Part shown: piece by piece, positions 1-64,000 of the stretch
Position numbering within the stretch: position 1 is the first letter of the stretch
How the letters are laid out: every line of letters begins with the position of its first letter
Sequence record: ON529853.1
DNA: 64,000 nucleotides
Reading direction: 5' to 3' (one strand)
Position numbers and translations under genes: made by a program
The notes under the pieces: model-generated
Told to the model about the DNA's origin: nothing
Database searches by the model: none
What the model saw: only the letters and a program-made list of their open reading frames with translations

Positions 1-363
1 AATGTTAAGCAGGGCTTCCACGTCTTGACGCGGTTTCTGCGGGATACCCGTCGGGTGGGCCGAAGGGCTGTTGTCGTTGTTCGACACGGCCTTCGTCCCC
101 GACGGTTAGCACGTTGATAATGACGCGGAGGCTACGCGGAAACCCCTTGAAAGTCAAGATTTTTGGCAACGATTGCCAGCCAATAAATTCCTTGACGAAG
201 CACAGCGCCGGAATCACAACACCCCGCACCGGACGGGGGCCAGTGCGGGGTGTTGCTTGACGACGGAGGACAGGGTCAGCCGGACTAGGCCCCGTGGCTG
301 ACGACGTGCCTGATGCTTCTGTACGTGGAGGTGCGCCGCGTGTCAACCCTCTCGGTCAGATAA

Positions 364-444
364 TGGCGGGGGCGGAGGGAATCGAACCCCCTGGTTGACG
401 CCTTCGGAGGGCGTTGCCTACATTCCGGTCGGCACTTCGCCCCC
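364..444 (-). tRNA. trnR: tRNA-Arg(CCG)
   Basis: Cloverleaf; anticodon arm ACGCC-CTCCGAA-GGCGT; TTCGATT T-loop; encoded CCA. Confidence 0.9.
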
Positions 445-482
445 GAGGCGGTGGGCCGGGCGGACCCGGCGTTAAGTAAGAG

Positions 483-564
483 TGGCGCCCAAGGCAGGAT
501 TTGAACCTGCGTTTGCAACTCCGCTACGGATAAGGCCTTCGTAGGACCCCTCGGTTACTTGGGC
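483..564 (-). tRNA. Atypical tRNA-Arg(ACG)-like, no D-arm, long variable region
   Basis: Perfect acceptor GCCCAAG/CTTGGGC+G+CCA; T-arm GCAGG-TTCAAAT-CCTGC; loop CTACGAA; only 7-8 nt where the D-arm should be. Confidence 0.6.
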
Positions 565-567
565 ATT

Positions 568-651
568 TGGCTCCTATGAGAGGACTCGAACCTCTAAGTC
601 TTGCGACGGTCGATTAACAGTCGACTGCGTTTACCATTCCGCCACATAGGA
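568..651 (-). tRNA. trnN: tRNA-Asn(GTT) with extra variable arm
   Basis: GTCGA-CTGTTAA-TCGAC; variable hairpin GTC-GCAA-GAC; CCA. Confidence 0.9.
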
Positions 652-676
652 ACAAACTGAATACTGATGTTTTACC

Positions 677-750
677 TGGTTCTGGCTCTAGGAATCGAAC
701 CTAAATCTCGGAGACCAAAACTCCGCGTGATACCGTTACACTAAGCCAGA
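677..750 (-). tRNA. trnQ: tRNA-Gln(TTG)
   Basis: CGGAG-TTTTGGT-CTCCG; CCA. Confidence 0.9.
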
Positions 751-761
751 TCAGGAAAACT

Positions 762-839
762 TGGTAGGAGGTACTGGATTCGAACCAGTGAAATGTCGGT
801 ATGTAACACCGATGCCTTGGGCCGCTTGGCGAACCTCCC
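762..839 (-). tRNA. trnV: tRNA-Val(TAC)
   Basis: TCGGT-GTTACAT-ACCGA (G32); CCA. Confidence 0.8.
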
Positions 840-884
840 ATGAAAGAGTAGCGTATCTCCACTACTCAGTGACAAAAGTAAAGT

Positions 885-961
885 TGGTCCTAGCACCAGG
901 ATTTGAACCTGGGACCGAGCGGTTATCGACCGCGCGCTCTACCAAACTGAGCTATGCTAGG
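885..961 (-). tRNA. trnI: tRNA-Ile(GAT)
   Basis: GCGG-TCGATAA-CCGC (C33); CCA. Confidence 0.85.
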
Positions 962-965
962 GCTG

Positions 966-1040
966 TGGTAGCGGATACAGGAATCGCACCTGTGCTTGTC
1001 GGCGTGTCATACCGATGCCTTTCTACTTGGCTAATCCGCC
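966..1040 (-). tRNA. trnV: tRNA-Val(GAC)
   Basis: TCGGT-ATGACAC-GCCGA; T-loop TGCGATT; CCA. Confidence 0.8.
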
Positions 1041-1053
1041 ACACAGGAAAAGG

Positions 1054-1128
1054 TGGCCCACCCAGGAGCGCTCGCATCTCCGTCTCGGGGATTTCACTCC
1101 CGTGCTAATCTGTCTCAGCTATGAGTGG
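1054..1128 (-). tRNA. trnF: tRNA-Phe(GAA)
   Basis: CGGGA-GTGAAAT-CCCCG; divergent T-loop TGCGAGC; CCA. Confidence 0.75.
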
Positions 1129-1129
1129 A

Positions 1130-1213
1130 TGGTGGGAAGGGAGAGAATTCGCACTCTCACAGCTTGCGCGGGGGATTTACAGTCCCTTGGGCTCACTCGT
1201 GCCCAGCCTGCCC
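1130..1213 (-). tRNA. trnY: tRNA-Tyr(GTA)
   Basis: AGGGA-CTGTAAA-TCCCC; variable arm; CCA. Confidence 0.85.
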
Positions 1214-1280
1214 AAAATGTTACGGCTCAGTCGCCGCCGGTCATGGTGATCTCCTGGATCAGATGAAGGTGTTGAAACGG

Positions 1281-1316
1281 AAAAGGCCCGCCTGGTGGAA
1301 ACCAGGCGGGCCTTCG
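1281..1316 (-). terminator. Attenuator terminator upstream of tRNA array 1
   Basis: 14-bp stem AAGGCCCGCCTGGT/ACCAGGCGGGCCTT followed by TTTTCCGTTT on the minus strand. Confidence 0.9.
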
Positions 1317-1345
1317 AAACTTGGGTGTTCTAAGTGGGTATCAGA

Positions 1346-1441
1346 TTAAATCTGCGTCCCACCATCGCCCATGCACGAATGGCCCGCCCGGTTAAACCGG
1401 ACGACCTGAATCTGCTGCACGTTGTTGCGATAGGTGAACAT
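1346..1441 (-). CDS. Leader peptide of tRNA array 1, MFTYRNNVQQIQVVRFNRAGHSCMGDGGTQI (31 aa)
   Basis: ATG 7 nt after a -10 box (leaderless geometry); codons match all nine downstream anticodons; contains antiterminator segment. Confidence 0.85.
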   Translation of the reverse strand: MFTYRNNVQQIQVVRFNRAGHSCMGDGGTQI

Positions 1442-1448
1442 GAGGAGA

Positions 1449-1477
1449 CATTTACTACAGGTGGCGGGCAGTGTCAA
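1449..1477 (-). promoter_or_regulatory. sigma70-type promoter of array 1 leader
   Basis: TTGACA-N17-TAAATG. Confidence 0.8.
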
Positions 1478-1479
1478 CA

Positions 1480-1692
1480 TTATTGTCGACGATGGACCCA
1501 AGTTTTTTCGATCTCGCGATCCCAGACGCCCCAATTGCCGTCCGTCGGATAGTCGCGGTAGCGCCAGCCGCCGCAGTAACGGCACATGGCTTCGGTCTGG
1601 TCAGCCTCAGCGGGATGCGGCTCGCAGTCCCCCGAGACGTCGCACAAAGGCCACCCGTCCGGCCCCAGGGTGGGGTCGTCCGGGTCCGTCAC
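1480..1692 (-). CDS. Hypothetical protein, 70 aa, Cys motifs
   Basis: GTG start in GTGA overlap with upstream stop. Confidence 0.65.
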   Translation of the reverse strand: MTDPDDPTLGPDGWPLCDVSGDCEPHPAEADQTEAMCRYCGGWRYRDYPTDGNWGVWDREIEKTWVHRRQ

Positions 1693-1985
1693 AGCGTGTA
1701 GTCGACAGCGGGGTCGGGAAGCCAGACCTCTTCCAGCAGACGTTCCTGCCACTGGGCCTCGTGGTCCCAGGACAGGATCACGCCGGACCGCGTTTCGCTG
1801 CCGTCGGTCAGCGTCGCGCAGCCGTAGACGTCAAAGGGAGGCGCGCCATCATAGGAATGATGGCGCAAGGTATAGTGATGGGGACCGTTGCCGCCGCACC
1901 AGCGCACCAGAACTTTCGCTCCGTCGGGGAGAGCGCGGATTTCGGCCGGGGTCAGCCTGGGGGTATCGGGGACGGCGTGGGTCAT
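1689..1985 (-). CDS. Hypothetical protein
   Basis: Coupled ORF in operon. Confidence 0.7.
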   Translation of the reverse strand: MTHAVPDTPRLTPAEIRALPDGAKVLVRWCGGNGPHHYTLRHHSYDGAPPFDVYGCATLTDGSETRSGVILSWDHEAQWQERLLEEVWLPDPAVDYTL

Positions 1986-2248
1986 CAGGCGGGGTTCGGC
2001 GGCGTATACGGCATGGGGCGCAGACGGGGCTCGGTGCGCGGATGACTGATTCCGGTCGGCATGATGTTCAGTTGCAACCCGGCGCCCCGGCGCAGCAGCA
2101 TCATGAAGTCATGGGCACGCACAGCCTCGGCCGGCGAGGCGAATGCCAGTTCGATCAGCACGCGATTGCTGTCGGTGCTGCACGCGGTCGCGATCTCGTC
2201 AGGCTCCAGGTCCAGAGCCTGCGTGGGACTGATGTTGAGCCGGCTCAT
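1985..2248 (-). CDS. Hypothetical protein (MSRLNISP...)
   Basis: ATGA overlap with def stop. Confidence 0.7.
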   Translation of the reverse strand: MSRLNISPTQALDLEPDEIATACSTDSNRVLIELAFASPAEAVRAHDFMMLLRRGAGLQLNIMPTGISHPRTEPRLRPMPYTPPNPA

Positions 2249-2787
2249 GCGCGTTTCATCCGACGCACGTTGTCCTGGTGCTTCTTCAGCAGCATCGCCC
2301 GCTTCAGCGGCGAGACCCGGTCGATGTTGCGCACCCCGTCCAGGTGGTCCATCTCGTGCTGAAGGCAAATGGCCTTGTAGCCCTTGCCGGAGAGGCTCTG
2401 CATACGGCCGTGAATGTCCTGGTATTCGACCGTCACTTCCCGATGCCGTCGCACGGGGAAAAAGACGCCCGGCATGGACAGGCATCCCTCCGGCATCTCG
2501 ATCATGTCCTCGGACTTGTCGACGAACGTCGGGTTGATCAGGATCAGTTTGGGACGATCGACCATGGCGTCCTGCACCGGCAGGCCAACATCCGGCAGGT
2601 CGATCATGGTGAAGATGCGCAAGGGCACGCCGACCTGAACGGCGGCGAGCCCCGCGCCTTCCGCCAGCAACATGGTGTCGACCATGTCGAAGCAGAGCGC
2701 CCGCACCTCGTCGGTGATCTCGAAGACCGTATCAGAGGGCTTCGTCATCCGGGCGTCGGTGCAGGGGATGATCTGGCGCAGCGCCAT
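2245..2787 (-). CDS. def: Peptide deformylase
   Basis: Signature motifs GAGLAAVQVG, EGCLS, QHEMDHLDG. Confidence 0.97.
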   Translation of the reverse strand: MALRQIIPCTDARMTKPSDTVFEITDEVRALCFDMVDTMLLAEGAGLAAVQVGVPLRIFTMIDLPDVGLPVQDAMVDRPKLILINPTFVDKSEDMIEMPEGCLSMPGVFFPVRRHREVTVEYQDIHGRMQSLSGKGYKAICLQHEMDHLDGVRNIDRVSPLKRAMLLKKHQDNVRRMKRA

Positions 2788-3014
2788 TAGGGCAGGCTCC
2801 CCAGGCCGCCGGCGGCGGAAGCCCGCCCATCACGCCAGCGGCCGACGGCGCTGACCATCCGATCGGCCTGGCCCTCGACGACTTCCAAGACGTCGATCGC
2901 CTGCATCAGCGCCATGCGCGCGTCTTCCAGGTCAAGGTCCTGGAGTTTGACAATGCGGCCCCGCACCACGACCTGATAGTCGTGGTACGGCGCCCGTTCG
3001 GCCACTTCGGACAT
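2787..3014 (-). CDS. Hypothetical protein
   Basis: Coupled ORF. Confidence 0.7.
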   Translation of the reverse strand: MSEVAERAPYHDYQVVVRGRIVKLQDLDLEDARMALMQAIDVLEVVEGQADRMVSAVGRWRDGRASAAGGLGSLP

Positions 3015-3017
3015 GGC

Positions 3018-3311
3018 TCAGATTTCGCCGAGCGCGCTCAGGTACAGGTCCAGGATGGCGTCTTCTTCCTGGCGCTTGGCCTTGTCCTGCTTGCGCAGGC
3101 GCAGCACCTTGCGCAGAATCTTCACGTCGTATCCCTCGCCCTTGGCTTCGGCGAAGACTTCCTTCATGTCGACCATGACGGCCTGCTTGTCCTCTTCGAG
3201 GCGCTCCAGCCGCTCGATGATCGAGCGCAGGCGGCCCTGGGCGGAGGCGGTCAGGGCGTCGTCGGCCGACATGGCGTTGGCGGGCTCGACGCCGGTGGTG
3301 GTCTCGGTCAT
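3018..3311 (-). CDS. gapR: GapR-like (DUF2312) nucleoid-associated protein
   Basis: LRSIIERLERLEEDK...EAKGEGYDVKILRKVLRLRK...EEDAILDLYLSALG. Confidence 0.9.
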   Translation of the reverse strand: MTETTTGVEPANAMSADDALTASAQGRLRSIIERLERLEEDKQAVMVDMKEVFAEAKGEGYDVKILRKVLRLRKQDKAKRQEEDAILDLYLSALGEI

Positions 3312-3335
3312 AGGTCTCTCGGGGTTGGTCGCCGG

Positions 3336-3584
3336 TTATCCGGTGATGAGGAAACGGAGGACGGCGAGAAGTTCGCGGTCCGCATCAGGCTGTAGGGCCT
3401 TCTGGTCGATGAGGCGCAGGGCGGCGTTCTTGCGCGCCTGCTTCTTGGCGGCGTGGACGCCGAGAGTTTGCGCCAAGGCGCGCATCTCGGTCTCGTCCAC
3501 ATAGGCGCCGAGCGCATCCCCATACCGCCGGTTGGCGGGATAGGTGGCGTAGTCGGGGGCGAGCGGCGGTAGGCCGTCCATCAC
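3336..3584 (-). CDS. Hypothetical protein
   Basis: GGAGA RBS; GTGA overlap. Confidence 0.6.
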   Translation of the reverse strand: MMDGLPPLAPDYATYPANRRYGDALGAYVDETEMRALAQTLGVHAAKKQARKNAALRLIDQKALQPDADRELLAVLRFLITG

Positions 3585-3757
3585 ATGTCTCCACAAGGAT
3601 CGTGCAGGGTGTCGCCCTGGTCGAGGTCCTCGACGAAACGGCCGTCCCGGAAACGACCGGTGGTGGTCTGGCCGTTGAGCCGGCGCACGACCCGCAACTG
3701 ATGGTCCAGCCAGTAGTAGGGCACGCCCCACGCCTCGCGGTAGACCGGCTCGGTCAC
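3581..3757 (-). CDS. Hypothetical protein
   Basis: GTGA overlap with upstream stop. Confidence 0.6.
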   Translation of the reverse strand: MTEPVYREAWGVPYYWLDHQLRVVRRLNGQTTTGRFRDGRFVEDLDQGDTLHDPCGDM

Positions 3758-4014
3758 GAGTAGGTCGCGCCTGAAGCGCGAACCACCAGATCGGCGACAG
3801 GTTTGCCGTGGGCGACGATCATCTCGTCGTAGGTGTTGATGTGGAAACGCATCAGGGCGTTGTCGACCGTCTGCCAGGCGTAGGCCTTCCACGCGTCGCG
3901 GGCGTCTTCGCGGCGCGTGAAAGACCCCACGAAGATGATCTTGCGCGGATCGCGGAAGGCTTCGTCGCGGGGATGGGGGTGCTCGCCCCCATAGACGTAA
4001 TAGGTGTCAGGCAT
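3754..4014 (-). CDS. DUF4170-like protein
   Basis: YVYGGE...FVGSF...AWKAYAWQTVDNALMRFHI pattern, recognised by eye. Confidence 0.75.
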   Translation of the reverse strand: MPDTYYVYGGEHPHPRDEAFRDPRKIIFVGSFTRREDARDAWKAYAWQTVDNALMRFHINTYDEMIVAHGKPVADLVVRASGATYS

Positions 4015-4016
4015 GC

Positions 4017-4904
4017 TTACAAAGTCACGATCAATCGGGGATTGAAGTTCGGGTTCAGTTCATGCCCGACATAGCCGCGCGGATTGCAGATCACGCGGGT
4101 CTCGCCGATCTGGTAGTCGCTGCTGTCATGCATATGACCATGGACCCACAGGGCGGGCTCCCATTCCAGCATCAGCGGCTCCAGCCGCGAGGCGTAGGCC
4201 GGGTTCAGCGGCGATCCCCGATAGCGATGGTGGCTCGACTGCTCCGACGGCGCATGGTGAGTAATCACCACGGTCGGGCCGTCATGCGGAACCCGTAGCG
4301 TTTCGGCCAGGAAGAACCGGCTCTCCAGGTGAAGGCGCCGCGTGTCTTCCGCCGTCAGGCGCTGCTGCTGCTTCAGTTCGATCTGCTGATAGTCGTTCAT
4401 ATCGGACTGGGCGTGCCGGATCGACAAGGGCCAGGTCCCGTAGAGATCGAAGTCGGTCCACAGGGTGGCGCCGAGGAACCGGACGTCGCCCATATGGACC
4501 TGCTCGTTATCCATGACGAAGACGCGGGCGGGCGCCAGTTCGTCCGCCTTGGCCTTCATCTTCTCGATGTGGCGGTGGTAGCGCCGCTTGCCGTAGAACT
4601 CGTGGTTGCCCGGCACATAGAGGCAAGGGACGTCAGGGAAATGACGCGCCAGCCAGATCACGCCGACGACGCCCGTCGCCAGGTCGCCGGCGGCGATGAC
4701 CAAATCGATCTCGTCCGCCGTCGGCGCCGTCCAGGTGCGCCGGTCCATGCCGCCGAACTCCAGATGGAGGTCCGACAGGATCAGGGCGCGCAAGGGCCGT
4801 CGTCCGGACCGGCGCTGCGCCAGGCCGGCTTCGATGTCGGCCTGCATGTCGGCCGCAGCCGCCACGGTGAACTCCATCTCAGCCTTGCTCCACTCGGTCT
4901 CCAT
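4017..4904 (-). CDS. Calcineurin-like metallophosphoesterase
   Basis: SDLH, AGD, GNHE, THH, HGH motifs. Confidence 0.93.
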   Translation of the reverse strand: METEWSKAEMEFTVAAAADMQADIEAGLAQRRSGRRPLRALILSDLHLEFGGMDRRTWTAPTADEIDLVIAAGDLATGVVGVIWLARHFPDVPCLYVPGNHEFYGKRRYHRHIEKMKAKADELAPARVFVMDNEQVHMGDVRFLGATLWTDFDLYGTWPLSIRHAQSDMNDYQQIELKQQQRLTAEDTRRLHLESRFFLAETLRVPHDGPTVVITHHAPSEQSSHHRYRGSPLNPAYASRLEPLMLEWEPALWVHGHMHDSSDYQIGETRVICNPRGYVGHELNPNFNPRLIVTL

Positions 4905-4924
4905 CGTGGAGCATCCTTGAAATC

Positions 4925-4999
4925 TGGAGCGGGTGGACAGACTCGAACTGCCGCCTCCGGGTTAGCCACCCGGCGCTCCTGGGTCCACGCGAACCCCCG
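4925..4999 (-). tRNA. Atypical tRNA-like gene (GCT anticodon, short variable loop)
   Basis: CCGGG-TGGCTAA-CCCGG; TTCGAGT T-loop; CCA; mismatched acceptor stem. Confidence 0.55.
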
Positions 5000-5282
5000 A
5001 CGATGATTCGCGTGATCATCGTCGGCCCTAGAGCCTCACCCGCATAAGTTGGCAGGAGTTTTCAGATATGGCGAGCCATACCCAGGGCGACCCTCCTGCC
5101 AGGAACCCCCGTCTCGGTTTCTTTCACCGGCCCCGACACGAGCACCTGTCAAAGCCTATTTAGCCGTCAGGCTTGTGAGAACAAGAGAGGCGATTAGGCG
5201 CCTCTCGATGAACCACGTTGCGGACGGACGTAACATCGGCTTGCCGTGATTACTGGCAGACGGCGCCGTAGCTGTCAACAAT

Positions 5283-5317
5283 GAAAAACGCCCCGACCTT
5301 TCGATCGGGGCGTTCTT
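5283..5317 (-). terminator. Intrinsic terminator
   Basis: AACGCCCCGA-TCGAAAGG-TCGGGGCGTT followed by TTT. Confidence 0.8.
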
Positions 5318-5628
5318 CAGAGATTCGCCATCCACTGCTTGCGGCAGCGGGTGTGGTCCTTCCAGGACTTGCCGCCGGGACGCGACGCCATGAGGTCGTC
5401 GTAGGACGACGGCAGGACCATCCGGCGGCCACGGGCGCGGTAGAGGCGGTCGTGGGCTTCGCCGGTGTTGCGACGCCGCTCCTGCATGGTGCGGGGGCAG
5501 CGATGCATGTAGCGCCAGCGATGGCGGAAACGCCGGCAGCGGTAGGGCTCGCCGGGCTCCAGGTAGAGGACGCGCCAGCCCACGAAGTAGAAGCCGGTGT
5601 GGGTGACGCGTTCAAATTGGGGCTTCAT
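5317..5628 (-). CDS. Small basic Arg-rich protein at the end of tRNA array 2
   Basis: AGGAGG RBS; C-terminal LPSSYDD...KSWKDHTRCRKQW. Confidence 0.75.
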   Translation of the reverse strand: MKPQFERVTHTGFYFVGWRVLYLEPGEPYRCRRFRHRWRYMHRCPRTMQERRRNTGEAHDRLYRARGRRMVLPSSYDDLMASRPGGKSWKDHTRCRKQWMANL

Positions 5629-5728
5629 GACAGCCTCCTGCTAGGTTGAGTACCTAGCGGGTGCTGTATTCCAGGTAGAATTTGATCATGGCCGCATCCT
5701 ATCTCAAGCGGGGCGGTTCGTCGAGGAA

Positions 5729-5817
5729 TGGCGGATGGGGCAGGGATCGAACCCGCGTAACCCTCTCGGGTGTCGACCGCTTAGCAAGCGGCTGCCTTAC
5801 CTCTCGGCCACCCATCC
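5729..5817 (-). tRNA. trnS: tRNA-Ser(GCT)
   Basis: GCCGC-TTGCTAA-GCGGT; long variable arm; CCA. Confidence 0.93.
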
Positions 5818-5824
5818 GGGGTGA

Positions 5825-5909
5825 TGGCGGTGCGCCAGGGAATCGAACCCTCAACCTTGCGGTCGGCGACGGTTTTCAAGGCCGCTTGTCCCCATGGACG
5901 CTGCACACC
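5825..5909 (-). tRNA. trnS: tRNA-Ser(TGA)
   Basis: Loop CTTGAAA; long variable arm; CCA. Confidence 0.85.
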
Positions 5910-5914
5910 AAAGA

Positions 5915-6005
5915 TGGCGGACGGCACGCGATTCGAACGCGTGGGACCCAGGGGGTCCGCCTGCTTTCCAAGCAGGTGCCTTAAGCCGGGCTCAGCCAGC
6001 CGTCC
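5915..6005 (-). tRNA. trnS: tRNA-Ser(GGA)
   Basis: CCTGC-TTGGAAA-GCAGG; CCA. Confidence 0.92.
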
Positions 6006-6010
6006 GGTCT

Positions 6011-6228
6011 TGGTGGAGGCGAGGGGATTCGAACCCCCGTAGACGCCGAACCCCCGCATTACCGAGGGCCGATCTCAGGTTTAGAACGCGTGTGCCGTCC
6101 TGACCATCTTCCGCAGGCCAGGAGGTCTATCGTAACGACCCCGTCGATCGGTTGCCTCTGCGTCCCGGATTTACCCGGACCGTTGTTCTGTTCCACGGTG
6201 CTCATGCCGAAACCCGAGCGACGCCCCC
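6011..6228 (-). ncRNA. Short tmRNA-like RNA with Ala-type acceptor (218 nt)
   Basis: 5' GGGGGCG pairs with 3' CGCCTCC-A-CCA (G3.U70); canonical T-arm; structured insert of over 100 nt; no canonical tag frame. Confidence 0.65.
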
Positions 6229-6238
6229 GTGAAGGAAA

Positions 6239-6326
6239 TGGAGGATGGTGTGGGATTCGAACCCACGGAACCTTGCGGTCCTCCGGCTTTCGAAACCGGC
6301 GCGATCGGCCACTCCGCCAACCATCC
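6239..6326 (-). tRNA. trnS: tRNA-Ser(CGA)
   Basis: CCGGT-TTCGAAA-GCCGG; CCA. Confidence 0.93.
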
Positions 6327-6333
6327 AGAACAG

Positions 6334-6522
6334 TCAGGCCGAGGCCGGACTGTAGTTGTCGATGTCGTCGACCCGGATCGCCGTGCCCGCCGCAATCTGG
6401 CGGTCGGCGCTCAACAGGTCGGCGACCAGGTCGTCGGCCGAGACGGCGGTGCCGAGGGTGGCGAACTTCACGTTCACCAGGCGGCCGTCCGCAAACATCT
6501 CGTCGATCGCGGCGCGATCCAT
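6334..6522 (-). CDS. Hypothetical protein inside tRNA array (62 aa)
   Basis: AAAGGT RBS; fills gap between tRNAs. Confidence 0.7.
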   Translation of the reverse strand: MDRAAIDEMFADGRLVNVKFATLGTAVSADDLVADLLSADRQIAAGTAIRVDDIDNYSPASA

Positions 6523-6555
6523 GATAGACCTTTCTGCCGGACGCGCCGGCGGTGA

Positions 6556-6626
6556 TGGTGGAGACAGTGGGGCTCGAACCCACCAAGGCGTCCTTGCAAA
6601 GGATGCCTGCGCCCTGCGCTGTCCCC
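6556..6626 (-). tRNA. trnA: tRNA-Ala(TGC)
   Basis: CATCC-TTTGCAA-GGACG; G3.U70; CCA. Confidence 0.9.
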
Positions 6627-6663
6627 GTAGGGGTTGATCGTCAGCCATGCTGACAACCATTGT

Positions 6664-6739
6664 TGGTCCTGGCACTCAGATTCGAACTGAGCCATCGTGC
6701 TCCACAAACACGCGCCTCCACCGCAGAGGCTTTACCAGG
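6664..6739 (-). tRNA. trnH: tRNA-His(GTG), no G-1, A73
   Basis: CGTGT-TTGTGGA-GCACG; CCA. Confidence 0.9.
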
Positions 6740-6741
6740 GT

Positions 6742-6829
6742 TGGTCGCGACGACAGGGATCGAACCTGCCCGGCCTCTCGGCCACTACCACCTCAAGGTA
6801 GCGCGTCTACCAGACTCCGCCACGTCGCG
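6742..6829 (-). tRNA. trnL: tRNA-Leu(GAG)
   Basis: CTACC-TTGAGGT-GGTAG; CCA. Confidence 0.93.
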
Positions 6830-6838
6830 ATCGAATGT

Positions 6839-6924
6839 TGGTGCCCGACCCCGGACTCGAACCGGGACGCCACGAGGGCCACGCCTTTTGAGGGCGCTGT
6901 GTCTACCGTTCCAGCCAGACGGGC
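6839..6924 (-). tRNA. trnL: tRNA-Leu(CAA)
   Basis: GCGCC-CTCAAAA-GGCGT; CCA. Confidence 0.93.
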
Positions 6925-6933
6925 AGTGAAAGA

Positions 6934-7020
6934 TGGTGCGGGTGAGAGGATTCGAACCTCCCCGGCACAAAGGCCACGAGTACCTGAGACTCGCGCGGCT
7001 ACCAACTTCGCCACACCCGC
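6934..7020 (-). tRNA. trnL: tRNA-Leu(CAG)
   Basis: CGAGT-CTCAGGT-ACTCG; CCA. Confidence 0.93.
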
Positions 7021-7025
7021 ATTTT

Positions 7026-7108
7026 TGGAGAACCCTGGTGGAGTCGAACCACTTGCGCCTGGATTAAAAGCCCAATCCCGGCCACCCGGATTTAACGCTC
7101 AAGGTCCC
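7026..7108 (-). tRNA. trnK: tRNA-Lys(TTT)
   Basis: TTGGG-CTTTTAA-TCCAG; enlarged D region; CCA. Confidence 0.8.
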
Positions 7109-7120
7109 CTAAAATGATGT

Positions 7121-7211
7121 TGGTGAACGTGGTCGGACTCGCACCGACGATGAAGGTTGTAACCTAACGGGATTAAGAGCCCCGGCCTCTCGCTACTGAG
7201 GTGACACGTCC
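7121..7211 (-). tRNA. trnK: tRNA-Lys(CTT) with long variable arm
   Basis: CGGGG-CTCTTAA-TCCCG; T-loop TGCGAGT; CCA. Confidence 0.8.
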
Positions 7212-7249
7212 AAAACTGTTGTTCTTCTCCTGAAGACTTGATATGTGCA

Positions 7250-7320
7250 TGGAGCCGGCGGACGGTGTCGAACCGTCCCATGTCCACTACGAAAGGTCAG
7301 CCCTGCCACCAGGCGCCGGC
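7250..7320 (-). tRNA. trnT: tRNA-Thr(CGT), weak anticodon stem
   Basis: Perfect acceptor GCCGGCG/CGCCGGC; loop TTCGTAG; CCA. Confidence 0.65.
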
Positions 7321-7328
7321 GTTGTTGT

Positions 7329-7399
7329 TGGTGCCAAGGGAGGGAGTCAAACCCTCGCTGAACCCATACCAAGGGCTCGACCGATCACCCGGCCTTGGC
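7329..7399 (-). tRNA. trnT: tRNA-Thr(GGT)
   Basis: AGCCC-TTGGTAT-GGGTT; CCA. Confidence 0.8.
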
Positions 7400-7407
7400 G
7401 TTGAAGA

Positions 7408-7482
7408 TGGTCGGAACACCGGGATTCGAACCTGGGACCCCTAGCTTCCCGAGCCAGTGCGCTACCGCTGCGCTACATTCCG
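7408..7482 (-). tRNA. trnP: tRNA-Pro(GGG)
   Basis: CTGGC-TCGGGAA-GCTAG (C33); CCA. Confidence 0.88.
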
Positions 7483-7491
7483 ATTTGAAGA

Positions 7492-7568
7492 TGGTCGGCG
7501 AGGGAGGATTCGAACCTCCGATCCCTCCGACCCGAACGGAGTGACTTACCAGACTTGCCCACACGCCG
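7492..7568 (-). tRNA. trnP: tRNA-Pro(CGG)
   Basis: CTCCG-TTCGGGT-CGGAG; CCA. Confidence 0.92.
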
Positions 7569-7577
7569 ATGGAAACG

Positions 7578-7611
7578 AAAAAAGGCCCCGGAGGCTATGC
7601 GCCTGGGGCCT
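7578..7611 (-). terminator. Attenuator terminator upstream of tRNA array 2
   Basis: AGGCCCCAGGC...GCCTCCGGGGCCT followed by a T-run. Confidence 0.9.
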
Positions 7612-7682
7612 GAAACAACTGCTGTTTTGGGATTCAGCAGGTGATCGGCCCCTTAAGGGCGCCTCACCTGCGAGGACTGGAC

Positions 7683-7817
7683 TTAGGGCCAGCCTTCCAA
7701 GGAGACGCCACCGGTGGTGGGGGACTTCGGCGACAGTTTCGTCGGCGCATGCGCGAGCGTCGACAGCGCCGTGGCGGCGGTCGAAAGATGGCTCAGCTTG
7801 TGCGACAAGGTAGTCAC
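7683..7817 (-). CDS. Leader peptide of tRNA array 2, MTTLSHKLSHLSTAATALSTLAHAPTKLSPKSPTTGGVSLEGWP (44 aa, GTG start)
   Basis: Codons 2-35 encode only T/L/S/H/K/A/P, the amino acids of the downstream tRNAs. Confidence 0.85.
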   Translation of the reverse strand: MTTLSHKLSHLSTAATALSTLAHAPTKLSPKSPTTGGVSLEGWP

Positions 7818-7869
7818 GATGAAGGTCCAGTCCGAAGAAGGAGCGCGAATGCGCTGTGATGAAGTCTGA

Positions 7870-7898
7870 TCTCTACAGGAAGCTTGAGCGTATGTCAA
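7870..7898 (-). promoter_or_regulatory. sigma70-type promoter of array 2 leader
   Basis: TTGACA-N17-TAGAGA. Confidence 0.8.
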
Positions 7899-8095
7899 GA
7901 ACTTCAGCAGAAAAAGTTGGTAGAGGGGCTGATCGCGCTTGTCGAGCGACCCTCTCGAAACGCCTTGTGCCAGGATCGGCGGCGATCGTCAACAGGGAAA
8001 ATGCACGCGCGCGGCCGAGGGGGAGCGGAAGACCGCGCGCGTGCCCGGCAGACCGTCGGGGGACGGGGCCTGGGTCGTCGGGGGACGGGGAGGGG

Positions 8096-8332
8096 TCAGC
8101 CGGCGCGGCGCTTGAGCGTCTCGTGCAGCGGCGGATAGGGGACCGGGCCGTAGATCACCTCGACGAGGCGAGGGCGGCGGCCGGTGCGGATTTTGGAAGG
8201 CAGGGGCACGTTGCGGCGCCGCAGTTCGGCGGCGGCGGCGGCGCTCGCCAGGGAGCCTGACAGGTAGACGCCGATCAGTTCGGCGACCGTCAGGGTCATC
8301 ATGCGCTGGGCGCGGGTGGTGTTGTGAGCCAC
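8096..8332 (-). CDS. Hypothetical protein
   Basis: GGAGA RBS; downstream terminator-like hairpin at ~8000-8045. Confidence 0.65.
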   Translation of the reverse strand: MAHNTTRAQRMMTLTVAELIGVYLSGSLASAAAAAELRRRNVPLPSKIRTGRRPRLVEVIYGPVPYPPLHETLKRRAG

Positions 8333-8430
8333 GAGGGTCTCTCCATCTGGATGTGATCCAGGCGGGAGACGCGGTTTCGCGCTGGGTGACCGGTGTGGTC
8401 CCCGTCCTGGAAATTACCAGATGCGAGAGT

Positions 8431-8622
8431 TTAGTCGGAGGGCTTGGCCCCGAAGACCGAGGCGATCGCCGTCAAAGCCTTCTTGACCCGGTTGGGTCGC
8501 TGGGTCAGCGCCGAGGCGCAGACCTTCTTGATTTCGTCGAGGGTGAGCGAGGCCGGGTCACGCAGGCCGCGCGCGGCGATCGAGCCGACGCTGGCGGAGG
8601 TGACTTCGGGGGTGGTGCTCAT
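8431..8622 (-). CDS. Hypothetical protein (63 aa)
   Basis: GAGG RBS directly after tRNA-Asp. Confidence 0.65.
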   Translation of the reverse strand: MSTTPEVTSASVGSIAARGLRDPASLTLDEIKKVCASALTQRPNRVKKALTAIASVFGAKPSD

Positions 8623-8633
8623 GGAAAAACCTC

Positions 8634-8708
8634 TGGCGAGTCCAAGGGGAGTTGAACCCCTCTCTCCACCGTGACAGGGTGGTGTCCTAACCGATAGACG
8701 ATGGACCC
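8634..8708 (-). tRNA. trnD: tRNA-Asp(GTC)
   Basis: CCACC-CTGTCAC-GGTGG; CCA. Confidence 0.93.
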
Positions 8709-8739
8709 GTATCAGAGGGTCGATCCGCAGGAAGATGCT

Positions 8740-8817
8740 TGGAAGGGCGCCGGAGACTCGAACTCCGCTCACTTGGTTGAAAGCCAAGTATCCTGCAAAC
8801 CGCTAGACGAGCGCCCC
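8740..8817 (-). tRNA. trnE: tRNA-Glu(TTC)
   Basis: CTTGG-CTTTCAA-CCAAG; CCA. Confidence 0.92.
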
Positions 8818-8913
8818 ATAAAGCACAGGGCGTCGAACACGAGAGCCGCGATTAGGCGGCGGTCGTATCTCGGCCCTGGAAGGCCTCTCGTTCGTAGCTG
8901 GTCAGACGGTAGG

Positions 8914-9129
8914 TCATTTGGTGCTTGTAACAGAACTGTCGGTGGGTGTCAAGAAGGACGGCGAATCTTTTTTGGCCTTTCGGGCGGGACGATCTTCCTC
9001 GCCCTCAGGCTCGGCCGCGTCCCAGCCCATCCACAGGGCCGCGAGAAAGGCAGGCGGACCCATCAGGGCTTCCAACCGCTTCAAGGCCCGGTCGTTGGCC
9101 GCCAGGAAGGCGTCGCCGTATTCAAGCAT
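8914..9129 (-). CDS. Hypothetical protein (71 aa)
   Basis: GAGGT RBS before ATG at 9129. Confidence 0.55.
   Translation of the reverse strand: MLEYGDAFLAANDRALKRLEALMGPPAFLAALWMGWDAAEPEGEEDRPARKAKKDSPSFLTPTDSSVTSTK
8924..8952 (-). promoter_or_regulatory. Promoter for the Glu/Asp tRNA pair
   Basis: TTGACA-N17-TACAAG. Confidence 0.7.
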
Positions 9130-9269
9130 GGAACCTCGGAGGATACAGGGACAGGCTTCAATGGGCGGCGTTTGACCGCGCCCATCTCGGCGGTAGCAGC
9201 GCACCAGCCCTGCTCGGCTGGCCCCGCCCCTCGTTCCGGCATGTGCCAGGATCGACGGCAAAGGTCAAG

Positions 9270-9577
9270 GGGGGAATTGCGGTGGGTACAGCTTCAACCG
9301 GCCTTGCGGCCTGCGGGTCTTTCGGGCGTCCTGCCCACCGCGCCTACTACGACGCCTTTTTCGGCCCCGGCGCGCCGGAGAAGAAAAATCGACGGGTGAC
9401 CGCTACCGGCCTCGCCTGCTGGCCCGTCCCAGCGCCTGACCTTCTCGACGCGACGCCCTTGTGGGCGTTATGGCCTTCCCGTCCGAAGACAGACGCCGCG
9501 AAGGGTCAGCGGGACCGCATGATCGTCAGCCGCACGGCCAGCGCAGCGAGAGGTTCAGAGGCCTGTCCCGGAAAGAG
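9270..9577 (-). ncRNA. Unknown structured RNA directly downstream of tRNA-Gly
   Basis: Two multibranch domains with long closing stems and UUCG/GAAA/GCAA tetraloops; no credible ORF. Confidence 0.6.
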
Positions 9578-9652
9578 TGGAGCGACTGGTCGGAATCGAA
9601 CCGACGTCCCCAGGTTGGAAGCCTGGTGCTAAGGCCCCTCAGCTACAGTCGC
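9578..9652 (-). tRNA. trnG: tRNA-Gly(TCC)
   Basis: CCAGG-CTTCCAA-CCTGG; U73; CCA. Confidence 0.93.
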
Positions 9653-9666
9653 AGTATAAAACAAGG

Positions 9667-9742
9667 TGGAGCGACTCTCGGGACTCGAACCCGACCCTGC
9701 GCGTTGGCAACGCGTTGTACCCACCCATAATACGTGAGTCGC
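9667..9742 (-). tRNA. trnG: tRNA-Gly(GCC)
   Basis: ACGCG-TTGCCAA-CGCGC; CCA. Confidence 0.9.
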
Positions 9743-9754
9743 ATGGTTAATAAA

Positions 9755-9836
9755 TGGCACGGGTGGAGGGATTCGAACCCCCGACATATGCTGGTTTTGG
9801 AGACCAGTGCCTTGAGCCAGACTTGGCGACACCCGT
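9755..9836 (-). tRNA. trnW: tRNA-Trp(CCA)
   Basis: CTGGT-CTCCAAA-ACCAG; CCA. Confidence 0.92.
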
Positions 9837-9849
9837 GTAAACTTGAAGG

Positions 9850-10374
9850 CTACTTGTAGCGCTCTTGGAGGAACTTGACAACCCGCTGCGGCGTACTTTC
9901 GTCTGCGGTGGTCCGGAAATCGATCCGGTCCCCCAACAGCGCCAGCAGTTTCTTGTCCACCTCCAGGGCCTCCCTCTCGTTGTGGTGGCGGCCGTAGGTC
10001 TGATAGGCGGACGCCGGTCGATCGAGCCAGACGTTGACGTTCTCGTAGGAATCAAAGAGGTCGAAGACCTCCTGGTGGAACTCCGGCTGGGCGTAGTCGC
10101 CCTGGCCGTAGATGCAGCCCAGCAGCAAGGGGCTGTCGGTCAGAATCCAGTCGACGTGCCCGAGAAACCGTTTCAGCCGCGACGCCTGCTTCCAGGTGAC
10201 GCGCCGTTGATCCGCCAGGGTCGCCCAGTCCTTAGAGACAGAACGCTCAGTGGCGTATTCCTCGACCTGGGCGGCGCGGTAGCCGCCGATCTTCATGTGA
10301 AAGAAGGTGCCGGCCTTGACCGTCGACTTTCCGCCGCACGGGCCGGACCAGAAGTTCAGGACACGCGTCGTCAT
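9850..10374 (-). CDS. P-loop NTPase/kinase (NadR/AAA_28-like)
   Basis: N-terminal SGPCGGKST Walker A; ILTDSPLL. Confidence 0.8.
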   Translation of the reverse strand: MTTRVLNFWSGPCGGKSTVKAGTFFHMKIGGYRAAQVEEYATERSVSKDWATLADQRRVTWKQASRLKRFLGHVDWILTDSPLLLGCIYGQGDYAQPEFHQEVFDLFDSYENVNVWLDRPASAYQTYGRHHNEREALEVDKKLLALLGDRIDFRTTADESTPQRVVKFLQERYK

Positions 10375-10445
10375 TCAGCAAACGGACTTTCAACCGGCTG
10401 GCAGGATTCAGGTTTTGCGGGGGTGGCGCAGTGCGCCGGCAGGTC

Positions 10446-10745
10446 TTAGCTGCGCCAGCTTCCGTCGGCGTCGTCAACGACGTCCGTGGAATCCAGGTCG
10501 GCTTCGACCGTCCGGCGCTGTCGACCTCGGCCGCGTCCGCGCGGCGCCTCTTCAGCATCCTCGGGCTCGGCCAAGACGATGAGGGCCTCGACATCGTCGA
10601 CGACGATCTCAACCGGAGCGACGACTTCGACGCGAGTCCAGGGCGTGCGCGACCAGCCGTGCTCAAGCACGAGGTTGCTCGCCTTCGCCGTGGGAACGTC
10701 GAAGGGCTCGCAAGTTTCCGGATGATAAACGCGCTCGGTAGCCAT
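10446..10745 (-). CDS. Hypothetical protein, N-terminus resembles 26276-26824 product
   Basis: VYHPETCEPFDV...NLVLEHGWS vs IYDPNGNPEKH...DLVVGAGYT. Confidence 0.7.
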   Translation of the reverse strand: MATERVYHPETCEPFDVPTAKASNLVLEHGWSRTPWTRVEVVAPVEIVVDDVEALIVLAEPEDAEEAPRGRGRGRQRRTVEADLDSTDVVDDADGSWRS

Positions 10746-10790
10746 AGTGAGGGACCTTATACGAACTGCACGCGATTGTCAATTATTACG

Positions 10791-11576
10791 TCAATCGAGC
10801 GCCCATCGGAACCATACGGCCTTCTTCTCTCCCGGCGTTTCCGCGTATTCAGCCTCCACGGGCGTGACGAAGTCGTTGAGGAAGGCGCCGTTCAGAAAAT
10901 CGCCCGTCGCCCGATGGCCGAGGATGAAGCGCGGGGGTCCGCCAGGTCCGTAGGTGTCGAACCCTTGACCGATGCGTCCGCCCGCAAGGCGTCGAACCGT
11001 ACACGCGGCCTGGGTCCAGAGGTAGGCGCGGTAGCGGCCGCGCCGCAGGCGCGTGTTGAGCGCCAGGCGCAACATGGACCCGACAGGCGGGGCTGCCTCA
11101 ATGTGGGAGAAGACGAGTTGATCGGCGGCGTCATACAGGCCGATCCGCACCGCGCCGGCGCCGGCAGTCACCCAGACGCCGGCTTCGACCAGGCGAATCG
11201 TATCCGAGGCGACGTAGAAATCTTCAAACAGAATGGTTTCGGGCGGCAGGTCGACATCTTCCGGAGCCCCGTCCAAGGCCAGGCCAGGAACGGCGAACCC
11301 GCCCGGCGGCAAGTCTACCGCCACGACCCCGTCGACGACCGCCAGCGGCGCGAGGTCCGGGTCCCAAACCAGGACGCCGGCCTTGCGCGTCAGGGGCGCG
11401 CCTTGCGGTCCTGCCGCCGGGGCGACGCCGGAGACGGCGGCCGGCAGGTGGATGGATTCAGGGCGTCCCTCGACGCGAATGTGCAGCGTCCGGTCAGCCG
11501 TGTTGTGCCCGACCTGACCCGGCAGCAGATGCGGGCGCGCCTTCGGCGTGGAGGAGTGTTTGTTCTGGACCGCCAT
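10791..11576 (-). CDS. Putative virion fibre-associated protein
   Basis: In structural operon; fibre-type LPGQVGHNTADRTL motif. Confidence 0.65.
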   Translation of the reverse strand: MAVQNKHSSTPKARPHLLPGQVGHNTADRTLHIRVEGRPESIHLPAAVSGVAPAAGPQGAPLTRKAGVLVWDPDLAPLAVVDGVVAVDLPPGGFAVPGLALDGAPEDVDLPPETILFEDFYVASDTIRLVEAGVWVTAGAGAVRIGLYDAADQLVFSHIEAAPPVGSMLRLALNTRLRRGRYRAYLWTQAACTVRRLAGGRIGQGFDTYGPGGPPRFILGHRATGDFLNGAFLNDFVTPVEAEYAETPGEKKAVWFRWALD

Positions 11577-12190
11577 CAGAGGAACCGCAGGGAAACGACA
11601 TGGTGTTGAGGGGTAGGGGACCAGGGAGACACCGTCCGCACCTGCTCCACGATCATGTTCGACGTCGTCGGCGTGGTCTCGATCGTGTAATGCCCCGGCG
11701 CCAACGAGAGATCAAAACCAGGCTCCAACGTGAGGACGCCATTGATGGCGAAGGCGTGCGTTACGATCATGACGCCTTTTGCATCGAGAAGGCGGGCCGT
11801 CAGCGTGCCCGTCCCGCCTGCGCCGCGCACCCGCATCGCGATCAACTGGGCCGGCTCCAGCAGAGTGATCGAAGCGGTCCGCACCACGGAGCCGAACGGG
11901 AGCAGGCTCACTTCCAGGGGCGCACATCCGGGCAGAACCCACAGCTTGCGATCCATGGGTCGGCCGCCGCCGCCGGCCTGTAGCGGCCCGTGCACGACGC
12001 CGCCCTCCGTCATCAGGCGGACGTCGTCGCCGCCGAGCGTGCGTTCGGGCAGCAGGGGCACGTCCATATCGAACGCATCCGTCCCGACGCCCAGGATGCG
12101 GGCCGCCGGATCGAGCGTCAGTTCGCCCGGCGCGCGCGGCTGGGGCGGGTTGGCCTCATAGGGCGTCAGGTAAATGGTGTCAGGCATCAG
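11576..12190 (-). CDS. Putative virion structural protein
   Basis: ATGA-coupled; PGELTLDPAARIL motif. Confidence 0.65.
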   Translation of the reverse strand: MMPDTIYLTPYEANPPQPRAPGELTLDPAARILGVGTDAFDMDVPLLPERTLGGDDVRLMTEGGVVHGPLQAGGGGRPMDRKLWVLPGCAPLEVSLLPFGSVVRTASITLLEPAQLIAMRVRGAGGTGTLTARLLDAKGVMIVTHAFAINGVLTLEPGFDLSLAPGHYTIETTPTTSNMIVEQVRTVSPWSPTPQHHVVSLRFL

Positions 12191-15100
12191 GCGGTCGCCC
12201 ATACATAGGCCACGGCCAACGCCTCTCGGGCGCTTGGCGCGGGCGCGTCCAGCAGGTTGCCCGTATCGGGCGCGGAAAGGTCACCCACCAACGCCATATC
12301 CGAGGCGCGGGATTGCGGGACGCGGCGCGTCGTCAGGACGGGCGCGACGCCCGTGACGGCGATCATCGCCGCGTGCCAGCCGGCCGAGAGCGTCACAGCC
12401 TGTTCGACCGGCTTAGGTCCGACCGCTCCGGCGGCGGATACCTGGACGCTCAGGGCGACATCACCCGGCGTCTGGGTCGCCGGGTCCCATTGACAGACGC
12501 CGAACCGGATCGTTCCGGCGGACGCCACGGCGGTGGTGACGCCGAAGCGACTGAAGCGGGTCTGACGCGGCAGGAAGAACGGTCGGTAGACCACCTTGCC
12601 GACCGGCGGCTGGTCCGCCGAAGCGTCCAGGCCGCAGTCCGTCAGGTAATGATCCCCGGCGCGGGCCGGCAACAGAACAGGCGCGTCGTACACCGGCGCT
12701 GGTGAGCGCCACGTTCCATCCGCGTAAAGGATGTCCCCCGGCGCGCCGCCTTCGGGAGCCACGCCGCCACGCGCGATCCGCCCGAGCGGGCGCGACTGCA
12801 TCGTACCGCTCTGGTCGGTGGCGAAGAGGAGACCGTCGGTTTCGTTCAGGGCGATTTCCAGGGGCTCAAGCGCGACGGGCACATTGCCCTGCACCAGAGT
12901 GCGTTTATAGCGGATCACCACGCCGCCCGATCCCGAAACGAGCACGCCGTCTCCGTCTTCGACGTAGCCTTCCGGCGGCTGGAGGTAGAGCGTCGGCAAG
13001 GCGCCGGTGGCCGAGGTGCCGCCGGAGCCTTCCGATTCAGGCGGCGACACCAGGATGACGGAATCGCTCAGGTCGCCGTCCACGACCGCCGCCGTCAGTT
13101 CGGCGGCGAAGCCGCGCGGCGGGTTCACATAGATGCGGTCGAAGTAGTTGATGCGGACCAAAGCATTCCGGCTAAACGCCGCCTGGGGCGTGCCGACCAG
13201 AATGAGACCCAGATCACGCGAAACGCTCGCCGTCACCTCGATCAGCGGATCGCCGCTCATGCCGACACGGATCGTTGCGAAAGGCCCGCCCGCCTGCCCG
13301 TTACTGACGATGGCGTTCGCCGCGCCCGTCGCGTCACCCACGGCGAACGCGATCGAGATGTCGTTGTCGAACGGCGCCGTCGTATAGGTGACCGGCAGTT
13401 CGCCCAGACCATCGAGCGTGGTGATCTGAATCGGTCCGCCGAAATCAACGGAGGCCGTTTCATTCGGTCCGCGCAGTTCGCCTTGCGGCGCTTCGGTCCG
13501 CACGATCCAGATGAATTGTTGTCCCGGCGTCGGTTTCCAGCCGGCGCTGCCCTCGGCGAACCCGTCCGGCGGGGTCAGGGAGACCACGCTGTCGACCTCG
13601 CCCACCCACATGTCAGCGACACCCATCTCGCCTTCGATCGGCGAGAGGCTGATTTCCAGCGGGTCGAACATCTCGAACCCGGCGCCAAGGATGTAGTTCA
13701 TCGGCTGGAGCGTGACCGCCAGGGTCTCCTCCAACTTGATATTGGCCCCGGCCTCCAGGTCCACGGTCGGCGGGAAGGGGTAGTAGAGGTCCTCGCCCAA
13801 GCCCGTCACGACGACGGCGTCCGTCTGCGGCTGGCCGCCCAGGTCGCCGGAGACGTAGATGGTGGGCAGGTAGGCGCCGATGCCGCCCTGAGCGGTGGCC
13901 TGCGGGTCCATCATGAGGATGGTTTCGCCCAGGTCCCCCGAGCCTTGAGCGCCCATGGAGATGGCGCCCACAGGGGGAACCACAGTGACTACAGGCAGAG
14001 AACCTGAGGCGTTCGCAGCTTTCGAGCCCTCGCCGGCGCCGACCGTCGAGGTCACCTGGACCGTGCCGATGGACGTGATATTGACCAGCGCCGGAATCGA
14101 CAGGCCGCCCTCGAAGACCGACAGGGCCGCCAGGCCAGGTCCGCCCGCAAACGCCGGTTCCACGAAGAAGTTGGGCGTGCCGCCCACGGCGGTGCCCGGC
14201 AGATAGGAAGGATGGTCGGCCCCCGCCGGCGTGCCCGTCGTCGACGTCTGCGTGACGCCGTCCGTCAGCAGTTCCCCGAGGAAGGCCGAGCCGCCGCCGG
14301 CCGCTCCGGACGCCGTGCCATTGTTGCCTGCCGCGCCGCCGCCGCCATAATAGCCGCCGCCGCCGCCCGCCCCGGAGGCGACGCCGCCTGAGCCGCCCGC
14401 ACCGCCTTCGCTGGCTTCCAGCGGGAAACCGTCGCCGCCGCGCAGATAGGCGCCGTTGCCGTTGCCGCCGGTGTTGGTCGCGCCGACGCCGCCTGCGGTC
14501 TGGCTGCCCCCGGCGCCCGCGTACACGGTGCCGCCGAGGCCGGCGCCGCCGCTCAGGCCGCCGCCGAAGCCGCCGGGACGGGCCGCTACGCCCGCGCCGC
14601 CGCCGCCGCCGCCCGCAATCGCCACCAGCACGCCGTTGCGCCAGACACGGGTCGAGCCGCCGCCGGCCCCCATGGCGTAGCTGCCCGCCCCGCCGCCGCC
14701 GCCGTCAGGCCAGCCGCCGTAAGCGCCCATGAAGTCCCTGGGCGTTGCGCCGCCCTGGCCCACTTCGAACCGCAGGTGGTCGCCAGACTGGAACAGGACG
14801 ACACCGGACAGCAGGCCGCCAGCGCCGCCCAGCGAGGTGCGGGCGATCGTATTGTTGACGAGTTGCGAGGCCGAACCGCCGCCGCCCCACAAGGTGAGAT
14901 TGACGCCCCCCTCGAAGGTCGTGATGTAGTCACGAGAGCCTTGGCGGTCTCCCGGCAGGAGGGTCTCGCCGAGCGTCAGCGGGGCCAGAGCCGCGCCGGG
15001 CGCGAACTCCATAACTGCGCGGCCGTCACCGCCTGGAAGGATGGTGGCCTTCAGCGCCTGCGCGCCGCCAACGCCCACACCGGCGACGTAGTCGACGTCG

Positions 15101-18100
15101 TTTTGACGCGGGGGGTTGCGCCCCGCGCCGCTTTCAAGGCGGTGATTGTAAGCCTGCGGACCGCCGTAGCTGGACCCGCCGCCGGCGCCGCCGGCGGTGG
15201 CCGCCGCCAGATTGAGCCCAGCCGCGCCGCCGTAGTAGCCGCCGCCGCCGCCGGGGCCAGCGGCCGCCGCCGCCGCCGTATCAGCGGTCGACCCGTCCGG
15301 GTAGCCGTGGCCGCCGTAAAGGTAGGCTCCGGTCGAGATCGAGGTCGGCAGCCGCGTGCGCACCAATCCGCCGCGATAATCCCGTCCGCCGCCGCCGATC
15401 GTGTTCGACGGGCCAACGCCGGTCACACCAATGCGGGCGCCGCCTGCACCGCCATCGCCGGGGACGGCGGCCGAATACCAGCTATTGCCGCCGCCGCCGC
15501 CGGCCGCCACCAATTGCAGGACGCCGTTGACCCAGACGCGCGAGGAACCGCCGCCCGACCCCGCCAGGTTGGTCCCGGCCGCCTCGTACTTGCCGCCGCG
15601 ACCGCCATCAGGCCAGCCGCCCAGGCCTGCGGCCATGTCCGTCGGCGCCGGCGCGCCGCCGCCCGAGGCGACATCGACTTGAACGATGTCGCCGGGCTTG
15701 ACCAGGAACTCCGCCTGGCTGAAGGCGCCGGCGCCCGCGACCCCAGGCGTCGTGACCGTCCCGCGCACTGCTCCCGAGCCGCCGCCGCCCCACAACTTGA
15801 CCGTCAGGAGGCCGGCGGTGGTGACTTTGAACAACCGTTCGGAACGGATGCAGTCGAGCGCGGTCTTGCCCGTGGGCAGATCGAGCGGGATCAGATAGTT
15901 GAGAACGGCGAGGCCGTCGCCGCCTGGCGCGGGATTCTGGGCCAGGGTGGTGGTGCCGCCGGACCCGAGCGAGGTGCCCGCGACAAATCCAGGGACGCCG
16001 GTCCCGCCCAGCCCGACGACGCCTGACCCGTTCGCGGGGATCAGGTGGGAGCCGCCGCCGGCCGATCCCGCGATGCCTGCGGTGTTCGCCGTGCCGGAAC
16101 CGCCGCCATAGTAGCCGCCGCCGCCGCCCGGTCCGGTCGTCAGGCCGTTGCCCAAGGAGCCCGTGCTGTAGCGGGCGTTGTTGACCCGGAAGCCGTTGCC
16201 GCCCCGGAGATAGCCGCCGCTGTAGGAGGCGTCGGCTGGGGCGGCGGTGTTGACGCCGCCTGCGGACTGCGTGCCGCCGGTGCCGTATTTCAGGTTGAGG
16301 TTGTTGGTGGGGCCGCCGTTGGCGCCGCCGCCCGCGCCGCCGGCCTCGGCCACAGAGGACCCGCCGCCGCCGCCACCGCCACCGCCGGCGACCATAATGA
16401 GGACGTCGTTTTTGTAGAGACGCGTCGAGCCGCCGCCACCGCCCCAGCCGACCGCGCCGGAGAGGCGCGCGCCGTCGCCGCCGTCAGGCCAGCCGCCCCG
16501 GCCGCCGCCGGTCGGGGAGAAGGCTTGACCCCCTTGGCCGACCTCGACCCGCAGGCTGTCGCCAGGGTCGACATCCACGGCCGCACTGACGTACCCGCCA
16601 GCGCCGCCAGCGCGGAACGTGCCGACCGTGGGTCCGGCGCCGCCGCCGCCCCACAGATTGACGTTGATCGTGCCCTTCTGGGTGATCGTGATCGTGCGCG
16701 CCGTCGCCGTATGGCTGAAGACGTTGGTGCCCTGGACCAGAGTGGTCGGCTCAAGCGGGGTCGCCGGAGGGGTCTCATCGAACCGGATGAAGACCTGGCC
16801 GTCTCCGCCCATGGTGACCCAGGGCTGCGTGAGGACGGCGGACGCACTGGCGGGGCGCGCGACGCCCGTGACGTATTCAGGCAGGTCCGCGCCGGGCGGC
16901 GTGACCGTGAGGCTGGCCGTCGCATTGGTGCTGTTCTCAGGCGCCAGCGAGGAACCGCCGCCGCCGCCGCCGGCGACCGTGACAGCGCCAGCGAGCGTAT
17001 CGCAGCCGCCGCCGCCGCCGTAGTAGCCGCCGCCGCCGCCAGGCCCCATCCCTTCGCCGACGGACTCCGGCGACCCGCCGGTCGGATAGCCGTTGCCGCC
17101 CTGGAGGTAGCCGCCGGTGTAGGAAGTGTCGGCCGGGTAGGCCTTGTTGGTGCCGCCCGCCGTCTGCGTTCCGCCCCGCCCATTGGCGAGGTTGCCGTTG
17201 TTGTTCGGGCTGCCCTCTCCGCCCGTCTCGCCGCCGCCGCCGCCGCCCGTCGCCGTATTGAGACCGGCGCCGGCCGCGCCCGCGCCGCCGGCGACCGCCA
17301 GCAGACTGCTGTTGAAGTAAATCCGCGTCGAGCCGCCGCCGCCGCCCCAACCGATCGCCGTGGAGCCCATGGCGCCGTTGCCGCCGTCGGGCCAGCCGCC
17401 CAGACCGCCCGCCGTGGGGGTCGGACCTCGCCCGCCTTGCGCAACCTGGAAGCTGAAGGTGTCGCCCGGCACGACGTTGCGGGTGAACGAAACCATGCCG
17501 CCCGCGCCGCCGTTGGCGAGCGTACCCGTGCCCGCCACGCCGCCCGCACCCGCGCCCCAGGCGCGGATCGTCACCTTACCAGGCTTGGTGGCGGTCCAGG
17601 TCTGAACCTCGGCCCCCGTGTAGAGGCGCGTCCGTTCAGGCGCAACGGTCTGCTTGGCGACAAGCGCCAACACCGCCAGACCGTCGCCGCCATTCGTCGT
17701 GGTGGCGAGGTTCGTGGTGCCGTAACCGCTGGATGCAACGCCCGCAATGTAGTCAGGGTCCGTGGCGTTGGGGGCGCCGTTCGAGCCGGTGGTGGAGGCG
17801 GCGCCGGTCTCCGTGCCGCCCACCTTGCCATTGTTCCAGCGCAGCGTGTAGCCGTCGTATCCGGGATGGACGTAGCTGGAGCCGCCGGCGGACCCCGCGC
17901 CGGAGCCGCCGGAGCCGCCGCCGTAATAACCGCCGCCGCCGCCGCCGCCATTGCGGGTGTCAGCGGTGGTCCGATCCTGCCCCTCGCCGTAGCCGTGCCC
18001 GCCGCGCAGCAGCCCGCCCGTGGCGACCGCGTCGCCGTAGCGGCCGACCGCGAAACCGCCCGCCGCCTGGGAGCCGCCTGCGCCGTAGTTGGCGCCGCCG

Positions 18101-20337
18101 CCGTACTCGCCGTAGTAGTAGCCGCCGGAGCCGCTGTAAGATGCGCCGCCGACGCCGCCGCCCGCGCCCGCGACCGCCACAAGCACGTCGTTGATGTAGA
18201 TGCGCGTCGAGCCGCCGCCGCCGCCGCCGCAATAGGACGTCGAGGCGTAACCGCCGTGGCCGCCGTCGGGCCAGCCGCCGAGGCCGCCTTCAGTGATCGC
18301 CGAGGGCTTGCGCCCGCCTTGGCCCACTTCGACCTTGACGGTGTCGCCGGCCTTGACCGGGATCGCGACGTGCGTGAAGCCGCCCGCGCCGGCGTAGCGG
18401 GTGCCCGAGGTGCTGTATCCGCCCGCGCCGCCCGCGCCCCAAAGCTTGGCTTCCAGGAGAGAATCCTGAGCGACCGTGTATTCCTTGGCGGCCCCCTGGA
18501 AAGCGAGGGAGGTCTTGCCGGACGGCAACTCAGGCGTGGGCGGCGGCGGTTCGACGCTCAGGATCGCGAGGCCGTTGCCGCCGGGAGCCGCCTGGTTCGT
18601 GGGCGCGCTCTGCGGAGAGCCGACCGCCACGCCAGCGACGTAATCCGGGTCCGACGTCGACGGCGGGGTGGGTCCCGTGCCTTTGGTCAGTACCGCAAGA
18701 TCAACGGTGGGATGCGTGTAGGACGAGCCGCCGCCAGCGCCGGAAGAGTTGGTGGACGCCAGGCCCGACGACCCGCCGCCGCCATAATAGCCGCCGCCGC
18801 CGCCCGCGCCCACGTTGCCGCTGGAGTTGGAGGTCGTGACCGGATAGGAGACGCCGCCGCCCGAACCGCCTTTCAGGTAGCCGCCCGAGGACTGGACGTC
18901 GGTCGTGCGTTGCAGGTTGACGCCGCCCGCGCTCTGCGAGCCGCCGGTGCCGCGCCAGGCGCCGTTCGTCTCGCCGTCCGAGGCGACCAAACCGCCGCCC
19001 GCGCCGCCGTAGCCGCGCGACGACGTCGAATTTTCATTGACGCTGCCGCCGCCGCCGCCGCCCGCCACGGCGATCAGGGCACCGTTGCGATACAGGCGCG
19101 TAGAACCGCCGCCGGAGCCTGCGGAGCGGGTGTCCTGCTGGAAGCCGCCGCGCCCGCCGTCGGGCCAGCCGCCGTTGCCTGCGCCCGAGCCGATGGCGCC
19201 GTTATTGGAGCCGCCTGAAGCGACTTCCAGGGTCAGGATGTCGCCGGCGCTGAAGCGCGCTACGCCCGAGACGAAGCCGCCGGGACCGCCGTAAGAGGCT
19301 TCGCGCGAAACGATGACGGAGCCGCCCGACCCGCCGCCGCCCCACAGCTTGAAGGCGATCTGACAATCCTGCGGGATTTCGTAGGTCTTGGCCGAGCCCG
19401 TGTAGGGCATGGCGTGCTTGTTGCCCGGCTCGAAGCTGGGCGGAGCAGGCGGCGCGCCCAGTTCCAGGACCGCCAGGCCGTGGCCGGCGGGGAGCGCCAT
19501 GACGCCCGTGGAGCCGTTGTTGGCCCCGACCGCGACGCCGGCGACGTAGTCAGCGTCGTCTTGCTTCGGCGGCGTTTTACCGACGCCGCCGATGTTGGCG
19601 GGGGATTCGACCGTGGGGGCGAGATACGATGAACCGCCGCCAGCGCCCGACGACAGGTTGGTGGTCCATTGGCCGGAGCCGCCGCCACCGCCATAATAGC
19701 CGCCGCCGCCGCCACCGCCGTTCTTGTTGTCGCCGTTACCGAAGAAGCCGGAGCCGCCCTTGCGCGCCGCGCCCTGCTTGGCGGCGTTGTTGGACGGGTT
19801 GGAGAACCCGCCCGCTGACTGCGTGCCGCCCAGGCCTGCCCAACCCGCCGTCCCGAAGCCGTCTTGTCCCACGAGACCGCCGCCGGCGCCGGAGTAACCC
19901 AGGGCCACCGTGGTGCCGGTTTCATTGTGGTTGGCGCCGCCGCCGCCGCCCGCGATCGCCACCAGGACGTCGTTGATGTAGAGGCGCGTCGAGCCGCCGC
20001 CGCCGCCTGCGGCGCGAATGGTGAAGGCGTAACCCCCTTCGCCGCCGTCAGGCCAGCCGCCCGGCGAGGTTTTGGTGCCGGTGAGGGGATCGGTGGTTCC
20101 GCCGCCCCCGACCTCGACCTTGACGACGTCGCCGGCCGCCACCAGAATCAGACCCGAGACCCAGCCGCCGGCGCCGCCGTAGCCGACGCGGGGCGCAACG
20201 TTCGAGGCGTTCGAACCGCCGCCGCCGCCGCCCCACAGCTTGAAGGTCAGCGCGCCGGCCGAAGCGGCGGTGAAGGTCTGGGCGGCGCCGGTGAAGCTGA
20301 CCTTGGTTTTGCCGGTGGTAAGATCAGCCATCAGCAA
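12187..20337 (-). CDS. Giant glycine-rich repeat virion protein (2716 aa, seven ~300-aa repeats)
   Basis: Seven repeats with (L/A)WG(G/A)G, GGWPDGG, GGGS(T/S)R, GGGYYGGG motifs; distinct C-terminal region. Confidence 0.85.
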   Translation of the reverse strand: MLMADLTTGKTKVSFTGAAQTFTAASAGALTFKLWGGGGGGSNASNVAPRVGYGGAGGWVSGLILVAAGDVVKVEVGGGGTTDPLTGTKTSPGGWPDGGEGGYAFTIRAAGGGGGSTRLYINDVLVAIAGGGGGANHNETGTTVALGYSGAGGGLVGQDGFGTAGWAGLGGTQSAGGFSNPSNNAAKQGAARKGGSGFFGNGDNKNGGGGGGGYYGGGGGSGQWTTNLSSGAGGGSSYLAPTVESPANIGGVGKTPPKQDDADYVAGVAVGANNGSTGVMALPAGHGLAVLELGAPPAPPSFEPGNKHAMPYTGSAKTYEIPQDCQIAFKLWGGGGSGGSVIVSREASYGGPGGFVSGVARFSAGDILTLEVASGGSNNGAIGSGAGNGGWPDGGRGGFQQDTRSAGSGGGSTRLYRNGALIAVAGGGGGGSVNENSTSSRGYGGAGGGLVASDGETNGAWRGTGGSQSAGGVNLQRTTDVQSSGGYLKGGSGGGVSYPVTTSNSSGNVGAGGGGGYYGGGGSSGLASTNSSGAGGGSSYTHPTVDLAVLTKGTGPTPPSTSDPDYVAGVAVGSPQSAPTNQAAPGGNGLAILSVEPPPPTPELPSGKTSLAFQGAAKEYTVAQDSLLEAKLWGAGGAGGYSTSGTRYAGAGGFTHVAIPVKAGDTVKVEVGQGGRKPSAITEGGLGGWPDGGHGGYASTSYCGGGGGGSTRIYINDVLVAVAGAGGGVGGASYSGSGGYYYGEYGGGANYGAGGSQAAGGFAVGRYGDAVATGGLLRGGHGYGEGQDRTTADTRNGGGGGGGYYGGGSGGSGAGSAGGSSYVHPGYDGYTLRWNNGKVGGTETGAASTTGSNGAPNATDPDYIAGVASSGYGTTNLATTTNGGDGLAVLALVAKQTVAPERTRLYTGAEVQTWTATKPGKVTIRAWGAGAGGVAGTGTLANGGAGGMVSFTRNVVPGDTFSFQVAQGGRGPTPTAGGLGGWPDGGNGAMGSTAIGWGGGGGSTRIYFNSSLLAVAGGAGAAGAGLNTATGGGGGGETGGEGSPNNNGNLANGRGGTQTAGGTNKAYPADTSYTGGYLQGGNGYPTGGSPESVGEGMGPGGGGGYYGGGGGCDTLAGAVTVAGGGGGGSSLAPENSTNATASLTVTPPGADLPEYVTGVARPASASAVLTQPWVTMGGDGQVFIRFDETPPATPLEPTTLVQGTNVFSHTATARTITITQKGTINVNLWGGGGAGPTVGTFRAGGAGGYVSAAVDVDPGDSLRVEVGQGGQAFSPTGGGRGGWPDGGDGARLSGAVGWGGGGGSTRLYKNDVLIMVAGGGGGGGGGSSVAEAGGAGGGANGGPTNNLNLKYGTGGTQSAGGVNTAAPADASYSGGYLRGGNGFRVNNARYSTGSLGNGLTTGPGGGGGYYGGGSGTANTAGIAGSAGGGSHLIPANGSGVVGLGGTGVPGFVAGTSLGSGGTTTLAQNPAPGGDGLAVLNYLIPLDLPTGKTALDCIRSERLFKVTTAGLLTVKLWGGGGSGAVRGTVTTPGVAGAGAFSQAEFLVKPGDIVQVDVASGGGAPAPTDMAAGLGGWPDGGRGGKYEAAGTNLAGSGGGSSRVWVNGVLQLVAAGGGGGNSWYSAAVPGDGGAGGARIGVTGVGPSNTIGGGGRDYRGGLVRTRLPTSISTGAYLYGGHGYPDGSTADTAAAAAAGPGGGGGYYGGAAGLNLAAATAGGAGGGSSYGGPQAYNHRLESGAGRNPPRQNDVDYVAGVGVGGAQALKATILPGGDGRAVMEFAPGAALAPLTLGETLLPGDRQGSRDYITTFEGGVNLTLWGGGGSASQLVNNTIARTSLGGAGGLLSGVVLFQSGDHLRFEVGQGGATPRDFMGAYGGWPDGGGGGAGSYAMGAGGGSTRVWRNGVLVAIAGGGGGGAGVAARPGGFGGGLSGGAGLGGTVYAGAGGSQTAGGVGATNTGGNGNGAYLRGGDGFPLEASEGGAGGSGGVASGAGGGGGYYGGGGAAGNNGTASGAAGGGSAFLGELLTDGVTQTSTTGTPAGADHPSYLPGTAVGGTPNFFVEPAFAGGPGLAALSVFEGGLSIPALVNITSIGTVQVTSTVGAGEGSKAANASGSLPVVTVVPPVGAISMGAQGSGDLGETILMMDPQATAQGGIGAYLPTIYVSGDLGGQPQTDAVVVTGLGEDLYYPFPPTVDLEAGANIKLEETLAVTLQPMNYILGAGFEMFDPLEISLSPIEGEMGVADMWVGEVDSVVSLTPPDGFAEGSAGWKPTPGQQFIWIVRTEAPQGELRGPNETASVDFGGPIQITTLDGLGELPVTYTTAPFDNDISIAFAVGDATGAANAIVSNGQAGGPFATIRVGMSGDPLIEVTASVSRDLGLILVGTPQAAFSRNALVRINYFDRIYVNPPRGFAAELTAAVVDGDLSDSVILVSPPESEGSGGTSATGALPTLYLQPPEGYVEDGDGVLVSGSGGVVIRYKRTLVQGNVPVALEPLEIALNETDGLLFATDQSGTMQSRPLGRIARGGVAPEGGAPGDILYADGTWRSPAPVYDAPVLLPARAGDHYLTDCGLDASADQPPVGKVVYRPFFLPRQTRFSRFGVTTAVASAGTIRFGVCQWDPATQTPGDVALSVQVSAAGAVGPKPVEQAVTLSAGWHAAMIAVTGVAPVLTTRRVPQSRASDMALVGDLSAPDTGNLLDAPAPSAREALAVAYVWATA

Positions 20338-20496
20338 GCCTCAGACGCAGAAAGGCGCCCGGCGACGAACGCCGGGCGCGAAAAGGTTTGGAAAGAGCGG
20401 GGGAGACGCGCCGTCACAGCAGACCAAAGGTGAACCGAAGCCCGTCTTGTAGCACAAGACGGGCTCGATTGCCAGGAATTACGGCAGCGACTGCTG

Positions 20497-20910
20497 TTAG
20501 TTCTGGAAGCGCAGGGGCGCCGAGAAGGTCACAGCGAACGAGGCGTTCGTCGACGAGATTTCCTGGTTGAAATCGACGTAGGCGACCAGCGGGTTGGCTG
20601 CGGCGGCGCCGGCGGCGAAGTAGATCACCGCGCCGCGCGCCGTCACCGTGGCGTTGGACCAGGCGACGTTGGAGAAGGACAGGTCGACGCGGTTGCTGAC
20701 GTTGTCCTTGGAGACCGTCACGGTGGTGCCCTGTCCGCCGGCGGTGTAGCCGGTGCCGGTCACCTCATTGGTGACGTCCGTCATGCGCGTGTGCGACTTC
20801 ACGGCGTTGTATCCGGCGCCGACCAGCGCGACTTTGAAGCCGGTGACGTCGAATTCAAGGTCCCCTTTGCAGAGGTCCTCGATCATGGAGTTGTAAACGA
20901 GAGAGGCCAT
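20497..20910 (-). CDS. Virion structural protein
   Basis: Beta-rich; TNEVTGTGYTAGG motif common in phage structural proteins. Confidence 0.75.
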   Translation of the reverse strand: MASLVYNSMIEDLCKGDLEFDVTGFKVALVGAGYNAVKSHTRMTDVTNEVTGTGYTAGGQGTTVTVSKDNVSNRVDLSFSNVAWSNATVTARGAVIYFAAGAAAANPLVAYVDFNQEISSTNASFAVTFSAPLRFQN

Positions 20911-20962
20911 GGGGTTTCTGTCTCCTAGAGGCCGTTAAAGTTGAGTTCCGACCGGCCCCCGG

Positions 20963-21652
20963 TCAGAAAGTTCCGCCGTCAATCTTGACGTTGGTGAGGG
21001 TCACGCCATCCAGGATTCCACCGGTGACGTTGATGCTGTCGGCGTCCTGGAGCGCCATGGTGCCGAGGTCGCCAGGGGTGCCCGAGCCGGACCCGACGCC
21101 GGTTGCGCCGATGTAGCGGTAGGCCTCGAAGTAGACGCCGTGGCTGGCGACCGAGACCGCGCCGGTCCCGATCGTGGCGGTCTTGCCTGCCGGGATCGTG
21201 CCCGTGAAAATCAGAACCCCGGCGGCGTAGTCGAACACCCACTCTTCATCGGTGGTGTCCGGGAAGATGCGGGCCGCCGGGCCGACGTTGGGGTCGCCGA
21301 TGAAGACCTTGACCGCGTAGCCGGAGCCGAAGGTCGGGGCGATGAAGTTGTTCGCCCGCGAAGCGATGTCGCCGTGGGCGGTGGTCGCCAGCCAGGCCAC
21401 GTTCGCCGGCGAGGTCGGATCAGCCGTGGCGCGGATGCGCTGGGCGCCGGCGTAGGCCTGGATGAAGGCGTTCGCGACCGGCGTGGCCGGGATGTCATCC
21501 CCCTGCTGCCACACCGTCGACGGCAGCACCGGGGACGGCGAGGCGATCGTCTCGTTCGAGCCGAACTTGAGCGCCGCGCCGGCCGTCTTGGTGACGCCGA
21601 AGATGATCTTCTTCCAGAGGAAGTCGATCTTTTCGCTGTCGAGAATCGCCAT
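20963..21652 (-). CDS. Virion structural protein, paralog of N-terminus of 21665-23836
   Basis: MAILDSEKIDFLWKK / MAIVDSEKLDLLWKK; shared FPDTT.EEWVFDYAAGVL. Confidence 0.8.
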   Translation of the reverse strand: MAILDSEKIDFLWKKIIFGVTKTAGAALKFGSNETIASPSPVLPSTVWQQGDDIPATPVANAFIQAYAGAQRIRATADPTSPANVAWLATTAHGDIASRANNFIAPTFGSGYAVKVFIGDPNVGPAARIFPDTTDEEWVFDYAAGVLIFTGTIPAGKTATIGTGAVSVASHGVYFEAYRYIGATGVGSGSGTPGDLGTMALQDADSINVTGGILDGVTLTNVKIDGGTF

Positions 21653-21664
21653 CGTCCGCGCGCC

Positions 21665-23836
21665 TTAGTTCGTGAACGACAGCGCGGTGATGGACTGCCC
21701 CGCGTTCAGGCGGAAGCGGACGAGGATTTCGTTGCCCGTGGCGTTCGTCGACGACTGCGTGCCGAAGGTGATCTGGAACGCGCCCGTCCCGCCGGTCATG
21801 ACCGAACCCAGGGCGCAGCCCGCGTCCGTATCGCCGGCTTCGCCGGGGACGCCGGCGCCGTCGTAGGGCTTGAAGGCGTTCCACCAGCCGTTCGGTGCGT
21901 TGGGCGCACTGTCCGAAGCGCCGGGCAGTTTGATGCGGCAGTCGGCGTAGGTGCCGGTGACGTTGATCTTGAAGGCCGACAGGGCCGCGCGGTTGAAGCT
22001 GAAGGTGGCGTACTGCTCGCCCGAGCGGCCGACCGACATGTTGGGGCCGGCGGGCAGGTAGGCGCTGTAATCGGTCTGGTCGTGCTTCAGCACGCCGCCG
22101 ACCACCAGGGCCTCATGGGTCGCCGGGGTGGGCGTGGAATCCCAGGTCGCGGCGGCGCCGGCGGGGGTCGGGCCGGCGGCAAGCGACTTGCGCACGGCGG
22201 CGTTGCTGTTGGGTGCAGAGCCCAGGCCGCTGACCGGGACGGACATCTCGTTGATGCGGCTTCCGGCAGCGCCGCGCTTGACCAGGATGTTCTTGGCCTG
22301 GATCGTCGTGGCGGCGGTCGCCCCGTTGACGTTGCGGGCCGTGGCCTGGAGAACGCCGACGTTGTGGACGTTCGTCCCGTCGATCGCCACGGTCGCCGGG
22401 GTGATGGCGACCGCCGCGACGTCGCCGCGCGCCATGGGCGTCGTGATGCCCAGGGCGGCGTAGCCCAGGGTGTCCGCCGAGATGATCCCGTTGGTGCCCG
22501 AGATCACCAGCGGGTCCGCGCCGCCGTAGTAGGTCTCGCCCGGAACCAGGTTGGCGAGCGTCAGACCGACCGTCAGGGTCGCGTTGTCGCCGTAGTGCGG
22601 CACGCCCGAGGAATAGGCCAGCGTACCGGCGGCGGCCTGGACGACCGTGCCGGCCGAGATGGTCGGGTTGCCGGCGCCGGCGTCGCGTACGAAGAAGACC
22701 TCATTGGTCTGGCCCGCGCCGGAGTGGGCGATGCGCGCCTTGTTGACGCCGATCAGCGCCGCGAAGCCGGTCAGGCTGACGTCGATGGATTTCCAGAAGC
22801 CCGGCGTGGCGGCGGGGAAGTCTTTCTGATCGGCGATCGTCAGACCGTCGGTCGTGCCGTTGTCGGCCGTCCCCGTGAGGACCTTGGTGGCGACCACGAC
22901 GCCGTTGAGCGAGGCCGTGATGGAGCCCGCGTCGCCGGGACCGACGTCGCCGAACACGTTCGAGTTCACCCCGGCGGCGGTGATGCGCGTGACGGTGTCG
23001 CCCGCGACCAGGGTCGAGGCGGCGTGATCGGTCACGCCGGTCGCCAGGCGCGGAGAGTTTCCAGCGGCGTTCGCCACCGACAGGGCGCCGTTCGGGAACA
23101 TCGGCGGCTGGCTCGGGACCAGCTTGCCCAGAACCTCGTTGAGGCGATCCACGGCTTCCGACACCGGCGTGGCGTCGTCCAGCGGCACAGCGCCCGGCGT
23201 CCAGGACCCGTCTCCATGGGCGACGATGTCGCCCAGGGGCAGTTCAAAGCCGTCCGAGGCGCCCGACTTGGGGATGCCGCGCAGGCCTTGATACTGGTAG
23301 GCCTCCAGGTAGATGCCCGAGGTGGCGATGTCGACGGTGCCCGTACCGATCGAGGCCGGCTTGGAGGTCGGAATCGTCGAGGCGAACAACAGGACGCCGG
23401 CGGCGTAGTCGAACACCCACTCTTCATTGGTGGTGTCAGGGAACAGACGGGCGGCCGGTCCCACGGCGGGATCGCCGATGTAGACGCGGGCGGCGTAGCT
23501 GGAGCCGAAGGTCGGCGGGATGAAGTCGGTCAGGCGCGTGTCGATGTCGCCCTGCGTCTCCGTCGCCAGCCAGGTCAGGTTCGGCGTCGAGGTCGGGTCG
23601 GTGGTGGCGGCGATGCGGGCCGCGCCCGAGCGCACCTTGACTTCGGTCGTGTCATCGGTCGGCGCGAAGGCCGGGATCAGGTCGGTCGCGCCCCAGATCG
23701 ATTCCGGATAAACTGGCGACGGCGACGGGATGGTTTCGTTGGAGCCGGCCTTGTCGGCCGCCTTGGCCGACTTGGTCGTGCCAAAGCCGATCTTCTTCCA
23801 CAGAAGGTCCAGCTTCTCAGAGTCTACAATTGCCAT
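21665..23836 (-). CDS. Large virion fibre/filament protein
   Basis: Shares domains with both neighbours. Confidence 0.8.
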   Translation of the reverse strand: MAIVDSEKLDLLWKKIGFGTTKSAKAADKAGSNETIPSPSPVYPESIWGATDLIPAFAPTDDTTEVKVRSGAARIAATTDPTSTPNLTWLATETQGDIDTRLTDFIPPTFGSSYAARVYIGDPAVGPAARLFPDTTNEEWVFDYAAGVLLFASTIPTSKPASIGTGTVDIATSGIYLEAYQYQGLRGIPKSGASDGFELPLGDIVAHGDGSWTPGAVPLDDATPVSEAVDRLNEVLGKLVPSQPPMFPNGALSVANAAGNSPRLATGVTDHAASTLVAGDTVTRITAAGVNSNVFGDVGPGDAGSITASLNGVVVATKVLTGTADNGTTDGLTIADQKDFPAATPGFWKSIDVSLTGFAALIGVNKARIAHSGAGQTNEVFFVRDAGAGNPTISAGTVVQAAAGTLAYSSGVPHYGDNATLTVGLTLANLVPGETYYGGADPLVISGTNGIISADTLGYAALGITTPMARGDVAAVAITPATVAIDGTNVHNVGVLQATARNVNGATAATTIQAKNILVKRGAAGSRINEMSVPVSGLGSAPNSNAAVRKSLAAGPTPAGAAATWDSTPTPATHEALVVGGVLKHDQTDYSAYLPAGPNMSVGRSGEQYATFSFNRAALSAFKINVTGTYADCRIKLPGASDSAPNAPNGWWNAFKPYDGAGVPGEAGDTDAGCALGSVMTGGTGAFQITFGTQSSTNATGNEILVRFRLNAGQSITALSFTN

Positions 23837-23848
23837 GCCAGGGCCGCC

Positions 23849-25891
23849 TTAATTCGTGAAGGAGAGCGCGGAGATCGCCTGGCCCTGGACCAGCTTGAAC
23901 CGCACGAGGATGAGATTGTCGGTCGCGTTCGTGGACGACTGCGTGCCGAAGGTAAGGGTGAAGGCGCCCGAGGCGCCCGTCATGACGCTGCCGGAGGCGC
24001 AGCCCGCGAGCGGGTCGCCGGCTTCGCCGGGAACGCCCGCGCCGTCGTAGGGCTTGAAGCCGTCCCACCAGCCGCCCGGCGCGTTGGGCTGCTGATCGGA
24101 GACGCCAGGCAGTTTGACCCAGCAGCCGGCGTAGGCTCCGGTGACGTTGATCTTGAAGGCCGAACGGGCGGCGCGGCGGAAGGCGAAGGTGGCGTATTGC
24201 GCGCCGTCGCGGCCGACCGACAGGTCCGGACCGACGGGCAGGTGGCCTTGAGCGTAGTTCGAGCGGTTGTGCGCCAGCACGCCGGCGACGACCGCCGCCT
24301 CGTGCGCGGGCAGGGCCGTCGCGGCGTCCCAGGAGCCGTGAGGAGCGGCAGGCGTGTCGCCGGCGGCCGTGGACACCCGCACCGCGTTGAGGCCGTTGGG
24401 CAGCGCCCCCAGGCCCGTCACGGGCACGTTCATTTCGTCGAGGCGCGCGCCTGCGGCGCCGCGCTTGATCAGGATGGTCGGTCCGCCCAGGTCGACCGTG
24501 GTCGCGCCGTTGACGTTGCGGGCCACGCCGCTGATCTTGCCGGACAGATGGCCCGAGCCATCGACCGTGATGGTCTGCGGGGTCACGGCCTGGGCCGTCA
24601 GGGTGTTGCGCGGCAGCGGCGCGTCGATCCCGATCGCGGGGACGTAGCTGAAGGTCTTGGTCGCGATCACCGGGCCGGTGAACTGGATCGGGTCGCCGCC
24701 GCCGTAGTAGGTCTCGCCCGCCAGATTGGCGATCGACATGGAGACCGTGAGGGTGGCGCCGTCGCCGTAATGGGGGACGCCCGAGGAATAGACCAGGGTT
24801 CCGGCCGACGCCTGCGTCACCGCGCCCGCGCTGATGGTCGGGCTGGCGGTCAGATCATCACGCATGAAGGTGACGATGTTCGTGGGGCCGGCTTCGGTGT
24901 GGTCGATCTGCGCCGCGTTCAGACCCTGCGGAACGGGGACGCCCGTCAGACGCACGTCGAACGACTTCCAGAAGCCCGGCGTCTCTACCGGGAAATCCTT
25001 CTGATCCGAGATCGTCAGGCCGCCGTAGGTGCCGTTGTCCGACACGCCGTCAAGCAAGCGCGAGGCGACCAGGGCGCCGTTCAGGTAGACTTCGAGTTGG
25101 CCGACATCGCCCGGACCGACATCGTTCAGGGCCGTCGTCTGGACGGCGGAGGCGGTGATGCGCGTGACCGCCGTGCCCGGCGTCAGGGTGGCGGTGGTGT
25201 TGTTGGTGTAGCCTTGGACCAGGCGCGCCTGGTTCCCCGCCGTGTTCGAAACGGCGATGGCCCCGTTCGGGAACATCGGCGGCTGCGACGGGATCAGCTT
25301 GCCCAGGACTTCGTTGAGGCGGTCGACGGCCTCGGAGACCGGGGTTTCGTTGACCAGGGGCACGGCGCCCGGCGTCCAGGAGCCGTCGCCGAACTCGACG
25401 ATGTCACCCAGGACGACATGGAAACCGTCCAGGTTGTCGATCTTGTCGGCGGCGTCTTGCAGGCGGACGTTGACCTTAGAGATCGCCGTGGCGACATCGG
25501 TGGTTTCGTCCAGATCGACGGCGCCGCTTCCCCACAGGCCTTCGCCGGTGTCGGGATCGACGCGATCGCCCAGCGGGATGTTGGTCCCGATGGGCGAGAA
25601 GTTCGCGAGGGCCAGGTTCAGGCGCTGGAGCGCCTCGGCCATGTTGTCGGTCGGTTCCAGCACCACCAGACCGCCGGTCCAGTCGGTGCGGTCGCCCAGG
25701 TAGATTTGATCCGCGTCGCGCGCCTCGGCGACGACGACGCTGACCGAACCGTCAGCCCCATACTCGCCCGCGAACAGAAGGCCGCAGGTGTAACCCTCGT
25801 CTTCCGGCGGGGTCTTGGCGAAGAGGGGGAACGCCCGGTGGGTTTCGACGTCGACTGCGACATCGCCCGTGACGTCGACGAGCAGAGCCAT
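23849..25891 (-). CDS. Large virion fibre/filament protein, paralog of C-terminus of 21665-23836
   Basis: Shared GDGSWTPGAVPL...VSEAVDRLNEVLGKL and FGTQSSTNAT...LSFTN. Confidence 0.8.
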   Translation of the reverse strand: MALLVDVTGDVAVDVETHRAFPLFAKTPPEDEGYTCGLLFAGEYGADGSVSVVVAEARDADQIYLGDRTDWTGGLVVLEPTDNMAEALQRLNLALANFSPIGTNIPLGDRVDPDTGEGLWGSGAVDLDETTDVATAISKVNVRLQDAADKIDNLDGFHVVLGDIVEFGDGSWTPGAVPLVNETPVSEAVDRLNEVLGKLIPSQPPMFPNGAIAVSNTAGNQARLVQGYTNNTTATLTPGTAVTRITASAVQTTALNDVGPGDVGQLEVYLNGALVASRLLDGVSDNGTYGGLTISDQKDFPVETPGFWKSFDVRLTGVPVPQGLNAAQIDHTEAGPTNIVTFMRDDLTASPTISAGAVTQASAGTLVYSSGVPHYGDGATLTVSMSIANLAGETYYGGGDPIQFTGPVIATKTFSYVPAIGIDAPLPRNTLTAQAVTPQTITVDGSGHLSGKISGVARNVNGATTVDLGGPTILIKRGAAGARLDEMNVPVTGLGALPNGLNAVRVSTAAGDTPAAPHGSWDAATALPAHEAAVVAGVLAHNRSNYAQGHLPVGPDLSVGRDGAQYATFAFRRAARSAFKINVTGAYAGCWVKLPGVSDQQPNAPGGWWDGFKPYDGAGVPGEAGDPLAGCASGSVMTGASGAFTLTFGTQSSTNATDNLILVRFKLVQGQAISALSFTN

Positions 25892-25892
25892 A

Positions 25893-26264
25893 TTAGCGGA
25901 GACGGACCTGGATGTGGTCCTGCGGGATGATGATCCCTTGACCGGATTCGGTGGCCCGCGAAGTGCGCAGGCGGCCGTAGAGGACCATGTCCCCTTCGGC
26001 GTCGAAGATAGCGAAGTAGTTGACCTGGACCCAGTCGTTGATCGCCGGACCGAAGGCCAGCGGTCCAACCGAAGTCAGGTTGGTGATGCCGGCGGCGACG
26101 GTCTTGGCGAGCGTGATCGGCTGGCGAGCGTAACCGAGGTCCGCCGCCGGTTCGACGATCAGCGTGCCGTCAGGCTCGGGTGCAGACGCGAGCAGGCCCA
26201 GGGTGAGATCATCACCCCAGGCCGCGATGATCGCGTCGTGAGTCTTATACGACAGGTTGGGCAC
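25893..26264 (-). CDS. Small virion structural protein
   Basis: GYARQPIT...FAIFDAEGDMVLYG fibre-connector-like pattern. Confidence 0.7.
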   Translation of the reverse strand: MPNLSYKTHDAIIAAWGDDLTLGLLASAPEPDGTLIVEPAADLGYARQPITLAKTVAAGITNLTSVGPLAFGPAINDWVQVNYFAIFDAEGDMVLYGRLRTSRATESGQGIIIPQDHIQVRLR

Positions 26265-26275
26265 GGTGGAGGGCC

Positions 26276-26824
26276 TTACTTGACCTTGCGACCGCGACGG
26301 GGGGTCTTGGCGACGGTGGTCGTGTCGGCGGCGTCTTCGACAGCCGGGACGTCGATGGCGTCTTCATCGTCCAGGTCGGAGGCGTCTTCCGCCGGGGCGG
26401 CGGAGAAGTCCTTGACGGCGGGCTCCGGCAGATGCGCGGCGGCGGCGGCCGCTGCGGCGGCCTTGGCCTGCACCTCAGCCTGAGCGACCAGCGCGGCTTG
26501 AGCGGCGGCGGCTTCCAGGGCTTGTTGCTGGGCGATCGCTGCGGCCATGGCGGCTTGCTGCTGTTGCAGGGCCTGGGCGGCCTGGGACGCGGCCGGCGAC
26601 TGACCATTCTCGTCCTTGCCGGTGGCGCGGTCGAGCACGCGCTGCGAGGGCGCGGGGCCTTCCGGCGGGGTCACGGTGGCGAAGGGGGCGTAGGCGGCGG
26701 GGTTCGCCGGCACGAAGCGCGACCAGGTGTAACCGGCGCCCACGACGAGGTCACGCGCGTTGGGGCGGGTGTGCTTCTCGGGGTTGCCGTTGGGGTCGTA
26801 GATGATGACGGTGTTGTCGGCCAT
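26276..26824 (-). CDS. Hypothetical protein with Ala/Gln-rich helix
   Basis: Start MADNTV; biased codon use. Confidence 0.75.
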   Translation of the reverse strand: MADNTVIIYDPNGNPEKHTRPNARDLVVGAGYTWSRFVPANPAAYAPFATVTPPEGPAPSQRVLDRATGKDENGQSPAASQAAQALQQQQAAMAAAIAQQQALEAAAAQAALVAQAEVQAKAAAAAAAAAHLPEPAVKDFSAAPAEDASDLDDEDAIDVPAVEDAADTTTVAKTPRRGRKVK

Positions 26825-27037
26825 GTGCGGCGTAAATCCTGCGTATCGGGTAGATGCGAAAAAGGGCGCAGTCGAGCCGCGCGAGACTAGGCTTTCTGGC
26901 ATGAATCCTGCTCAAAGTCAAGATTTCCAGCACTGAGCGCCAGGAATCACGGCAATGGGAGTCCCCTTCGTCGCGACGCCGGCTCGATCCACATATCCAC
27001 AACAGCGACGCTTCTGTGGATAAGTCAGGATTCCTGA

Positions 27038-27066
27038 TTGACGGCTCAGGGCGACCCCGCTAAATC
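27038..27066 (+). promoter_or_regulatory. Caulobacter sigma73-consensus promoter
   Basis: TTGACG-N15-GCTAAATC (17-nt spacer to TAAATC). Confidence 0.85.
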
Positions 27067-27071
27067 CCTAA

Positions 27072-27585
27072 TCGTCGCTTCGGAAACGGAGCGGCCGGCA
27101 ACCGGGCCTCGGCCCGACTAGCCGGGCTCTGAAGGGTATGCAGTCCTGGACTGATCCTGACAGAGTTGAAGCCGGACGCCGGGGTGACCCGGTCCATCCG
27201 CCGAGACATGGTATCTCAAGGCTGCCGCAGCCCAAGAGACCGATCCTCGGGCCGCCAAAGGTCGTAAGACTGATGGTCAGGCGCATCAGCCGGTCGGCGC
27301 AGCGATGTGACGATGGGTCCTAAGGCGCCACGGACTTCGCACCCTCGGGTGCGGGAGCCAAGGCGTAGAGATGCAGTTCAGGGCCTTCGGGCTGTGGTTC
27401 TGTAGGTCAAGTCCAGCCACGGCGACGTGGGCGGCCCGCTGACCCCACCTTCTTCGGGGAAACCTGATGCCCTGGTGGACTCTCCCGCCCCTCGCTGTAA
27501 TGGCGCAGGACGGGCGCGACGTCGAACCAGAACCAGATTGTCGGGAAGGCCCGCCTCGTATCTCCGGATGCAGGCGGGCCTTTTG
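27072..27585 (+). ncRNA. Large structured non-coding RNA (~510 nt), family unassigned
   Basis: Own promoter and terminator; 5'/3' closing helix; more than ten hairpins with GNRA/UUCG loops; no credible ORF. Confidence 0.75.
27546..27585 (+). terminator. Intrinsic terminator of the ncRNA
   Basis: AAGGCCCGCCT...AGGCGGGCCTT then TTGCGTTT. Confidence 0.85.
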
Positions 27586-27589
27586 CGTT

Positions 27590-28021
27590 TCAGCCCTCAG
27601 GCGCCGCAGCGATCACCAGGGTGTAGGGGTACTGGACGGTGGTCACCCCGATCTGCACGCCCACCATGATAGTGATGGCGGTCTCGGCGAGTTCGACCAT
27701 AAACCCCGTCCCCACAATATAGGCGAAGCCTTCCTCATCCACGATGATGCGGCCGTCCTCGGTGAGGAACATGAAGCGTCCGCCGGCGTCGTCGATCAGG
27801 CTATAGTTGGCCCAGGGCTGATCCACCTTGACCATGGCGACGCCGTGCGCGGCGGACGTCTTGTCGACCAGGGGATGCAGGGGGTGAATCTCATAGCCGG
27901 TGATGGACGGCGCGAGGCCGAAGCCTACGCTGGCGCCGCGCACGTTGCGCTGGCTCTGCGGGGTCGTGGCGTGGTGATGGCGCGCGAGCGCCTGGAGGTC
28001 GATTTGGTAGGTGTGGGCCAC
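27590..28021 (-). CDS. Hypothetical protein
   Basis: Clean ORF downstream of capsid genes. Confidence 0.7.
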   Translation of the reverse strand: MAHTYQIDLQALARHHHATTPQSQRNVRGASVGFGLAPSITGYEIHPLHPLVDKTSAAHGVAMVKVDQPWANYSLIDDAGGRFMFLTEDGRIIVDEEGFAYIVGTGFMVELAETAITIMVGVQIGVTTVQYPYTLVIAAAPEG

Positions 28022-28179
28022 GGAATGTCCTGAGAGAATCTCGAAAGGGGTGATCGGCCGCTACCCGATCCGACGCCGTTCGACCCTATGTCCTGGCCGG
28101 CGTCCGCGCTGCGCGGTCCCACAGGCCTGGCGGCCTGACTCATATTTACCCAGCGCAGGGTGTAGATGCGCTGCAAAAG

Positions 28180-28210
28180 AAAAGGGCCGCCCCTTGCGGA
28201 GCGGCCCAGT
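28180..28210 (-). terminator. Terminator of capsid transcript
   Basis: GGGCCGC hairpin followed by TTTTCTTTT on the minus strand. Confidence 0.8.
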
Positions 28211-28235
28211 CTTTACCCGAAGGCGAAGGCCTGGA

Positions 28236-28661
28236 TTAGGCCTTCGAGTTCGGTCCGGCGAACGCGTAGTACGAAACCGTACCGCTCGCTTCGACTTCCG
28301 CGTAAACGCGGATGCCAGCGGCGTCGGCGTCAGCCGCAGCCAGGGTGGCGGGGTCGAACTTCAGCACGAAGGTCTTGCCGGCGACGGCAGTGACCGTGCC
28401 ACCGGGGGCGTCGACCGGGTTGGCGCCAGCGGCGTCAACGGTCTGGACCTTGATGGTGGCGTCCGTGGCCGCGTCGACGACGATGACGACGTCGAACGGC
28501 GTTTGGCCGTACAGGTTCTTCAGGTCGCCGCGACCAGCGGTCAGGCGGTGAAGGTCGACCACGAGGCCGCCGGCGGCCGAGGCCGTGACAGCGGTAGCGC
28601 GATCATCGATCGAACGGAGCGCCAGAAGGGCGTCATAACCGTGCTTGATCTTGGAGTTCAT
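28236..28661 (-). CDS. Minor capsid/decoration protein
   Basis: Follows the major capsid gene; strong codon bias; phiCbK-like synteny. Confidence 0.75.
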   Translation of the reverse strand: MNSKIKHGYDALLALRSIDDRATAVTASAAGGLVVDLHRLTAGRGDLKNLYGQTPFDVVIVVDAATDATIKVQTVDAAGANPVDAPGGTVTAVAGKTFVLKFDPATLAAADADAAGIRVYAEVEASGTVSYYAFAGPNSKA

Positions 28662-28739
28662 CTTGAAATGTCCGTTTCGAAGAAGGTTTGTAGAGAGAAA
28701 GCCGGGGTGGCCGAAGCCACCCCTTAGCCATCATCGCCC

Positions 28740-29675
28740 TTAGGCGACGACGGCAGCCTTCTTGATGCCCCAGACGCGAGCGGCGGCGCGGCCCGACAGC
28801 ACCGCGAGGCTGATCAGCCACTCGATGCGGGTACGGTAGACGGGCTTGTCGTTGACTTGGCCGAGGTCGTCGACTTCCATCACGCCGTTTTGCAGGCCCA
28901 TGACGCCCGAGTCGCCGATGTTCACGACGTAGATCGAGGTGCCGACAGCGGCGCCGCCACCGGGGTTCGCTTCATTGAAGTCGATGACCTGGGTGTTGGT
29001 GTCGTCGTAGTCGGTGGTCAGGATGGGCAGGTCGTTGTAGAACGCGATGCGCTCGCCGAACTCGTTCTTGTCCCAGGTGATGAAGCCGGCAACCGACGTC
29101 TGACGCGAAGCGGCCGACAGCAGGTTACGCATGCGCTTCGACATGATCAGGTGCGTGGCACCGTCAACGGCGTCGATGGCTTCGTCCAGGACTTGCAGCG
29201 ACAGAGCGTCGCCGCCCGACGAGGCGCCGGCCGGGATCAGTTGGTCGCCGACGATGCGCTTGCGCAGGCCGTCGAATTCACGCGGATCGGCTTCCGAGTC
29301 GCCGGTGATGATCTTGCCAGCCAGGAAGAGCGAGAGGGCCTTGACCTTCATCTTCTCCTGCATGGTGCGGATGTTCGCGCCATGGGTCTTGATCAGGGCC
29401 TTGTCGACGTCCAGGTCGCCGCCAACAATCTTCAGGACTTCGACCTGCGAGTTGATGACGCCGACGCCGTTGCCGTAAGCTTCGTTGAAGCCACGGAACG
29501 CAACGCCCGGCAGTTGGCCTTCTTGGGTGTAGGTGTACGAGCCACCCGGAACATCCATGAACGGCAGGACCTTCAGGAGGTCCGGATAGGCGAAGAGTTC
29601 GATGATCGCCGAACGCTTGACCTCGTCGTTGCCCATCGCCAGATCGGCGGCTTCGAGCAGAGTGAGAGCAGCCAT
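28740..29675 (-). CDS. Major capsid protein
   Basis: LPGVAFRGFNE, GGDLDVDKAL, EFDGLRKRI, YRTRIEW motifs of phiCbK-type capsid proteins; extreme codon bias. Confidence 0.92.
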   Translation of the reverse strand: MAALTLLEAADLAMGNDEVKRSAIIELFAYPDLLKVLPFMDVPGGSYTYTQEGQLPGVAFRGFNEAYGNGVGVINSQVEVLKIVGGDLDVDKALIKTHGANIRTMQEKMKVKALSLFLAGKIITGDSEADPREFDGLRKRIVGDQLIPAGASSGGDALSLQVLDEAIDAVDGATHLIMSKRMRNLLSAASRQTSVAGFITWDKNEFGERIAFYNDLPILTTDYDDTNTQVIDFNEANPGGGAAVGTSIYVVNIGDSGVMGLQNGVMEVDDLGQVNDKPVYRTRIEWLISLAVLSGRAAARVWGIKKAAVVA

Positions 29676-29996
29676 GCTACTGTATCCTCAGAGTTTTTAA
29701 TGGTGGTCGCAATTGAGGAGGCGGCCCCCGCCTCGGGCTCCCCCTCGGACCGACCACCGGCACCCGAGGGAATGAGTGAGGAGTCATGTTTCCCAGGGAA
29801 ACGTGACTCCGTTCTTGTTTCGCGGATCGCCATGCGGGCGCTCGACGCGGAAAGTAGGTTGCCCATTCGGGCGAAATCTGTGCCGGCAGTTAACGAGGGC
29901 CGGCGGCTCGGCGGGCTGATTAAGGAGAGCCCGCAGTCTCCGATCGACGGTGCCGCCGATCACCTCTTGGCGGAGAGGAAGCCGTGGGAGGCGTCT

Positions 29997-30788
29997 TTAC
30001 AGACGCGCACCCTTGTCGCCGTTCGCCAGGGCCAGCTTGTCGTTGGCCGACATGCCGCGCATCTCAGCGGTCGTCTTGCCGAGCGGACCGCGCTGGTCGC
30101 TTGCGCCACCACCGCCGGCGCCGCCGCCGTGCGTACCCTTGAACATGTGCGGGGCTTCGTCCTTCAGCTTCATGATCCACTCCTTGGGCGTCAGCGGCGA
30201 GCCGCCGTCAGCACCGTACAGTTGCAGATCGCCTTGGAACGCCAGCACACGGCCGTCGTCTTGGGCGCGCCACACATCGGCTGCGCGGGACAGGATGTCG
30301 CGAACCGCCGAGGGCTGGACACCGAGTTCCGGGTCGATGATGGCGTCCTTGATCGCAGTCGACACCAGCGTGCGCTTGTGCGTGCTCTCAATCTCGCCGG
30401 CCTTGGTCTTCCAGAGCGCGCCTTCCTTCTGGGCGGCGCGAATCTGATCCTCCAGGACCTTCTTCATGTCTTCAGTACGACGGATCACTTCTTCTTCGAT
30501 CCGGCGACTGTCGGTCAGTTGACCGTCTTTGACTCGCTGCGAGGTCGCCCGCAGTTCGGTCAGTTCGTTGGTGAAGGCGGTGGGGTCGTCGCCGACGATC
30601 GGCGCCAGGACCTCAACGGCCTTCTTGAGTTCGTCGCGCTCCTTGACGAGCGAGATGTTCGTTTCGCGGAACTCGTCCATCTTGTCCTGGGGGACCAGAT
30701 TGATTTGAACCTTGTCGCCTTCAGCCTTGGCGTAGGTGCGCAGGGCGTCCGGAATTTGATCGAGCGAGTCGAACGTAAAAATGGGCAT
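29997..30788 (-). CDS. Scaffolding protein
   Basis: Coiled coil; PHMFKGTHGGGAGGG; C-terminal MSANDKLALAN; upstream of capsid gene. Confidence 0.8.
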   Translation of the reverse strand: MPIFTFDSLDQIPDALRTYAKAEGDKVQINLVPQDKMDEFRETNISLVKERDELKKAVEVLAPIVGDDPTAFTNELTELRATSQRVKDGQLTDSRRIEEEVIRRTEDMKKVLEDQIRAAQKEGALWKTKAGEIESTHKRTLVSTAIKDAIIDPELGVQPSAVRDILSRAADVWRAQDDGRVLAFQGDLQLYGADGGSPLTPKEWIMKLKDEAPHMFKGTHGGGAGGGGASDQRGPLGKTTAEMRGMSANDKLALANGDKGARL

Positions 30789-30903
30789 AAGTGGATGTGT
30801 CTCTTGGACCCTGGACCCCAGGGCATGGCGCTACGACCCGTGCGTCGCGAGATGATGTTGCGGACGACGCCTCGGGAGCGCAGTCCTATTCGGGATGACG
30901 CGG

Positions 30904-30932
30904 ACCCTAACAAAAAAGATCGCCATTGTCAA
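30904..30932 (-). promoter_or_regulatory. Promoter of scaffold/capsid operon
   Basis: TTGACA-N17-TAGGGT. Confidence 0.7.
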
Positions 30933-31006
30933 GATTCTCAGCAAATAACGCTTGCAATCCTGACAATGGCGATCTAAAGATGGGGGTTTGCCGGAAGTTC
31001 GGGTCG

Positions 31007-31579
31007 TTATCCGACGATAGGTTGCTTCAGAGTCTTGACAGGTTTGCGGTTCTTGCGGTCAATAACGAAACCGTACCGCGCCATGTCAGACTTGGACTTC
31101 GCCTTGTGGCACGGGTCCTTGCACAAGATTTGGACGTTCTCCGGCTCCCAAAATGACCAATCCCCAAACGCCAAAAACAAGGGAATGACGTGGTCGGCCT
31201 CCCAAGCATCAGACAAGAAGCGCCAGACAACTCCGCAGGAGGCGCACTCACCTTTGTCGCGCAAGAAGACGTGCTGGCGCATGACTGAAGGATCGGATCG
31301 AAGCAAGTAATTTCCGACGCAACGCTGCGAACACCAGGATCGGCGCAGGTTGATCGTTCCGTCTTTCTTCAGAATCCGCACGCCGCACCACCGGCAATGG
31401 CCCGGCGGCGGTCGGTTGATCTTCGAGGGATGGGTGCGGTGGTTGTAGGACACAGGCAGTTTCGATCCGCGCGGCTTCTTGGCGCGGCGCGGCCGACGCG
31501 TCGTTGCGCGGCGGCGGGTTACGGTGCGGGCGGTGGTCGACTTGGGAGGCGAGGCGCGCCGCTTGGGGCGGCGGGCCAT
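31007..31579 (-). CDS. HNH endonuclease (start could be GTG at 31453)
   Basis: CRWCG, CASCG, EADHVIPL...ENVQILC..CHKAKS. Confidence 0.85.
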   Translation of the reverse strand: MARRPKRRASPPKSTTARTVTRRRATTRRPRRAKKPRGSKLPVSYNHRTHPSKINRPPPGHCRWCGVRILKKDGTINLRRSWCSQRCVGNYLLRSDPSVMRQHVFLRDKGECASCGVVWRFLSDAWEADHVIPLFLAFGDWSFWEPENVQILCKDPCHKAKSKSDMARYGFVIDRKNRKPVKTLKQPIVG

Positions 31580-31612
31580 CAGGCGACCTGCGCGCGATGC
31601 TTGGGGTCGGCG

Positions 31613-32065
31613 TCAGTCATCAGTGAAGAGGTAACGCAGCGCCATCGCGTCCCAGTAGGCGTTGTGCTGGACGGCGCCCTCCAGCGTGGTCGGATAGGCC
31701 TGGGCGCGGATCATCTCGAAGGTGAGGTGGCGCTTGGAGATCATCTCACCCGGACCGGTCATCAGGGCGCGGCAGAAGTAGGCGATGTCGTCGGGCCAGT
31801 CCGAGATGATGTGCGGCCGCTCGTCGCCCAGCAGGAAGGCGGCGATGGTGCGGGCGGCGTTGCCCGGCGTCAGGCGATCCCAGACGGTCTGGGTCGCGGG
31901 GACGGCGCCCATCAGCGGCTTGACGTTCTCTTCCACCCAGGGCGTGCAGGGCTGATAGGCCCGGTCCATGATGATGTAGAGGGCGCGGCCGTCCTGGCGC
32001 ACCAGGGCCAGGCTCAAAAGGTCGCCGCCGAAGCCGTCGAACTCGCAGTCGAGGTAGTAGTTCAC
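31613..32065 (-). CDS. DEDDh 3'-5' exoribonuclease-like protein
   Basis: YYLDCEF...LSLALV...HNAYWDA. Confidence 0.8.
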   Translation of the reverse strand: MNYYLDCEFDGFGGDLLSLALVRQDGRALYIIMDRAYQPCTPWVEENVKPLMGAVPATQTVWDRLTPGNAARTIAAFLLGDERPHIISDWPDDIAYFCRALMTGPGEMISKRHLTFEMIRAQAYPTTLEGAVQHNAYWDAMALRYLFTDD

Positions 32066-32307
32066 AGGATGTAAATCCGATCTATACGCCCAGGAGCGAG
32101 CAGGGCCGGCAGCATGCCCAGCCAGCGCGAATAGCCGTCGCGGGCGCCTTGGGTCTTCAGGCGGTGGTCCGGCGGCGGAACCACCAGGATGGTGTCGAAC
32201 CGCTCGACGGTGTAGGCCCCCACGACGTAGACCTTGACGTCGCCGCCCAGGGCCGGCGCCATCCGATCGGCCAGACCCGCGTTCCAGTGAAACAGCGCCG
32301 TCGTCAT
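32062..32307 (-). CDS. Hypothetical protein
   Basis: Coupled ORF. Confidence 0.65.
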   Translation of the reverse strand: MTTALFHWNAGLADRMAPALGGDVKVYVVGAYTVERFDTILVVPPPDHRLKTQGARDGYSRWLGMLPALLAPGRIDRIYIL

Positions 32308-32576
32308 GTCAGCTTTCCCTTCAGCGCCGCCAGGTGGGCCAGGTTGTCGTGGTGGATGCGCATCGCATCGAGCAGCGCTTCGTAGGCCGAGACGGCGTGC
32401 AGCCGCAGGTTCTCCAGGTCCGTGCCGCTGCGCCGGCCCTTGGCGGGCGCTTCGGTCATGGCGCTGTTGTAGGCGTTGTGGGCCAGGGCCTGTTCACGGT
32501 GAACGATCGTGATCTGCGCCAGCGAAATCTTGGCCTGCTGGATCGCCTCGCGCAGCTTGTCCTTGCGGGTGCTCAC
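32304..32576 (-). CDS. Hypothetical protein
   Basis: GTGA overlap. Confidence 0.65.
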   Translation of the reverse strand: MSTRKDKLREAIQQAKISLAQITIVHREQALAHNAYNSAMTEAPAKGRRSGTDLENLRLHAVSAYEALLDAMRIHHDNLAHLAALKGKLT

Positions 32577-33010
32577 AGGCGAGTGTCCTCGGCGGCGCCG
32601 TCGATCCCGACCCACTCGACGAAACGGACCTCATGCGGGTACGCATCGGAAGGGTCGCGCGGCCCGAACATCGTCTCCAGGTCCCCCAGCGACCAGGGTC
32701 CGGTCGGGTTGGCGCGCAGGATGGCGTCGATCTCTTCGGTCACGGCGTAGCCCAGCCGTTCGACCACCGTGCGCAAGGTCAGCGCCTCGGCGTCGGCCTC
32801 GAACACTTCGGCCAGCAGCGCGTCGCTGAAGCGGGCGGTTACGGCGGCAGGGGTGCTGTGAAGCACGGGCGACGCCGCCATCTCGGCCGTCAGGTGAACC
32901 GTTCCAGGCTCGGTGCGCACCAGGGCGTCGTAGAGGTCCGGGTCCGACAGATAGAGGGCGCGTTCGTCACGCTCGGCGGCGATCTCGCCCAGGGTCTTGT
33001 CAGCCGACAT
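32573..33010 (-). CDS. Hypothetical protein
   Basis: Start MSADKT. Confidence 0.65.
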   Translation of the reverse strand: MSADKTLGEIAAERDERALYLSDPDLYDALVRTEPGTVHLTAEMAASPVLHSTPAAVTARFSDALLAEVFEADAEALTLRTVVERLGYAVTEEIDAILRANPTGPWSLGDLETMFGPRDPSDAYPHEVRFVEWVGIDGAAEDTRL

Positions 33011-33425
33011 GGCGGTGCTCTTCTTCAGCTTCAGCTTCTTGCTCAGCCTTGGGGCCGAGGGAGGCGCGGACCTGCTCGATCCAGGCGCGGTTGTCTTCGG
33101 CCGACGCGGCGCGCGGCGGCAGGTGGGGTCGAAAGCCGACGACTTCATTGGAGCCGGGCGCGTAGACGATCTCGACCGCCTCCGCATGAGCGATGTCGCT
33201 CTCCAGTTCCTCGGCCGGACCGGCGATCTCCAGGATCGCCAACGCCAGCCGACGCGCCAGGCGGCGGTCGAACAGCATCGTGTTCTGCCCGGTCACGATC
33301 TCCACGCAACGGCCGTCGGGGTTGCCGATCGTGCGGAAGACATAGTGAAACCGGGGGTCCATCGCCTCGGTGCAGCGCCAGACCATGAGACCGGCCTGGA
33401 TGGTCACGCTGAAGTCGTCGACCAA
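33000..33425 (-). CDS. Hypothetical protein
   Basis: ORF in operon. Confidence 0.6.
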   Translation of the reverse strand: MVDDFSVTIQAGLMVWRCTEAMDPRFHYVFRTIGNPDGRCVEIVTGQNTMLFDRRLARRLALAILEIAGPAEELESDIAHAEAVEIVYAPGSNEVVGFRPHLPPRAASAEDNRAWIEQVRASLGPKAEQEAEAEEEHRHVG

Positions 33426-33430
33426 CGACG

Positions 33431-33571
33431 TCAGCGCCGCGTGATGGGTTGCAGAGCGGTGGTGTTCATCAAGGCGCTGCGCAGCGTCTTGTAGGTCGGG
33501 ACTTCGTAGACCTTCGCCGGGGCGGTGGTGTTGAAGTCGTCGACGTAGGTGTATTGGATGGGGTCGGACAT
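33431..33571 (-). CDS. Small hypothetical protein (46 aa)
   Basis: GAGG RBS; fills gap. Confidence 0.55.
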   Translation of the reverse strand: MSDPIQYTYVDDFNTTAPAKVYEVPTYKTLRSALMNTTALQPITRR

Positions 33572-33581
33572 GAAAGCCTCG

Positions 33582-33809
33582 TTAGCGGGATTGGATGTTG
33601 TGACGACGGGCCTCGCGGCGCCGGCGCTTCTGGTCGCCCAGGGCGAGCCAGTGGAGGAAGGTGAGGGCGGCCAGGGCCAGGCTGAGCGCCGCGCCGTATT
33701 CGACGCCGGGCGGCGGGTCCTGGGTCATGGAGCCGACCAGAACGAGAAGGCTGGACGCCAACGACGTGAGCGACGTCAGCAGCCAGAGAGTGCGGGCGCG
33801 CTCGGTCAT
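33582..33809 (-). CDS. Small membrane protein
   Basis: Two hydrophobic segments; ATGA overlap. Confidence 0.6.
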   Translation of the reverse strand: MTERARTLWLLTSLTSLASSLLVLVGSMTQDPPPGVEYGAALSLALAALTFLHWLALGDQKRRRREARRHNIQSR

Positions 33810-34060
33810 GCGAACTTCGCGAACAGCCATTCCGCCAGCAGGTAGAGGCCGGCGGCGACGGGCGGGATCGCCGAAAAGATCGAGACGGGCAGGATCATCA
33901 CGGTGAAGTCGTGCTGCCACAGGGCGAAGGGCAACGAGAAGATCGCCCCAACCACGGCGCCCAGGAAGGCCAGGGCGACGGCGCCGCCGACGAAGGTCAG
34001 GCCGATCAGGAAGGTGAGCGCCCCTTGATCAAAGACGGGTGCGGCCGCCATGTCATTCAC
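33806..34060 (-). CDS. Small membrane protein
   Basis: Two TM-like segments. Confidence 0.65.
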   Translation of the reverse strand: MNDMAAAPVFDQGALTFLIGLTFVGGAVALAFLGAVVGAIFSLPFALWQHDFTVMILPVSIFSAIPPVAAGLYLLAEWLFAKFA

Positions 34061-34796
34061 CCCCGTCGAGCAGGTGCTGGATGCGGTCCCAGCCCAACTG
34101 GTCGATCTTGGAGATCGCCGCCAGCAGCAGGCCGACCAGGGTGTCCTTGTGGACCTGCGGTCCCGCCATGCCGTGCACCGGCGCCTGGCCGCGCGGAGCG
34201 AGGATGCCGGCCCAGGTCTCTTCCTGGTTGAACTTCTTCATCACCGTCAGGGTGACGCCGTGGCCCCGGCTCTCGTGGTAGCGGCGCTTCGGGAAGCTGT
34301 AGGTCTCGCCGGCGCGGATGACTTCGATGCCGTCGATCGTCACGTCGACGCCGTCGCGACGGATGGTCGGCTCGGCCGATCCCAGGTGGGCCGGCATGAC
34401 TTCCCACTCGGAGAAGACGCCAGCGCCATCCAGGGCGTGATCCTCGTCGGCGTTGAGCCGGACAACACTGTCGTGGGCGCTCAGGAAGATGTTCGTCACC
34501 GCGCCCAGCAGCACCGTCGAGGTGAAGTCGAAACGGTGGTCATGGCGGCAGCCGAAGGATTCCGGCTCGGTCGGCAGGTCCGGATGCCACAGGTGCAGAC
34601 GGACGTCCTCGTTCAGATAGACCTGGGCGAAGCCGACCCCGGCGTGATAGCGCGGCTTCAGCGTGCCGCTGATCAGTCCCGCGCGGACAGTCTGATAGAG
34701 GGGATGCTGATCGGACACAGAGAGGATTTCCTTGATACGGGCGTTGGCGGCGGCGCTGGCGCGCTTGAGGGTTTCGGGGGAGACGCGATGCGTCAC
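34053..34796 (-). CDS. Cupin-like hypothetical protein
   Basis: RLHLWHP...RHDHRFDF...RRYHES His pattern. Confidence 0.6.
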   Translation of the reverse strand: MTHRVSPETLKRASAAANARIKEILSVSDQHPLYQTVRAGLISGTLKPRYHAGVGFAQVYLNEDVRLHLWHPDLPTEPESFGCRHDHRFDFTSTVLLGAVTNIFLSAHDSVVRLNADEDHALDGAGVFSEWEVMPAHLGSAEPTIRRDGVDVTIDGIEVIRAGETYSFPKRRYHESRGHGVTLTVMKKFNQEETWAGILAPRGQAPVHGMAGPQVHKDTLVGLLLAAISKIDQLGWDRIQHLLDGGE

Positions 34797-35704
34797 CCCT
34801 CGCCCTCCCAACCGGCGGGGACGCGGAAGCCGGCGGCGTTCTTGTGGCCGCCACCGCCGAACTGGCTGGCGACCTGGGAGACGTCCACCGCCTTGGGATC
34901 GTCCTTGTCCGAGCGCAGCGAGAACGAGCGCTGGCCGTCCGAGGTGTCGAAGTAGCTGGCCGAGAAGGCCTCGCCGCGACACATGATGTTGCCGCCCTCA
35001 GAGGCGAAGATGTAGGGCAGGTTCGCGACCGGGACGTCGTAGCCGCCGATCACCATGCGGCGCTTGGCGGCGCGGATGGCGCCGGAGATTTCGGCGTCCT
35101 GCTTCTTGACCAGGGCCTCGCCGATCTTCACGGCGTGGCGCATGCCCTCGTCGTCGTCGAGCGTCTGGGCCATGTCCATCCAGCTATCGAAGTCCAGCGA
35201 CGACAGGCCCATCCAGGCGCAGACCGCCTTGGCGTTGGGCAGAGCCCAGGTCCACAGATCGCGGTCCTGGACGTAGCGGACCAGAGCCGGCGCGCCTTCG
35301 TCGTCCTTCAGGTCCCAGACGGCGGCAACGCCGTCTTCGGCGCCGAAGCAGAACTCCCACGACAGCATGGCGCCCGACTTGGTCATGTCGAAGACGCCCA
35401 TGATCGTGCCGTCCTGGATCAGCGGCTCCAGCAGGCGCTGGGCCGAGACGTGGTGATCCAGAATGGTCACCGAGGCCGCCTCGGACACGATCTGCATCGT
35501 CGGCTCAGGCTTGTAGGAGAAGTCGACGATCAGGACGTGCTTGCCGGCGACATCCGGCAGGGTGTCGGCCTGGTAGACGCCAGGGACCATCTTGCAGTTC
35601 GGCCAGCGAAGCTGCACGGCCCAGGCGGCGGTGAAGCCGTCGGCGCAGGGGTGATGGTAGATGCAGACGTCAGGCTCGTACCCGAACGGGGCGTGATAAG
35701 CCAT
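34793..35704 (-). CDS. DHH/DHHA1 phosphoesterase
   Basis: CADGF, IVDFS, ILDHH, GGGHKNAAGF. Confidence 0.92.
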   Translation of the reverse strand: MAYHAPFGYEPDVCIYHHPCADGFTAAWAVQLRWPNCKMVPGVYQADTLPDVAGKHVLIVDFSYKPEPTMQIVSEAASVTILDHHVSAQRLLEPLIQDGTIMGVFDMTKSGAMLSWEFCFGAEDGVAAVWDLKDDEGAPALVRYVQDRDLWTWALPNAKAVCAWMGLSSLDFDSWMDMAQTLDDDEGMRHAVKIGEALVKKQDAEISGAIRAAKRRMVIGGYDVPVANLPYIFASEGGNIMCRGEAFSASYFDTSDGQRSFSLRSDKDDPKAVDVSQVASQFGGGGHKNAAGFRVPAGWEGEG

Positions 35705-35970
35705 CAGTCTTCGGCCCCGAACGCGTCGTCTTCATCTTCGTCGTCGCTCTCGGCGAGGTTTTCGATCTCCTCGACGGCGCGCTCGATCAGGTCGTGCGTG
35801 ACGGGCGTGGTGGTCGAGGAGGCGACGTAGATTTCGTCGTCCTCGGTCAGGCCGATGACCACGACCTGCTCCAGGTCCGCGTCCAGGGCGCCTTCCAGCA
35901 CCTTGTGGACAGGGACGCGGAACTGCGGGCCTTCACGCACGATGCGCTTGCGGGTGAACTTGGAACTCAT
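35704..35970 (-). CDS. Hypothetical acidic protein
   Basis: ATGA overlap. Confidence 0.65.
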   Translation of the reverse strand: MSSKFTRKRIVREGPQFRVPVHKVLEGALDADLEQVVVIGLTEDDEIYVASSTTTPVTHDLIERAVEEIENLAESDDEDEDDAFGAED

Positions 35971-36188
35971 GGTAGGGTCTCGGGGAACAGGTCGTATTGA
36001 CGGGGGACGAACCCGACGCCCTTGCACGTTGGGCAATGGACGGTGCGGGCGCGTAGGGTGTAGGAATCGATGTCGTCGGGGTCGGGGGCGATCCACCCGG
36101 CCTGACAGCCGGCGAGGCAGATGGTGTGCTTGTCGTGGTAGGCCTCGGTCATGGCCTTGAGGGCGGCCCTAGTGATCAGGTGTCGCAT
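35967..36188 (-). CDS. Small Cys-rich protein
   Basis: CxxxC and CPTCKG. Confidence 0.6.
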   Translation of the reverse strand: MRHLITRAALKAMTEAYHDKHTICLAGCQAGWIAPDPDDIDSYTLRARTVHCPTCKGVGFVPRQYDLFPETLP

Positions 36189-36546
36189 CGAGCGGCAGAC
36201 CCGTCTTGAGGTCGAAGGACAGGCCGGCGGCCTTGGCCTCTTCCATCTTGCGTTTGACGTGGGTGAACTCGCAGCAGGAGAACTGGAAGCCGTGAACCAG
36301 GTCGGCGTAGATGAAGATCGGCAGTTCGCCGGCCAGCTTGGACGCCGCGAAACGTGACTCCCACGCCGCCTTCAGGCGCACGATGTCCAGCGGCGTCTCC
36401 TTGACCGTCAGATAGTCGGTCTTGTCGGTCGCGAAGGTCGTGTAGACCTGGGTGCGCGGGACGGTGGCGGCGTTGCCGCGCGTCGAGACGATCTGCTCGG
36501 GCGCGACGTAAACGTATTCGCCGGTTGTGAGGGTGAGGCGGATCAT
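36169..36546 (-). CDS. FlbD-family-like protein
   Basis: MIRLTLTTG...VAPEQI...TVKETPLDI pattern. Confidence 0.5.
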   Translation of the reverse strand: MIRLTLTTGEYVYVAPEQIVSTRGNAATVPRTQVYTTFATDKTDYLTVKETPLDIVRLKAAWESRFAASKLAGELPIFIYADLVHGFQFSCCEFTHVKRKMEEAKAAGLSFDLKTGLPLDATPDH

Positions 36547-36851
36547 TCGGCGATCAACCGGAACGACATATCGCCGTCCTCGTCGCGGTGCGCGTAGAGG
36601 GCAGGCCTCGGCGGGGCGAACTCGGCCCGCGCGCCCCAGGCCGCGATCAGCGTGGCGACCTCGTCGGGCGTCTCGACCACGTCGATCGGATCATGACCGC
36701 CCGTCATCAGAACGAAGTTGCGCAGGACGGCGCCCTCGGCGTCGGTCGCCACGGCGAAGCCCCGGTGGTCGCAGGGATAGACTCCGACCTCCTGGACCTT
36801 GGTCGGGTTCAACAGGCGCTTGAGGCCGTTGAGCAGGGTCACTTGAATCAC
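36543..36851 (-). CDS. FlbD-family-like protein
   Basis: MIQVTLLNG...LNP..V...VVETPDEV pattern. Confidence 0.55.
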   Translation of the reverse strand: MIQVTLLNGLKRLLNPTKVQEVGVYPCDHRGFAVATDAEGAVLRNFVLMTGGHDPIDVVETPDEVATLIAAWGARAEFAPPRPALYAHRDEDGDMSFRLIAE

Positions 36852-37324
36852 AGGATCACCGTCGGCGCCCCAGGCGCCACGTAGCAGTTGATGGAGTCAC
36901 GGAGCCATTCATCGAAGGCTTCGCGGGTGATGAGGTCGCCTTCGCGGGGCGGGATCACGACCAGGGCGCGGAAGTTCTCCTGCCGGCGGCCGACATAGGT
37001 CATGCCCTTCGCGCCATAGGGAATGACGCGGACGCCGTCGTTCGCCTCGGTCGGGAAGGACGTCACCAGCGGGATCAGGGCCTCGGCCTGGGCGTGGCTC
37101 GCCACCGCAAAGGCCAGGGCGCCGACCCGCTCAGGGTGGGTGGCGATGGGCCGCGTGAAGCCGCCCAGCTTGTAGGCGTCCATCTGTGCCTGGGTCGGCG
37201 GATGCAGGAAGCGCAGGTGCGTCGGATAGACGTGCCCGTTGCCGCAGCGGTCGTTCCCGCCGGGCCGGCGCTCGCGTGCATGTCCGCCGTCGCCGCAAAC
37301 GGGGCAGTAACCGAGCAGGCTCAT
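36848..37324 (-). CDS. Hypothetical protein with N-terminal Zn finger
   Basis: CPVCG...RCGNGH. Confidence 0.65.
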   Translation of the reverse strand: MSLLGYCPVCGDGGHARERRPGGNDRCGNGHVYPTHLRFLHPPTQAQMDAYKLGGFTRPIATHPERVGALAFAVASHAQAEALIPLVTSFPTEANDGVRVIPYGAKGMTYVGRRQENFRALVVIPPREGDLITREAFDEWLRDSINCYVAPGAPTVIL

Positions 37325-37638
37325 CGCGGCGCCCACGAGACGTCAAAGGACGCGGAGCCGTGATGCCCGCCTTGATTGAAGCTGACCGCGTATCCGGCTT
37401 TCACCAGGGCGCGGTGCGTCGACACGCGACAGTCGTTGATATAGGACGACGTCAACTGGCCGTCGTGCCGAGGCAAGACGCTGATGACGTCGACCTGGTC
37501 GCGCCCGACGCGGGCGGCCGCCACGATCAGGGCTTCGATCCGCTCCAGGGCCTCGGCGAGATCGAAGGCGGGCATGAGGCCCCGCACGGCGTCCGCCGAA
37601 GCGATGCCGCCGATGCGGGTGAGGGTGGGTCGAGCCAT
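37321..37638 (-). CDS. Hypothetical protein, related to 37677-38000
   Basis: Both have A..GR..VD(V/I)S...L..AGY.V. Confidence 0.65.
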   Translation of the reverse strand: MARPTLTRIGGIASADAVRGLMPAFDLAEALERIEALIVAAARVGRDQVDVISVLPRHDGQLTSSYINDCRVSTHRALVKAGYAVSFNQGGHHGSASFDVSWAPR

Positions 37639-37676
37639 GGTCGAGTCCAGTTCAGGGCGCGGCGTCGAAGCCCACA

Positions 37677-38000
37677 TCAGGCGTCGGCCGTTTCCGCCCA
37701 CGAGAGGTTGATGAAGCCGCGCTTGGCCGGCGAGCCTTCGAAGGCCTCGACCCGATAGCCCGCGTCAGCCAGGGTTTCGATCAGGCCCAGGACCGTGGCG
37801 TTGCCGGCGATCTTGCCGGTCATCCAGGCGCCCGAGTTGGGCTGGGGGACGATCGTCGAGATGTCGACGTGGGAGCGCCCGAGCGAAATCGCGTTGCGGA
37901 TCGCGTGGTCGATCTTGGCGTAGACGCCGGTCGGGTCCAGCGCCGGCACATAGGCGCGGGCTTCGGCGGCGGACAGGAGGGGGAGGGTCTTCTTGGTCAT
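37677..38000 (-). CDS. Hypothetical protein
   Basis: Clean ORF. Confidence 0.7.
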   Translation of the reverse strand: MTKKTLPLLSAAEARAYVPALDPTGVYAKIDHAIRNAISLGRSHVDISTIVPQPNSGAWMTGKIAGNATVLGLIETLADAGYRVEAFEGSPAKRGFINLSWAETADA

Positions 38001-38002
38001 GT

Positions 38003-38710
38003 TTACTCAGGGGTGATTTGGGTCGCCAGGTAGGCCTGGATGGAGGCGTGGTCGCCGCGCATGGCGGCCTCGATCTGCTCACGCGGCAGACCGGTGATCC
38101 GCATCATGCTGCGGATGTTCCGCTCGCGCAGTTCAGCCGGCGTCACCTCGGGGATGACGAAGGTCTGGGGGTCCTTCATCTGACCGAACATCCAGGTCTT
38201 GATCTGGGCGCGGTGCGCGACTTCCCAGGCGCGGAACGCATCCTGGAGCAGACGCTGAAGGTCTTCCTCAGCCGTGACGTCGTCTGGGCTGCGGATGAAC
38301 ATCCAATCGCCGGCCGCTTTCGTCAGGCCCGAGATCAGGGCGATCTCGGCTGCTTCGGCGTCGCCGGTCAGGCCGTCCCAGCCGTCCTCGCCCCAGCAGT
38401 CCTCGTTGGCCTCCATGAAGAGGTCCAGGACCGCTTCGGCGTTGAAGGTCACGCCGCCGGTGGTCTGGTATTCCGCCAGCAGCGCCTGGGTGTCGAACAC
38501 CGGCGGCACGGTGGTGCGCTTGTCGGCTTCACAGACGTAAATCGTGACTCCAGGCTCAGGACCGAAGGCTACGTCCTCGGATTCCTTCAGCGCGTGCGCC
38601 TTGGCGGCCGCGAAGCTGTCGAACGGGCCTTGGGCGTATTCGAACTCTTCGTGGTCCGCCCAGTAGAAGCGGAACACGCCGTCCGAGGGCGTATCGTCCC
38701 AGAGCGCCAT
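38003..38710 (-). CDS. Hypothetical protein
   Basis: 235-aa ORF. Confidence 0.7.
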   Translation of the reverse strand: MALWDDTPSDGVFRFYWADHEEFEYAQGPFDSFAAAKAHALKESEDVAFGPEPGVTIYVCEADKRTTVPPVFDTQALLAEYQTTGGVTFNAEAVLDLFMEANEDCWGEDGWDGLTGDAEAAEIALISGLTKAAGDWMFIRSPDDVTAEEDLQRLLQDAFRAWEVAHRAQIKTWMFGQMKDPQTFVIPEVTPAELRERNIRSMMRITGLPREQIEAAMRGDHASIQAYLATQITPE

Positions 38711-38889
38711 CAGCGTGCGGCCTCAAGGGCCGCGACCAGGTCGCCGATCTCGGCGCGATGCAGGACGAAGCGGCGATCGCCCATGTAGGTCTCGCCCGAG
38801 GTCTGCTCGACCAGGATGAAGGGCGAGTTGGGATCGCACTCGACGATGTCGCCCTGCGGCGTGCAGGGATAGGTGGTGAAGGCGGTCAT
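38710..38889 (-). CDS. Hypothetical protein (59 aa)
   Basis: Overlaps both neighbours. Confidence 0.6.
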   Translation of the reverse strand: MTAFTTYPCTPQGDIVECDPNSPFILVEQTSGETYMGDRRFVLHRAEIGDLVAALEAAR

Positions 38890-39233
38890 GCCGCGACGTC
38901 CTTGCGCAGGGCGTAGACGACCGGGTTCGCGACGACCTCTTCGGCCTTCGCGATGGTCGCGGTGATCTGGGCGTGCGCCTTGGTGATCGCCTCGACGTCG
39001 ATGTCCAGGCGGTCCGCCGGACTGCCTTGCAGCAGGTTGTAGAGACGGTTCTGCTCGTGGCGCAGCGTGGCGATGCCGACGCCCTTGAAGGCCAGCAGGC
39101 CCAGGCTGATGTCGCCGGCCTCGTAGCGCGCCAGCACGTCGTTGTAGCGGCCGTCGGCGTTATTCGCGGCGATGTGGTCCAAGGCTTCCTGCTCGGATTC
39201 CGTCGGGGACTGGAGTTGCGGTTGCACGGTCAT
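38886..39233 (-). CDS. Hypothetical protein, related to 39238-39477
   Basis: Shared Q..AL....ANN..G.Y...L..Y.AG.I..G. Confidence 0.7.
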   Translation of the reverse strand: MTVQPQLQSPTESEQEALDHIAANNADGRYNDVLARYEAGDISLGLLAFKGVGIATLRHEQNRLYNLLQGSPADRLDIDVEAITKAHAQITATIAKAEEVVANPVVYALRKDVAA

Positions 39234-39237
39234 GGGC

Positions 39238-39477
39238 TCAGAGGGCTCGCGGCGTGAAGTAGATCACCGGCTGGGCGATCGAGATTTCAGCCTGTTTGAT
39301 GATGTCGTCGTACTTGCCCAGGACGTTCGCCTGCTTGAGAATATGCAGGCTCGGGCCGAGGTAGCGGATGATGCCGACGTTGATCTTGCCGGCGGCGTAG
39401 TCCTCCAGGGTCTGGTCGTAGACCCCGGTCTGGTTGTTCGCCCGCATGTACGCGAGGGCGTCTTCCTGGTTAGTCAT
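39238..39477 (-). CDS. Hypothetical protein
   Basis: Paralog pair. Confidence 0.7.
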   Translation of the reverse strand: MTNQEDALAYMRANNQTGVYDQTLEDYAAGKINVGIIRYLGPSLHILKQANVLGKYDDIIKQAEISIAQPVIYFTPRAL

Positions 39478-39488
39478 GGAACTCGTTA

Positions 39489-39860
39489 CTAAGTCGGAGG
39501 GGAGTCGGCCTTCGCGTCGTAGCGGCAGGGGCGCCCTTCGAACGGCGGGGTCGTATGGGAATAGGTGATGGGGGCGCTGACTTCGGCCTGGACCAGGATC
39601 GCCGCGACCAGGTCCTTGACCGCGACGCCCGCGTCGACCGCCGCCGCAATCACCATGCGGGCCAGTTCCGGCGCCTTGGGCTTGATGGGCGGGGCGGCGG
39701 TGATTGTGGCGGGGGGCTCATGCAGGAGGTTGTTGACGATAACGGTCTGGACGCCGCTCCCGATCACGAGGGCTTGGTCAGGCCGCAGACCGGGAACGCC
39801 GCCTCGGGCGTAACGATCTTGCGCGACCTCGCGCTCAACCTGGGCGAAGATGTCGGTCAT
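39489..39860 (-). CDS. Hypothetical protein
   Basis: Clean ORF. Confidence 0.65.
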   Translation of the reverse strand: MTDIFAQVEREVAQDRYARGGVPGLRPDQALVIGSGVQTVIVNNLLHEPPATITAAPPIKPKAPELARMVIAAAVDAGVAVKDLVAAILVQAEVSAPITYSHTTPPFEGRPCRYDAKADSPPT

Positions 39861-40918
39861 CAGTGACGTCCCACGACGGTGTGGATCGCCGAGCCGTGCC
39901 AGGGGTAGGACGGCGGCGAGACAGGGTTGGCCCGGCGGAAACCTTCCACGTATGCGGCAGGTGCGTCATTATGTGGCGTGGCGTAGGCTTCGCCGGGCTT
40001 GGGGAACACGCCCTGGGTCAGGTACGCGTATCGGTGCAGGAACCGCTGGCGCGCTTCGAGCGGCGACCAGGGTTCAATGGTGAAGGGCAGCGGCTCGACG
40101 CCGCGCAGCATCGTCCAGACGGCGTCATCGTCGGCGCGGCGCGGCATCAGATCGCGCTTCTCGGTCGCCAGCATCACCAGGTCGATCGCCTTGACCTCGG
40201 GGCTCAAGGTGGTCGGCACGCCGAAGGTGGTGAAGATGCAGTTCTCGACGCGGGCCTCGACCGCCTTGTAGCAGGGCAGAAGCTGTTTCAGCGGGCTCGA
40301 CATGTCACCGATGACGCTCTCGGCGCCGTCGTGCAGCAGGGCTGCCAACTCATGGCCTGGTTCGCAGTTCTCGCTCGCCAGGACCGAATGCTGGGCGATC
40401 GTGTAGATCGCGTCGGACGCAACATGGGCGCCGAGTTGACCGGTGAAGCGACACAGCCGTGACAGGCCGGCGGCGATGTCCTCGATCGTCAACGGCGTGT
40501 CGCAGGGATTGAGGAAGTCGAAGTATTCGCCCGAGGCCAACTGGACCGACGGATACATCTTCAGCGGGGCGGTGGTCTTGGCGCGGGCGTTGATCGCCGC
40601 AACGTGCAAGGCGTTCTGGTCGTCCCGGTTCGCCTGCATCAGGTCGAGGTAGGCCTGGGCGACCAGGGCGGCGTCCGTGCCGGGATCGGAAGCCCCCGAG
40701 CGGTAATCTGCGCCGCCGATGCGCGTTTTCATGGTCAGGCGGAGCGCCGCGCGCTCAAGCTGGACCTCGGTCATCGACAGGCGATTGTTGTCCACTTGGA
40801 CGTCGCGCTCTCGATTATTGCGGGCGGTGTCGGAGAGGGGCACTGGGAGCGGGGTCCAGATGTGGTTAACGCCAGCCGTTGTGCCACGGCTGGCGCTCCC
40901 TGTCAACAATACTGGCAA
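39860..40918 (-). CDS. HD-domain phosphohydrolase (YfbR-like)
   Basis: LSRLCRFTG, AQHS, LLHDGAE..IGDM..PLK; start uncertain. Confidence 0.88.
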   Translation of the reverse strand: MPVLLTGSASRGTTAGVNHIWTPLPVPLSDTARNNRERDVQVDNNRLSMTEVQLERAALRLTMKTRIGGADYRSGASDPGTDAALVAQAYLDLMQANRDDQNALHVAAINARAKTTAPLKMYPSVQLASGEYFDFLNPCDTPLTIEDIAAGLSRLCRFTGQLGAHVASDAIYTIAQHSVLASENCEPGHELAALLHDGAESVIGDMSSPLKQLLPCYKAVEARVENCIFTTFGVPTTLSPEVKAIDLVMLATEKRDLMPRRADDDAVWTMLRGVEPLPFTIEPWSPLEARQRFLHRYAYLTQGVFPKPGEAYATPHNDAPAAYVEGFRRANPVSPPSYPWHGSAIHTVVGRH

Positions 40919-40936
40919 TCAATGTTGCCTGTGGAG

Positions 40937-41296
40937 TCAGTCGCAACCTCCGCCGCCGTCGCCGCCGCCCGAAGAGCAGGACCCGCCGGAATGGTGGCTG
41001 TCGGACGAGGAGCCGTAATCGACATAGCCGAAGTCCACGATGTGCGACGTCGGGGCGGCGCGCTTGGCGTAAGGCTGGTAGGGCGTGTAGCGGGACGTCT
41101 CGACCGGATGTTTGTCGAGGGTCGCGCGAGACGCAAACGAGCGAGCGCGCGCCGCACTGGCCGCGCGCTTGGCGGCTTCGTTGCTGCGCACCTGCGCTTC
41201 GTACCGGCGATTGGCGGCGGAGACCGCGCCGCGCGCCCACAAGATCAAAGCGATGGTGAGGGCGATGACGACCCCGATGGTGATGGCGAGCCCCAT
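40937..41296 (-). CDS. Membrane-anchored protein with Gly/Ser tail
   Basis: N-terminal TM; GGDGGGGCD tail. Confidence 0.65.
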   Translation of the reverse strand: MGLAITIGVVIALTIALILWARGAVSAANRRYEAQVRSNEAAKRAASAARARSFASRATLDKHPVETSRYTPYQPYAKRAAPTSHIVDFGYVDYGSSSDSHHSGGSCSSGGGDGGGGCD

Positions 41297-41442
41297 GCTC
41301 GTCTCCTTAAAGCATTGTCAGAAAGGGCGCCGGCGGGGCCGCATCGACGTTCGGTGGTCTTCGGGCGGGGCGCGCAACACTGAAACGATCTCCACGGCGG
41401 TCGCCAGGAGCAGCGTAGCGAGCAGCAGTTGCGGCAGGCCCA

Positions 41443-41736
41443 TCAGAGGCGTCCCGACATGAAGGCGCGGTGCAGTCCCATGACCTGGGCGTCGGTGGCC
41501 TTCTTGGTCTGGGCCGGCAGGAGGCGGCGGCACATGGCGACGATCTGGGCGTCGCGGGCTTCGCCGTCCGGCTCGGGCGCGGTGTCGGCCTGGGTGAAGC
41601 GGGCGATGTAGTCGCGGCTGGTCATGGCTCCGGGGGCCTTGGCGCGGCGCGCTTCCATGTCCGGGTTGATGCGGGTCGGCCGCACCGGCGACTGCTCAGC
41701 GTCGGGGCGCGGCTTGCGTTCAGTCTGTCGGCTCAA
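41443..41736 (-). CDS. Hypothetical protein
   Basis: TTG start overlapping upstream stop. Confidence 0.55.
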   Translation of the reverse strand: MSRQTERKPRPDAEQSPVRPTRINPDMEARRAKAPGAMTSRDYIARFTQADTAPEPDGEARDAQIVAMCRRLLPAQTKKATDAQVMGLHRAFMSGRL

Positions 41737-42152
41737 AGGGTCAGGCTCCGGATTGGTCCGCCGGAATGGATGTCCAGCTTGATGGCGGCGGCGACCGCTT
41801 CGACCGCCGAGGCGCCGGCCAGCATCGCCCCCATCGCCAGGTCGCCGCCGGAGCCGAACGCCACCACGCCGGTGGTGTTGACCCAGGGGCCTTGCGAGCC
41901 CCAGACCACCATGGTGCCGTCCGGGGTGATGACGAAGCCGTTGGCGTTGTTGCTACCCTCGACCGGGCACTTGCCGCGCATGCCGCCCCGGACCCACTCG
42001 CAGAAGCGATGACAGATCGCGGTGCATCCCGCGCCGCCGATCAACACCCGCCTATGACGCCAAATCTTCTGGGAGAACCCGTCCCGTTGTCCGCCGGACG
42101 TCACGAGAGAGTCGGCGGCGAGCACGCCGTCTTTGAATGCGATGGTCGTCAA
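41733..42152 (-). CDS. Ntn-hydrolase (HslV/proteasome beta-like)
   Basis: MTTIAFKDGVLAADS N-terminal Thr; AFGSGG. Confidence 0.75.
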   Translation of the reverse strand: MTTIAFKDGVLAADSLVTSGGQRDGFSQKIWRHRRVLIGGAGCTAICHRFCEWVRGGMRGKCPVEGSNNANGFVITPDGTMVVWGSQGPWVNTTGVVAFGSGGDLAMGAMLAGASAVEAVAAAIKLDIHSGGPIRSLTL

Positions 42153-42167
42153 GAGGGGAAATCGATA

Positions 42168-42455
42168 CTAGGGGCGTGGCTTGATGTTGCGGAAGTCCGC
42201 AGGCAGGGGCCAGCAGGTGATCAGGATGTCGTCGACGAACACGTAGAGATGTCCGCCGTGGACCCTCATGTTGTTCGCGGTGCGCTCGCGCAGGTAGATT
42301 CCGTCCAGATAGCGACGGAACTTACCGGAGAACTGACTGTGGGTCGCGCCCTTCTCCAGGGCGGCGGCGGCCTGCCGTTCAACGGCGCGGCGAGGTAGAC
42401 CCAGGCGTTTCCGCACTCTCAGGTCCGCGTGGTCGGTCACTTGAACATCGGTCAT
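42168..42455 (-). CDS. Hypothetical protein
   Basis: Clean ORF. Confidence 0.65.
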   Translation of the reverse strand: MTDVQVTDHADLRVRKRLGLPRRAVERQAAAALEKGATHSQFSGKFRRYLDGIYLRERTANNMRVHGGHLYVFVDDILITCWPLPADFRNIKPRP

Positions 42456-42494
42456 GGCGTATTGTCAGCTAAACCGGCATTCAGTGTCAAGGAA

Positions 42495-42689
42495 TCAGTG
42501 GTCCGGCGGCGGCGTTTTCGGCGGCTGCGGTTCGGCCAGCGCCTTGTAGTCTTCCTCGGACATCAGGACGTAGCGGTGGTAGCCGTCCACGATCACCAGG
42601 GGCTCGACGTAGGCCTTGCGGGAGAAGTTGGACCAGTGGTCGCGAATCTGGCTGGCGGAGATGCGCAGCAGGCCGTTGAAGCCGATCAT
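42495..42689 (-). CDS. Phd/YefM antitoxin-like protein
   Basis: ISASQIRDHW...EPLVI...RYVLMSEEDY. Confidence 0.6.
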   Translation of the reverse strand: MIGFNGLLRISASQIRDHWSNFSRKAYVEPLVIVDGYHRYVLMSEEDYKALAEPQPPKTPPPDH

Positions 42690-42925
42690 TGCGGTCGATC
42701 CTTGAAACCGAACTGGGCGGGGACGCCATAGTGGGGCGCGTAGGCTGAGTAATCCTGATCGTTCAGGATCACCCCGTGGAAGTTGCGCATGTAGCGCCGG
42801 TAGAAGATGTGGGCGCTCTTGGCGTCGTCTTCATCAAAGGCCAACTGGCGCCCGTTGACCTGGGCGCCGAACGCCTCCAGCTTCGCCGTCCCAGACGGGT
42901 TGAGCGTGAAGATGAACCGGGTCAC
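42686..42925 (-). CDS. Hypothetical protein
   Basis: Coupled ORF. Confidence 0.6.
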   Translation of the reverse strand: MTRFIFTLNPSGTAKLEAFGAQVNGRQLAFDEDDAKSAHIFYRRYMRNFHGVILNDQDYSAYAPHYGVPAQFGFKDRPQ

Positions 42926-43092
42926 ATCGTCTCCGCGATGAACTGCTCATCCCAGTCGGCCTCGTGCATCGTCGCCGGCCAGTGCTCCGCGTTGAGCGCG
43001 TGCATCGCGCGCCACTTCACGGCGAAGGCGTCGACTTCCGCGTGCAATCGGCGCACGTAGTCGTCCAGGTTGAGTTCGGTCGGTTCAGGCAT
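42922..43092 (-). CDS. Hypothetical protein
   Basis: Likely start MPEPTE. Confidence 0.55.
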   Translation of the reverse strand: MPEPTELNLDDYVRRLHAEVDAFAVKWRAMHALNAEHWPATMHEADWDEQFIAETM

Positions 43093-43285
43093 CAGGCGTT
43101 TCCAGGTCGACCCGCTTCTGACGGCGGGCATGATGTCCGGCGATGCTGGCTTGGGTCGCGAGTTCATCGCGATAGTATTTGAGACGGATCACCAGCCGCG
43201 CCATCTGCTCCTCCATGGAGGCGATCTGGTTTTCTAGGCTGATGCAGCGGGCGGACGCGGCGGCCGAAAGGAGGCTGTCGGTCAC
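43085..43285 (-). CDS. Small coiled-coil protein
   Basis: Coupled ORF. Confidence 0.6.
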   Translation of the reverse strand: MTDSLLSAAASARCISLENQIASMEEQMARLVIRLKYYRDELATQASIAGHHARRQKRVDLETPDA

Positions 43286-43593
43286 AGCAGGGCTCCCTGC
43301 GGGCCGCCTTCCACCTGGTTTTTCGTCAGCCGGGCCAGGTCTTCAGCGGAGAGACGGGTGAAGTCGACCGCGTTGACCGTGACGGTCGACTGAACCTCAA
43401 CGGTCTTGACGTCCTTGGTCGCCACCAGGATCACGCCCGCCAGGCCGGAGCCTACGCCGCAGATCAGTTCGACGTGCTCGGGCTGGACCACGACGCCGAA
43501 CGCCGCCAGCAGGGCGATGACGCCGAGCCAGGTCGAGCGCTCGGTGGCGCGGGCGAGGGCCGTGGCCCAGAGGATGTTCCAGTCGATGTTCAC
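43282..43593 (-). CDS. Small membrane protein (holin-like)
   Basis: ERSTWLG plus two TM segments. Confidence 0.55.
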   Translation of the reverse strand: MNIDWNILWATALARATERSTWLGVIALLAAFGVVVQPEHVELICGVGSGLAGVILVATKDVKTVEVQSTVTVNAVDFTRLSAEDLARLTKNQVEGGPQGALL

Positions 43594-44459
43594 GCGGTGG
43601 TTCCGTGCATGGTGCCGGCGGCGCCCGTCAGGAGTGACGCGACATTGACCGGTTGGGCTTTCGTCTGCGGCACGCCGAAGCGGATATGGGAGAGGTCCAG
43701 CTTCGGCGCGGCGACGGGATTATCCAGGATCGCCAGGACCTTGTCCGGCGTCATCGGCTCGGGGATCGGAGCCTGGTCCATTTCCGGGTGATACGCCTGC
43801 GTCAGTCGCAGCGCCTGGGTTTCGCGATCCAGCAGACCCTTCGGCTCATTGATCCCGTAGGGCAGGCCGGCGAGCAGGGGCGCATAGGCGTTGTCGATGT
43901 AGAAGCGGGCCAGACCGGTCGGCAAGTCGACGTCGATCTGGGTGAAATACTCTCCCGAGCCGCAGGCCGCGACCTTGAGGCCGGCGTCAGCCGCCAGGCG
44001 CGCGTAAGCAATGATCAGGTGGTCGTAGTCCTCGCGCAGCTTCAGCGCGGCGGCCTCGGCGCCCTTCAGGTCGTCCTTCAGGGTGAGGTTTTCCTTGGTG
44101 GCGGCCGCCAGGGCGGCCTCGGCGCGTTTGGCCCGTTGCAGGTTCTCGTCAGCTTCCACCCGAATCGCCTGAGCGGCCTTGGCTTGCGCCGTGTAGTCTC
44201 GATCCCGCTGCGCGATCGCGGCGCGGTACTGCTCCGGGGTCAGTTCCGGCGGTGCGGCGGTCTTTTCGGCCGACTTGGCGCGGGCCTCTTCCAGGAACTT
44301 CAGCTTCTCGGGGTCGAAGCACTCCGGCTGCTTGGCGAGGCGGTCGAACTCGTTCGCCTTCTTGACCAGGTCGTCGAAGATCGGCAGGGCGCCGGGCAGA
44401 GTCCAGGTGTCCTGGGGCAGCTTGGCGCCGTAGTCATGAACCATGGAGACGATGCACAT
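43590..44459 (-). CDS. Hypothetical coiled-coil protein
   Basis: 289-aa ORF. Confidence 0.7.
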   Translation of the reverse strand: MCIVSMVHDYGAKLPQDTWTLPGALPIFDDLVKKANEFDRLAKQPECFDPEKLKFLEEARAKSAEKTAAPPELTPEQYRAAIAQRDRDYTAQAKAAQAIRVEADENLQRAKRAEAALAAATKENLTLKDDLKGAEAAALKLREDYDHLIIAYARLAADAGLKVAACGSGEYFTQIDVDLPTGLARFYIDNAYAPLLAGLPYGINEPKGLLDRETQALRLTQAYHPEMDQAPIPEPMTPDKVLAILDNPVAAPKLDLSHIRFGVPQTKAQPVNVASLLTGAAGTMHGTTA

Positions 44460-44461
44460 TT

Positions 44462-44746
44462 TTAGCGGTCCAGCGTTTGGGCGACCACGGCGTAGCGTCC
44501 AGCGACGGCGACGGTGTCGAGATAGGTGTCATAGTCCTGGGTCGCATAGACCTCGATCTGGGACGGGGTGACCGCCACAACCCCGTAGGGCTTGCCGGCG
44601 GCGTCCGCCGGGGGACGGCCAGTGTCCAGGTCGAGCACCATCACGCCCTGGAGGGCCGTGACGGCATCGGGGCCGCCCAACGTGATCATGGTCACGCCGT
44701 CCCGAACTTCAATCCGGGCGGTGTCGTGCAGGGTGAGGGTCTTCAT
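44462..44746 (-). CDS. Hypothetical protein
   Basis: Coupled ORF. Confidence 0.65.
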   Translation of the reverse strand: MKTLTLHDTARIEVRDGVTMITLGGPDAVTALQGVMVLDLDTGRPPADAAGKPYGVVAVTPSQIEVYATQDYDTYLDTVAVAGRYAVVAQTLDR

Positions 44747-45657
44747 GCGCGGCCTTCCATCAGCTTGGTGATCACGGGATGGGCGAGGGTGCCTTCGTCC
44801 AGGCCGCGCTCGATCTCCGAGGCCAAGGAGGCTTCTCCGGAGGAACCGGGCTCCACCATGGAGTCGGCGATGGTCTTGGCGTGGCCGTCCAGCCCCGCCG
44901 CGACGACCTGTTCGGCCGACGTCACCGGACTGGCGCCGTTCGCCAGGGCCAGCTTGTCCTGCGCGCTCAACTGCCGGGCGGCGGCGCGGCGCTCCAGGGC
45001 GATGTCCGCCGGGGTCTTGACGCGGGGGCGCGCGCCGGTCAGGGCGTGCGTCAGAAGGGCGTGGGCCTCATTCAGTCGGGCCGAAGCCTCGTCGCGCATC
45101 TTGCTCGATTCCGTCTTCAGGTCCTCGGTGCGGCGCACCACTTCCTGACGATCGCGCTCGATGATGGCGCTCTCGCGGGCGTAGGTCAGCGCCTCGGTGA
45201 TCATCGCCTCGGCCCTGGCGGGCGAGGGGATGCGCTCGCGCAGGTCGTGCAGTTCTTTGGAGCGCTCGATCAGGGCTTGGCGGAACTCGCCCAGCTTGGC
45301 GTCAGACTTCGCAGCGCGGGCGGATGCTTCGGCCGCTTCCTGGCGCGCGGCGGTGAGCGCCTCGGCCAGGCGCTCGGTGCGATCGACATACTCGCTCAGA
45401 TCGTTGGAGAGGTCCTTGGTGTCCACCACCACGGTCAAGGTTTCAACGCCCGGCTTCGCTTCGCGGAAGGTGACACGGTAGGGGCGCGACAGGTCCGAGA
45501 TCGCCCGCGTGGTGCTCGGGGTGTTCTCGGGCACGACGACTTCGTGACCGGCGCCGCGCAGGGCCTGGGCCAGCACCGCCATCAGGGTGGACTTGCCGGA
45601 GCCTGCGTCGCCGGACACCGTCACGGTCACTTCGCAGGTTTGGTTCTTATCGGTCAT
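44743..45657 (-). CDS. Protein with N-terminal P-loop and coiled coil
   Basis: GDAGSGKST. Confidence 0.7.
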   Translation of the reverse strand: MTDKNQTCEVTVTVSGDAGSGKSTLMAVLAQALRGAGHEVVVPENTPSTTRAISDLSRPYRVTFREAKPGVETLTVVVDTKDLSNDLSEYVDRTERLAEALTAARQEAAEASARAAKSDAKLGEFRQALIERSKELHDLRERIPSPARAEAMITEALTYARESAIIERDRQEVVRRTEDLKTESSKMRDEASARLNEAHALLTHALTGARPRVKTPADIALERRAAARQLSAQDKLALANGASPVTSAEQVVAAGLDGHAKTIADSMVEPGSSGEASLASEIERGLDEGTLAHPVITKLMEGRA

Positions 45658-45666
45658 GGAGTTCTT

Positions 45667-45951
45667 TCAGAGCCACACGGGGCGGCGGGAAGGGCGCAGG
45701 CGAGGCGCGACGATGGTGTTGATCCAGTCCACGAGGCGCTTGCGCAGGTCGGGATCGACGAGGCGCGCTTCAGCGTCCGGACAGGAGTAGAGACTGGACC
45801 AGCAGATGATCGCGGTTTCGAAACGGAAGCCGTAGATCGCGTCGCTGTCGAACGCTTCGACCGCATGGACCATGGAACCCTCCAGGCCGACGTCGATCTT
45901 GTCCTCAGCGACGTTGAACGCCACCAGAAGGACGGGCTTGGGGAACTGCAT
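45667..45951 (-). CDS. Hypothetical protein
   Basis: TGATG overlap. Confidence 0.6.
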   Translation of the reverse strand: MQFPKPVLLVAFNVAEDKIDVGLEGSMVHAVEAFDSDAIYGFRFETAIICWSSLYSCPDAEARLVDPDLRKRLVDWINTIVAPRLRPSRRPVWL

Positions 45952-46112
45952 CAGAAGCACTTCCCGAGAATGAAGCCGATGGCGACGCCGGTCATGACGG
46001 GCGTCCCGCCGACGACCACCAGGGTGGCCCGCCAGTGGGAGACGCACCAGGCGAGAAGCCGGTTGCCGCCCTCATCGAGCCATCCGAAGTAGTCGTCGGA
46101 GGTGGAGTTCAT
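45951..46112 (-). CDS. Small membrane protein
   Basis: C-terminal TM. Confidence 0.55.
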   Translation of the reverse strand: MNSTSDDYFGWLDEGGNRLLAWCVSHWRATLVVVGGTPVMTGVAIGFILGKCF

Positions 46113-46273
46113 CAGTTTGAGCCCAGGCCCTCGAAGATCGCTCCGAGGAGTTCGCCGCAACCTTCCAGAAGGTCGCCGAGGAAAGCGAAGACGAAGAAAC
46201 CGTCCCAGAAGCTGTCGTTGTGACGACGCTGCGGCCGGGCCGGCTCCTTCTTCTTCAGGTCGATGCGCGTCAC
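46112..46273 (-). CDS. Small hypothetical protein
   Basis: GTGA and TGATG overlaps. Confidence 0.5.
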   Translation of the reverse strand: MTRIDLKKKEPARPQRRHNDSFWDGFFVFAFLGDLLEGCGELLGAIFEGLGSN

Positions 46274-46416
46274 GCGTAGATGACGCAGCCGGACATCACG
46301 CCGAGGATGAAGATCATCGCGGCGGCGATCTTGGTCTCCTTGACGATGGTGACGGCCTGCTTGGCGCCGGCTTCAAGGGCGGCCTTGACGGCCAGGAAGA
46401 TGGAGTTGAAGTCCAT
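46270..46416 (-). CDS. Small membrane protein (48 aa)
   Basis: C-terminal TM. Confidence 0.55.
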   Translation of the reverse strand: MDFNSIFLAVKAALEAGAKQAVTIVKETKIAAAMIFILGVMSGCVIYA

Positions 46417-46420
46417 AGGA

Positions 46421-46573
46421 TCAGGTCTCGGTTCGTTTGGGGGCGGTAAGGAAGGCGTAGAAAAGTTGGGCGGTCTCGATCACGTCATGCTTGTCGTCAT
46501 CTTTTTCGCGAATGGCGACGGCGGCGCGGAGCGCGTCCAGGGCCAGGTCGGGGTTGTAATCGGTGGGGCTCAT
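46421..46573 (-). CDS. Small hypothetical protein (50 aa)
   Basis: TGATG overlap. Confidence 0.55.
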   Translation of the reverse strand: MSPTDYNPDLALDALRAAVAIREKDDDKHDVIETAQLFYAFLTAPKRTET

Positions 46574-46782
46574 CAGGAGGTCTTCCGAGGCCGGCCGCGT
46601 TTCGGTTTGGCCGGCGCGGGCTTCTTGACAGGGAGGGGACGCGGGCCGTCGGGCGAAAAGCCGCCCAGGATCGCAAGGTCTTCATCGTCGAACTCGGCGA
46701 TCCCGAAGGGGTTGTCCGAGTGAGCCTCTTCTTCATCCAGGTCGTGGATGAGATCGTTGAGGTCGGAGTAGCGGCGAGACAT
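46573..46782 (-). CDS. Hypothetical protein
   Basis: Start MSRRYS. Confidence 0.6.
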   Translation of the reverse strand: MSRRYSDLNDLIHDLDEEEAHSDNPFGIAEFDDEDLAILGGFSPDGPRPLPVKKPAPAKPKRGRPRKTS

Positions 46783-46802
46783 GATCTGGGCGGCTGACGC
46801 GG

Positions 46803-47213
46803 TTACGGGTTCGGGTTGATCCGGTAGATCGGCAGCGGCGCCGCCTCCTGACCGTTGCGCGCGGCATGGAAGAGGGCGGTGGTCTCCTCGACGGCGCCCT
46901 TGGCGATCAGTTCCGGGATGCGGAATCCGCGCACGCGGTGCGCCGCCAGGTCGCGATCGGTGAAGGACCGCCACTGGGTCTCCGTCACCCAGCCGGCGCC
47001 GGAGGCTTCCATCACGCGGGCCAGGCCGACGCAGGCCTTGATCTCGGTGTTGGTCATGCCGACGGTGGTCAGATGGTCCGGCAGGGACGTCGCGGTCAGC
47101 GTGTCTTCGGCTTCGGGCAGCTTGGCGAACGCCACGGAGCCGGCGGGGCGCAGTTGCTGGGGCGCGCCGGCGGAGCCGGGGCCAGTGCGGAACTTATCGG
47201 TTTGGGAGGGCAT
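46803..47213 (-). CDS. Hypothetical protein
   Basis: Clean ORF. Confidence 0.6.
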   Translation of the reverse strand: MPSQTDKFRTGPGSAGAPQQLRPAGSVAFAKLPEAEDTLTATSLPDHLTTVGMTNTEIKACVGLARVMEASGAGWVTETQWRSFTDRDLAAHRVRGFRIPELIAKGAVEETTALFHAARNGQEAAPLPIYRINPNP

Positions 47214-47219
47214 GTACGG

Positions 47220-47336
47220 TTACGACTTCTTGCGCTTGTGCGGCACGGGGTTCTTCTTGGTGTTCGGTTTGGCCTTGCCGGGCTTTCCGGCGGGCTTGGC
47301 GAACGGGTTGGCGGTGAGGGCGTCGAGCGGCGGCAT
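47220..47336 (-). CDS. Small Lys/Pro-rich protein (38 aa)
   Basis: TGATG overlap with portal stop. Confidence 0.55.
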   Translation of the reverse strand: MPPLDALTANPFAKPAGKPGKAKPNTKKNPVPHKRKKS

Positions 47337-49315
47337 CAGGTGGCGCTGCCGGGTCGACGCGGGGTGGGGGCGGGGGCGGTCGCTTTGTTCGCGGCGGCCC
47401 TGATGGCGGCGTCGGCCTGCTTCGCCTGAATGTCCAGTTGACGCTGGGCCTTCTGCGAGGGCGGGGCTTGCTCGATGTCGCCGAGTTCGCGCGACGCCGA
47501 GACGGACGTGGCGCCGTACTGCTGCGCAAAGGCCAGCTTCTCTTCTTCCAGAGCGCGGGCGCGTTCCTGGAGGTCGATTTCCTGCTGCTGGAAGTCGGCT
47601 TCGCGAGCGATGCGGGCCTGCTCCAGTTCCTGGGCGCGGGAGACGTAGCCGCGACGCATGGCTTCAGCGTCAGGCTGGCCGACGAAGGAGTTGGCGTCCT
47701 TCATCTTGGTGGTGAACTCGTCCAGGGTCTCGCTGGACGGGATCAGGCCGTACTTGATCCACACCTCATACACATGCTCGGACGTCAGGAGGCCGGCTTC
47801 GACCAGTTGCTGCACCGCGCGGATCGCGCGGGCGTCCAGGGCGGTCGACAGGAAGGTCGTGTCGATCTCGTAGCGCACCTTGGCGGTGTCGCTCAGCAGG
47901 ACGTCACGGAACATCAGCCAGAAGCGCACGACCTGCGTCATGCCTTCTTCCAGGGCGGTGATGACGTTCAGCAGCAACGACTGTTCGTTGGCCTCGCGCA
48001 TCGCCGACTGCTGGTTGGATTCAGAGGTGGACTTGGAGGCGCCGGGCATCATGCGCCCACCGATCGCCGCGATCTGCTGCTCCTTCTCGTTCAAGGCGCG
48101 TTCCAGGGTCTTCAGACCCTCGCCCTTGAACTCCAGGATGCCAGGCTGCTCGCCGGACGGCACTTCCCAGACGGTGCCGGGGCCGATGTGGTATTCCGCC
48201 GCGTCATTGTCGGCGTTGCCCGGCGCGTAATAGGTCGGCAGGGCGGTGTAGAAGCGCCCGTACTCCAGTTCGGCGTAGGTGCGGTAGTGCTTCAGGTTCA
48301 GGTCGACGATGTCGAGGATCGGCGGCTTTTCACAGTCGGCCGCGTTCGAGAAGGCGCCGAAGAAGACGAAGGGGATGAAGCGCAGCGGGTTGCCCCGGAT
48401 CAGCGGCGTCAGCACCTCTTCGGGAATGCCGGTCGGGTCCTCGCGGTAGACGCGCTGGACGTAGACGCGGGAGCCGTCATCCTGGAACTCCAGGACGAGT
48501 TCGCGATAGAGCGTGGTGTAGTGGTAGCCGCCGGCGACCGTCGCATCGGGCATCGCCTGTCGCGACTTGCCCGCCGCCGGGGTGATGGTGCCGTCGGCCG
48601 TGCGGACCATGGCGGTCTGCGGGCGCGTGCGGCGCCCACGGCGGTTCGGCTCGTCGATCCACCGGTTATCGTGACTCCCTGACGCCTGCTCGCGAACGAA
48701 CTCACGCAACAGGATGCGGGTGGGGACGTAGAAGCCGTCAACGTCTTCGATCTGCCAGTCGAGGATGTTTTCGGCGGCGTAGCCGACCGCGAACGCCTGC
48801 GGCTTGGCGCCGGGCGTCGACTTGGCGGCGTCGACGAGCACGCCGAACCGCCCCAGGGCCAACTGCTCGGTGGCGATCGTCTTGGCGAAGGTCGAGTGGC
48901 TGGAGCCGTCTTTGGCGAAACGGTAAAGCGAGGGCGCGATGTCCTGGCCGGCGTTGACGACGATTTCCTCGCCGTCTGAGCCGCGCGCGATCACCGCGCC
49001 GGGACGCGGCAGGCCGCGCACCTGGGGCGGGCGACGGAAGACCTGACCCACCATGCCCGCCAGGGTCTGGTTGGTCATGTTGTAGAAGACGGCGCGGTGC
49101 AGGTATTCTTCGTACTGGGCGCCGTCGGACCCGGTCATCGGGCGCAGGTACTCCGCGCCCTTCTTCTTGATCTCGCGCTCGCCGGCGATGGCGTCGCGAA
49201 TCTTCGACCACTCGGGGCGCCAGTATTCGTATTCGGGGTGAACGACGTGGCTGAAGGCCTGGACAGCGCGCTTGGTGCGGCTGATGTTCGTCGAGTTGGG
49301 CGCGGTGCCGGCCAT
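47336..49315 (-). CDS. Portal protein (DUF4055-type)
   Basis: HPEY...WSKIRDAIAGE, YLHRAVFYNMT, PPILDIVDLNLKHYR..A.LE.G. Confidence 0.9.
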   Translation of the reverse strand: MAGTAPNSTNISRTKRAVQAFSHVVHPEYEYWRPEWSKIRDAIAGEREIKKKGAEYLRPMTGSDGAQYEEYLHRAVFYNMTNQTLAGMVGQVFRRPPQVRGLPRPGAVIARGSDGEEIVVNAGQDIAPSLYRFAKDGSSHSTFAKTIATEQLALGRFGVLVDAAKSTPGAKPQAFAVGYAAENILDWQIEDVDGFYVPTRILLREFVREQASGSHDNRWIDEPNRRGRRTRPQTAMVRTADGTITPAAGKSRQAMPDATVAGGYHYTTLYRELVLEFQDDGSRVYVQRVYREDPTGIPEEVLTPLIRGNPLRFIPFVFFGAFSNAADCEKPPILDIVDLNLKHYRTYAELEYGRFYTALPTYYAPGNADNDAAEYHIGPGTVWEVPSGEQPGILEFKGEGLKTLERALNEKEQQIAAIGGRMMPGASKSTSESNQQSAMREANEQSLLLNVITALEEGMTQVVRFWLMFRDVLLSDTAKVRYEIDTTFLSTALDARAIRAVQQLVEAGLLTSEHVYEVWIKYGLIPSSETLDEFTTKMKDANSFVGQPDAEAMRRGYVSRAQELEQARIAREADFQQQEIDLQERARALEEEKLAFAQQYGATSVSASRELGDIEQAPPSQKAQRQLDIQAKQADAAIRAAANKATAPAPTPRRPGSAT

Positions 49316-49764
49316 ATAGGGATGTGTCGGTCAAAAAGACCGGGAGGGTCACCGCCCGAACGACGGACCGAGACCCTCCCGAAGGGTCAGACGAAAACGT
49401 CAGGGCCAGAAGGCCCTAACGCCGCCATACCTGCCATGAAACGGCACCTGTGTCAAGATTTACGGCAATCAAGGCCGCCGTTCGAGTCATCAATCCCGGC
49501 CGTTAACCCTCTTTTGCCATTGACGTTGACAGATTCGCCTCTAAGGTCGGGCTTTCCAACGAGGCCTGCGGGCTTCCTGATAACCCGAGCGGAGGAGGTC
49601 GCCATGTGAAAGACACACCGCCCTGGGGGAGCCAGGGGTCGGCCGGCGCGAGACTTTACCCAGAGGCGCGACCGGTCTTCAGCAGCGCACGCTTGACCAC
49701 ATAGTGTGAAGGCCCCGTCGAGCAATCGGCGGGGCCTTCTTCTTGGGCGGGGTCTGGGCAGGTG

Positions 49765-50472
49765 CTACGGCTGGGGCGTCCTCCATTGCAGGGCCGCGCA
49801 TAGCGGCGTTTCAACCAGGTTTCGGGCGCCGGCCGATTTCGGCCCGCCCGTATTGAAGATCGCCACCACCTCTCCGGCGCCGTTGACGATCGGGCCGCCC
49901 GACATGCCAGGGTGGGCCTCGCCCCCCAGGACCGCCTGGTGATAGGCCGTCTCGCCCGTCTTCAGGCGCTGGTCGGCGTAACCGCCGGCGAAGGTCAGGC
50001 GCTGCGCGGCGAAATCCACGCCGTGCGCGTAGCCGAACCCGAGATACTCCGTGCCGGCGCGAAGCCCGTCGCAGTTCACCGGCGTGACCGGCGTCTCGCC
50101 CAGATCGGCGGTCAGAACCGCCATGTCCAGACGCCGGTCCAGGTAGGAGACCGCGACGATCCGCTCCTTGAAGACGCAGGCGGCGTTGTGGTCCACGACG
50201 TGGGCGGCGGTGAGGATGCGGTTGCGGGCGATGATCGTGCCGGTGCCGGTGTAGATGCGCGACCGCGCCTTCTGGTCCGGCGTCATGGCGTCAAGGTCCG
50301 CGATCCCCAGGCCGTCCGGCAGGCGCAGGCAGGTGATCAGACCGACGGTGTTCAGGTTGAGGAAGTATCGATCCTGGGAGGAGCCGGAAAGGCTCAGGGG
50401 CGCCGCCGCCGGCGTCAACGTGGACGCGAAAAGGACTATGGCCGTGAAGAGCACGGCGAGCGATCGGCGCAT
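49765..50472 (-). CDS. Trypsin-like serine protease with signal peptide
   Basis: LTAAHV, LDMAVL, GMSGGP catalytic triad. Confidence 0.92.
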   Translation of the reverse strand: MRRSLAVLFTAIVLFASTLTPAAAPLSLSGSSQDRYFLNLNTVGLITCLRLPDGLGIADLDAMTPDQKARSRIYTGTGTIIARNRILTAAHVVDHNAACVFKERIVAVSYLDRRLDMAVLTADLGETPVTPVNCDGLRAGTEYLGFGYAHGVDFAAQRLTFAGGYADQRLKTGETAYHQAVLGGEAHPGMSGGPIVNGAGEVVAIFNTGGPKSAGARNLVETPLCAALQWRTPQP

Positions 50473-50970
50473 GGCGAGGACCAATGTAATGTGTCAGGAA
50501 TACTGACACACTTGACCTAAAAAGGCAACGCTTACGCAACGCCCATGCGAAAATAGCGAGAACCTTGCAGCGCTGCGCACGATCCTGCGCCCCACAGTCC
50601 CCGGAGGGCCGCGTCGGGGAGAATTGTGTCATGACCTGGGCAGGTTTCGCGGCGAGCGCACCTGGAGTCTTCCCCATTCCCGGTTCGTCAAAATTGGATT
50701 CAATAATTTTTCGGAAATTCGATGTTCAGTTTTGAATCCGATTCCGGGAAAACGCGCCGGCCGTTTTGATCAAGACCCCCTACCCCGCCCCCCCTGGCGG
50801 ACGCGCGCCTGGTTCGGAAGGGAATGCTCAAATCTCAATCCATCCGCCTGGCGCCCCGGCGAAAATCGGCCAAGGGTGGGGGGCCTTGGGTCCCTGCCCG
50901 TCCCGTTTTGAAACAGGGGGGCCATGGGGGGTCCGGCCCCCGTGGGAGGGGGCCGGGGGAGGCGGGGCCG

Positions 50971-51198
50971 TTAGGCCGCCGCCGCCATTTCCTCCGCGAC
51001 CGCCGCCGAGATGCGGGCGAAGTCGGCGGCGGAGGTGTTGGCTTCGAGGTCCGCCATGGAGCGGATTTGACGGCCCGCCATGTTGGCTTTGCGGAAAGCC
51101 GCGTTCAGGACGTAGTGGAAACGGGTGGCGAGCGCACCGGCTTGCTGCGAGGCCAGCATGGTGGCGAGAACTTCGTAGTGCGATTGAACCGTTTTCAT
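50971..51198 (-). CDS. Hypothetical early protein
   Basis: Downstream of a CtrA-box promoter. Confidence 0.7.
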   Translation of the reverse strand: MKTVQSHYEVLATMLASQQAGALATRFHYVLNAAFRKANMAGRQIRSMADLEANTSAADFARISAAVAEEMAAAA

Positions 51199-51400
51199 TT
51201 TCGTCAGTCCCTGTGCGGGGGGCCAATCCCTCCGTCCATGTGAAGAGAATACGGGGAAAGTCTTAACAAGAAGTTAACGCGCACAACAAAACGCACGCCG
51301 TGCGAAGAAAAACGCACGCCGCCGGGAAGGCCGTTTTTAGCCCCATACAGGGCAGGGGAGGGCTCGCCGCTGTCAGGTGACAGGCGAGCCCCTGAAGCCC

Positions 51401-51646
51401 CTAGCTGGCCGCTCCCTCGGCCTCGCAACGCAGGTCGTCGGAGGCTTGCGCCGCGTTCAGGCAATCTTGCGCGCTCATGCCGTAGTCATCGACGTAGGCG
51501 TGAACCTCGCCGCCCTCGACCACGTAATGAACGAGGGCGTAGGATTCGGCGGGGGGCGTCGGCAGGGTGAAGCCGTGGCCGTTAAAGGCGACAAGGCCAA
51601 GGGCGGCGACGGCGAAGAGGGCGGCGGGCAGGATCAGGCGGGGCAT
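51401..51646 (-). CDS. Small exported protein
   Basis: N-terminal signal/TM. Confidence 0.65.
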   Translation of the reverse strand: MPRLILPAALFAVAALGLVAFNGHGFTLPTPPAESYALVHYVVEGGEVHAYVDDYGMSAQDCLNAAQASDDLRCEAEGAAS

Positions 51647-51670
51647 GGGCGGGGTTCCTTTGGGCAGGGG

Positions 51671-51829
51671 TCAGGCGTGAAGGTCGAGGGCGGCGGCGGC
51701 GGCCTTCGCCAGAGCGTCGGCCTTGGCGTAGGCGACGGCGGCGAGGGTCAGCGTATCCAGCCGGGCGGCGATCTGGCGGCGCGCGGCGCGGCGCTGGCGG
51801 CGTTCTTGGGGGGTCAGGTCGCGGAGCAT
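51671..51829 (-). CDS. Small Ala/Arg-rich protein
   Basis: ATG at 51829; operon position. Confidence 0.55.
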   Translation of the reverse strand: MLRDLTPQERRQRRAARRQIAARLDTLTLAAVAYAKADALAKAAAAALDLHA

Positions 51830-51881
51830 GGGGGAAGCCTTGGCAGGAGGGCAGGGCGGGCTTGCGCCCGCCCCTTGGGGC

Positions 51882-52046
51882 TTAGGCCAGCAGGGCGGCG
51901 ATGCGAGCGGCGGCGCCTTGCGGGCGGGCTTGCTCGCCGGTCCACTCGGCGCGGACGTGGGCGGGGGCGGGAGCGGCGGCTTCCATGGCGGGCTTGCGCT
52001 GGCCGAAGGTGGCGGTGCGGGTCAGGGGCGAGGCGTTCTTGAACAT
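51882..52046 (-). CDS. Small hypothetical protein
   Basis: GGAGA RBS after CtrA promoter. Confidence 0.6.
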   Translation of the reverse strand: MFKNASPLTRTATFGQRKPAMEAAAPAPAHVRAEWTGEQARPQGAAARIAALLA

Positions 52047-52171
52047 GGGTCGTTCTCCGTTGTTGAACCCACTATAGGGGCGCAGAACTTAACAGCAAGT
52101 TAAAATCGACAAGCCCCTGAATCTTTTTTGATGGCAGGGCGGGGAGGCGCGCGGCCTCCCCTTGGGGCGGG

Positions 52172-52309
52172 TCAGCCGCGCGCGCCGCGCAGCCAGCCGT
52201 CCGCCCATTGCGCGGCGTCCGCCGAGTCGAGGGGATGGGGGCAGACGTCGAAGGGCTGGCCCGATTCGTAAGCATCACGGCCAGCCTTGTAAGCGGAGGT
52301 CAGGGGCAT
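52172..52309 (-). CDS. Small hypothetical protein
   Basis: AYKAGRDAY..G...CP...W.DGW pattern; after CtrA promoter. Confidence 0.6.
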   Translation of the reverse strand: MPLTSAYKAGRDAYESGQPFDVCPHPLDSADAAQWADGWLRGARG

Positions 52310-52564
52310 GAGAGGCGTTCCCGTCGGCGCGGTCTGGGGCCAATCCCCTAGCGGCGACATAGGCAGATTAGCCGTCCAACCGTTAACAAGAAGTTAACAC
52401 CGCGAAAGTTTTTCCGGGCAGGATGGTTAACGGATTCGCCCCCCGTCGTTAACCATAGGGCCAGGCGCGGCGCGCCTCCCGCGTTAACGTTAATGCGACG
52501 TTAAGGTTAACAGGCGCGGGCAGGGCTGGAAAACCCCGCCCGGCGCGCCGGGCGGGGTCTGGCG

Positions 52565-52843
52565 TCAGGCGACCTGACGAATCAGCCGCCGTTCCCGGAA
52601 CAGCCGATAGGTGAAGAAGGCCCGGCCCATTTCCGATTCGGTCTCGCCCGCGAAGTGGTCGGCGAACGCCAGCGGCATTGACGCATAGTCGGCGCCGTCG
52701 TCGCCCGTCCGGGCGATCAGCGAGCCTTCCGCGTCGCAGATGTAGAGGTCGAAGTCGCGACCGTCGTTCGGCGCGACCGCCGCGACCAAACGGCAGGCGG
52801 CGCAGTCGTGAGCGAAGCGGGCGGTTTTGAAGAAAGAGGCCAT
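52565..52843 (-). CDS. Hypothetical protein
   Basis: RFAHDCAAC; after CtrA promoter. Confidence 0.7.
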   Translation of the reverse strand: MASFFKTARFAHDCAACRLVAAVAPNDGRDFDLYICDAEGSLIARTGDDGADYASMPLAFADHFAGETESEMGRAFFTYRLFRERRLIRQVA

Positions 52844-52959
52844 GGCGTTTCCCTTGGGGTTGCCGTTGAATGTCACCCTTTATCCCACCCAACCCTTAAC
52901 AAGAAGTTAACAGCGGAAAAGAAAACGCCCGCCCGGCGAACCGGGCGGGCGGGGTCGTC

Positions 52960-53871
52960 TTAGGCGGCGAGGGCGACGTCTAGGGCCTCGCCAGCGGGCT
53001 CCGCCTCGCCCGCGTCGGCCTTGGCGTTCAGAATGAACTCGGCGGCGGCTTGGGCCTTCGAGCACGCCTGAATGAAGGCCTTGGGGTTGGAGCGGATGCG
53101 CTTGGCCCATGCGCCGATATAGGCGGCGTGGTCGTCACGCTCGACGCTGGCGAAGCCTTGCGAGGCGCAGACAAACGCCGCCGTCAGTTCCGCAACCAAT
53201 TCCTCAAAGGCGTAAGCGTCGTCGCCGAACTCGCGCCCAAAGACGCGATTCAGGCGGTGCGCCGCGCCGGTCCAATGGCCGATCTCATGGAAGGCCGTCG
53301 AGTAAAAGCCATCGACCGAAACGAAGTCGGCGAAGGCCGGAAGCTGGATGCGATCGACGCTCGGCGCGTAAAAGGCTTTCGTGCCGCCGTAACGGATTTC
53401 GGCGCCGGTGGCGGTCATGAGGGCGTCAGCGGCGGCGATGCGCTCCAGTTCCGGGCGAGCGGCGGCGGGCTCCGCTTGGGGCAGTTCGATTCCGTCGCAC
53501 TGGGCGATGTTGAACACGGTGTAAGCCTTGGCGAAGAAAGACGCCTTTTCCTCGCCCGTCGCCTTGTCTTTGCGATTCGTCCGCGACCAGAAAAAGACTT
53601 GCGTTCCCTTCTCGCCCGCCCGGACGGAACCGCCCTTGGCCTTGGCTTGCTTGAACGTCAGCCAGACGGGTTCGGCATAGCCGCGCGCTTCCTGTTCCAT
53701 CCAGAGCCAGAACACGTTCGCGCCGCGATAGGCGCGGCCTTCGATGTTGTGCGGCATGGCGATAGCGCCGGGGCGCGAGGTCCAAGGCTTGGCCCAAGGG
53801 CGCACGCCCGATTCCAGCTTGCCCGCGATGGTCGCGGCGATCTTGTCGAAAACGTCGTTTGCTTGGGCCAT
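52960..53871 (-). CDS. ardC: ArdC-like ssDNA-binding/antirestriction protein (DUF1738 + zincin)
   Basis: PWAKPW, YRGANVFWL, WLTFKQA, VRAGEKG, YTVFN, AFHEIGHWTG, YAFEELVAE. Confidence 0.9.
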   Translation of the reverse strand: MAQANDVFDKIAATIAGKLESGVRPWAKPWTSRPGAIAMPHNIEGRAYRGANVFWLWMEQEARGYAEPVWLTFKQAKAKGGSVRAGEKGTQVFFWSRTNRKDKATGEEKASFFAKAYTVFNIAQCDGIELPQAEPAAARPELERIAAADALMTATGAEIRYGGTKAFYAPSVDRIQLPAFADFVSVDGFYSTAFHEIGHWTGAAHRLNRVFGREFGDDAYAFEELVAELTAAFVCASQGFASVERDDHAAYIGAWAKRIRSNPKAFIQACSKAQAAAEFILNAKADAGEAEPAGEALDVALAA

Positions 53872-54159
53872 GTCAGGCGCTCCCGTTGAGGTGATAGGGC
53901 CAAACTACCGTCCAACCCTTAACAAGAAGTTAACGGCAGAAATCTTTTTCGGCAAGTCCTATTTTAATCTTTTGTTAAGACTTTCGCCCTATGGTGTATC
54001 TTAGGGAGGGATCGGCTGGGCCGTTAACCATGTTCGTTAGGGCGGCGTTAACCTTAACGGAATCGGAGGCCGCGTTAAGGTTAACGAATCGGGCGGCGGC
54101 GTTAACCATGGGCCAGGCCCGCCGAAGGGCGGGCGGGGCCAGCAGCCCCGCCGCGCCGG

Positions 54160-54522
54160 TCAGAACGGCTTGACGATTCGATAGGCGTCGTTCGCCCGCG
54201 CTTGGGCGCCGCCGTAGTCGCAAGCGAGGAAGTTTTCCGCCGCGCGGGCTTGCAGCATGAGCGACTCTTGCAGGGGCGTCGCCGGGGCGTTGTCCGGGCG
54301 CGCCTCGATCAGCTTGGCGATCACCACGCGAACCATGCCGGTCGCGTCGTTGCGGGTCAGTTGGCGCGTGTCGCGCATCCACTGAATCGCCTTTTCGTGA
54401 ACGTCGTGAACCATGGTCAGGCACTCGCGATCAAAGGCCGATGCGCCGCGCGCGGCGGCGGTGATGTCGCCGAGGGTTTGCAGCATGAAGCCGATGGTCC
54501 GGGTTTTGCGTTCGTTCCGCAT
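54160..54522 (-). CDS. Hypothetical protein
   Basis: Clean ORF. Confidence 0.7.
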   Translation of the reverse strand: MRNERKTRTIGFMLQTLGDITAAARGASAFDRECLTMVHDVHEKAIQWMRDTRQLTRNDATGMVRVVIAKLIEARPDNAPATPLQESLMLQARAAENFLACDYGGAQARANDAYRIVKPF

Positions 54523-54618
54523 CGCGGTGATTCCTTGGCAGGGGCGGCAACAGCGCCGCCCGACTGTTAGAGCACGCGGAACATTCCTTTACAAGAGCGT
54601 TCCGCGCCTTTTTTGAGG

Positions 54619-54804
54619 TCAGCGGCGCGCCGGGCGCGACCAGCGGGGTTCGGTTCCGCGCGGCGGCATCGGGGCCGATTCGTCGTCGTCGTGGTCGCGC
54701 CACTTGCGCGAGCGAGAGGCTTCGCGGCTGGCGAATCGGTCCTGCTTGTCGAGCGTGTTGCGGGCGTCGTCGAGGGCGGCGTTACGGCGGAAGGTGCGGG
54801 CCAT
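54619..54804 (-). CDS. Small charged protein
   Basis: GGAGT RBS; CtrA promoter. Confidence 0.65.
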   Translation of the reverse strand: MARTFRRNAALDDARNTLDKQDRFASREASRSRKWRDHDDDESAPMPPRGTEPRWSRPARR

Positions 54805-55118
54805 GTCTGGACTCCAAGGGTTCGGGCGGCGGCCAATCCGTCGCCCTGTTGACACCCTAGAGGCCGAGGTCTTAACAAAACGTTAAGAGCGGAGCCAGTT
54901 GAAAATCTTTCTGCTGTTAATCTTTTGTTAAGACTTTCGCCCTATGGTGTATCTTAGGGAGGGATCGGCTGGGCCGTTAACCATGTTCGTTAGGGCGGCG
55001 TTAACCTTAACAAAACCTTAAGCCCGTTAACCTGAATCGTTAAGGTTAACGGATTCGCCCGCCGCGTTAACCATGTTTCCCACGGCACAAAGAGAGGGGG
55101 CTGTCAAGCCCCCTCGCC

Positions 55119-55361
55119 TTAATCGTGGCGGAAGATCGTGCGGGGCTTCGCGGCCAGCCGCATGGCGTGGCGGCGCTCGATTCGCTTGCCCTGATAGAAA
55201 TAGGTGCAGCGACCGAAACGGCCCTTCGGGCCGCGATGGATGCGCGTGACCAGTTCGCCGCCGTTCACTTGCGCGACCAGAACGGTCAGGCGAGCGGTGC
55301 GGGCCTCGACCAGCGAGGCGGTCAGGGCGTTGCGGGCGTTCAGGGTGCGGGCGGTTTGCAT
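55119..55361 (-). CDS. Small basic protein
   Basis: GGAGA RBS; CtrA promoter. Confidence 0.7.
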   Translation of the reverse strand: MQTARTLNARNALTASLVEARTARLTVLVAQVNGGELVTRIHRGPKGRFGRCTYFYQGKRIERRHAMRLAAKPRTIFRHD

Positions 55362-55639
55362 CGGGCGTCTCCGTGAGGGCCAATCCCTCTTGACCTGACC
55401 AATATGGGGCCAAGAAGTTAACAAGAGGTTAACACCAGAAAAAAGTTCGGTGAAAACGACTCGCAAGTTTTCGGCCCTCGGCGCCGGGCGCGGAGGGGGT
55501 GCGGACGGGCCGGGGCGGCGGGCCTCGACCGGGCGGGGCGGCCCGCCGAGGGGCGCGGGCCGGGGCTCGACCGGGCCGGGGCGACGGGCGCGGCCATCCC
55601 CGCCCGGCGTGGGTCGGACGATCTGGGCGGGCCTCCCGT

Positions 55640-55805
55640 GGGCGGAAACGGCCCGGCGTCAAGTTCGCCCGTGTGGGTGGAAACGGCCCGACGTCAAGTT
55701 CGCCCGTAGGCGGAAATGAAGCCGCGTCAAGTCAAGTCCGCGAGCGAAAGCGAAGCGGCGTCAGGTCAAGCCCGAAGGCGAAAGCGACGCCGCGTCAGGT
55801 CAGGG
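55640..55805. repeat. Five degenerate repeats CGTCA(A/G)GT, period ~34 bp
   Basis: Cores at 55657, 55692, 55725, 55759, 55793. Confidence 0.7.
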
Positions 55806-56306
55806 CAGGGCGACGCCGCGCACCAGCAAGGTCGCCGGCTCGCCGGTGACGCCCTCGACGAAAGCCCCGACGAAGTCCTGGACCTTGACCACATGGTCAG
55901 GCGGGAAGCCGAACGATTGCGTTTCGCCGTCCAGTCGAATGCAGTCCGGCGTCTCCTGTTCTAGGCGGACCACGGTGAACCACGAATGCTCCAGCGACGG
56001 GTCGTCCCAGTTCGGGTCGGCGATGTCGTCGTGTTGCAGGTCCAGTTGGTCGCCGGGGTGCAGGTCGCGCACGGCGATCTCGCTCGGGATGCTCGGCCCA
56101 TAATAGACCACGGCGCCGTCTTCGATCTTGCCGCCGGTCCAGCCGCGCGCGCGGGCGAAGGCGTAGAGGGCCACCGAGTCCGCGAAGACCGGGGACAGCA
56201 GGTCGGCGTCTTTCGGCCCCTTGCCGTCCGTGGGGTCGAACAGGAAGGTTCCCGTCGCGCCATTGGCGGCGGTGCATTGGATGGCGAGGTGAGCGATCTT
56301 GGACAT
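55800..56306 (-). CDS. Hypothetical protein
   Basis: GGAGA RBS; CtrA promoter. Confidence 0.75.
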   Translation of the reverse strand: MSKIAHLAIQCTAANGATGTFLFDPTDGKGPKDADLLSPVFADSVALYAFARARGWTGGKIEDGAVVYYGPSIPSEIAVRDLHPGDQLDLQHDDIADPNWDDPSLEHSWFTVVRLEQETPDCIRLDGETQSFGFPPDHVVKVQDFVGAFVEGVTGEPATLLVRGVALP

Positions 56307-56454
56307 CGGGCGTCTCCGGTTTCGATCCTGCTACCCTAGCGGACAGAAGTTAACAAGAGGTTAACGCCGGACGATTTTCCGGCGAGGCCAGCGCCGGGCG
56401 GGCGTTAACCTTAACAGGCGTTAACGAAGCCAGGCCAGCGGTCCCCGCCGCCGC

Positions 56455-56784
56455 CTAGTGCGCGTGGAAGTCCACGCGCCCGGCGGGCGAGACGTCGAAG
56501 TCCCAGACGTTGAAACGGGCGGCTTCGGCGGCCTCGGCCTCTTCAGCCGCGCGGGCGGCGGCGTAGGCCTCGCCCTCGGCCTTGTAGGCCGCTTCGGCCT
56601 CGGCCAGTTCCGCGCACTCGCGGGCGTAGGCCTCGGGGCAGCCGTAGCCCGTGGGGCGGTTGGGGCGGGCGTCGAGCCACGCTTGCGCGGCGGCGACCGT
56701 GACGCCCGCCATGACCGGGCGGACGCCGTAGTCGTTGCGGTGCAGGGCGTAGTAGAGGTCGAGGGTTTCCTGATCGTCGGTCAT
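56455..56784 (-). CDS. Hypothetical protein
   Basis: GGAGAG RBS; CtrA promoter. Confidence 0.7.
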   Translation of the reverse strand: MTDDQETLDLYYALHRNDYGVRPVMAGVTVAAAQAWLDARPNRPTGYGCPEAYARECAELAEAEAAYKAEGEAYAAARAAEEAEAAEAARFNVWDFDVSPAGRVDFHAH

Positions 56785-56871
56785 CACGTCTCTCCGGCGG
56801 GCCAGTCCCGCCACGTCCTCACCCTAGCGGACAGTTGTTAACAAGAGGTTAACGTCAGTGAGAAAATCGGA

Positions 56872-56980
56872 CAGGGTCCCCGGCGATGAATTGGGCAGGG
56901 TCCCCGGTCGAAAAATCAGGCAGGGTCCCCGGCGATGAATCGGGCTGGGTCCCCGGTCGAAAAATCAGGCAGGGTCCCCG
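56872..56980. repeat. Iteron-like array, 5 x C(A/T)GGGTCCCCG, alternating 24/25-bp period
   Basis: Copies at 56872, 56896, 56921, 56945, 56970. Confidence 0.9.
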
Positions 56981-57005
56981 TTAACCTTAACGGGCGGGGG
57001 CCGCG

Positions 57006-57125
57006 CTAGGCTCCGCGACCCTTGCGGGAGTAGGAGCCTTTACCCTTGCGGGCCTTGACCACGCGGACCCGATAAGCCGGGGTGGCGAGGGCGGCGGCGG
57101 CGGGGTTGCGTTTCGGGGCGGCCAT
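57006..57125 (-). CDS. arfA: ArfA-like ribosome-rescue factor (39 aa)
   Basis: MAAPKRNPAAAALATPAYRVRVVKARKGKGSYSRKGRGA; KGKGSYxRK motif; GGAGA RBS; CtrA promoter. Confidence 0.75.
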   Translation of the reverse strand: MAAPKRNPAAAALATPAYRVRVVKARKGKGSYSRKGRGA

Positions 57126-57179
57126 GGGGTGTCTCCGTGGTTGATGGAAACACCCTAGCTGACAGTTGTTAACAAGAGG

Positions 57180-57626
57180 TTAAGCGGTCGGATATTTCGC
57201 CTGAAGCGCCGCCAGCTTGGCGCGGTCCTCCGCTTCGGCAGCGCGGCGGGCGGCGGCGGCCTTACGGGCGGCGGCGGCGCGCTTGGCGTCGCGGGCGGCG
57301 GTTTCCGGGGCCAGCCACGCCGGGTCAGCGCCATCCGCGACAGGGGCCAGGTACGTCAAGGGGAAAGACACCTCAACCCAGTCCTGATGGCCGTAGCTTC
57401 CCGAAACGTAGAATTTGGCATCCACGGTTTCAGGTTTGTCGCCGCGCGCCTCGTCCAGTTCCCAGCTTTCGAGATAGCCGTAGACGACAGTGTCCAGTCT
57501 TTGGTCCTTGGGCTTCACAGGCTCATCCAGCCGGAAGATGTAAATCTCACGGGCCAAGTGTTCCAGCGCCTCGTTGAGGGCGTCGCGCTCGGCCGCAAAG
57601 GCCTTAAGACGGTCAGGGGTCAGCAT
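57180..57626 (-). CDS. Hypothetical protein
   Basis: GGAGA RBS. Confidence 0.7.
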   Translation of the reverse strand: MLTPDRLKAFAAERDALNEALEHLAREIYIFRLDEPVKPKDQRLDTVVYGYLESWELDEARGDKPETVDAKFYVSGSYGHQDWVEVSFPLTYLAPVADGADPAWLAPETAARDAKRAAAARKAAAARRAAEAEDRAKLAALQAKYPTA

Positions 57627-57641
57627 GGGCGGTTCTCCGGT

Positions 57642-58115
57642 TCAGGGCGCGGGCGTTTCGGTCAGGGCGGCGCGCAGGGCTTGGGTGACGGGGCGGATCG
57701 TCAGGGGGTAGGCTTTCGAGGCGTCCCAGTGGCGCTGCATCAGGGCTTCGGCCTCGTCCAGCGTCTCGGCGGTTCCGCTTTTCAGCTTGACCCAGCCGGG
57801 GGCGATTGACGACACGTCTTCGAGCACGACATAGGGGGCGGGCAGACGCACAACCTCAAACCGTAGGGCCGGGTTTTCCGCCACGCCGAACGACTTGACG
57901 ACTTTGAAGTGCGACTCATCCACGACGCGCAAGGCAAAGCGCGCCTGATAGGTGTCGGCGTCTTTCTTTTCGACAAAAAGGCCCAGTCCGTTGTTCCGCT
58001 CCCACTCGGCCAGCTTCTTGGTGAAGCGCGCGGGCGGCTTGGCGGTCCCGTCGGTGAAACGGATCGTCGCGCCGTAGGGGGCCAGCGCGTGCAGTTCGGT
58101 GGCGGTCAGAAACAT
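57642..58115 (-). CDS. Hypothetical protein
   Basis: GGGAGA RBS; CtrA promoter. Confidence 0.75.
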   Translation of the reverse strand: MFLTATELHALAPYGATIRFTDGTAKPPARFTKKLAEWERNNGLGLFVEKKDADTYQARFALRVVDESHFKVVKSFGVAENPALRFEVVRLPAPYVVLEDVSSIAPGWVKLKSGTAETLDEAEALMQRHWDASKAYPLTIRPVTQALRAALTETPAP

Positions 58116-58253
58116 GGGGGCTCTCCCGTAGATGATGCGTCGGTTCTAGCACCGATTCGTTAACAGGAGGTTAACGCGCCGGGCGGGCGGCGGGCGTTAA
58201 CCTTAACGGGCGGGCGGGAAGGATCAGGCCCGCCGAGAAGGCGGGCCGTCGCC

Positions 58254-58766
58254 TTAGACGGTGATGGCGTCGCGGGCCTTGGTCAGTTCCTCGATCAACA
58301 CATCAAGGCGGCGCACGGCCTCGGCGCCGCTGTCGCAGTCTTCCTTGGCGTCCAGTTCCACCATGACGGCGGTGAAGATGGTGTCGCCCGCGTCCGTCGC
58401 GTCGGCCAGGGTTTCCATCCACACGTAATCCGCCTCGCCGTAGGCGTTGGCGAATTCGCGTTGCCACGGCGACAGGGGCGTGTCGGGCAGGGTCACGCCC
58501 AGCGTGTGCGGCATCAGGTCGGCGGCGACTTTCAGGATTTGGAAAGACCCCGCCATGCCGTCGTCATAGGCGGCTTGCAGTTCCTTGGCGATCTGGCGGG
58601 CGAGGTCGCCGCCGGTCGCCGTGCCTTGTTCGTCGCCCAGCACGGCCTCGTCGTCGCCGAGGTCGCGGGTCAGCAGCACGATGGCCTGATATTGGTGATC
58701 AGGGTGGACGCGGCAGTGTTCCACCACGTCAGCGCGCGGCAGGATGAAGGGGGTCAGGTCGGTCAT
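58254..58766 (-). CDS. Hypothetical acidic protein
   Basis: GGGAGA RBS; CtrA promoter. Confidence 0.75.
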   Translation of the reverse strand: MTDLTPFILPRADVVEHCRVHPDHQYQAIVLLTRDLGDDEAVLGDEQGTATGGDLARQIAKELQAAYDDGMAGSFQILKVAADLMPHTLGVTLPDTPLSPWQREFANAYGEADYVWMETLADATDAGDTIFTAVMVELDAKEDCDSGAEAVRRLDVLIEELTKARDAITV

Positions 58767-58878
58767 GGGCTCTCCCGTCGATGATGGGTCGGTTCTAGCA
58801 CCGATTCGTTAACAGGAGGTTAACGCGTCGGGCGGGGCGGCGGGCGTTAACCTTAACGGAAGGTGAAGGGTCGGCGCG

Positions 58879-59208
58879 TCAGGGGAGGCGCGCCGGGTTC
58901 AGGGCCAGACTGACGCGGCGGGCCTTGGACGGCTTGCCGGTCAGGATTCGCTTGTCGGTCTTGGCCCCGCAGCAGGTGCAGACGGCGCGGCCTAGATCGA
59001 ACCGGACCGAAGCCAGGGGGTCGCAGGTGCCGTTCACGGTCAGCTTGAGCGCGGCGTCTGACAGCTTGGGGTGATGGCCCAGCCTGTCCCGGCGGCGCTC
59101 GGCGTGGGCGCTCATGCCCGCCGCGTTGCGGTTGCCCCGGCGCACCACAGTCCCGGCGACCTTGTAGAGGCCGCCGGAAAAGGTGTTGTCGATGGCGTAG
59201 CGCCGCAT
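58879..59208 (-). CDS. Hypothetical protein with CxC(C) motif
   Basis: TGATG overlap. Confidence 0.65.
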   Translation of the reverse strand: MRRYAIDNTFSGGLYKVAGTVVRRGNRNAAGMSAHAERRRDRLGHHPKLSDAALKLTVNGTCDPLASVRFDLGRAVCTCCGAKTDKRILTGKPSKARRVSLALNPARLP

Positions 59209-59381
59209 CAGGCGTTCACATCAAAGCGACCAACGCGGTTCCCGTTGACGTCGCGCACGGCGCCCATGTCGGCCCCGTTCTCGATCTTGTCGGCGAGGTC
59301 GCGCAGGATGCGGGCGAGTTCGCCGGGCTTGGCGTCGTCGTCAAAGGCGGCGTTGCCGGTGTCGATTTCCAGTTTGAACAT
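59208..59381 (-). CDS. Hypothetical protein (57 aa)
   Basis: MFKLEIDTGNAAF...; GGAGA RBS; CtrA promoter. Confidence 0.75.
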   Translation of the reverse strand: MFKLEIDTGNAAFDDDAKPGELARILRDLADKIENGADMGAVRDVNGNRVGRFDVNA

Positions 59382-59536
59382 GGTCTGTCTCCGTTTCGAT
59401 CCTTAGACCATAGCCGACAGAAGTTAACAATAGGTTAAGGGCTTCGCGACCTGTTGCGAGGGGTTGGCGTTAACCTTAACGGGGCGGGGCAAAAGAGGGA
59501 CGGCGGCCATCCCGGCGCCGTCCAGTTGCAGGCGGA

Positions 59537-59830
59537 TCAGGCCGCGAAGGGCCGATTACGGGTGCGGCGCTCGCCGTAGTCGGTGACGGCCTCGCGCAGG
59601 TCCGAGAAATAATGACCCGACGAATAGCCAGGGCGGGGCTGATTGCGGTAGTCGACTCGCATATGGGTCACGTAGCGATTCGCGTCGTGATGGTCGGGGC
59701 CGAAGTCACGCAGGACGATGGCGCCGGGTTCGGTGGCGGAGTCGCCGCGCAGCTTGAACTCCGCGAGGGTGACGGGGAACTTCGTCGCCGCTTCAGAGCG
59801 GGCCTTGATCTGGTTGAACAGGTCGGACAT
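59537..59830 (-). CDS. Hypothetical protein
   Basis: GGAGAG RBS; CtrA promoter. Confidence 0.7.
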   Translation of the reverse strand: MSDLFNQIKARSEAATKFPVTLAEFKLRGDSATEPGAIVLRDFGPDHHDANRYVTHMRVDYRNQPRPGYSSGHYFSDLREAVTDYGERRTRNRPFAA

Positions 59831-60013
59831 CGGTTTCTCTCCTTCGATGCCCCAACATCGCACAAAGGTCTTAACGAACCGTTAACACGGTAGGGACCGG
59901 GTGGTGAAGGCGCGTTAAGGTTAACAGGGCGGGGCAAAAGAGGGGACGGCGGCCATCCCGGCGCCGTCCAGTTTGCCGCGATCAGCGTTCGCGGCGACGC
60001 GTTCGGTTGCCGC

Positions 60014-60313
60014 CTAGAGGGCGGTCAGGGCGTGCCACAGGGCATTAGGGACCACGGCGCCCGCCGCGACCGGCGCGAAGGCGGTTTCCCCGCCCTCGGG
60101 GCCGTAGTGGGGCATGACGCAGCCGGGCAGGGCGTCGATCATGCGGATGCGGTAGAGCGGCACGTCCGCGAAAGGGGGGTTCTCGACCCGGCCCAGCACC
60201 TCGGCGCGACCTTCGCCGCCGTTGAGGTAGCCGGGTGCATAGGTCACGATCTGGCCCGGCGCAAAGGTGGTGTTTTCCGGGGTGCGGGCGGGGGCGAGGG
60301 CGATGCGGGTCAT
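60014..60313 (-). CDS. Hypothetical protein
   Basis: GGAG RBS. Confidence 0.65.
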   Translation of the reverse strand: MTRIALAPARTPENTTFAPGQIVTYAPGYLNGGEGRAEVLGRVENPPFADVPLYRIRMIDALPGCVMPHYGPEGGETAFAPVAAGAVVPNALWHALTAL

Positions 60314-60314
60314 G

Positions 60315-60494
60315 TCAGGCTCCAGCGGACAGAAGAACGGCGGTCGAGAGGTGTTGCGTCGCCTGCTTGCGCAGGGCGGCGGTCAGGAGGCGGGCCGCTT
60401 CCTTGGCGTTCCCGGCCAGCGCCGCCGCTTCGGCGCGCTTGGCGAAAAAGGCCTTGGACTTGCGGGCGCGCCGGGCGCGTTGGTGATCGGTCAT
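60315..60494 (-). CDS. Small Ala/Arg-rich protein
   Basis: GGGAG RBS; CtrA promoter. Confidence 0.65.
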   Translation of the reverse strand: MTDHQRARRARKSKAFFAKRAEAAALAGNAKEAARLLTAALRKQATQHLSTAVLLSAGA

Positions 60495-60619
60495 CGGGCT
60501 TGCTCCCTTGTGATGCCCCTAGTCCTACAGGATAGAAGTTAACAAGAGATTAACGCCGAGACGATCGGTCGGCGGGGGCGCCGGGCCTTAACCTTAACGC
60601 CGGGCGGCGGTGGGGCGGC

Positions 60620-60832
60620 CTAGCGGCCAGCCCCTTGGGTCTTTTGCGCCATACGCCGCGCGCGCCCGGCGGTCCAGCCCCGGCGGTAGGCGTCGCCGAT
60701 CTGGCGGCGGTCTTCGCCCACGGCCCATGACATCCGGTTGTCGCGGCGCCCATATTCCAACCCGCCCTCGGCGTCAATGACGCCGCCGTGATATTGCGCC
60801 ATCAAGGCGCGTTCCGTGACCGGGAGCCCCAT
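60620..60832 (-). CDS. Hypothetical protein
   Basis: TGATG overlap; AYRRGW motif. Confidence 0.65.
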   Translation of the reverse strand: MGLPVTERALMAQYHGGVIDAEGGLEYGRRDNRMSWAVGEDRRQIGDAYRRGWTAGRARRMAQKTQGAGR

Positions 60833-61056
60833 CAGTGAACCCCGCCCAGCCGGGCGGCGCGCTGGCCGTCGTTTTCCATGTAGAAGTGACCGTCGATGCG
60901 GTAGATGCGTTTCCCGGCGTCATAGGGGCGCAAGCCCCCGAACGCGACTTGGAAGGTGGCGGGCGCGTCGCCCACGTAGAGGGTCGCCCCGTCCGGCTTG
61001 ACGCAGACGGCGGCGCCCTCGCGGACCTGAACGGTTCCGATCAGTCGGCGGGCCAT
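60832..61056 (-). CDS. Hypothetical protein
   Basis: TGATG overlaps. Confidence 0.7.
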   Translation of the reverse strand: MARRLIGTVQVREGAAVCVKPDGATLYVGDAPATFQVAFGGLRPYDAGKRIYRIDGHFYMENDGQRAARLGGVH

Positions 61057-61355
61057 CAGGCGGCGGCCTTCTTGGCGGCGGGCTTGTAGGCCTCGACGCG
61101 ACCGTCCAGCAGGGCGGCGCCGTCCAGCGGTCCCTCGAACGACTGCACGTCGTCCAGCGCCGCCATCGTCACGGCGCGGAAGGCCTTTTTGCGGACGTTG
61201 GAATTGACGGCCCCGTCCGTGGCGCGGCTAACGGCGCGGTAACAGGCTTCGGGGTGGGATTGCGCCTGAACCGTCCTCTTATAGACGCCCAGGTCATCGC
61301 CCAGCCAGAACATGACGACGAAATCTTGGCGGGCGGGTCGGATCGGGTGTTGCAT
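61056..61355 (-). CDS. Hypothetical protein
   Basis: CtrA promoter; likely start MQHP. Confidence 0.7.
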   Translation of the reverse strand: MQHPIRPARQDFVVMFWLGDDLGVYKRTVQAQSHPEACYRAVSRATDGAVNSNVRKKAFRAVTMAALDDVQSFEGPLDGAALLDGRVEAYKPAAKKAAA

Positions 61356-61507
61356 CGCGGGTGGTCCCTTGCGGTGGTTTGTTCCCTTATACATAGACGA
61401 CAGAAGTTAACAAAAGGTTAAGACGCCGACGTTGTCGCGGGGCGGCGGCGGGGTGTTAACCTTAACGACAGGTTAACGGGTCAGCGGCCCCGAAGGGCCG
61501 CCTTGCG

Positions 61508-61927
61508 TCAGGCCGCGACCGGCTGGCGCAGCAGGGACCACAGCCGGTCCATCGCCTTGTTGACGACGTGAGGCGACCCGACGCCGAACGGTGTGACGTT
61601 GACCACGTCGGCGGACTTCCAGACATAGGCCCGGATCGTGCCGACGCGCGGGCCGTGCGGCGGCTGTTCGGTGGTGACGAACAGGGTCACGCCCAGGTCT
61701 TCGAAGTCATAGAAGCCGCCGGGGAACTTCGTGCCGAATCCCTTCATGGCGTTCTTGTCGAACCAATGGCCGCGACGGCGGCGGGCGTAGTCGCGCTCGA
61801 TGTTGGCGAGGCAGTTGCTCGAACCCTCGAAGGCCGGGCCTTCGTGCGGGGCGGGCGCGGCGTCCGCCAGAAGGCCCGGCAGGGCGGCGGCGGCGGCGAG
61901 GGCGATGCGTTCGGCTTGGGTGGTCAT
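61508..61927 (-). CDS. Hypothetical protein
   Basis: GGAGA RBS; GHWFDKNAMKGFG. Confidence 0.75.
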   Translation of the reverse strand: MTTQAERIALAAAAALPGLLADAAPAPHEGPAFEGSSNCLANIERDYARRRRGHWFDKNAMKGFGTKFPGGFYDFEDLGVTLFVTTEQPPHGPRVGTIRAYVWKSADVVNVTPFGVGSPHVVNKAMDRLWSLLRQPVAA

Positions 61928-61987
61928 GGTCGTCTCCGGTTTGATAGGGCCAACCTACAGGGAGGAAGTTAACAAAGCGTTAACAGG

Positions 61988-62317
61988 TTAGTCAATGACC
62001 TTCAGCCCGGCGGCGATCTGATCCTGATAGTGGGCGGCGTTCGCCGTGGCCTCTTTGAAGCCGGGGCTGTCCACAGGGAAGCGCGCCGCCTGTCGCGTGT
62101 AGGTCGCAGCGGCGTCGCGGGCCATGGCCTCGATGCGGGCGCGGGCGCGGCGCTTGGCCTCCGCTTCGTTGGGCGCCGCGTCCGAATCATAGCCGCCTTG
62201 CGACCACACAGAGGCCGATTGCCCTTCGCGCCAGTCGCCCCGGCCATGGGATTGCACGTAGCCGTGAATGACGTGACCGCCTTGGCGGTTGTCGGCTTTC
62301 AGGGATGCGACGAACAT
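61988..62317 (-). CDS. Hypothetical protein
   Basis: GGAGAG RBS; CtrA promoter. Confidence 0.7.
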   Translation of the reverse strand: MFVASLKADNRQGGHVIHGYVQSHGRGDWREGQSASVWSQGGYDSDAAPNEAEAKRRARARIEAMARDAAATYTRQAARFPVDSPGFKEATANAAHYQDQIAAGLKVID

Positions 62318-62475
62318 GGGACTCTCCGTGGGTTGAGGCTTCACACTAGAGGCTAGTTCTTAACAAACAGTTAAAGACTGTCAAGCGGTTTCGCAGGGCT
62401 TAACCTTAATGCGGCGTTAAGGTTAACGGCGGGCGGGCGGGCGTCGCCCCGGCGCGAGGCCGGGGCGATCCTGGG

Positions 62476-62751
62476 TCAGGCCGCCGGGAGTGGTTTAATG
62501 ACTTCCAACGCCCGCAAGGTCCGATCCGAGTCGCGGTTCATCGGGCCGGAATGAAGGGTGAAGCCGTTATGCCCGCGCACCTTGCAGACCCGGCGGGCTT
62601 CGGCGGCGCAACGCTCCAGACTCCAGCGCCCGTCGAAGAACAAATAGGCGTCGTTTCCGCAGCCCCCGATCAGCTTGACCGGGCCGGAAAAATCCTTGCC
62701 GTTCCAGCCGGTCGAGGGATACCAAAAGTTTGCGTAGCGTTGGTAGGCCAT
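62476..62751 (-). CDS. Hypothetical protein
   Basis: GGAGA RBS; CtrA promoter. Confidence 0.75.
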   Translation of the reverse strand: MAYQRYANFWYPSTGWNGKDFSGPVKLIGGCGNDAYLFFDGRWSLERCAAEARRVCKVRGHNGFTLHSGPMNRDSDRTLRALEVIKPLPAA

Positions 62752-62804
62752 GGGTCGTCTCCGTTTCGATCCTTGGACCATAGGCGACAGAAGTTAACAA
62801 GAGG

Positions 62805-63446
62805 TTAAGACGTGAAGTTTTCCAGATAGCGGCGGCGCATGGCCGCGACCGTCGTCGGCGTGACCCGGACAATGTCAGCGTTTTTGCGCATCATGTCCGC
62901 CCGCATGAACGACGTCGTCGCCAATTGCAGGGTGTGATTCACGCAGGAATGAAAGCCGTCTTTCAGGCGTTCAATCGGCCACGTCGCCGGTTGCAGCTTG
63001 GCGTGTTCCAAGGTCTCCAGCGGAATGGGCAAGGGGAGGTCGTCGCGATGCTGATCGGCCTCGGTCCGCTCATAGGTCGCGCCGCGCGGATAAACGCCCA
63101 AGATCAGGTCGCCATTGTTCAGGCGGAACCACGTCAGACCGGACCGCCCGTCGTCGTCAACCGCTTGCGCCATCACATAGCGGGCCACGGCGGCGTCAGC
63201 CGGGACGGCCCACGCCACGACCAAATCCAGCATATTGCCGTCGGCGTCATGGGCGAAGATCGCGGACGGGGGGCCAGGTTCCTCCACGACGTCGGACGGT
63301 TCGAGGCCATTGCGTCCTTCGAGCCAGACGGCGCGGGTCATCGTCAGGCCGTCGCGGTAAGCGTCGCGTTCGGCCTCCGTCGCAAAGGGGCCGTGCAGGA
63401 TGTTCGCCGGGCAACGCAGATAGTATCCAACCGCTGATTCGGTCAT
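62805..63446 (-). CDS. Hypothetical protein
   Basis: GGAGA RBS; CtrA promoter. Confidence 0.75.
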   Translation of the reverse strand: MTESAVGYYLRCPANILHGPFATEAERDAYRDGLTMTRAVWLEGRNGLEPSDVVEEPGPPSAIFAHDADGNMLDLVVAWAVPADAAVARYVMAQAVDDDGRSGLTWFRLNNGDLILGVYPRGATYERTEADQHRDDLPLPIPLETLEHAKLQPATWPIERLKDGFHSCVNHTLQLATTSFMRADMMRKNADIVRVTPTTVAAMRRRYLENFTS

Positions 63447-63558
63447 CGGGGTCTCCCTTGAGTGATGTTCCTATCTAGCACTGATTCGTTAACAAGAGGT
63501 TAACGCAGTGCGGCGGCGGACGCCGGCGTTAACCTTAACGGGCGGCGAGGGTAGAACG

Positions 63559-63789
63559 TCACCGGATAGGCCGGTAACGCTCCACGGGGTAAGAGCCCGC
63601 CTTGGTGTAGATGGCGTAGGCGGCGTCGGCGTCGGGACCCAGGCAGACAAAGGCGCCGCGCGCGGCATTGCGATTGCGCCGGTAGAACAGGGCGAGGAAT
63701 CCTGCGGGCGTTTTGGCGGCGGTCTCTTCAAGGTCCGGCAAGTCGCGTGAGCGACCATCCTCATAGTCGGTGACACTGTAGCGTTTCAA
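63559..63789 (-). CDS. Hypothetical protein
   Basis: TTG start after GGAGGA; CtrA promoter. Confidence 0.65.
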   Translation of the reverse strand: MKRYSVTDYEDGRSRDLPDLEETAAKTPAGFLALFYRRNRNAARGAFVCLGPDADAAYAIYTKAGSYPVERYRPIR

Positions 63790-63897
63790 GGGGCTTCCTC
63801 CATTGCTGCCCCATTCTTGTAGCACTGATTCGTTAACAAGAGGTTAACGCGTTTCGGTGGTGGGCGTTAACCTTAACGGGCGTTAGGGAAGCCAGGG

Positions 63898-64000
63898 TCA
63901 CAGACCCCGGCAGGTGGGGCCGAACCCGGACTCGATCGACACGGGGTCGGTCAGGGGCAGGGCGCAGCGCCCGCAACGGCCCTCATGATAGACCTTGAGC
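63898..64000 (-). CDS. DUF6011-like Zn-finger protein, C-terminal part
   Basis: HEGRCGRCALPLTDPVSIESGFGPTC. Confidence 0.7.
   Translation of the reverse strand, partial: LKVYHEGRCGRCALPLTDPVSIESGFGPTCRGL

What the first reader, a model, noticed from the sequence alone, without database searches (positions are those of the whole stretch)
6011..6228. 218-nt mini-tmRNA-like RNA: Ala-type acceptor, no recognisable tag
Seen: acceptor GGGGGCG/CGCCUCC-A-CCA with G3.U70 and a canonical T-arm, as in the tmRNA tRNA-like domain. A long P2-like helix (UCGGGUUUCGGCAU/AUGCGGGGGUUCGG, plus ACCG/CGGU) encloses several hairpins. It is one-piece, whereas alphaproteobacterial tmRNA is permuted and two-piece, and it is far shorter than typical tmRNA. 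No frame gives an ANDN...AA-type tag; the most plausible internal frame ends ...MVRTAHAF*. It lies inside the attenuated array 2. Inference: a rescue RNA that frees stalled ribosomes without a degradation tag, or an SmpB/AlaRS decoy.
Basis: partly seen in the sequence, partly recalled or inferred. Interest (0 to 1): 0.72.

Follow-up and report, generated by a model that had tools for sequence, protein, structure and literature searches.

The report
Alanine-type tRNA-like RNA of huge phages
A conserved 218-base RNA gene sitting among the tRNA genes of a giant Brevundimonas phage looks like an alanine tRNA whose side arm has grown into a large knotted domain; it belongs to an undescribed RNA family found only in phages with genomes above about 270 kb, and its job (probably in or around ribosome rescue) is still unknown.

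Summary
The feature is real. The window is the jumbo phage vB_BpoS-Bambus. On the minus strand, 6228 to 6011 has a perfect 7-bp acceptor stem with G3.U70, A73, an encoded CCA and a canonical T-arm. It lies 10 and 5 nt from two tRNA-Ser genes. It is unannotated and 95-100% identical in seven related phages, matching or exceeding most neighbouring tRNAs.

I found five diverged homologues of 179-219 nt in tRNA arrays of 277-608 kb IMG/VR phage contigs. Across all 12 sequences, 28 of 58 pairs changed on both sides.

This covariation supports a tRNA-like fold:
- a true D-arm;
- an anticodon-arm-like hairpin with an oversized purine-rich loop;
- a 110-140 nt structured domain at the variable-arm position.

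It is not a tmRNA. ARAGORN finds nothing. Rfam tmRNA scores 21-32 bits against a threshold of 47. The D stem is absent from tmRNA, and no peptide frame is conserved. Bambus also carries a canonical, unannotated two-piece tmRNA elsewhere.

A stop triplet (UAA or UGA) is conserved beside a segment complementary to the hairpin loop.

Most likely it is processed like a tRNA and charged with alanine. A role in tag-less rescue or as a decoy is inferred only.

The parts
6011..6228 (-). Whole RNA gene, 218 nt. The 5' G is at 6228 and the 3' CCA ends at 6011.
   Evidence: Pattern match unique in the window. My covariance model and the Rfam tmRNA model both place homologues at exactly analogous ends. 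The gene is 95-100% identical in 7 phages.
6222..6228 (-). Acceptor stem, 5' strand GGGGGCG (element 1-7).
   Evidence: 7/7 pairs. G1-C72, G2-C71 and G3.U70 are invariant in 10/10 distinct sequences. Pairs 4, 5 and 6 covary in other lineages.
6200..6219 (-). D-arm (element 10-29): 4-bp stem GCUC/GAGC, with a loop ending in the conserved YUCGGCA that holds the GG.
   Evidence: The stem covaries among lineages: GCUC/GAGC, GCCU/AGGC, GCCA/UGGC.
6179..6199 (-). H1, an anticodon-arm-like hairpin (element 30-50): 5-bp stem and an 11-nt purine-rich loop, GGAACAGAACA.
   Evidence: 4 of its 5 pairs have double-sided changes. The loop is 9-13 nt in every lineage and is never a 7-nt anticodon loop.
6165..6178 (-). 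H2 hairpin (element 51-64) with the conserved loop GGUAAA(U/A).
   Evidence: 3 of its 4 pairs have double-sided changes and all cells are paired.
6156..6164 (-). L1 closing helix, 5' strand (element 65-73). It pairs with 6042-6050.
   Evidence: All 5 pairs of the core covary. L122 uses the entirely different GCAGCUAG/CUGGCUGC.
6140..6151 (-). L2/L2b helix, 5' strand (element 78-89). It pairs with 6069-6079.
   Evidence: Bambus has CCGAUC..CGGG / CCUG..GAUCGG. L234 has a continuous 10-bp UGGAUUUGGG/CCUAAGUCCA. L122 has UGGAA..GGG/CCC..UUUCA.
6095..6125 (-). H3 hairpin (element 104-134). Its sequence varies while the hairpin is kept.
   Evidence: U-A, C-G and U.G covary at 106/131 within the Bambus group. 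L122 has an unrelated 11-bp hairpin at the same place.
6078..6087 (-). Block GUUCUAAACC (element 142-151). GUUCU is complementary to the H1 loop; UAA follows, and CC pairs in L2b.
   Evidence: The block is identical in all seven Brevundimonas-phage copies (Bambus group), L234 and L122. Other lineages keep a loop-complementary segment followed by UGA or UAA.
6051..6068 (-). H4 hairpin (element 161-178) with loop GGUAAUGC, the most conserved internal motif of the family.
   Evidence: 164/175 covaries as U.G, U-A and C-G, and 165/174 as C-G and U.G. The motif CCCUUGGUAAUGCU.GGGU picks out exactly the 5 IMG/VR members.
6042..6050 (-). L1 closing helix, 3' strand (element 179-187), followed by the 3-nt linker UAC.
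6022..6038 (-). T-arm (element 191-207): 5-bp stem and T-loop UUCGAAU.
   Evidence: All cells are paired and 2 pairs covary. The T-loop is identical in all 12 sequences.
6011..6021 (-). Acceptor 3' strand CGCCUCC, discriminator A and CCA.
   Evidence: CCA is encoded in Bambus-type sequences, L234 and L122. The ends are ACAA or ACAG in L342, L285 and L381.

Best explanation
The element is a stable RNA gene of a previously undescribed family, about 180-220 nt long, carried in the tRNA arrays of huge phages.

Its core is a tRNA(Ala)-like cloverleaf:
- a 7-bp acceptor stem with G3.U70 and A73;
- a true D-arm;
- a T-arm with a standard T-loop;
- a hairpin at the anticodon-arm position.

Two things set it apart from a tRNA:
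- The 'anticodon' loop is an oversized purine-rich loop of 9-13 nt.
- The variable region is a conserved 110-140 nt structured domain: a closing helix, a three-way junction, a variable hairpin and a conserved GGUAAUGC hairpin.

A pyrimidine segment inside that domain, directly followed by UAA or UGA, is complementary to the hairpin loop and probably ties it into a pseudoknot.

Inferred steps:
- It is transcribed with the neighbouring tRNAs.
- It is cut out by RNase P and 3' trimming.
- It is given or keeps CCA.
- It is charged with alanine by the host AlaRS.

It has no conserved reading frame, so it is not a messenger in the tmRNA sense.

The least certain inference is its role. It most likely engages the translation machinery as an alanine-charged tRNA or tRNA-like-domain mimic. 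That could mean a tag-less way of relieving stalled ribosomes, perhaps with peptidyl-RNA hydrolysis, or modulation of trans-translation alongside the phage's own canonical two-piece tmRNA.
For: Shown:
- Exact tRNA-like ends and spacing. The spacers to the flanking tRNA-Ser genes are 10 and 5 nt, and all array tRNAs also encode CCA.
- Nucleotide conservation of 95-100% across seven phages, against 54-78% in intergenic DNA, 50-85% in coding sequence and 60-100% in tRNAs when compared with Gurke and Kikimora.
- Five diverged homologues, all inside same-strand tRNA arrays of 277-608 kb phage contigs.
- Covariation on the 12-sequence model alignment. 91.6% of cells are paired. 28 of 58 pairs changed on both sides, against 12.7 +/- 2.2 in shuffles (0/500) and 4-10 when partners are slid.
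- G1-C72, G2-C71, G3.U70 and A73 are invariant while other stems covary.
- My model of the family also aligns genuine tRNAs end to end. The best is a phage tRNA-Ala at 34.5 bits.

Inferred from established knowledge:
- G3.U70 is the major AlaRS identity element.
- Acceptor and T-arm minihelices are RNase P and CCA-enzyme substrates.

Context:
- The phage encodes a CCA-adding enzyme, a PTH2-type peptidyl-tRNA hydrolase, SerRS and RtcB.
- It also carries a canonical permuted tmRNA.
Against: - There is no direct evidence of transcription, processing or charging. The one read-laying run showed only DNA-like contigs of relatives.
- Folding energy is only weakly better than shuffles: z = -1.67 for the whole RNA and -2.0 for the insert.
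- The pseudoknot is not statistically established. Loop shuffles that keep composition give p = 0.06-0.6 per lineage and about 0.1 combined.
- The alignment used for pair counts was fitted to a model derived from these sequences.
- A translation-related role is an argument from resemblance and gene context only.
- Three lineages do not encode the full CCA.
Confidence: 0.6

Rival explanations
1. It is a true miniature tmRNA. It is alanylated, enters stalled ribosomes with SmpB, and the ribosome resumes on a 4-5 codon internal frame ending at the conserved UAA or UGA, adding a very short tag that does not target the protein for degradation.
For: - A stop triplet is present at the homologous spot in all 12 sequences: UAA in four lineages and UGA in L342 and L285.
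- An in-frame Ala or Gly codon lies 4-5 codons upstream in each lineage: AHAF, GHPKF, GETLF, ATSL, ARGSS (my reading).
- Tags as short as 2 residues are reported for bona fide tmRNAs (PMC11915505).
- The Rfam tmRNA model aligns the exact element ends.
- The 3' third resembles the acceptor piece of Caulobacter-phage tmRNAs (nhmmer E = 0.002-0.03). Shared k-mers with their coding pieces exceed shuffles (p = 0.003-0.03).
Against: - The peptide and its nucleotides are not conserved. I chose the Ala/Gly-codon window after seeing the data.
- A covarying D stem and H1 occupy the space where SmpB sits on tmRNA (PMC3968760).
- The candidate resume codon abuts a hairpin instead of following a spacer.
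- The segment before the stop triplet is complementary to the H1 loop.
- Rfam scores of 20.9-31.9 fall below 47. ARAGORN finds nothing even at relaxed thresholds.
- The same phages already have a canonical tmRNA with an ...LLAA tag.
Confidence: 0.12
2. It is a decoy. A tRNA-like-domain mimic titrates host SmpB, or AlaRS or EF-Tu, to shut down or re-route host trans-translation, as proposed for the RNA of mycobacteriophage DS6A that consists of the tRNA-like domain only.
For: - Published precedent: a DS6A-like molecule strongly inhibits tmRNA, perhaps by titrating SmpB (PMC4131195; PMC11915505).
- The acceptor and T-arm are invariant.
Against: - The phage keeps its own canonical tmRNA, which a general SmpB sponge would also starve.
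- A decoy would not need a conserved, covarying internal domain of 110-140 nt.
- The D stem and H1 fill the SmpB site (inference).
Confidence: 0.12
3. It is a tRNA-shaped RNA with a role outside translation. It might be bait or an inhibitor for host tRNA-cleaving defence nucleases, or a partner of the phage's Ro60/Rsr-RtcB RNA-repair module, in the way of a Y RNA.
For: - It sits in a tRNA array, of a kind often thought to counter tRNA-targeting defences (general knowledge).
- Bambus encodes a Ro60/Rsr orthologue with TROVE and vWA domains, as well as RtcB and an RNA ligase.
- Weak YrlA-like hits occur in Bambus and in L285.
Against: - A separate YrlA-like candidate lies next to rsr (32.6 bits).
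- The element itself gives no YrlA hit, and its ends form an acceptor stem, not a Ro-binding stem.
- The full Ala identity set and the CCA are kept invariant, which points to aminoacylation.
Confidence: 0.1
4. It is a decoding tRNA, or a tRNA precursor with an intervening sequence that is spliced out.
For: - The D stem GCUC/GAGC, A26 and the T-arm resemble the Gurke tRNA-Ala.
- With two extra pairs the Bambus-type H1 loop could be read as a 7-nt loop, AACAGAA (my inspection).
Against: - The H1 loop sequence and length differ among lineages (9-13 nt), so no anticodon is conserved.
- ARAGORN with introns allowed, and on versions with the insert deleted, gives no credible cloverleaf.
- The insert is too small for a group I intron, and no ribozyme family matches.
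- The insert is conserved as strongly as the tRNA-like parts.
Confidence: 0.03
5. It is a decaying remnant of a tRNA or tmRNA gene, or chance.
For: The array contains degenerate tRNA-like stretches that ARAGORN does not call.
Against: - It is 95-100% conserved where intergenic DNA is 54-78%.
- Compensatory changes occur across five or more lineages.
- Zero chance matches are expected.
Confidence: 0.02

Closest known systems
tmRNA (Rfam RF00023 standard; RF04321/RF01849 permuted, two-piece)
   Same: - Ala-type acceptor with G3.U70, A73 and CCA.
- T-arm.
- A long helix leaving the core just 5' of a 3-nt linker and the T-arm, where tmRNA helix H2 'mimics a long variable arm' (PMC3968760).
- A large structured body, possibly with a pseudoknot.
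- Encoded next to tRNAs.
- The acceptor sequence GGGGGCG/CGCCUCC is identical to that of Caulobacter-phage tmRNAs.
   Different: - It has a real, covarying D stem and an anticodon-arm-like hairpin.
- It has no conserved tag frame.
- It is 180-220 nt long, against about 300-440 nt for the tmRNAs found here.
- It scores below the Rfam threshold and is invisible to ARAGORN.
- It coexists with a canonical permuted tmRNA in the same genomes.
tmRNA forms reduced to the tRNA-like domain or lacking a coding sequence (mycobacteriophage DS6A; jakobid and oomycete mitochondria; some plastids)
   Same: They are alanine-type tRNA-like molecules without a recognisable tag frame. One is phage-encoded and reported to inhibit tmRNA (PMC4131195, PMC11915505).
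   Different: Those are 'little more than the TLD', about 65 nt in plastids. This family carries a conserved 110-140 nt domain and keeps the D and anticodon-like arms. I did not compare sequences with DS6A.
Class II tRNAs (long variable arm) and tRNA-Ala
   Same: - Cloverleaf order of the arms.
- U8/G10-type D-arm with GG, and T-loop UUCGAAU.
- The extra domain emerges at the variable-arm position.
- The D stem and A26 are identical to the Gurke phage tRNA-Ala.
- It shares processing context with tRNAs.
   Different: - The variable region is 110-140 nt instead of up to about 20.
- The loop of the anticodon-like arm is 9-13 nt with no conserved anticodon.
- tRNA finders do not call it.
YrlA (bacterial Y RNA-like, RF02553)
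   Same: It is a tRNA-like module joined to another structured module. The phage encodes the partner protein family, Ro60/Rsr.
   Different: In YrlA the RNA ends form the Ro-binding stem and the 'acceptor' is closed by a loop. Here the ends form an open acceptor with CCA. There is no Rfam hit on the element, and a separate YrlA-like candidate lies beside rsr.
Stable RNAs of unknown function in the phage T4 tRNA cluster (species 1 and 2; recalled from memory, not checked here)
   Same: They are non-tRNA stable RNAs encoded in, and processed from, a phage tRNA gene cluster.
   Different: No sequence or structure comparison was made. This is a lead only.

Membership tests
tmRNA | Acceptor stem with G3.U70, discriminator A73 and a 3' CCA (alanine identity) | tested here: met
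   7/7 pairs with G3.U70 and ACCA. G3.U70 occurs in 10/10 distinct family sequences. CCA is only partly encoded in 3 lineages.
tmRNA | tRNA-like T-arm with a T-loop | tested here: met
   A 5-bp stem and UUCGAAU in all 12 sequences.
tmRNA | Reduced D-loop without a stem, leaving room for SmpB in place of the D and anticodon stems (PMC3968760) | tested here: not met
   A 4-bp D stem covaries as GCUC/GAGC, GCCU/AGGC and GCCA/UGGC. A 5-bp hairpin follows at the anticodon-arm position.
tmRNA | mRNA-like domain: a resume codon and a tag reading frame ending in a stop codon, conserved among relatives | tested here: not met
   Only a stop triplet (UAA or UGA) is conserved. The in-frame upstream codons differ completely among lineages. 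A frame of 4-5 codons cannot be excluded.
tmRNA | Pseudoknot PK1 upstream of the frame, and helix H2 linking the tRNA-like domain to the body | tested here: inconclusive
   An H2-like closing helix (65-73/179-187) is well supported. The pseudoknot between loop and target is compatible in all lineages but is not significant against shuffles.
tmRNA | Reaches curated detection thresholds (Rfam gathering score; ARAGORN) | tested here: not met
   RF00023 scores 31.9, 31.9, 28.4, 22.0 and 20.9 bits against 47. ARAGORN finds none, even at -ps80. As a positive control, the canonical Bambus tmRNA scores 57.9 bits with RF04321.
tmRNA | Binds SmpB and EF-Tu and acts in trans-translation | not testable with these tools
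   This needs biochemistry.
tRNA (RF00005) | Cloverleaf with a 7-nt anticodon loop and a variable region of at most about 20 nt | tested here: not met
   The loop is 9-13 nt and differs among lineages. The variable region is 110-140 nt. ARAGORN with introns or deletions gives no credible call.
tRNA (RF00005) | Acceptor, D-arm (GG in the loop) and T-arm able to form the tRNA elbow | tested here: met
   My family model aligns genuine tRNAs end to end at 16-35 bits.
YrlA / Y RNA | The 5' and 3' ends pair to form the Ro-binding stem, and the sequence matches RF02553 | tested here: not met
   The ends form an acceptor stem with a free CCA. No YrlA hit lies on the element at E up to 10.
tmRNA consisting of the tRNA-like domain only (DS6A type) | [quoted passage not shown] | tested here: not met
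   A conserved internal domain of 110-140 nt is present. No direct comparison with DS6A was made.

The most novel reading that the evidence does not exclude
The RNA is a self-decoding, SmpB-independent rescue RNA. The hairpin at the anticodon-arm position is pre-paired in cis with an internal 'codon' segment that is immediately followed by a stop codon, UAA or UGA in all 12 sequences. Charged with alanine, the molecule would enter the empty A site of a non-stop ribosome as a ready-made tRNA-mRNA complex and accept the nascent chain. After translocation it would present its own stop codon to a release factor, freeing the protein with a single added alanine. The tandem repeat of the complementary motif in the loop would allow two registers; the repeats are GAAC-A-GAAC, AAGAC-AAGAC and AGGA-A-AGGA. 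This would be an RNA-only counterpart of tmRNA-SmpB and a plausible evolutionary intermediate between tRNA-Ala and tmRNA.
Probability: 0.08. Interest if true: 0.95.

Novelty: new variant of a known kind. Interest (0 to 1): 0.72.

Why it matters
Huge phages are known to carry tRNAs, tmRNA, SmpB and translation factors. The standard tools ARAGORN, tRNAscan and Rfam miss this RNA, and the paper describing these very phages reported that no tmRNA was detected.

Three things follow if the family is real:
- A conserved, alanine-type tRNA-like RNA with a large knotted domain, found so far only in phages above about 270 kb, adds an unrecognised player to phage control of host translation.
- It keeps D and anticodon-like arms while carrying a tmRNA-like body. 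That makes it a natural test case for how tmRNA could have arisen from tRNA-Ala, and for whether ribosome rescue can work without a tag or without SmpB.
- It can be tested directly, because Bambus and its environmental host Brevundimonas pondensis are in culture.

Tried and rejected
1. My own pattern error. They could not have found it. I therefore make no claim about JGI metagenomes. The corrected pattern worked.

2. Laying reads showed only contigs of Gurke- or Papperlapapp-like relatives in soil and wastewater runs, and low even depth in an 'RNA' virome. It gave no information on RNA ends.

3. tRNA with an intron or a group I intron was rejected.

4. I looked for a long tag frame. GCA ACC ... 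UUC UAA (24 codons) and the short GCA CAC GCG UUC UAA look tempting because the canonical Bambus tag also starts GCA CAC. Neither is conserved in homologues.

5. I tested derivation from the phage's permuted tmRNA by re-permutation.
   - Best local alignments of the interior are not individually significant (p = 0.03-0.7).
   - Shared k-mers are enriched (p = 0.003-0.03).
   - The 3' third aligns weakly to acceptor pieces.
   - This suggests shared ancestry but does not prove it. The shared motifs are also in a different order.

6. Protein-anchored retrieval through the neighbouring phosphatase found no further copies.

7. Looser motif scans of IMG/VR and GTDB genomes gave only chance matches.

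8. A pseudoknot shuffle test was not significant.

9. The Y-RNA idea is weakened because a separate YrlA-like candidate lies next to rsr.

10. blastn with the diverged members against isolated phages found nothing beyond the seven Brevundimonas phages.
Full report
WHAT IS THERE

The window is the last 64 kb of the record of Brevundimonas phage vB_BpoS-Bambus (ON529853.1, 348 kb, Dolichocephalovirinae). Window 5600-6700 equals record 289700-290800 at 100% identity.

The finding lies on the minus strand, from 6228 down to 6011.
- The 5' end GGGGGCG pairs 7/7 with CGCCUCC, including G3.U70.
- Discriminator A and CCA follow.
- Just upstream of the 3' strand is a 5-bp T stem with T-loop UUCGAAU.
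- A pattern joining these features matches once in the window and never in 100 shuffles.

The element sits 10 nt downstream of tRNA-Ser(CGA) and 5 nt upstream of tRNA-Ser(GGA), on the same strand. This is the spacing seen between tRNAs of the array, and all of those tRNAs also encode CCA.

It is unannotated in Bambus and in six relatives. The genome paper states that ARAGORN detected no tmRNA (PMC10070969).

CONSERVATION

The 218 nt are 98% identical on average across the seven phages. Against the two most distant, Gurke and Kikimora, the figures are:

| Region | Identity |
|---|---|
| The element | 95.0% and 96.3% |
| Neighbouring tRNAs | 60-100% |
| Intergenic DNA | 54-78% |
| Coding sequences | 50-85% |

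The whole length, not only the tRNA-like ends, is under strong nucleotide-level constraint.

TESTS AGAINST KNOWN FAMILIES

- ARAGORN finds no tmRNA or tRNA here. That holds at relaxed thresholds, with introns allowed, and after removing the insert.
- No Rfam family reaches its threshold.
- The standard tmRNA model gives 31.9 bits against a threshold of 47. In Bambus it chooses an internal, mismatched 5' strand.
- In homologues the same model aligns the exact ends I propose, at 31.9, 28.4, 22.0 and 20.9 bits.

A CANONICAL tmRNA IN THE SAME PHAGE

A blastn search with the element hit the T-arm and acceptor of unannotated loci in Caulobacter jumbo phages. Rfam identifies those loci as permuted two-piece tmRNAs: CcrColossus scores 83.8 bits and CcrBL10 82.2 bits. 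They carry NDND...AA-type tags and lie between tRNA-Cys and tRNA-Met.

Bambus has the syntenic gene outside the window.
- It lies at record positions about 212405-212662, minus strand.
- RF04321 scores it at 57.9 bits.
- Its acceptor is GGGGCCG/CGGCUCC.
- Its tag reads AHNDNFAAGERVLLAA.

All seven Brevundimonas phages carry both genes. The element is therefore a second gene, not the phage's tmRNA.

HOMOLOGUES ELSEWHERE

My first two collection scans contained a spacing error: six Ns instead of five. They could not have found the element, so I make no statement about the metagenome collection.

Corrected and motif-based scans of IMG/VR were followed by nhmmer and a covariance model. The last scan, with the most conserved internal motif, returned exactly five members and nothing else. 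The five members:

| Locus and strand | Length | Contig size |
|---|---|---|
| L234:3022-3240(-) | 219 nt | 543 kb |
| L122:9668-9882(-) | 215 nt | 608 kb |
| L342:1474-1665(-) | 192 nt | 436 kb |
| L285:9569-9757(-) | 189 nt | 277 kb |
| L381:121-299(+) | 179 nt | 455 kb |

- All five lie in tRNA arrays on the tRNA strand.
- In the two loci I compared with Bambus (L122, L234), almost no proteins are shared. The five loci have 43-54% G+C against 66% for Bambus.
- No copy turned up in one genome per GTDB species with a strict motif. Looser motif hits were chance.
- Among isolated phages, only the seven Brevundimonas phages have it.

Every known member is in a phage genome or contig above about 270 kb.

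STRUCTURE

On the model-based alignment of all 12 sequences (10 distinct), the pair counts are:
- 91.6% of cells are standard pairs.
- 28 of 58 pairs show changes on both sides, against 12.7 +/- 2.2 in shuffles (0 of 500 reach it).
- With partners slid by one to three columns, the count is 4-10.

Caveat: the alignment was fitted to a structure derived from these sequences.

An independent helix-by-helix check in three lineages gives the same picture. The numbering below counts from the 5' G.

| Element | Positions | Notes |
|---|---|---|
| Acceptor | 1-7/208-214 | |
| D stem | 10-13/26-29 | GCUC/GAGC, GCCU/AGGC, GCCA/UGGC |
| H1 | 30-34/46-50 | |
| H2 | 51-54/61-64 | loop GGUAAA |
| L1 closing helix | 65-73/179-187 | entirely different sequence in L122 |
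| L2/L2b | 78-89/150-160 | |
| H3 | 104-134 | variable hairpin |
| H4 | 161-166/173-178 | loop GGUAAUGC |
| Linker | 188-190 | 3 nt |
| T-arm | 191-207 | |

It is broken by a G-to-A change in three close relatives, and it competes with the covarying D stem and H4. It is not supported.

WHAT KIND OF MOLECULE

The order of the arms is that of a tRNA cloverleaf. The D-loop carries the GG, the T-loop is canonical, and one A separates the D stem from H1. The D stem, that A and the T-arm resemble the Gurke tRNA-Ala. My family model aligns genuine tRNAs end to end, with a tRNA-Ala scoring best.

Two things are not tRNA-like:
- The H1 loop is 9-13 nt, purine-rich and different in each lineage.
- The variable region is a structured domain of 110-140 nt.

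In tmRNA the D-loop has no stem. SmpB occupies the place of the D and anticodon stems, while helix H2 mimics a long variable arm (PMC3968760). This RNA has an H2-like helix at that position but keeps both stems. It stands between tRNA-Ala and tmRNA in architecture and fails membership of either family.

TAG OR NO TAG

In Bambus the stretch after H3 reads GCA CAC GCG UUC UAA.
- The block GUUCUAAACC is invariant in the Bambus group, L234 and L122.
- The nucleotides upstream differ completely among lineages.
- The in-frame peptides are AHAF, GHPKF, GETLF, ATSL and ARGSS.

There is no evidence of coding constraint and no degradation-type C-terminus.

What is conserved is this:
- a pyrimidine segment complementary to the H1 loop: AGAAC or GGAAC with GUUCU, AAAGAC with GUCUUU, and AGGAA with UUCCU;
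- directly after it, UAA or UGA (RAA once its first U is counted in the pairing);
- then CC, which pairs in L2b.

The loop usually holds the complementary motif twice in tandem.

The three substitutions in the loop within the Bambus group all keep pairing through wobble. However, shuffling each loop while keeping its composition gives p = 0.06-0.6 per lineage and about 0.1 combined. The pseudoknot is therefore plausible, not established. The triplet could be a structural junction or a real stop codon, and the data do not decide.

RELATION TO THE PHAGE tmRNAs

- The acceptor GGGGGCG/CGCCUCC and the 3' trailer match Caulobacter-phage tmRNAs.
- The last 40-55 nt align weakly to their acceptor pieces (E = 0.002-0.03).
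- Short motifs of the interior recur in canonical coding pieces more than in shuffles: GGAACAGAA, GGCAACCGAUC and GACCUCCUGGC (p = 0.003-0.03).
- They recur in a different order, and single local alignments are not significant.

Common ancestry with tmRNA is possible but unproven. The other lineages show no such similarity.

HOW IT MOST LIKELY WORKS

Shown: it is a conserved, structured, tRNA-shaped gene embedded in tRNA arrays, with an invariant alanine identity set.

Inferred from established rules:
- It is co-transcribed with the tRNAs.
- RNase P cleaves at G1.
- The 3' end is trimmed, and CCA is kept or added. The phage encodes a CCA-adding enzyme.
- AlaRS charges it, because G3.U70 suffices even in minihelices.

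Inferred with low certainty: the alanylated RNA engages the translation apparatus. I see three concrete options:
- Tag-less relief of stalled ribosomes, with the peptidyl-RNA then hydrolysed. The phage encodes a PTH2-type hydrolase.
- A very short tag read from the internal segment.
- Titration of SmpB, AlaRS or EF-Tu, as reported for the DS6A RNA that consists of the tRNA-like domain only (PMC4131195, PMC11915505).

The presence of D and H1 arms, of a canonical tmRNA in the same phage, and of a large conserved domain all argue against a simple SmpB sponge.

LIMITS

- There is no expression or charging data.
- There are only 12 sequences, 10 of them distinct.
- The metagenome collection was not validly searched.
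- The interior between L2b and H3 is aligned poorly in the shortest members.
- The function is unknown.

Noticed in passing
Outside the window: ON529853.1 about 212405-212662, minus strand (locus L020 12405-12662): Bambus carries a canonical permuted two-piece tmRNA (RF04321, 57.9 bits; tag AHNDNFAAGERVLLAA) between tRNA-Cys and tRNA-fMet. It is unannotated, and the genome paper reports that none was detected. All seven Brevundimonas jumbo phages have it.
   Followed up: yes
L010 1168-1461 (CcrColossus), L011 1168-1486 (CcrBL10), and about 35 Caulobacter phage records: Permuted tmRNA genes (82-84 bits) with NDND...AA-type tags lie between tRNA-Cys and tRNA-Met. This holds across phiCbK-like, Colossus-, Poindexter- and Bertely-virus genomes. 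No feature is annotated under them in the GenBank records.
   Followed up: partly
L020 15065-16450 (BAMBUS_03890) and L020 17011-17123, minus strand: The 'RNA-binding protein' is a Ro60/Rsr orthologue, with TROVE at 2.6e-12 plus vWA domains. About 560 nt upstream lies a YrlA-like (Y RNA) candidate at 32.6 bits, E = 3e-4, below threshold, together with two further weak tRNA-like hits. L285 also has a YrlA-like hit in its tRNA array.
   Followed up: partly
window 5828-5910, minus strand: This is a tRNA-Ser(UGA)-like gene with a long variable arm. ARAGORN does not call it, and it is annotated only in Domovoi. Rfam tRNA-Sec scores it at 30.6 bits, and locus tag BAMBUS_04630 is skipped in the record.
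   Followed up: partly
window 6556-6626, minus strand: The Bambus-group tRNA-Ala(UGC) is only 71 nt, with a shrunken D-arm (GCGC-AGG-GCGC). Gurke and Kikimora have a canonical 76-nt tRNA-Ala at the same place, only 59.5% identical. I have not explained this.
   Followed up: no
window 7329-7399 and 364-444, minus strand: These are tRNA-like stretches hit by my tRNA-shaped model (19.8 and 22 bits) that ARAGORN does not call. The first lies in the gap where Gurke and Kikimora have extra tRNA-Leu and tRNA-Lys genes, so they may be decayed tRNA genes.
   Followed up: no
Bambus record outside the window (loci L017-L020): The phage carries a large translation and RNA-repair toolkit:
- a PTH2-type peptidyl-tRNA hydrolase (BAMBUS_01810);
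- a CCA-adding enzyme (02180);
- seryl-tRNA synthetase (02640);
- a 250-aa protein with only a sub-threshold class II synthetase core (02870);
- tRNA-His guanylyltransferase, RtcB and an RNA ligase.
   Followed up: partly
H1 loop: window 6184-6194 (element 35-45) and the homologous loops in L342 and L381: The loop holds a tandem repeat of the motif complementary to the internal target: GAAC-A-GAAC, AAGAC-AAGAC or AGGA-A-AGGA. Two pairing registers are therefore possible in most lineages. I have not explained this.
   Followed up: partly
L009 7094-7530: An unrelated IMG/VR phage contig (83 kb) carries a standard one-piece tmRNA of 437 nt (100.2 bits) that ARAGORN missed.
   Followed up: no

Follow-up and report, generated by a model that had tools for sequence, protein, structure and literature searches.

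A candidate new class of large structured non-coding RNA in the head-gene module of Brevundimonas phage vB_BpoS-Bambus

To our knowledge, non-coding RNAs longer than 450 nt with an elaborate conserved fold and an unknown function are rare, comprising OLE, GOLLD, ROOL and a few others, and those studied to date have all turned out to have surprising roles, for example in building RNA nanocages or RNPs at membranes. OLE serves as the scaffold of an RNP and does not work through base pairing; it is chromosomal in extremophilic Firmicutes, where the genes of its protein partners OapA/B/C flank it. The pRNA of phage phi29, which is 120-174 nt long and belongs to small podophages with protein-primed DNA, folds into two defined domains whose loops pair between molecules, and its function depends on this fold and on oligomerisation. 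ROOL and GOLLD are large, intricate non-coding RNAs of phages and prophages that are independently transcribed and whose function is unknown (10.1101/2024.12.08.627333), and RNA-only assemblies have been shown for phage RNAs of unknown function (bioRxiv 10.1101/2024.12.08.627333).

The window analysed here is the final 64 kb of the 348-kb genome of Brevundimonas phage vB_BpoS-Bambus (record ON529853.1, to which it is 100% identical). Positions 27038-27590 (+) form a stand-alone gene for a non-coding RNA, about 510 nt long, on whose secondary structure purifying selection acts. The gene runs antisense to the head-gene module around it, with minus-strand coding sequences at 26276-26902 and 27590-28021 on either side. 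The locus meets the generic criteria for such a gene, namely its own promoter, an intrinsic terminator, the absence of a conserved reading frame and a covarying structure (Table 1). The original prediction had described an independently transcribed, ornate RNA of this size, directed against its neighbours, bracketed by a near-perfect Caulobacter housekeeping promoter and a strong terminator and lacking a credible ORF, and had called for a cmscan search of Rfam and for covariation among syntenic homologues. The promoter elements are present exactly as claimed and conserved in 7/7 phages, the coding sequences on both sides are indeed on the minus strand, the terminator is a conserved 11+5 bp hairpin with two compensatory pairs followed by UUUUGCGUUU, no frame is conserved, and covariation is strong, both against slid controls and in a random-placement test. 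The reading as an ornate non-coding RNA is supported by covariation and the lack of a frame; its independent transcription is inferred from promoter and terminator, in the absence of expression data. The RNA occurs in all seven B. pondensis phages of at least 300 kb, in the identical slot and in three divergence groups (Bambus, Kabachok and Gurke); these phages come from one sewage plant and one host species, and the paper describing their isolation does not mention the RNA.

Table 1. Positions of the elements of the RNA gene in the window
Feature	Position	Strand	Description
Inverted pair of DnaA-box-like sites	26985-27023		upstream of promoter
Promoter	27038-27066	+	-35 TTGACG (27038-27043); 15-nt spacer; -10 GCTAAATC (27059-27066)
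Hairpin A	27074-27095	+	9 bp, GAAA/GUAA loop
Hairpin B	27096-27124	+	4+4 bp, CUCG loop
Hairpin C	27125-27167	+	long, three tiers; 17 pairs, 93-100% paired, 5 pairs changed on both sides
Four-way junction domain 1	27168-27287	+	helix Q closes hairpins D, E and F; zero linker nucleotides between arms
Helix Q	27168-27172 with 27283-27287	+	closes hairpins D, E and F
Hairpin D	27173-27200	+	GUGA loop
Hairpin E	27201-27250	+	arm of domain 1
Hairpin F	27251-27282	+	GUAA loop
Hairpin H	27289-27318	+	8+4 bp, GCGA/GCAA loop
Linker CCUAAG	27319-27324	+	after hairpin H
Hairpin I	27325-27366	+	5+2+8 bp, CUCG loop; 15 pairs, 100% of cells paired, 5 double changes
Four-way junction domain 2	27367-27483	+	helix P closes J, K and M; M bears hairpin L
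Helix P	AGAG 27367-27370 with CUCU 27480-27483	+	invariant
Hairpin K	within 27367-27483	+	three tiers, GCGA/GUGA loop
Hairpin L	on M, within 27367-27483	+	GAAA loop
Hairpin N	27484-27514	+	4+5 bp, conserved GUAA in loop
Tail	27515-27545	+	31 nt, unpaired in model
Intrinsic terminator	27546-27590	+	hairpin 27546-27582 (11-bp stem, one bulged C, 5-bp stem, UCCG/UUCG loop; 16 pairs, 98% paired, 2 double changes), then UUUUGCGUUU

The curated structure of 170 base pairs is 92-93% maintained. Its 14 helical elements include two four-way junctions, both perfect, and six hairpins that retain a GNRA tetraloop in all lineages while their stems covary. Compensatory double changes are found at 49 pairs, compared with 2-5 per half in slid controls. 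When the halves are considered separately, one has 83 pairs (93.3% paired, 24 double changes) and the other 82 (91.8%, 23 double changes), against 27-46% paired in the slid controls of either. Unsupervised RNAalifold on a MAFFT alignment reports 39 compensatory pairs, and on the merged alignment it recovers 155 of 165 curated pairs. If substitutions are placed at random, 134 +/- 2.4 pairs remain intact in Kabachok and 91 +/- 4.6 in Gurke, whereas 151 and 126, respectively, are observed. The signal favours the plus strand, with 130 G-U cells versus 21 A-C cells and GNRA loops on the plus strand only, and folding compared with shuffles gives z = -4.4 for the plus strand versus z = -2.3 for the minus strand. 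Because there are only three independent lineages, the covariation counts come from two divergence events and carry no significance of the R-scape type. In addition, the covariance model used to align the Gurke rows was itself derived from the proposed structure and so favours it, and helices P and B and most of A are invariant and so remain untested by covariation.

Individual elements differ in how they are supported. Hairpins A and B (27074-27124) form the most conserved block of the RNA, nearly invariant and 100% paired in the seven sequences, with one compensatory change (G-C to A-U) at the closing pair of hairpin A. In the first junction domain, hairpins D, E and F are 84-97% paired and include 16 pairs with double changes; helix Q was found both by RNAalifold on the merged alignment and as the top match of an exhaustive stack search, and it is 94% paired with two double changes, versus 31-66% for slid partners. 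For hairpin H, independent local folds of the three groups concur. In the second domain, nine pairs of hairpins K and M show double changes, while helix P, which both MFE folding of Bambus and RNAalifold predict, is invariant, so that covariation speaks neither for it nor against it. Hairpin N has three pairs with double changes, one of them being C-G in Bambus and U-A in Kabachok. We also considered whether the linker after hairpin H could be an 11-nt GNRA receptor and rejected this, as there is no opposing UAUGG strand and Gurke has CCAGAG.

The eleven hairpins listed in the original prediction fare unevenly against this structure. Nine belong to it: GCUUCG-GAAA-CGGAGC, GGGC-CUCG-GCCC, CAGUC/GACUG, CCGGG/CCCGG, GGCUG/CAGCC, GUC-GUAA-GAC, CGCACCC/GGGUGCG, GCC-UUCG-GGC and GUGG/CCAC. 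The other two do not, since CUGAUG/CAUCAG, which is missing in Gurke, clashes with helix Q and the conserved hairpin F, and the two strands of GGGCGG/CCGCCC lack complementarity in the Kabachok group. The pairing of the two ends through CGUCGC and GCGACG, also proposed at that stage, is not supported: it contains a mismatch in Kabachok and has no counterpart in Gurke, and its 5' strand lies within conserved hairpin A.

The promoter matches TTGACGS-N10-14-GCTANAWC, the Caulobacter housekeeping (sigma-73) consensus. The pattern TTGACN{14,18}CTANAWC has a single match in the 64-kb window, against 0.05 expected, making this the sole host-type consensus promoter there. Immediately upstream are DnaA-box-like sites, GATCCACA and TATCCACA on the plus strand and a perfect TTATCCACA on the minus strand at 27015-27023. 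The arms ATCCACA and TCTGTGGATAA are invariant in 7/7 phages, while the spacer varies in length and sequence; ATCCACA-N-TGTGGAT is found only at this site in 64 kb (expected 0), and of four window matches to TTATCCACA with at most one mismatch, two are located here. The inverted pair is probably an operator or activator site for some protein, and only its likeness to the known consensus assigns it to DnaA. With no expression data available, the start site (about 27070-27074) and the 3' end of the RNA are inferred. A simple terminator scan did not list the terminator of this gene, probably because of its bulge and length.

The explanation that best accounts for the whole, to which we give a probability of roughly 0.6, is a non-coding RNA gene with a conserved fold, synthesized early by the host polymerase and acting in trans through its three-dimensional shape. 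Judging from the promoter sequence, unmodified host RNA polymerase would transcribe the gene, and such a host-type consensus promoter implies that synthesis of the RNA probably begins within minutes of infection. The DnaA-box-like pair just upstream would probably tune this promoter, and the intrinsic terminator is predicted to end transcription ahead of the convergent head gene. Compact tertiary folds are assembled from elements such as GNRA loops and four-way junctions with coaxial stacking. The neighbouring genes encode head or unknown proteins without an RNA-related domain, and the neighbour on the 3' side differs among the divergence groups. Given that there is no neighbouring gene to regulate and no conserved adjacent partner, action in trans through shape appears the most likely mode, whereby the RNA might serve as a protein-binding scaffold, a decoy or a self-assembling particle as shown for ROOL and GOLLD. 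Taken alone, this mechanism remains tentative and somewhat short of an even chance; tertiary contacts, multimerisation and a protein partner are pure inference. Its role may lie in the phage takeover of Brevundimonas pondensis and not in virion structure. A bolder version is speculative and, on present evidence, doubtful: the RNA would be the first known representative of a class of large ornate RNAs specific to giant alphaproteobacterial phages, built of two tandem modules (hairpin, perfect four-way junction, hairpin), forming a defined RNA-only or RNA-protein particle or a new ribozyme, with its synthesis coupled to the host replication initiator DnaA, and disabling or exploiting a function specific to B. 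pondensis.

The 3' tail suggests a different mode of action. It is the longest invariant unpaired stretch of the RNA, its final 19 nt (CCAGAACCAGAUYGUCGGG) vary at only one base, and immediately 3' of it comes the terminator hairpin with its U tract, an arrangement also seen in sRNAs of the Hfq type. The RNA could accordingly be a base-pairing riboregulator that uses this tail as a seed for host or phage mRNAs, with the body providing stability or chaperone binding. We consider this unlikely, because no site complementary to the tail was detected in the 64-kb window besides the tail itself (the host genome lay outside the search), and because the conserved body, at about 480 nt with 170 bp, is far larger than any known base-pairing sRNA requires. 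The tail may instead close the molecule, through AAUC (27070-73) with GAUU (27536-39) or CGGCRA (27096-27101) with UYGUCG (27538-43). Its only variable base covaries with A/G at 27100 (A-U to G-C); the helix so formed and the outer stem of hairpin B exclude each other, and the data contain some ten chance helices of this kind.

A role in cis follows from the position of the gene. The minor capsid gene is followed by a strong minus-strand terminator (28207-28184), the antisense RNA gene occupies the slot beyond it in the head module, and a terminator is annotated at the corresponding point in phiCbK and CcrColossus. The RNA gene and its terminator might therefore insulate or attenuate late minus-strand head transcription, or the RNA might pair with read-through transcripts and cause their cleavage. 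This is improbable in our view: a promoter and a terminator suffice for insulation, for which 170 covarying pairs and GNRA loops are not needed, the G-U asymmetry indicates selection on the plus-strand RNA itself, and relatives with a compact slot manage without the RNA. A riboswitch or other cis-regulatory leader was rejected, since no plus-strand ORF or gene lies 3' of the RNA before the terminator, and the gene beyond it is convergent.

Catalysis is suggested by the size of the RNA, its multiple GNRA loops and its multi-helix junctions, features that large ribozymes typically show. A ribozyme could act, for instance, on precursors of the 24 phage tRNAs, of which the window contains at least 15, or on another RNA. 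Inspection by eye suggests a faint likeness to conserved regions of RNase P (AGCCGGGCUC; CAGAACC...), which is a lead only. A ribozyme is nevertheless a distinctly weak candidate, as no model of RNase P, introns or small ribozymes matches at E <= 10 in the three groups. RNase P RNA was specifically rejected: RF00010, RF00011 and RF00373 give no match at that threshold, the candidate P4 strands pair, by inspection, at only 5/8 positions, the look-alike strings cannot form P4, and one of the look-alike strings is located inside covarying hairpin C and is not conserved in Gurke. Group I and II introns and small self-cleaving ribozymes were likewise rejected, for want of an Rfam match and because the gene carries a promoter and a terminator of its own and does not split any ORF.

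The cluster of DnaA boxes could alternatively mark an origin or another DnaA site, with the RNA as primer, R-loop or activator of replication, comparable to ColE1 RNA II or ori-lambda. A perfect TTATCCACA and two near-matches within 40 bp, invariant in 7/7 phages and directly upstream of the promoter, are consistent with such a link, which is still very unlikely: GC skew does not switch here, so an origin at the locus was rejected, a strong terminator ends the transcript, no AT-rich unwinding element is evident, and the structure is conserved beyond the need of a primer.

Comparison with known families returned nothing that could be assigned to the RNA. With Rfam 15, cmscan at gathering threshold reported only 15 tRNAs in the whole window. 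In E-value mode (<= 10, permissive filters), the locus in Bambus, Kabachok and Gurke, sequences down to 60% identical, gave chance matches only, below E = 1 and none common to the groups; ROOL, GOLLD, OLE, introns and RNase P were not among them. One match at E = 1, labelled "pRNA", is an unrelated eukaryotic NoRC RNA on the wrong strand. A tmRNA, including the two-piece alphaproteobacterial form, was detected neither by ARAGORN in 26500-28200 nor by Rfam. Membership of ROOL, GOLLD, OLE, RNase P or the introns is therefore not detectable for this RNA, and the suggestion that it cannot be assigned to ROOL or GOLLD and may represent a new class survives, with no Rfam 15 family in any divergence group. 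The size class and phage origin that it has in common with ROOL and GOLLD leave room for a divergent member of ROOL, GOLLD, OLE, RNase P or tmRNA beyond the reach of the models, which we regard as highly improbable given these negative searches in three sequences, the distance from the tRNA island and the lack of any shared motif that we could see.

The annotations of Kabachok (KABACHOK_04620) and Domovoi (DOMOVOI_05190) place a protein-coding gene here, which is scarcely tenable: the depositors called a CDS of 639-645 nt, with a predicted protein of 212 aa, and a frame of 173 codons spans the region in the Kabachok group, but this frame has four stops in Bambus and Marchewka and two in Gurke, 1-nt indels separate the relatives, with stops and indels differing between them, substitutions per codon position (35/31/30) show neither periodicity nor a third-position excess, the longest open stretches in Bambus reach 49-100 codons, in Kabachok the reverse strand is just as open, in line with a GC content of 65%, and Papperlapapp, identical in sequence to the annotated locus, has no annotation there. 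Our analysis thereby corrects public annotation, which has a spurious protein in two records and nothing in five.

Beyond these seven genomes, no further homologue was identified. Between the Bambus and Gurke groups, divergence in the central part of the RNA is too great for blastn to align it. In Gurke and Kikimora, the second place with a BLAST match is not the promoter region. Exact-motif scans of viral contigs returned 4 loci for CCAGAACCAGATNGTCGGG, 3 for CTAGCCGGG..GGGGTGACCC and 21 for GGGAAACC..CAGAACCAGAT, without further blastn similarity; GGGAAACC-N-CCAGAACCAGATNGTCGG had 0 matches in the genomes and metagenomes scanned, and scans with the 5' block CGGAGCGGNCGGCNACCGGGCC gave 48 and 47 loci, nearly all GC-rich chance matches. 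The sole recurring CGGAGCGGNCGGCNACCGGGCC match, the rplM leader of Pseudoxanthobacter/Segnochrobactrum, scored 13-17 bits with a model of the 5' half and had been preselected by the pattern, and homology was rejected. Covariance-model searches found no match in the syntenic loci of CcrColossus, CcrPW, phiCbK and Bajun, nor in ten IMG/VR contigs found via the capsid protein. The slot is compact in phiCbK and in two IMG/VR loci with ORFs listed, and is filled by other genes in CcrColossus, CcrPW and Bajun. We regard the RNA as a candidate new class, so far known from a very narrow range of phages, and this narrowness fits an accessory, host-specific role and equally a young element of modest importance. 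Since the phages and their non-pathogenic host, B. pondensis LVF1, are cultivable and three natural variants already map the helices, deletion, probing, pull-down and cryo-EM are directly feasible. The locus may also be a case of a phage promoter wired to host DnaA.

Among described systems, RNase P RNA type A (RF00010) resembles the Bambus RNA in size class, in its multiple GNRA hairpins and in the two strings reminiscent of conserved regions I and V, and is set apart by the absence of a covariance-model match and of a possible P4. The phi29 pRNA (RF00044) is likewise a phage structural RNA with its own promoter and a gene among morphogenesis functions; a phi29-type pRNA was rejected, as RF00044 does not match and the RNA is missing from phages whose capsid protein is 77-93% identical. 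Relatives with a 90% identical capsid protein lack it, indicating that it is not a core part of packaging. OLE (RF01071), at about 600 nt, is similarly ornate with many conserved internal loops, whereas the Bambus RNA has no conserved adjacent partner gene and no RF01071 match. ROOL (RF03087) and GOLLD (RF01998) occur in Firmicutes and in rumen and lake metagenomes and often adjoin phage tRNA islands, whereas the hosts of the Bambus RNA are Alphaproteobacteria and the RNA (27070-27590) lies about 17 kb from the tRNA island (571-9836), inside the head module. It also falls short of the 659 nt of the ROOL example and of the length of GOLLD RNAs, many of which exceed 800 nt, is known from seven genomes only, and matches neither model in sequence or structure. 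What it shares with both is membership of the size class above 450 nt, an origin in phages or prophages, organisation as an independent unit, and a fold with many helices and conserved loops.

The 348,100-bp genome of Brevundimonas phage vB_BpoS-Bambus (Dolichocephalovirinae; host B. pondensis LVF1) carries, inside a 687-nt stretch without annotated gene, a gene for a non-coding RNA of about 510 nt; a 751-nt query taken from around the gene matches this record (ON529853.1) with 100% identity, window position 26900 is record position 311000, and the window is therefore the record's last 64 kb. Judged by its sequence signals, the gene is an independent transcription unit, for which no expression evidence exists. 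Both signals named in the original prediction were confirmed. The promoter follows what we take to be the Caulobacter housekeeping consensus, TTGACGS-N10-14-GCTANAWC, and a relaxed motif (TTGACN{14,18}CTANAWC) has a single match in 64 kb, both strands scanned, with 0.05 expected. The terminator hairpin is conserved, includes two compensatory pairs and runs into a T-rich end given in the table; a simple terminator scan did not report it.

Coordinates of the RNA gene, its surroundings and the neighboring cargo slot (window positions unless a locus is named; L012, L013 and L015 are the loci of CcrColossus, CcrPW and Bajun)
Feature	Position	Strand	Details
Left neighbor CDS, "hypothetical"	26276-26902	-	208 aa as annotated; phrog_10854
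Promoter of RNA gene	-35 TTGACG 27038-43; -10 GCTAAATC 27059-66	+	15 nt between elements; read from sequence
Helix Q	27168-72 with 27283-87	+	94% paired; compensatory at 2 positions, 3 counting the flanking pair
Terminator hairpin	27546-27582	+	37 nt: 11 bp, bulged C, 5 bp, loop UCCG; then UUUUGCGUUU
Right neighbor CDS, "hypothetical"	27590-28021	-	143 aa; no family; only in Bambus and Marchewka
Major capsid gene	28740-29675	-	1.2 kb from RNA gene
Cargo slot, Bambus	27590-28236		143-aa ORF
Cargo slot, Kabachok and Gurke			311-aa ORF
Cargo slot, CcrColossus	L012 2387-2818		antisense gp083 (phrog_1987)
Cargo slot, CcrPW	L013 1923-2818		two antisense ORFs
Cargo slot, Bajun	L015 1932-2828		298-aa ORF
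Cargo slot, phiCbK			nothing

The gene next to the left neighbor encodes a "head protein" (phrog_240). From sequence comparison, the start of the left neighbor itself was probably annotated too far 5': its homologues in Gurke and the Caulobacter phages show no alignment before residue 22-31, Met27 (ATG at 26824) begins the conserved MADNTVIIYDP..., and a minus-strand hairpin with T-run (26882-26866) lies within the extension (26824-26902). Elsewhere in the window, a tRNA island with 15 or more genes, every one of them minus-strand (571-9836), is found some 17 kb away from the RNA gene, and 24 tRNAs have been reported for the genome (PMC10070969). A 6-kb stretch (14001-20000) has an unusually high G+C content of 0.73-0.74 (flanks 0.63-0.68) and, in contrast to the remaining window, a negative GC skew.

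A blastn search at 65-70% sensitivity found the region in only seven of 50,697 phage records, exactly the B. pondensis isolates of at least 300 kb of Friedrich et al. 2023, who reported tRNAs and no further RNA gene (PMC10070969). These form three divergence groups: Bambus with Marchewka (99% identical to the Bambus region); Kabachok, Papperlapapp and Domovoi (the Kabachok group, ~84%); and Gurke with Kikimora, where alignment is restricted to both ends of the region. The RNA is thus known from seven genomes, three lineages and one sampling site, with identical slot and orientation in all seven. A 601-nt Gurke query (blastn, E <= 1) also matched a second place in ON529850.1 and ON529857.1 (Gurke, Kikimora); this place is distinct from the promoter and DnaA-box region, which is single-copy.

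Five exact-motif scans (IMG/VR, JGI metagenomes and 185,579 species genomes, with blastn checks of matches) yielded no homologue. Covariance models of the 5' half (R1) and 3' half (R2) found no match in the syntenic slot of CcrColossus, CcrPW, phiCbK and Bajun, in ten IMG/VR contigs with a 48-93% identical capsid protein, or in the remainder of the window. A pattern scan with the 5' block matched ~95 loci, which we take to be chance matches in GC-rich DNA; the only recurring one is the leader of rplM (ribosomal protein L13) of Pseudoxanthobacter and Segnochrobactrum. This leader, present also in a related MAG, contains CGCGGAGCGGACGGCAACCGGGCCnnGGCCCG and resembles the boundary of hairpins A and B over ~28 of 33 nt. 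Homology was rejected, with nothing alike beyond that boundary, and the likeness is probably coincidence. No Rfam family covers the leader, which, apart from this likeness, is a conserved element without annotation.

The slot of the RNA gene is compact in phiCbK and in two IMG/VR loci examined, holds different antisense protein genes in CcrColossus and CcrPW, and a sense gene in Bajun. Given this absence from relatives, the RNA gene acts like an accessory cassette that the lineage of giant B. pondensis phages has acquired. Throughout Dolichocephalovirinae, the position behind the minor capsid gene and its terminator serves as a hot spot for accessory cargo. In Domovoi (locus ~2915-3260), the gene separating the minor capsid gene from the RNA terminator has given way to ~350 bp of non-coding DNA, with two copies each of a ~35-nt direct repeat (CATATTTACCCAGCGCGGGGCGTAAACGCGCTGC) and a GC-rich hairpin (GGCCGCCCCTTTCGAGGCGGCC).

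The plus strand folds at -256.5 kcal/mol (z = -4.4 versus shuffles; minus strand, z = -2.3), and local folds of the three groups give the same hairpin series between invariant sequence anchors. We curated a consensus structure on five closely alignable sequences and then built R1 and R2, with which the Gurke and Kikimora rows were aligned, i.e., fitted to the proposed structure (84-90 and 68-70 bits over full model length). Within the 5' half (83 pairs), 93.3% of cells are paired and 24 pairs changed on both sides, compared with 27-46% and 2-3 when the 3' partner is slid by 1-3 columns; corresponding values for the 3' half (82 pairs) are 91.8% and 23, against 34-44% and 2-5. The homologues therefore covary. 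RNAalifold reports 39 compensatory pairs on a plain MAFFT alignment; on the merged alignment, 155 of the 165 curated pairs reappear in its prediction. Random placement of the observed paired-column substitutions leaves 134 ± 2.4 pairs intact in Kabachok versus 151 observed, and 91 ± 4.6 in Gurke versus 126. These results demonstrate an elaborate plus-strand fold under strong selection, in a region with no coding frame; the secondary-structure model is well supported, within a sample of only three independent lineages and with model-fitted Gurke rows. Paired columns contain 130 G-U cells versus 21 A-C cells, and the folded strand is therefore the plus strand; this asymmetry is corroboration rather than proof because the model itself had been built on that strand.

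Helix Q, which ranked first among non-annotated stacks when further helices were sought, joins hairpins D, E and F, and the invariant helix P (AGAG/CUCU) joins J, K and M, each in a four-way junction without linker nucleotides, giving the layout A-B-C-[Q:D,E,F]-H-I-[P:J,K,M(L)]-N-tail-terminator. Six hairpins have GNRA loops on top of changing stems: A (GAAA/GUAA), D (GUGA), H (GCGA/GCAA), K (GCGA/GUGA) and L (GAAA) in every group, and F (GUAA) in two groups. Nine of the eleven hairpins originally proposed fall within this conserved structure, while conservation is lacking for CUGAUG/CAUCAG and GGGCGG/CCGCCC. The suggested pairing of the ends, CGUCGC/GCGACG, is not supported: Kabachok disrupts it, Gurke lacks it, and the 5' strand is part of hairpin A. 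How the molecule closes remains unresolved between AAUC (27070-73) with GAUU (27536-39), suggested by RNAalifold, and CGGCRA (27096-27101) with UYGUCG (27538-43). In the latter, the tail's sole variable base changes in step with the base opposite (A-U in Bambus and Kabachok, G-C in Gurke). That pairing is in competition with the outer stem of hairpin B, which is invariant, and must be viewed against ~10 chance helices of comparable length in these GC-rich sequences. R1 also gives a weak full-length match (20 bits, E = 4e-4) to the 3' half of the Kikimora RNA (locus 2442-2651), which, with the repeated layout of hairpin, four-way junction and hairpin, hints at an origin by internal duplication.

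As the best explanation, we favor a fold-based role as scaffold, decoy or in assembly, to which we assign a probability of roughly 35-45%. The RNA, restricted to one phage lineage, would be synthesized early by host RNA polymerase; its two four-way junctions and GNRA contacts are inferred to produce a compact tertiary structure, and it may act in trans through its shape. The locus has no cis target gene and no conserved neighbor that could be a dedicated partner. Base pairing with targets through the tail seems unlikely to us. We give still less credence to cis or antisense insulation by the gene and, to the same degree, to a ribozyme.

Upstream of the -35 element lie ATCCACA and TCTGTGGATAA, the closest arm ending 15 bp from it; both arms are invariant in 7/7 phages, with an intervening spacer that varies in length and sequence. 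On the minus strand TCTGTGGATAA reads TTATCCACA, the classical DnaA box; two near-boxes lie on the plus strand upstream of the promoter, and the inverted pair occurs once in the window. DnaA could modulate synthesis of the RNA, an inference from the box consensus alone. A replication-linked transcript is nevertheless very improbable: GC skew in the window keeps its sign at this site, and thus nothing points to a replication origin.

Two further elements were observed in this region. AAGTCAAGATTT (window 26910-26930; Gurke locus ~1925-1960) is common to the Bambus and Gurke groups, whose DNA around it cannot be aligned. Located, in minus sense, ~95-100 nt upstream of the gene of phrog_10854, it contains TTGAC on the minus strand and in Gurke contributes to the inverted repeat GTCAAG-N8-CTTGAC; it may be part of a promoter driving the divergent head genes, and the 120-bp control region would then, by inference, serve both directions. 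In the Kabachok group (Kabachok locus 2004-2300; also Papperlapapp and Domovoi), an extra ~210-bp insert directly upstream of the DnaA-box pair is a second small plus-strand unit before the RNA gene, with its own promoter-like TTGACG...GATCTAAATC, a perfect 12-bp inverted repeat (TCTCGATCTAAA/TTTAGATCGAGA) and a 56-aa ORF of no family.

That the RNA is an overlooked member of a known family is scarcely tenable. At gathering threshold, Rfam 15 reports 15 tRNAs in the whole window and nothing else; a permissive E-value search of the locus in the three groups yields no match within the RNA below E = 1 and none common to different groups, and ARAGORN detects no tRNA or tmRNA there. We therefore file the RNA under no known family. 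RNase P identity was rejected separately, as two look-alike strings cannot form P4 and one lies within the covarying hairpin C.

A protein-coding region can practically be dismissed, despite the 639-645-nt CDS annotated across the element in Kabachok and Domovoi. One plus and one minus frame are fully open in the Kabachok group; frames open throughout can arise at 65% GC. That plus frame is interrupted by four stops in Bambus and two in Gurke, 1-nt indels distinguish the groups, and the 96 substitutions between Bambus and Kabachok are spread over the three codon positions as 35/31/30. Papperlapapp has the same sequence and no CDS annotated. KABACHOK_04620 (locus 2268-2906) and DOMOVOI_05190 (locus 2268-2912) are very likely spurious.

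With a covarying fold, no credible ORF, as had been claimed, and no Rfam family, the original prediction of a discrete non-coding RNA, possibly of a new class, is supported. In the absence of expression or functional evidence, this RNA counts as a genuine candidate for a new family of large, structured RNAs of phages. Its closest precedents, by kind, are ROOL, GOLLD and OLE, whose solved structures are RNA-only assemblies with functions still unknown (10.1101/2024.12.08.627333).
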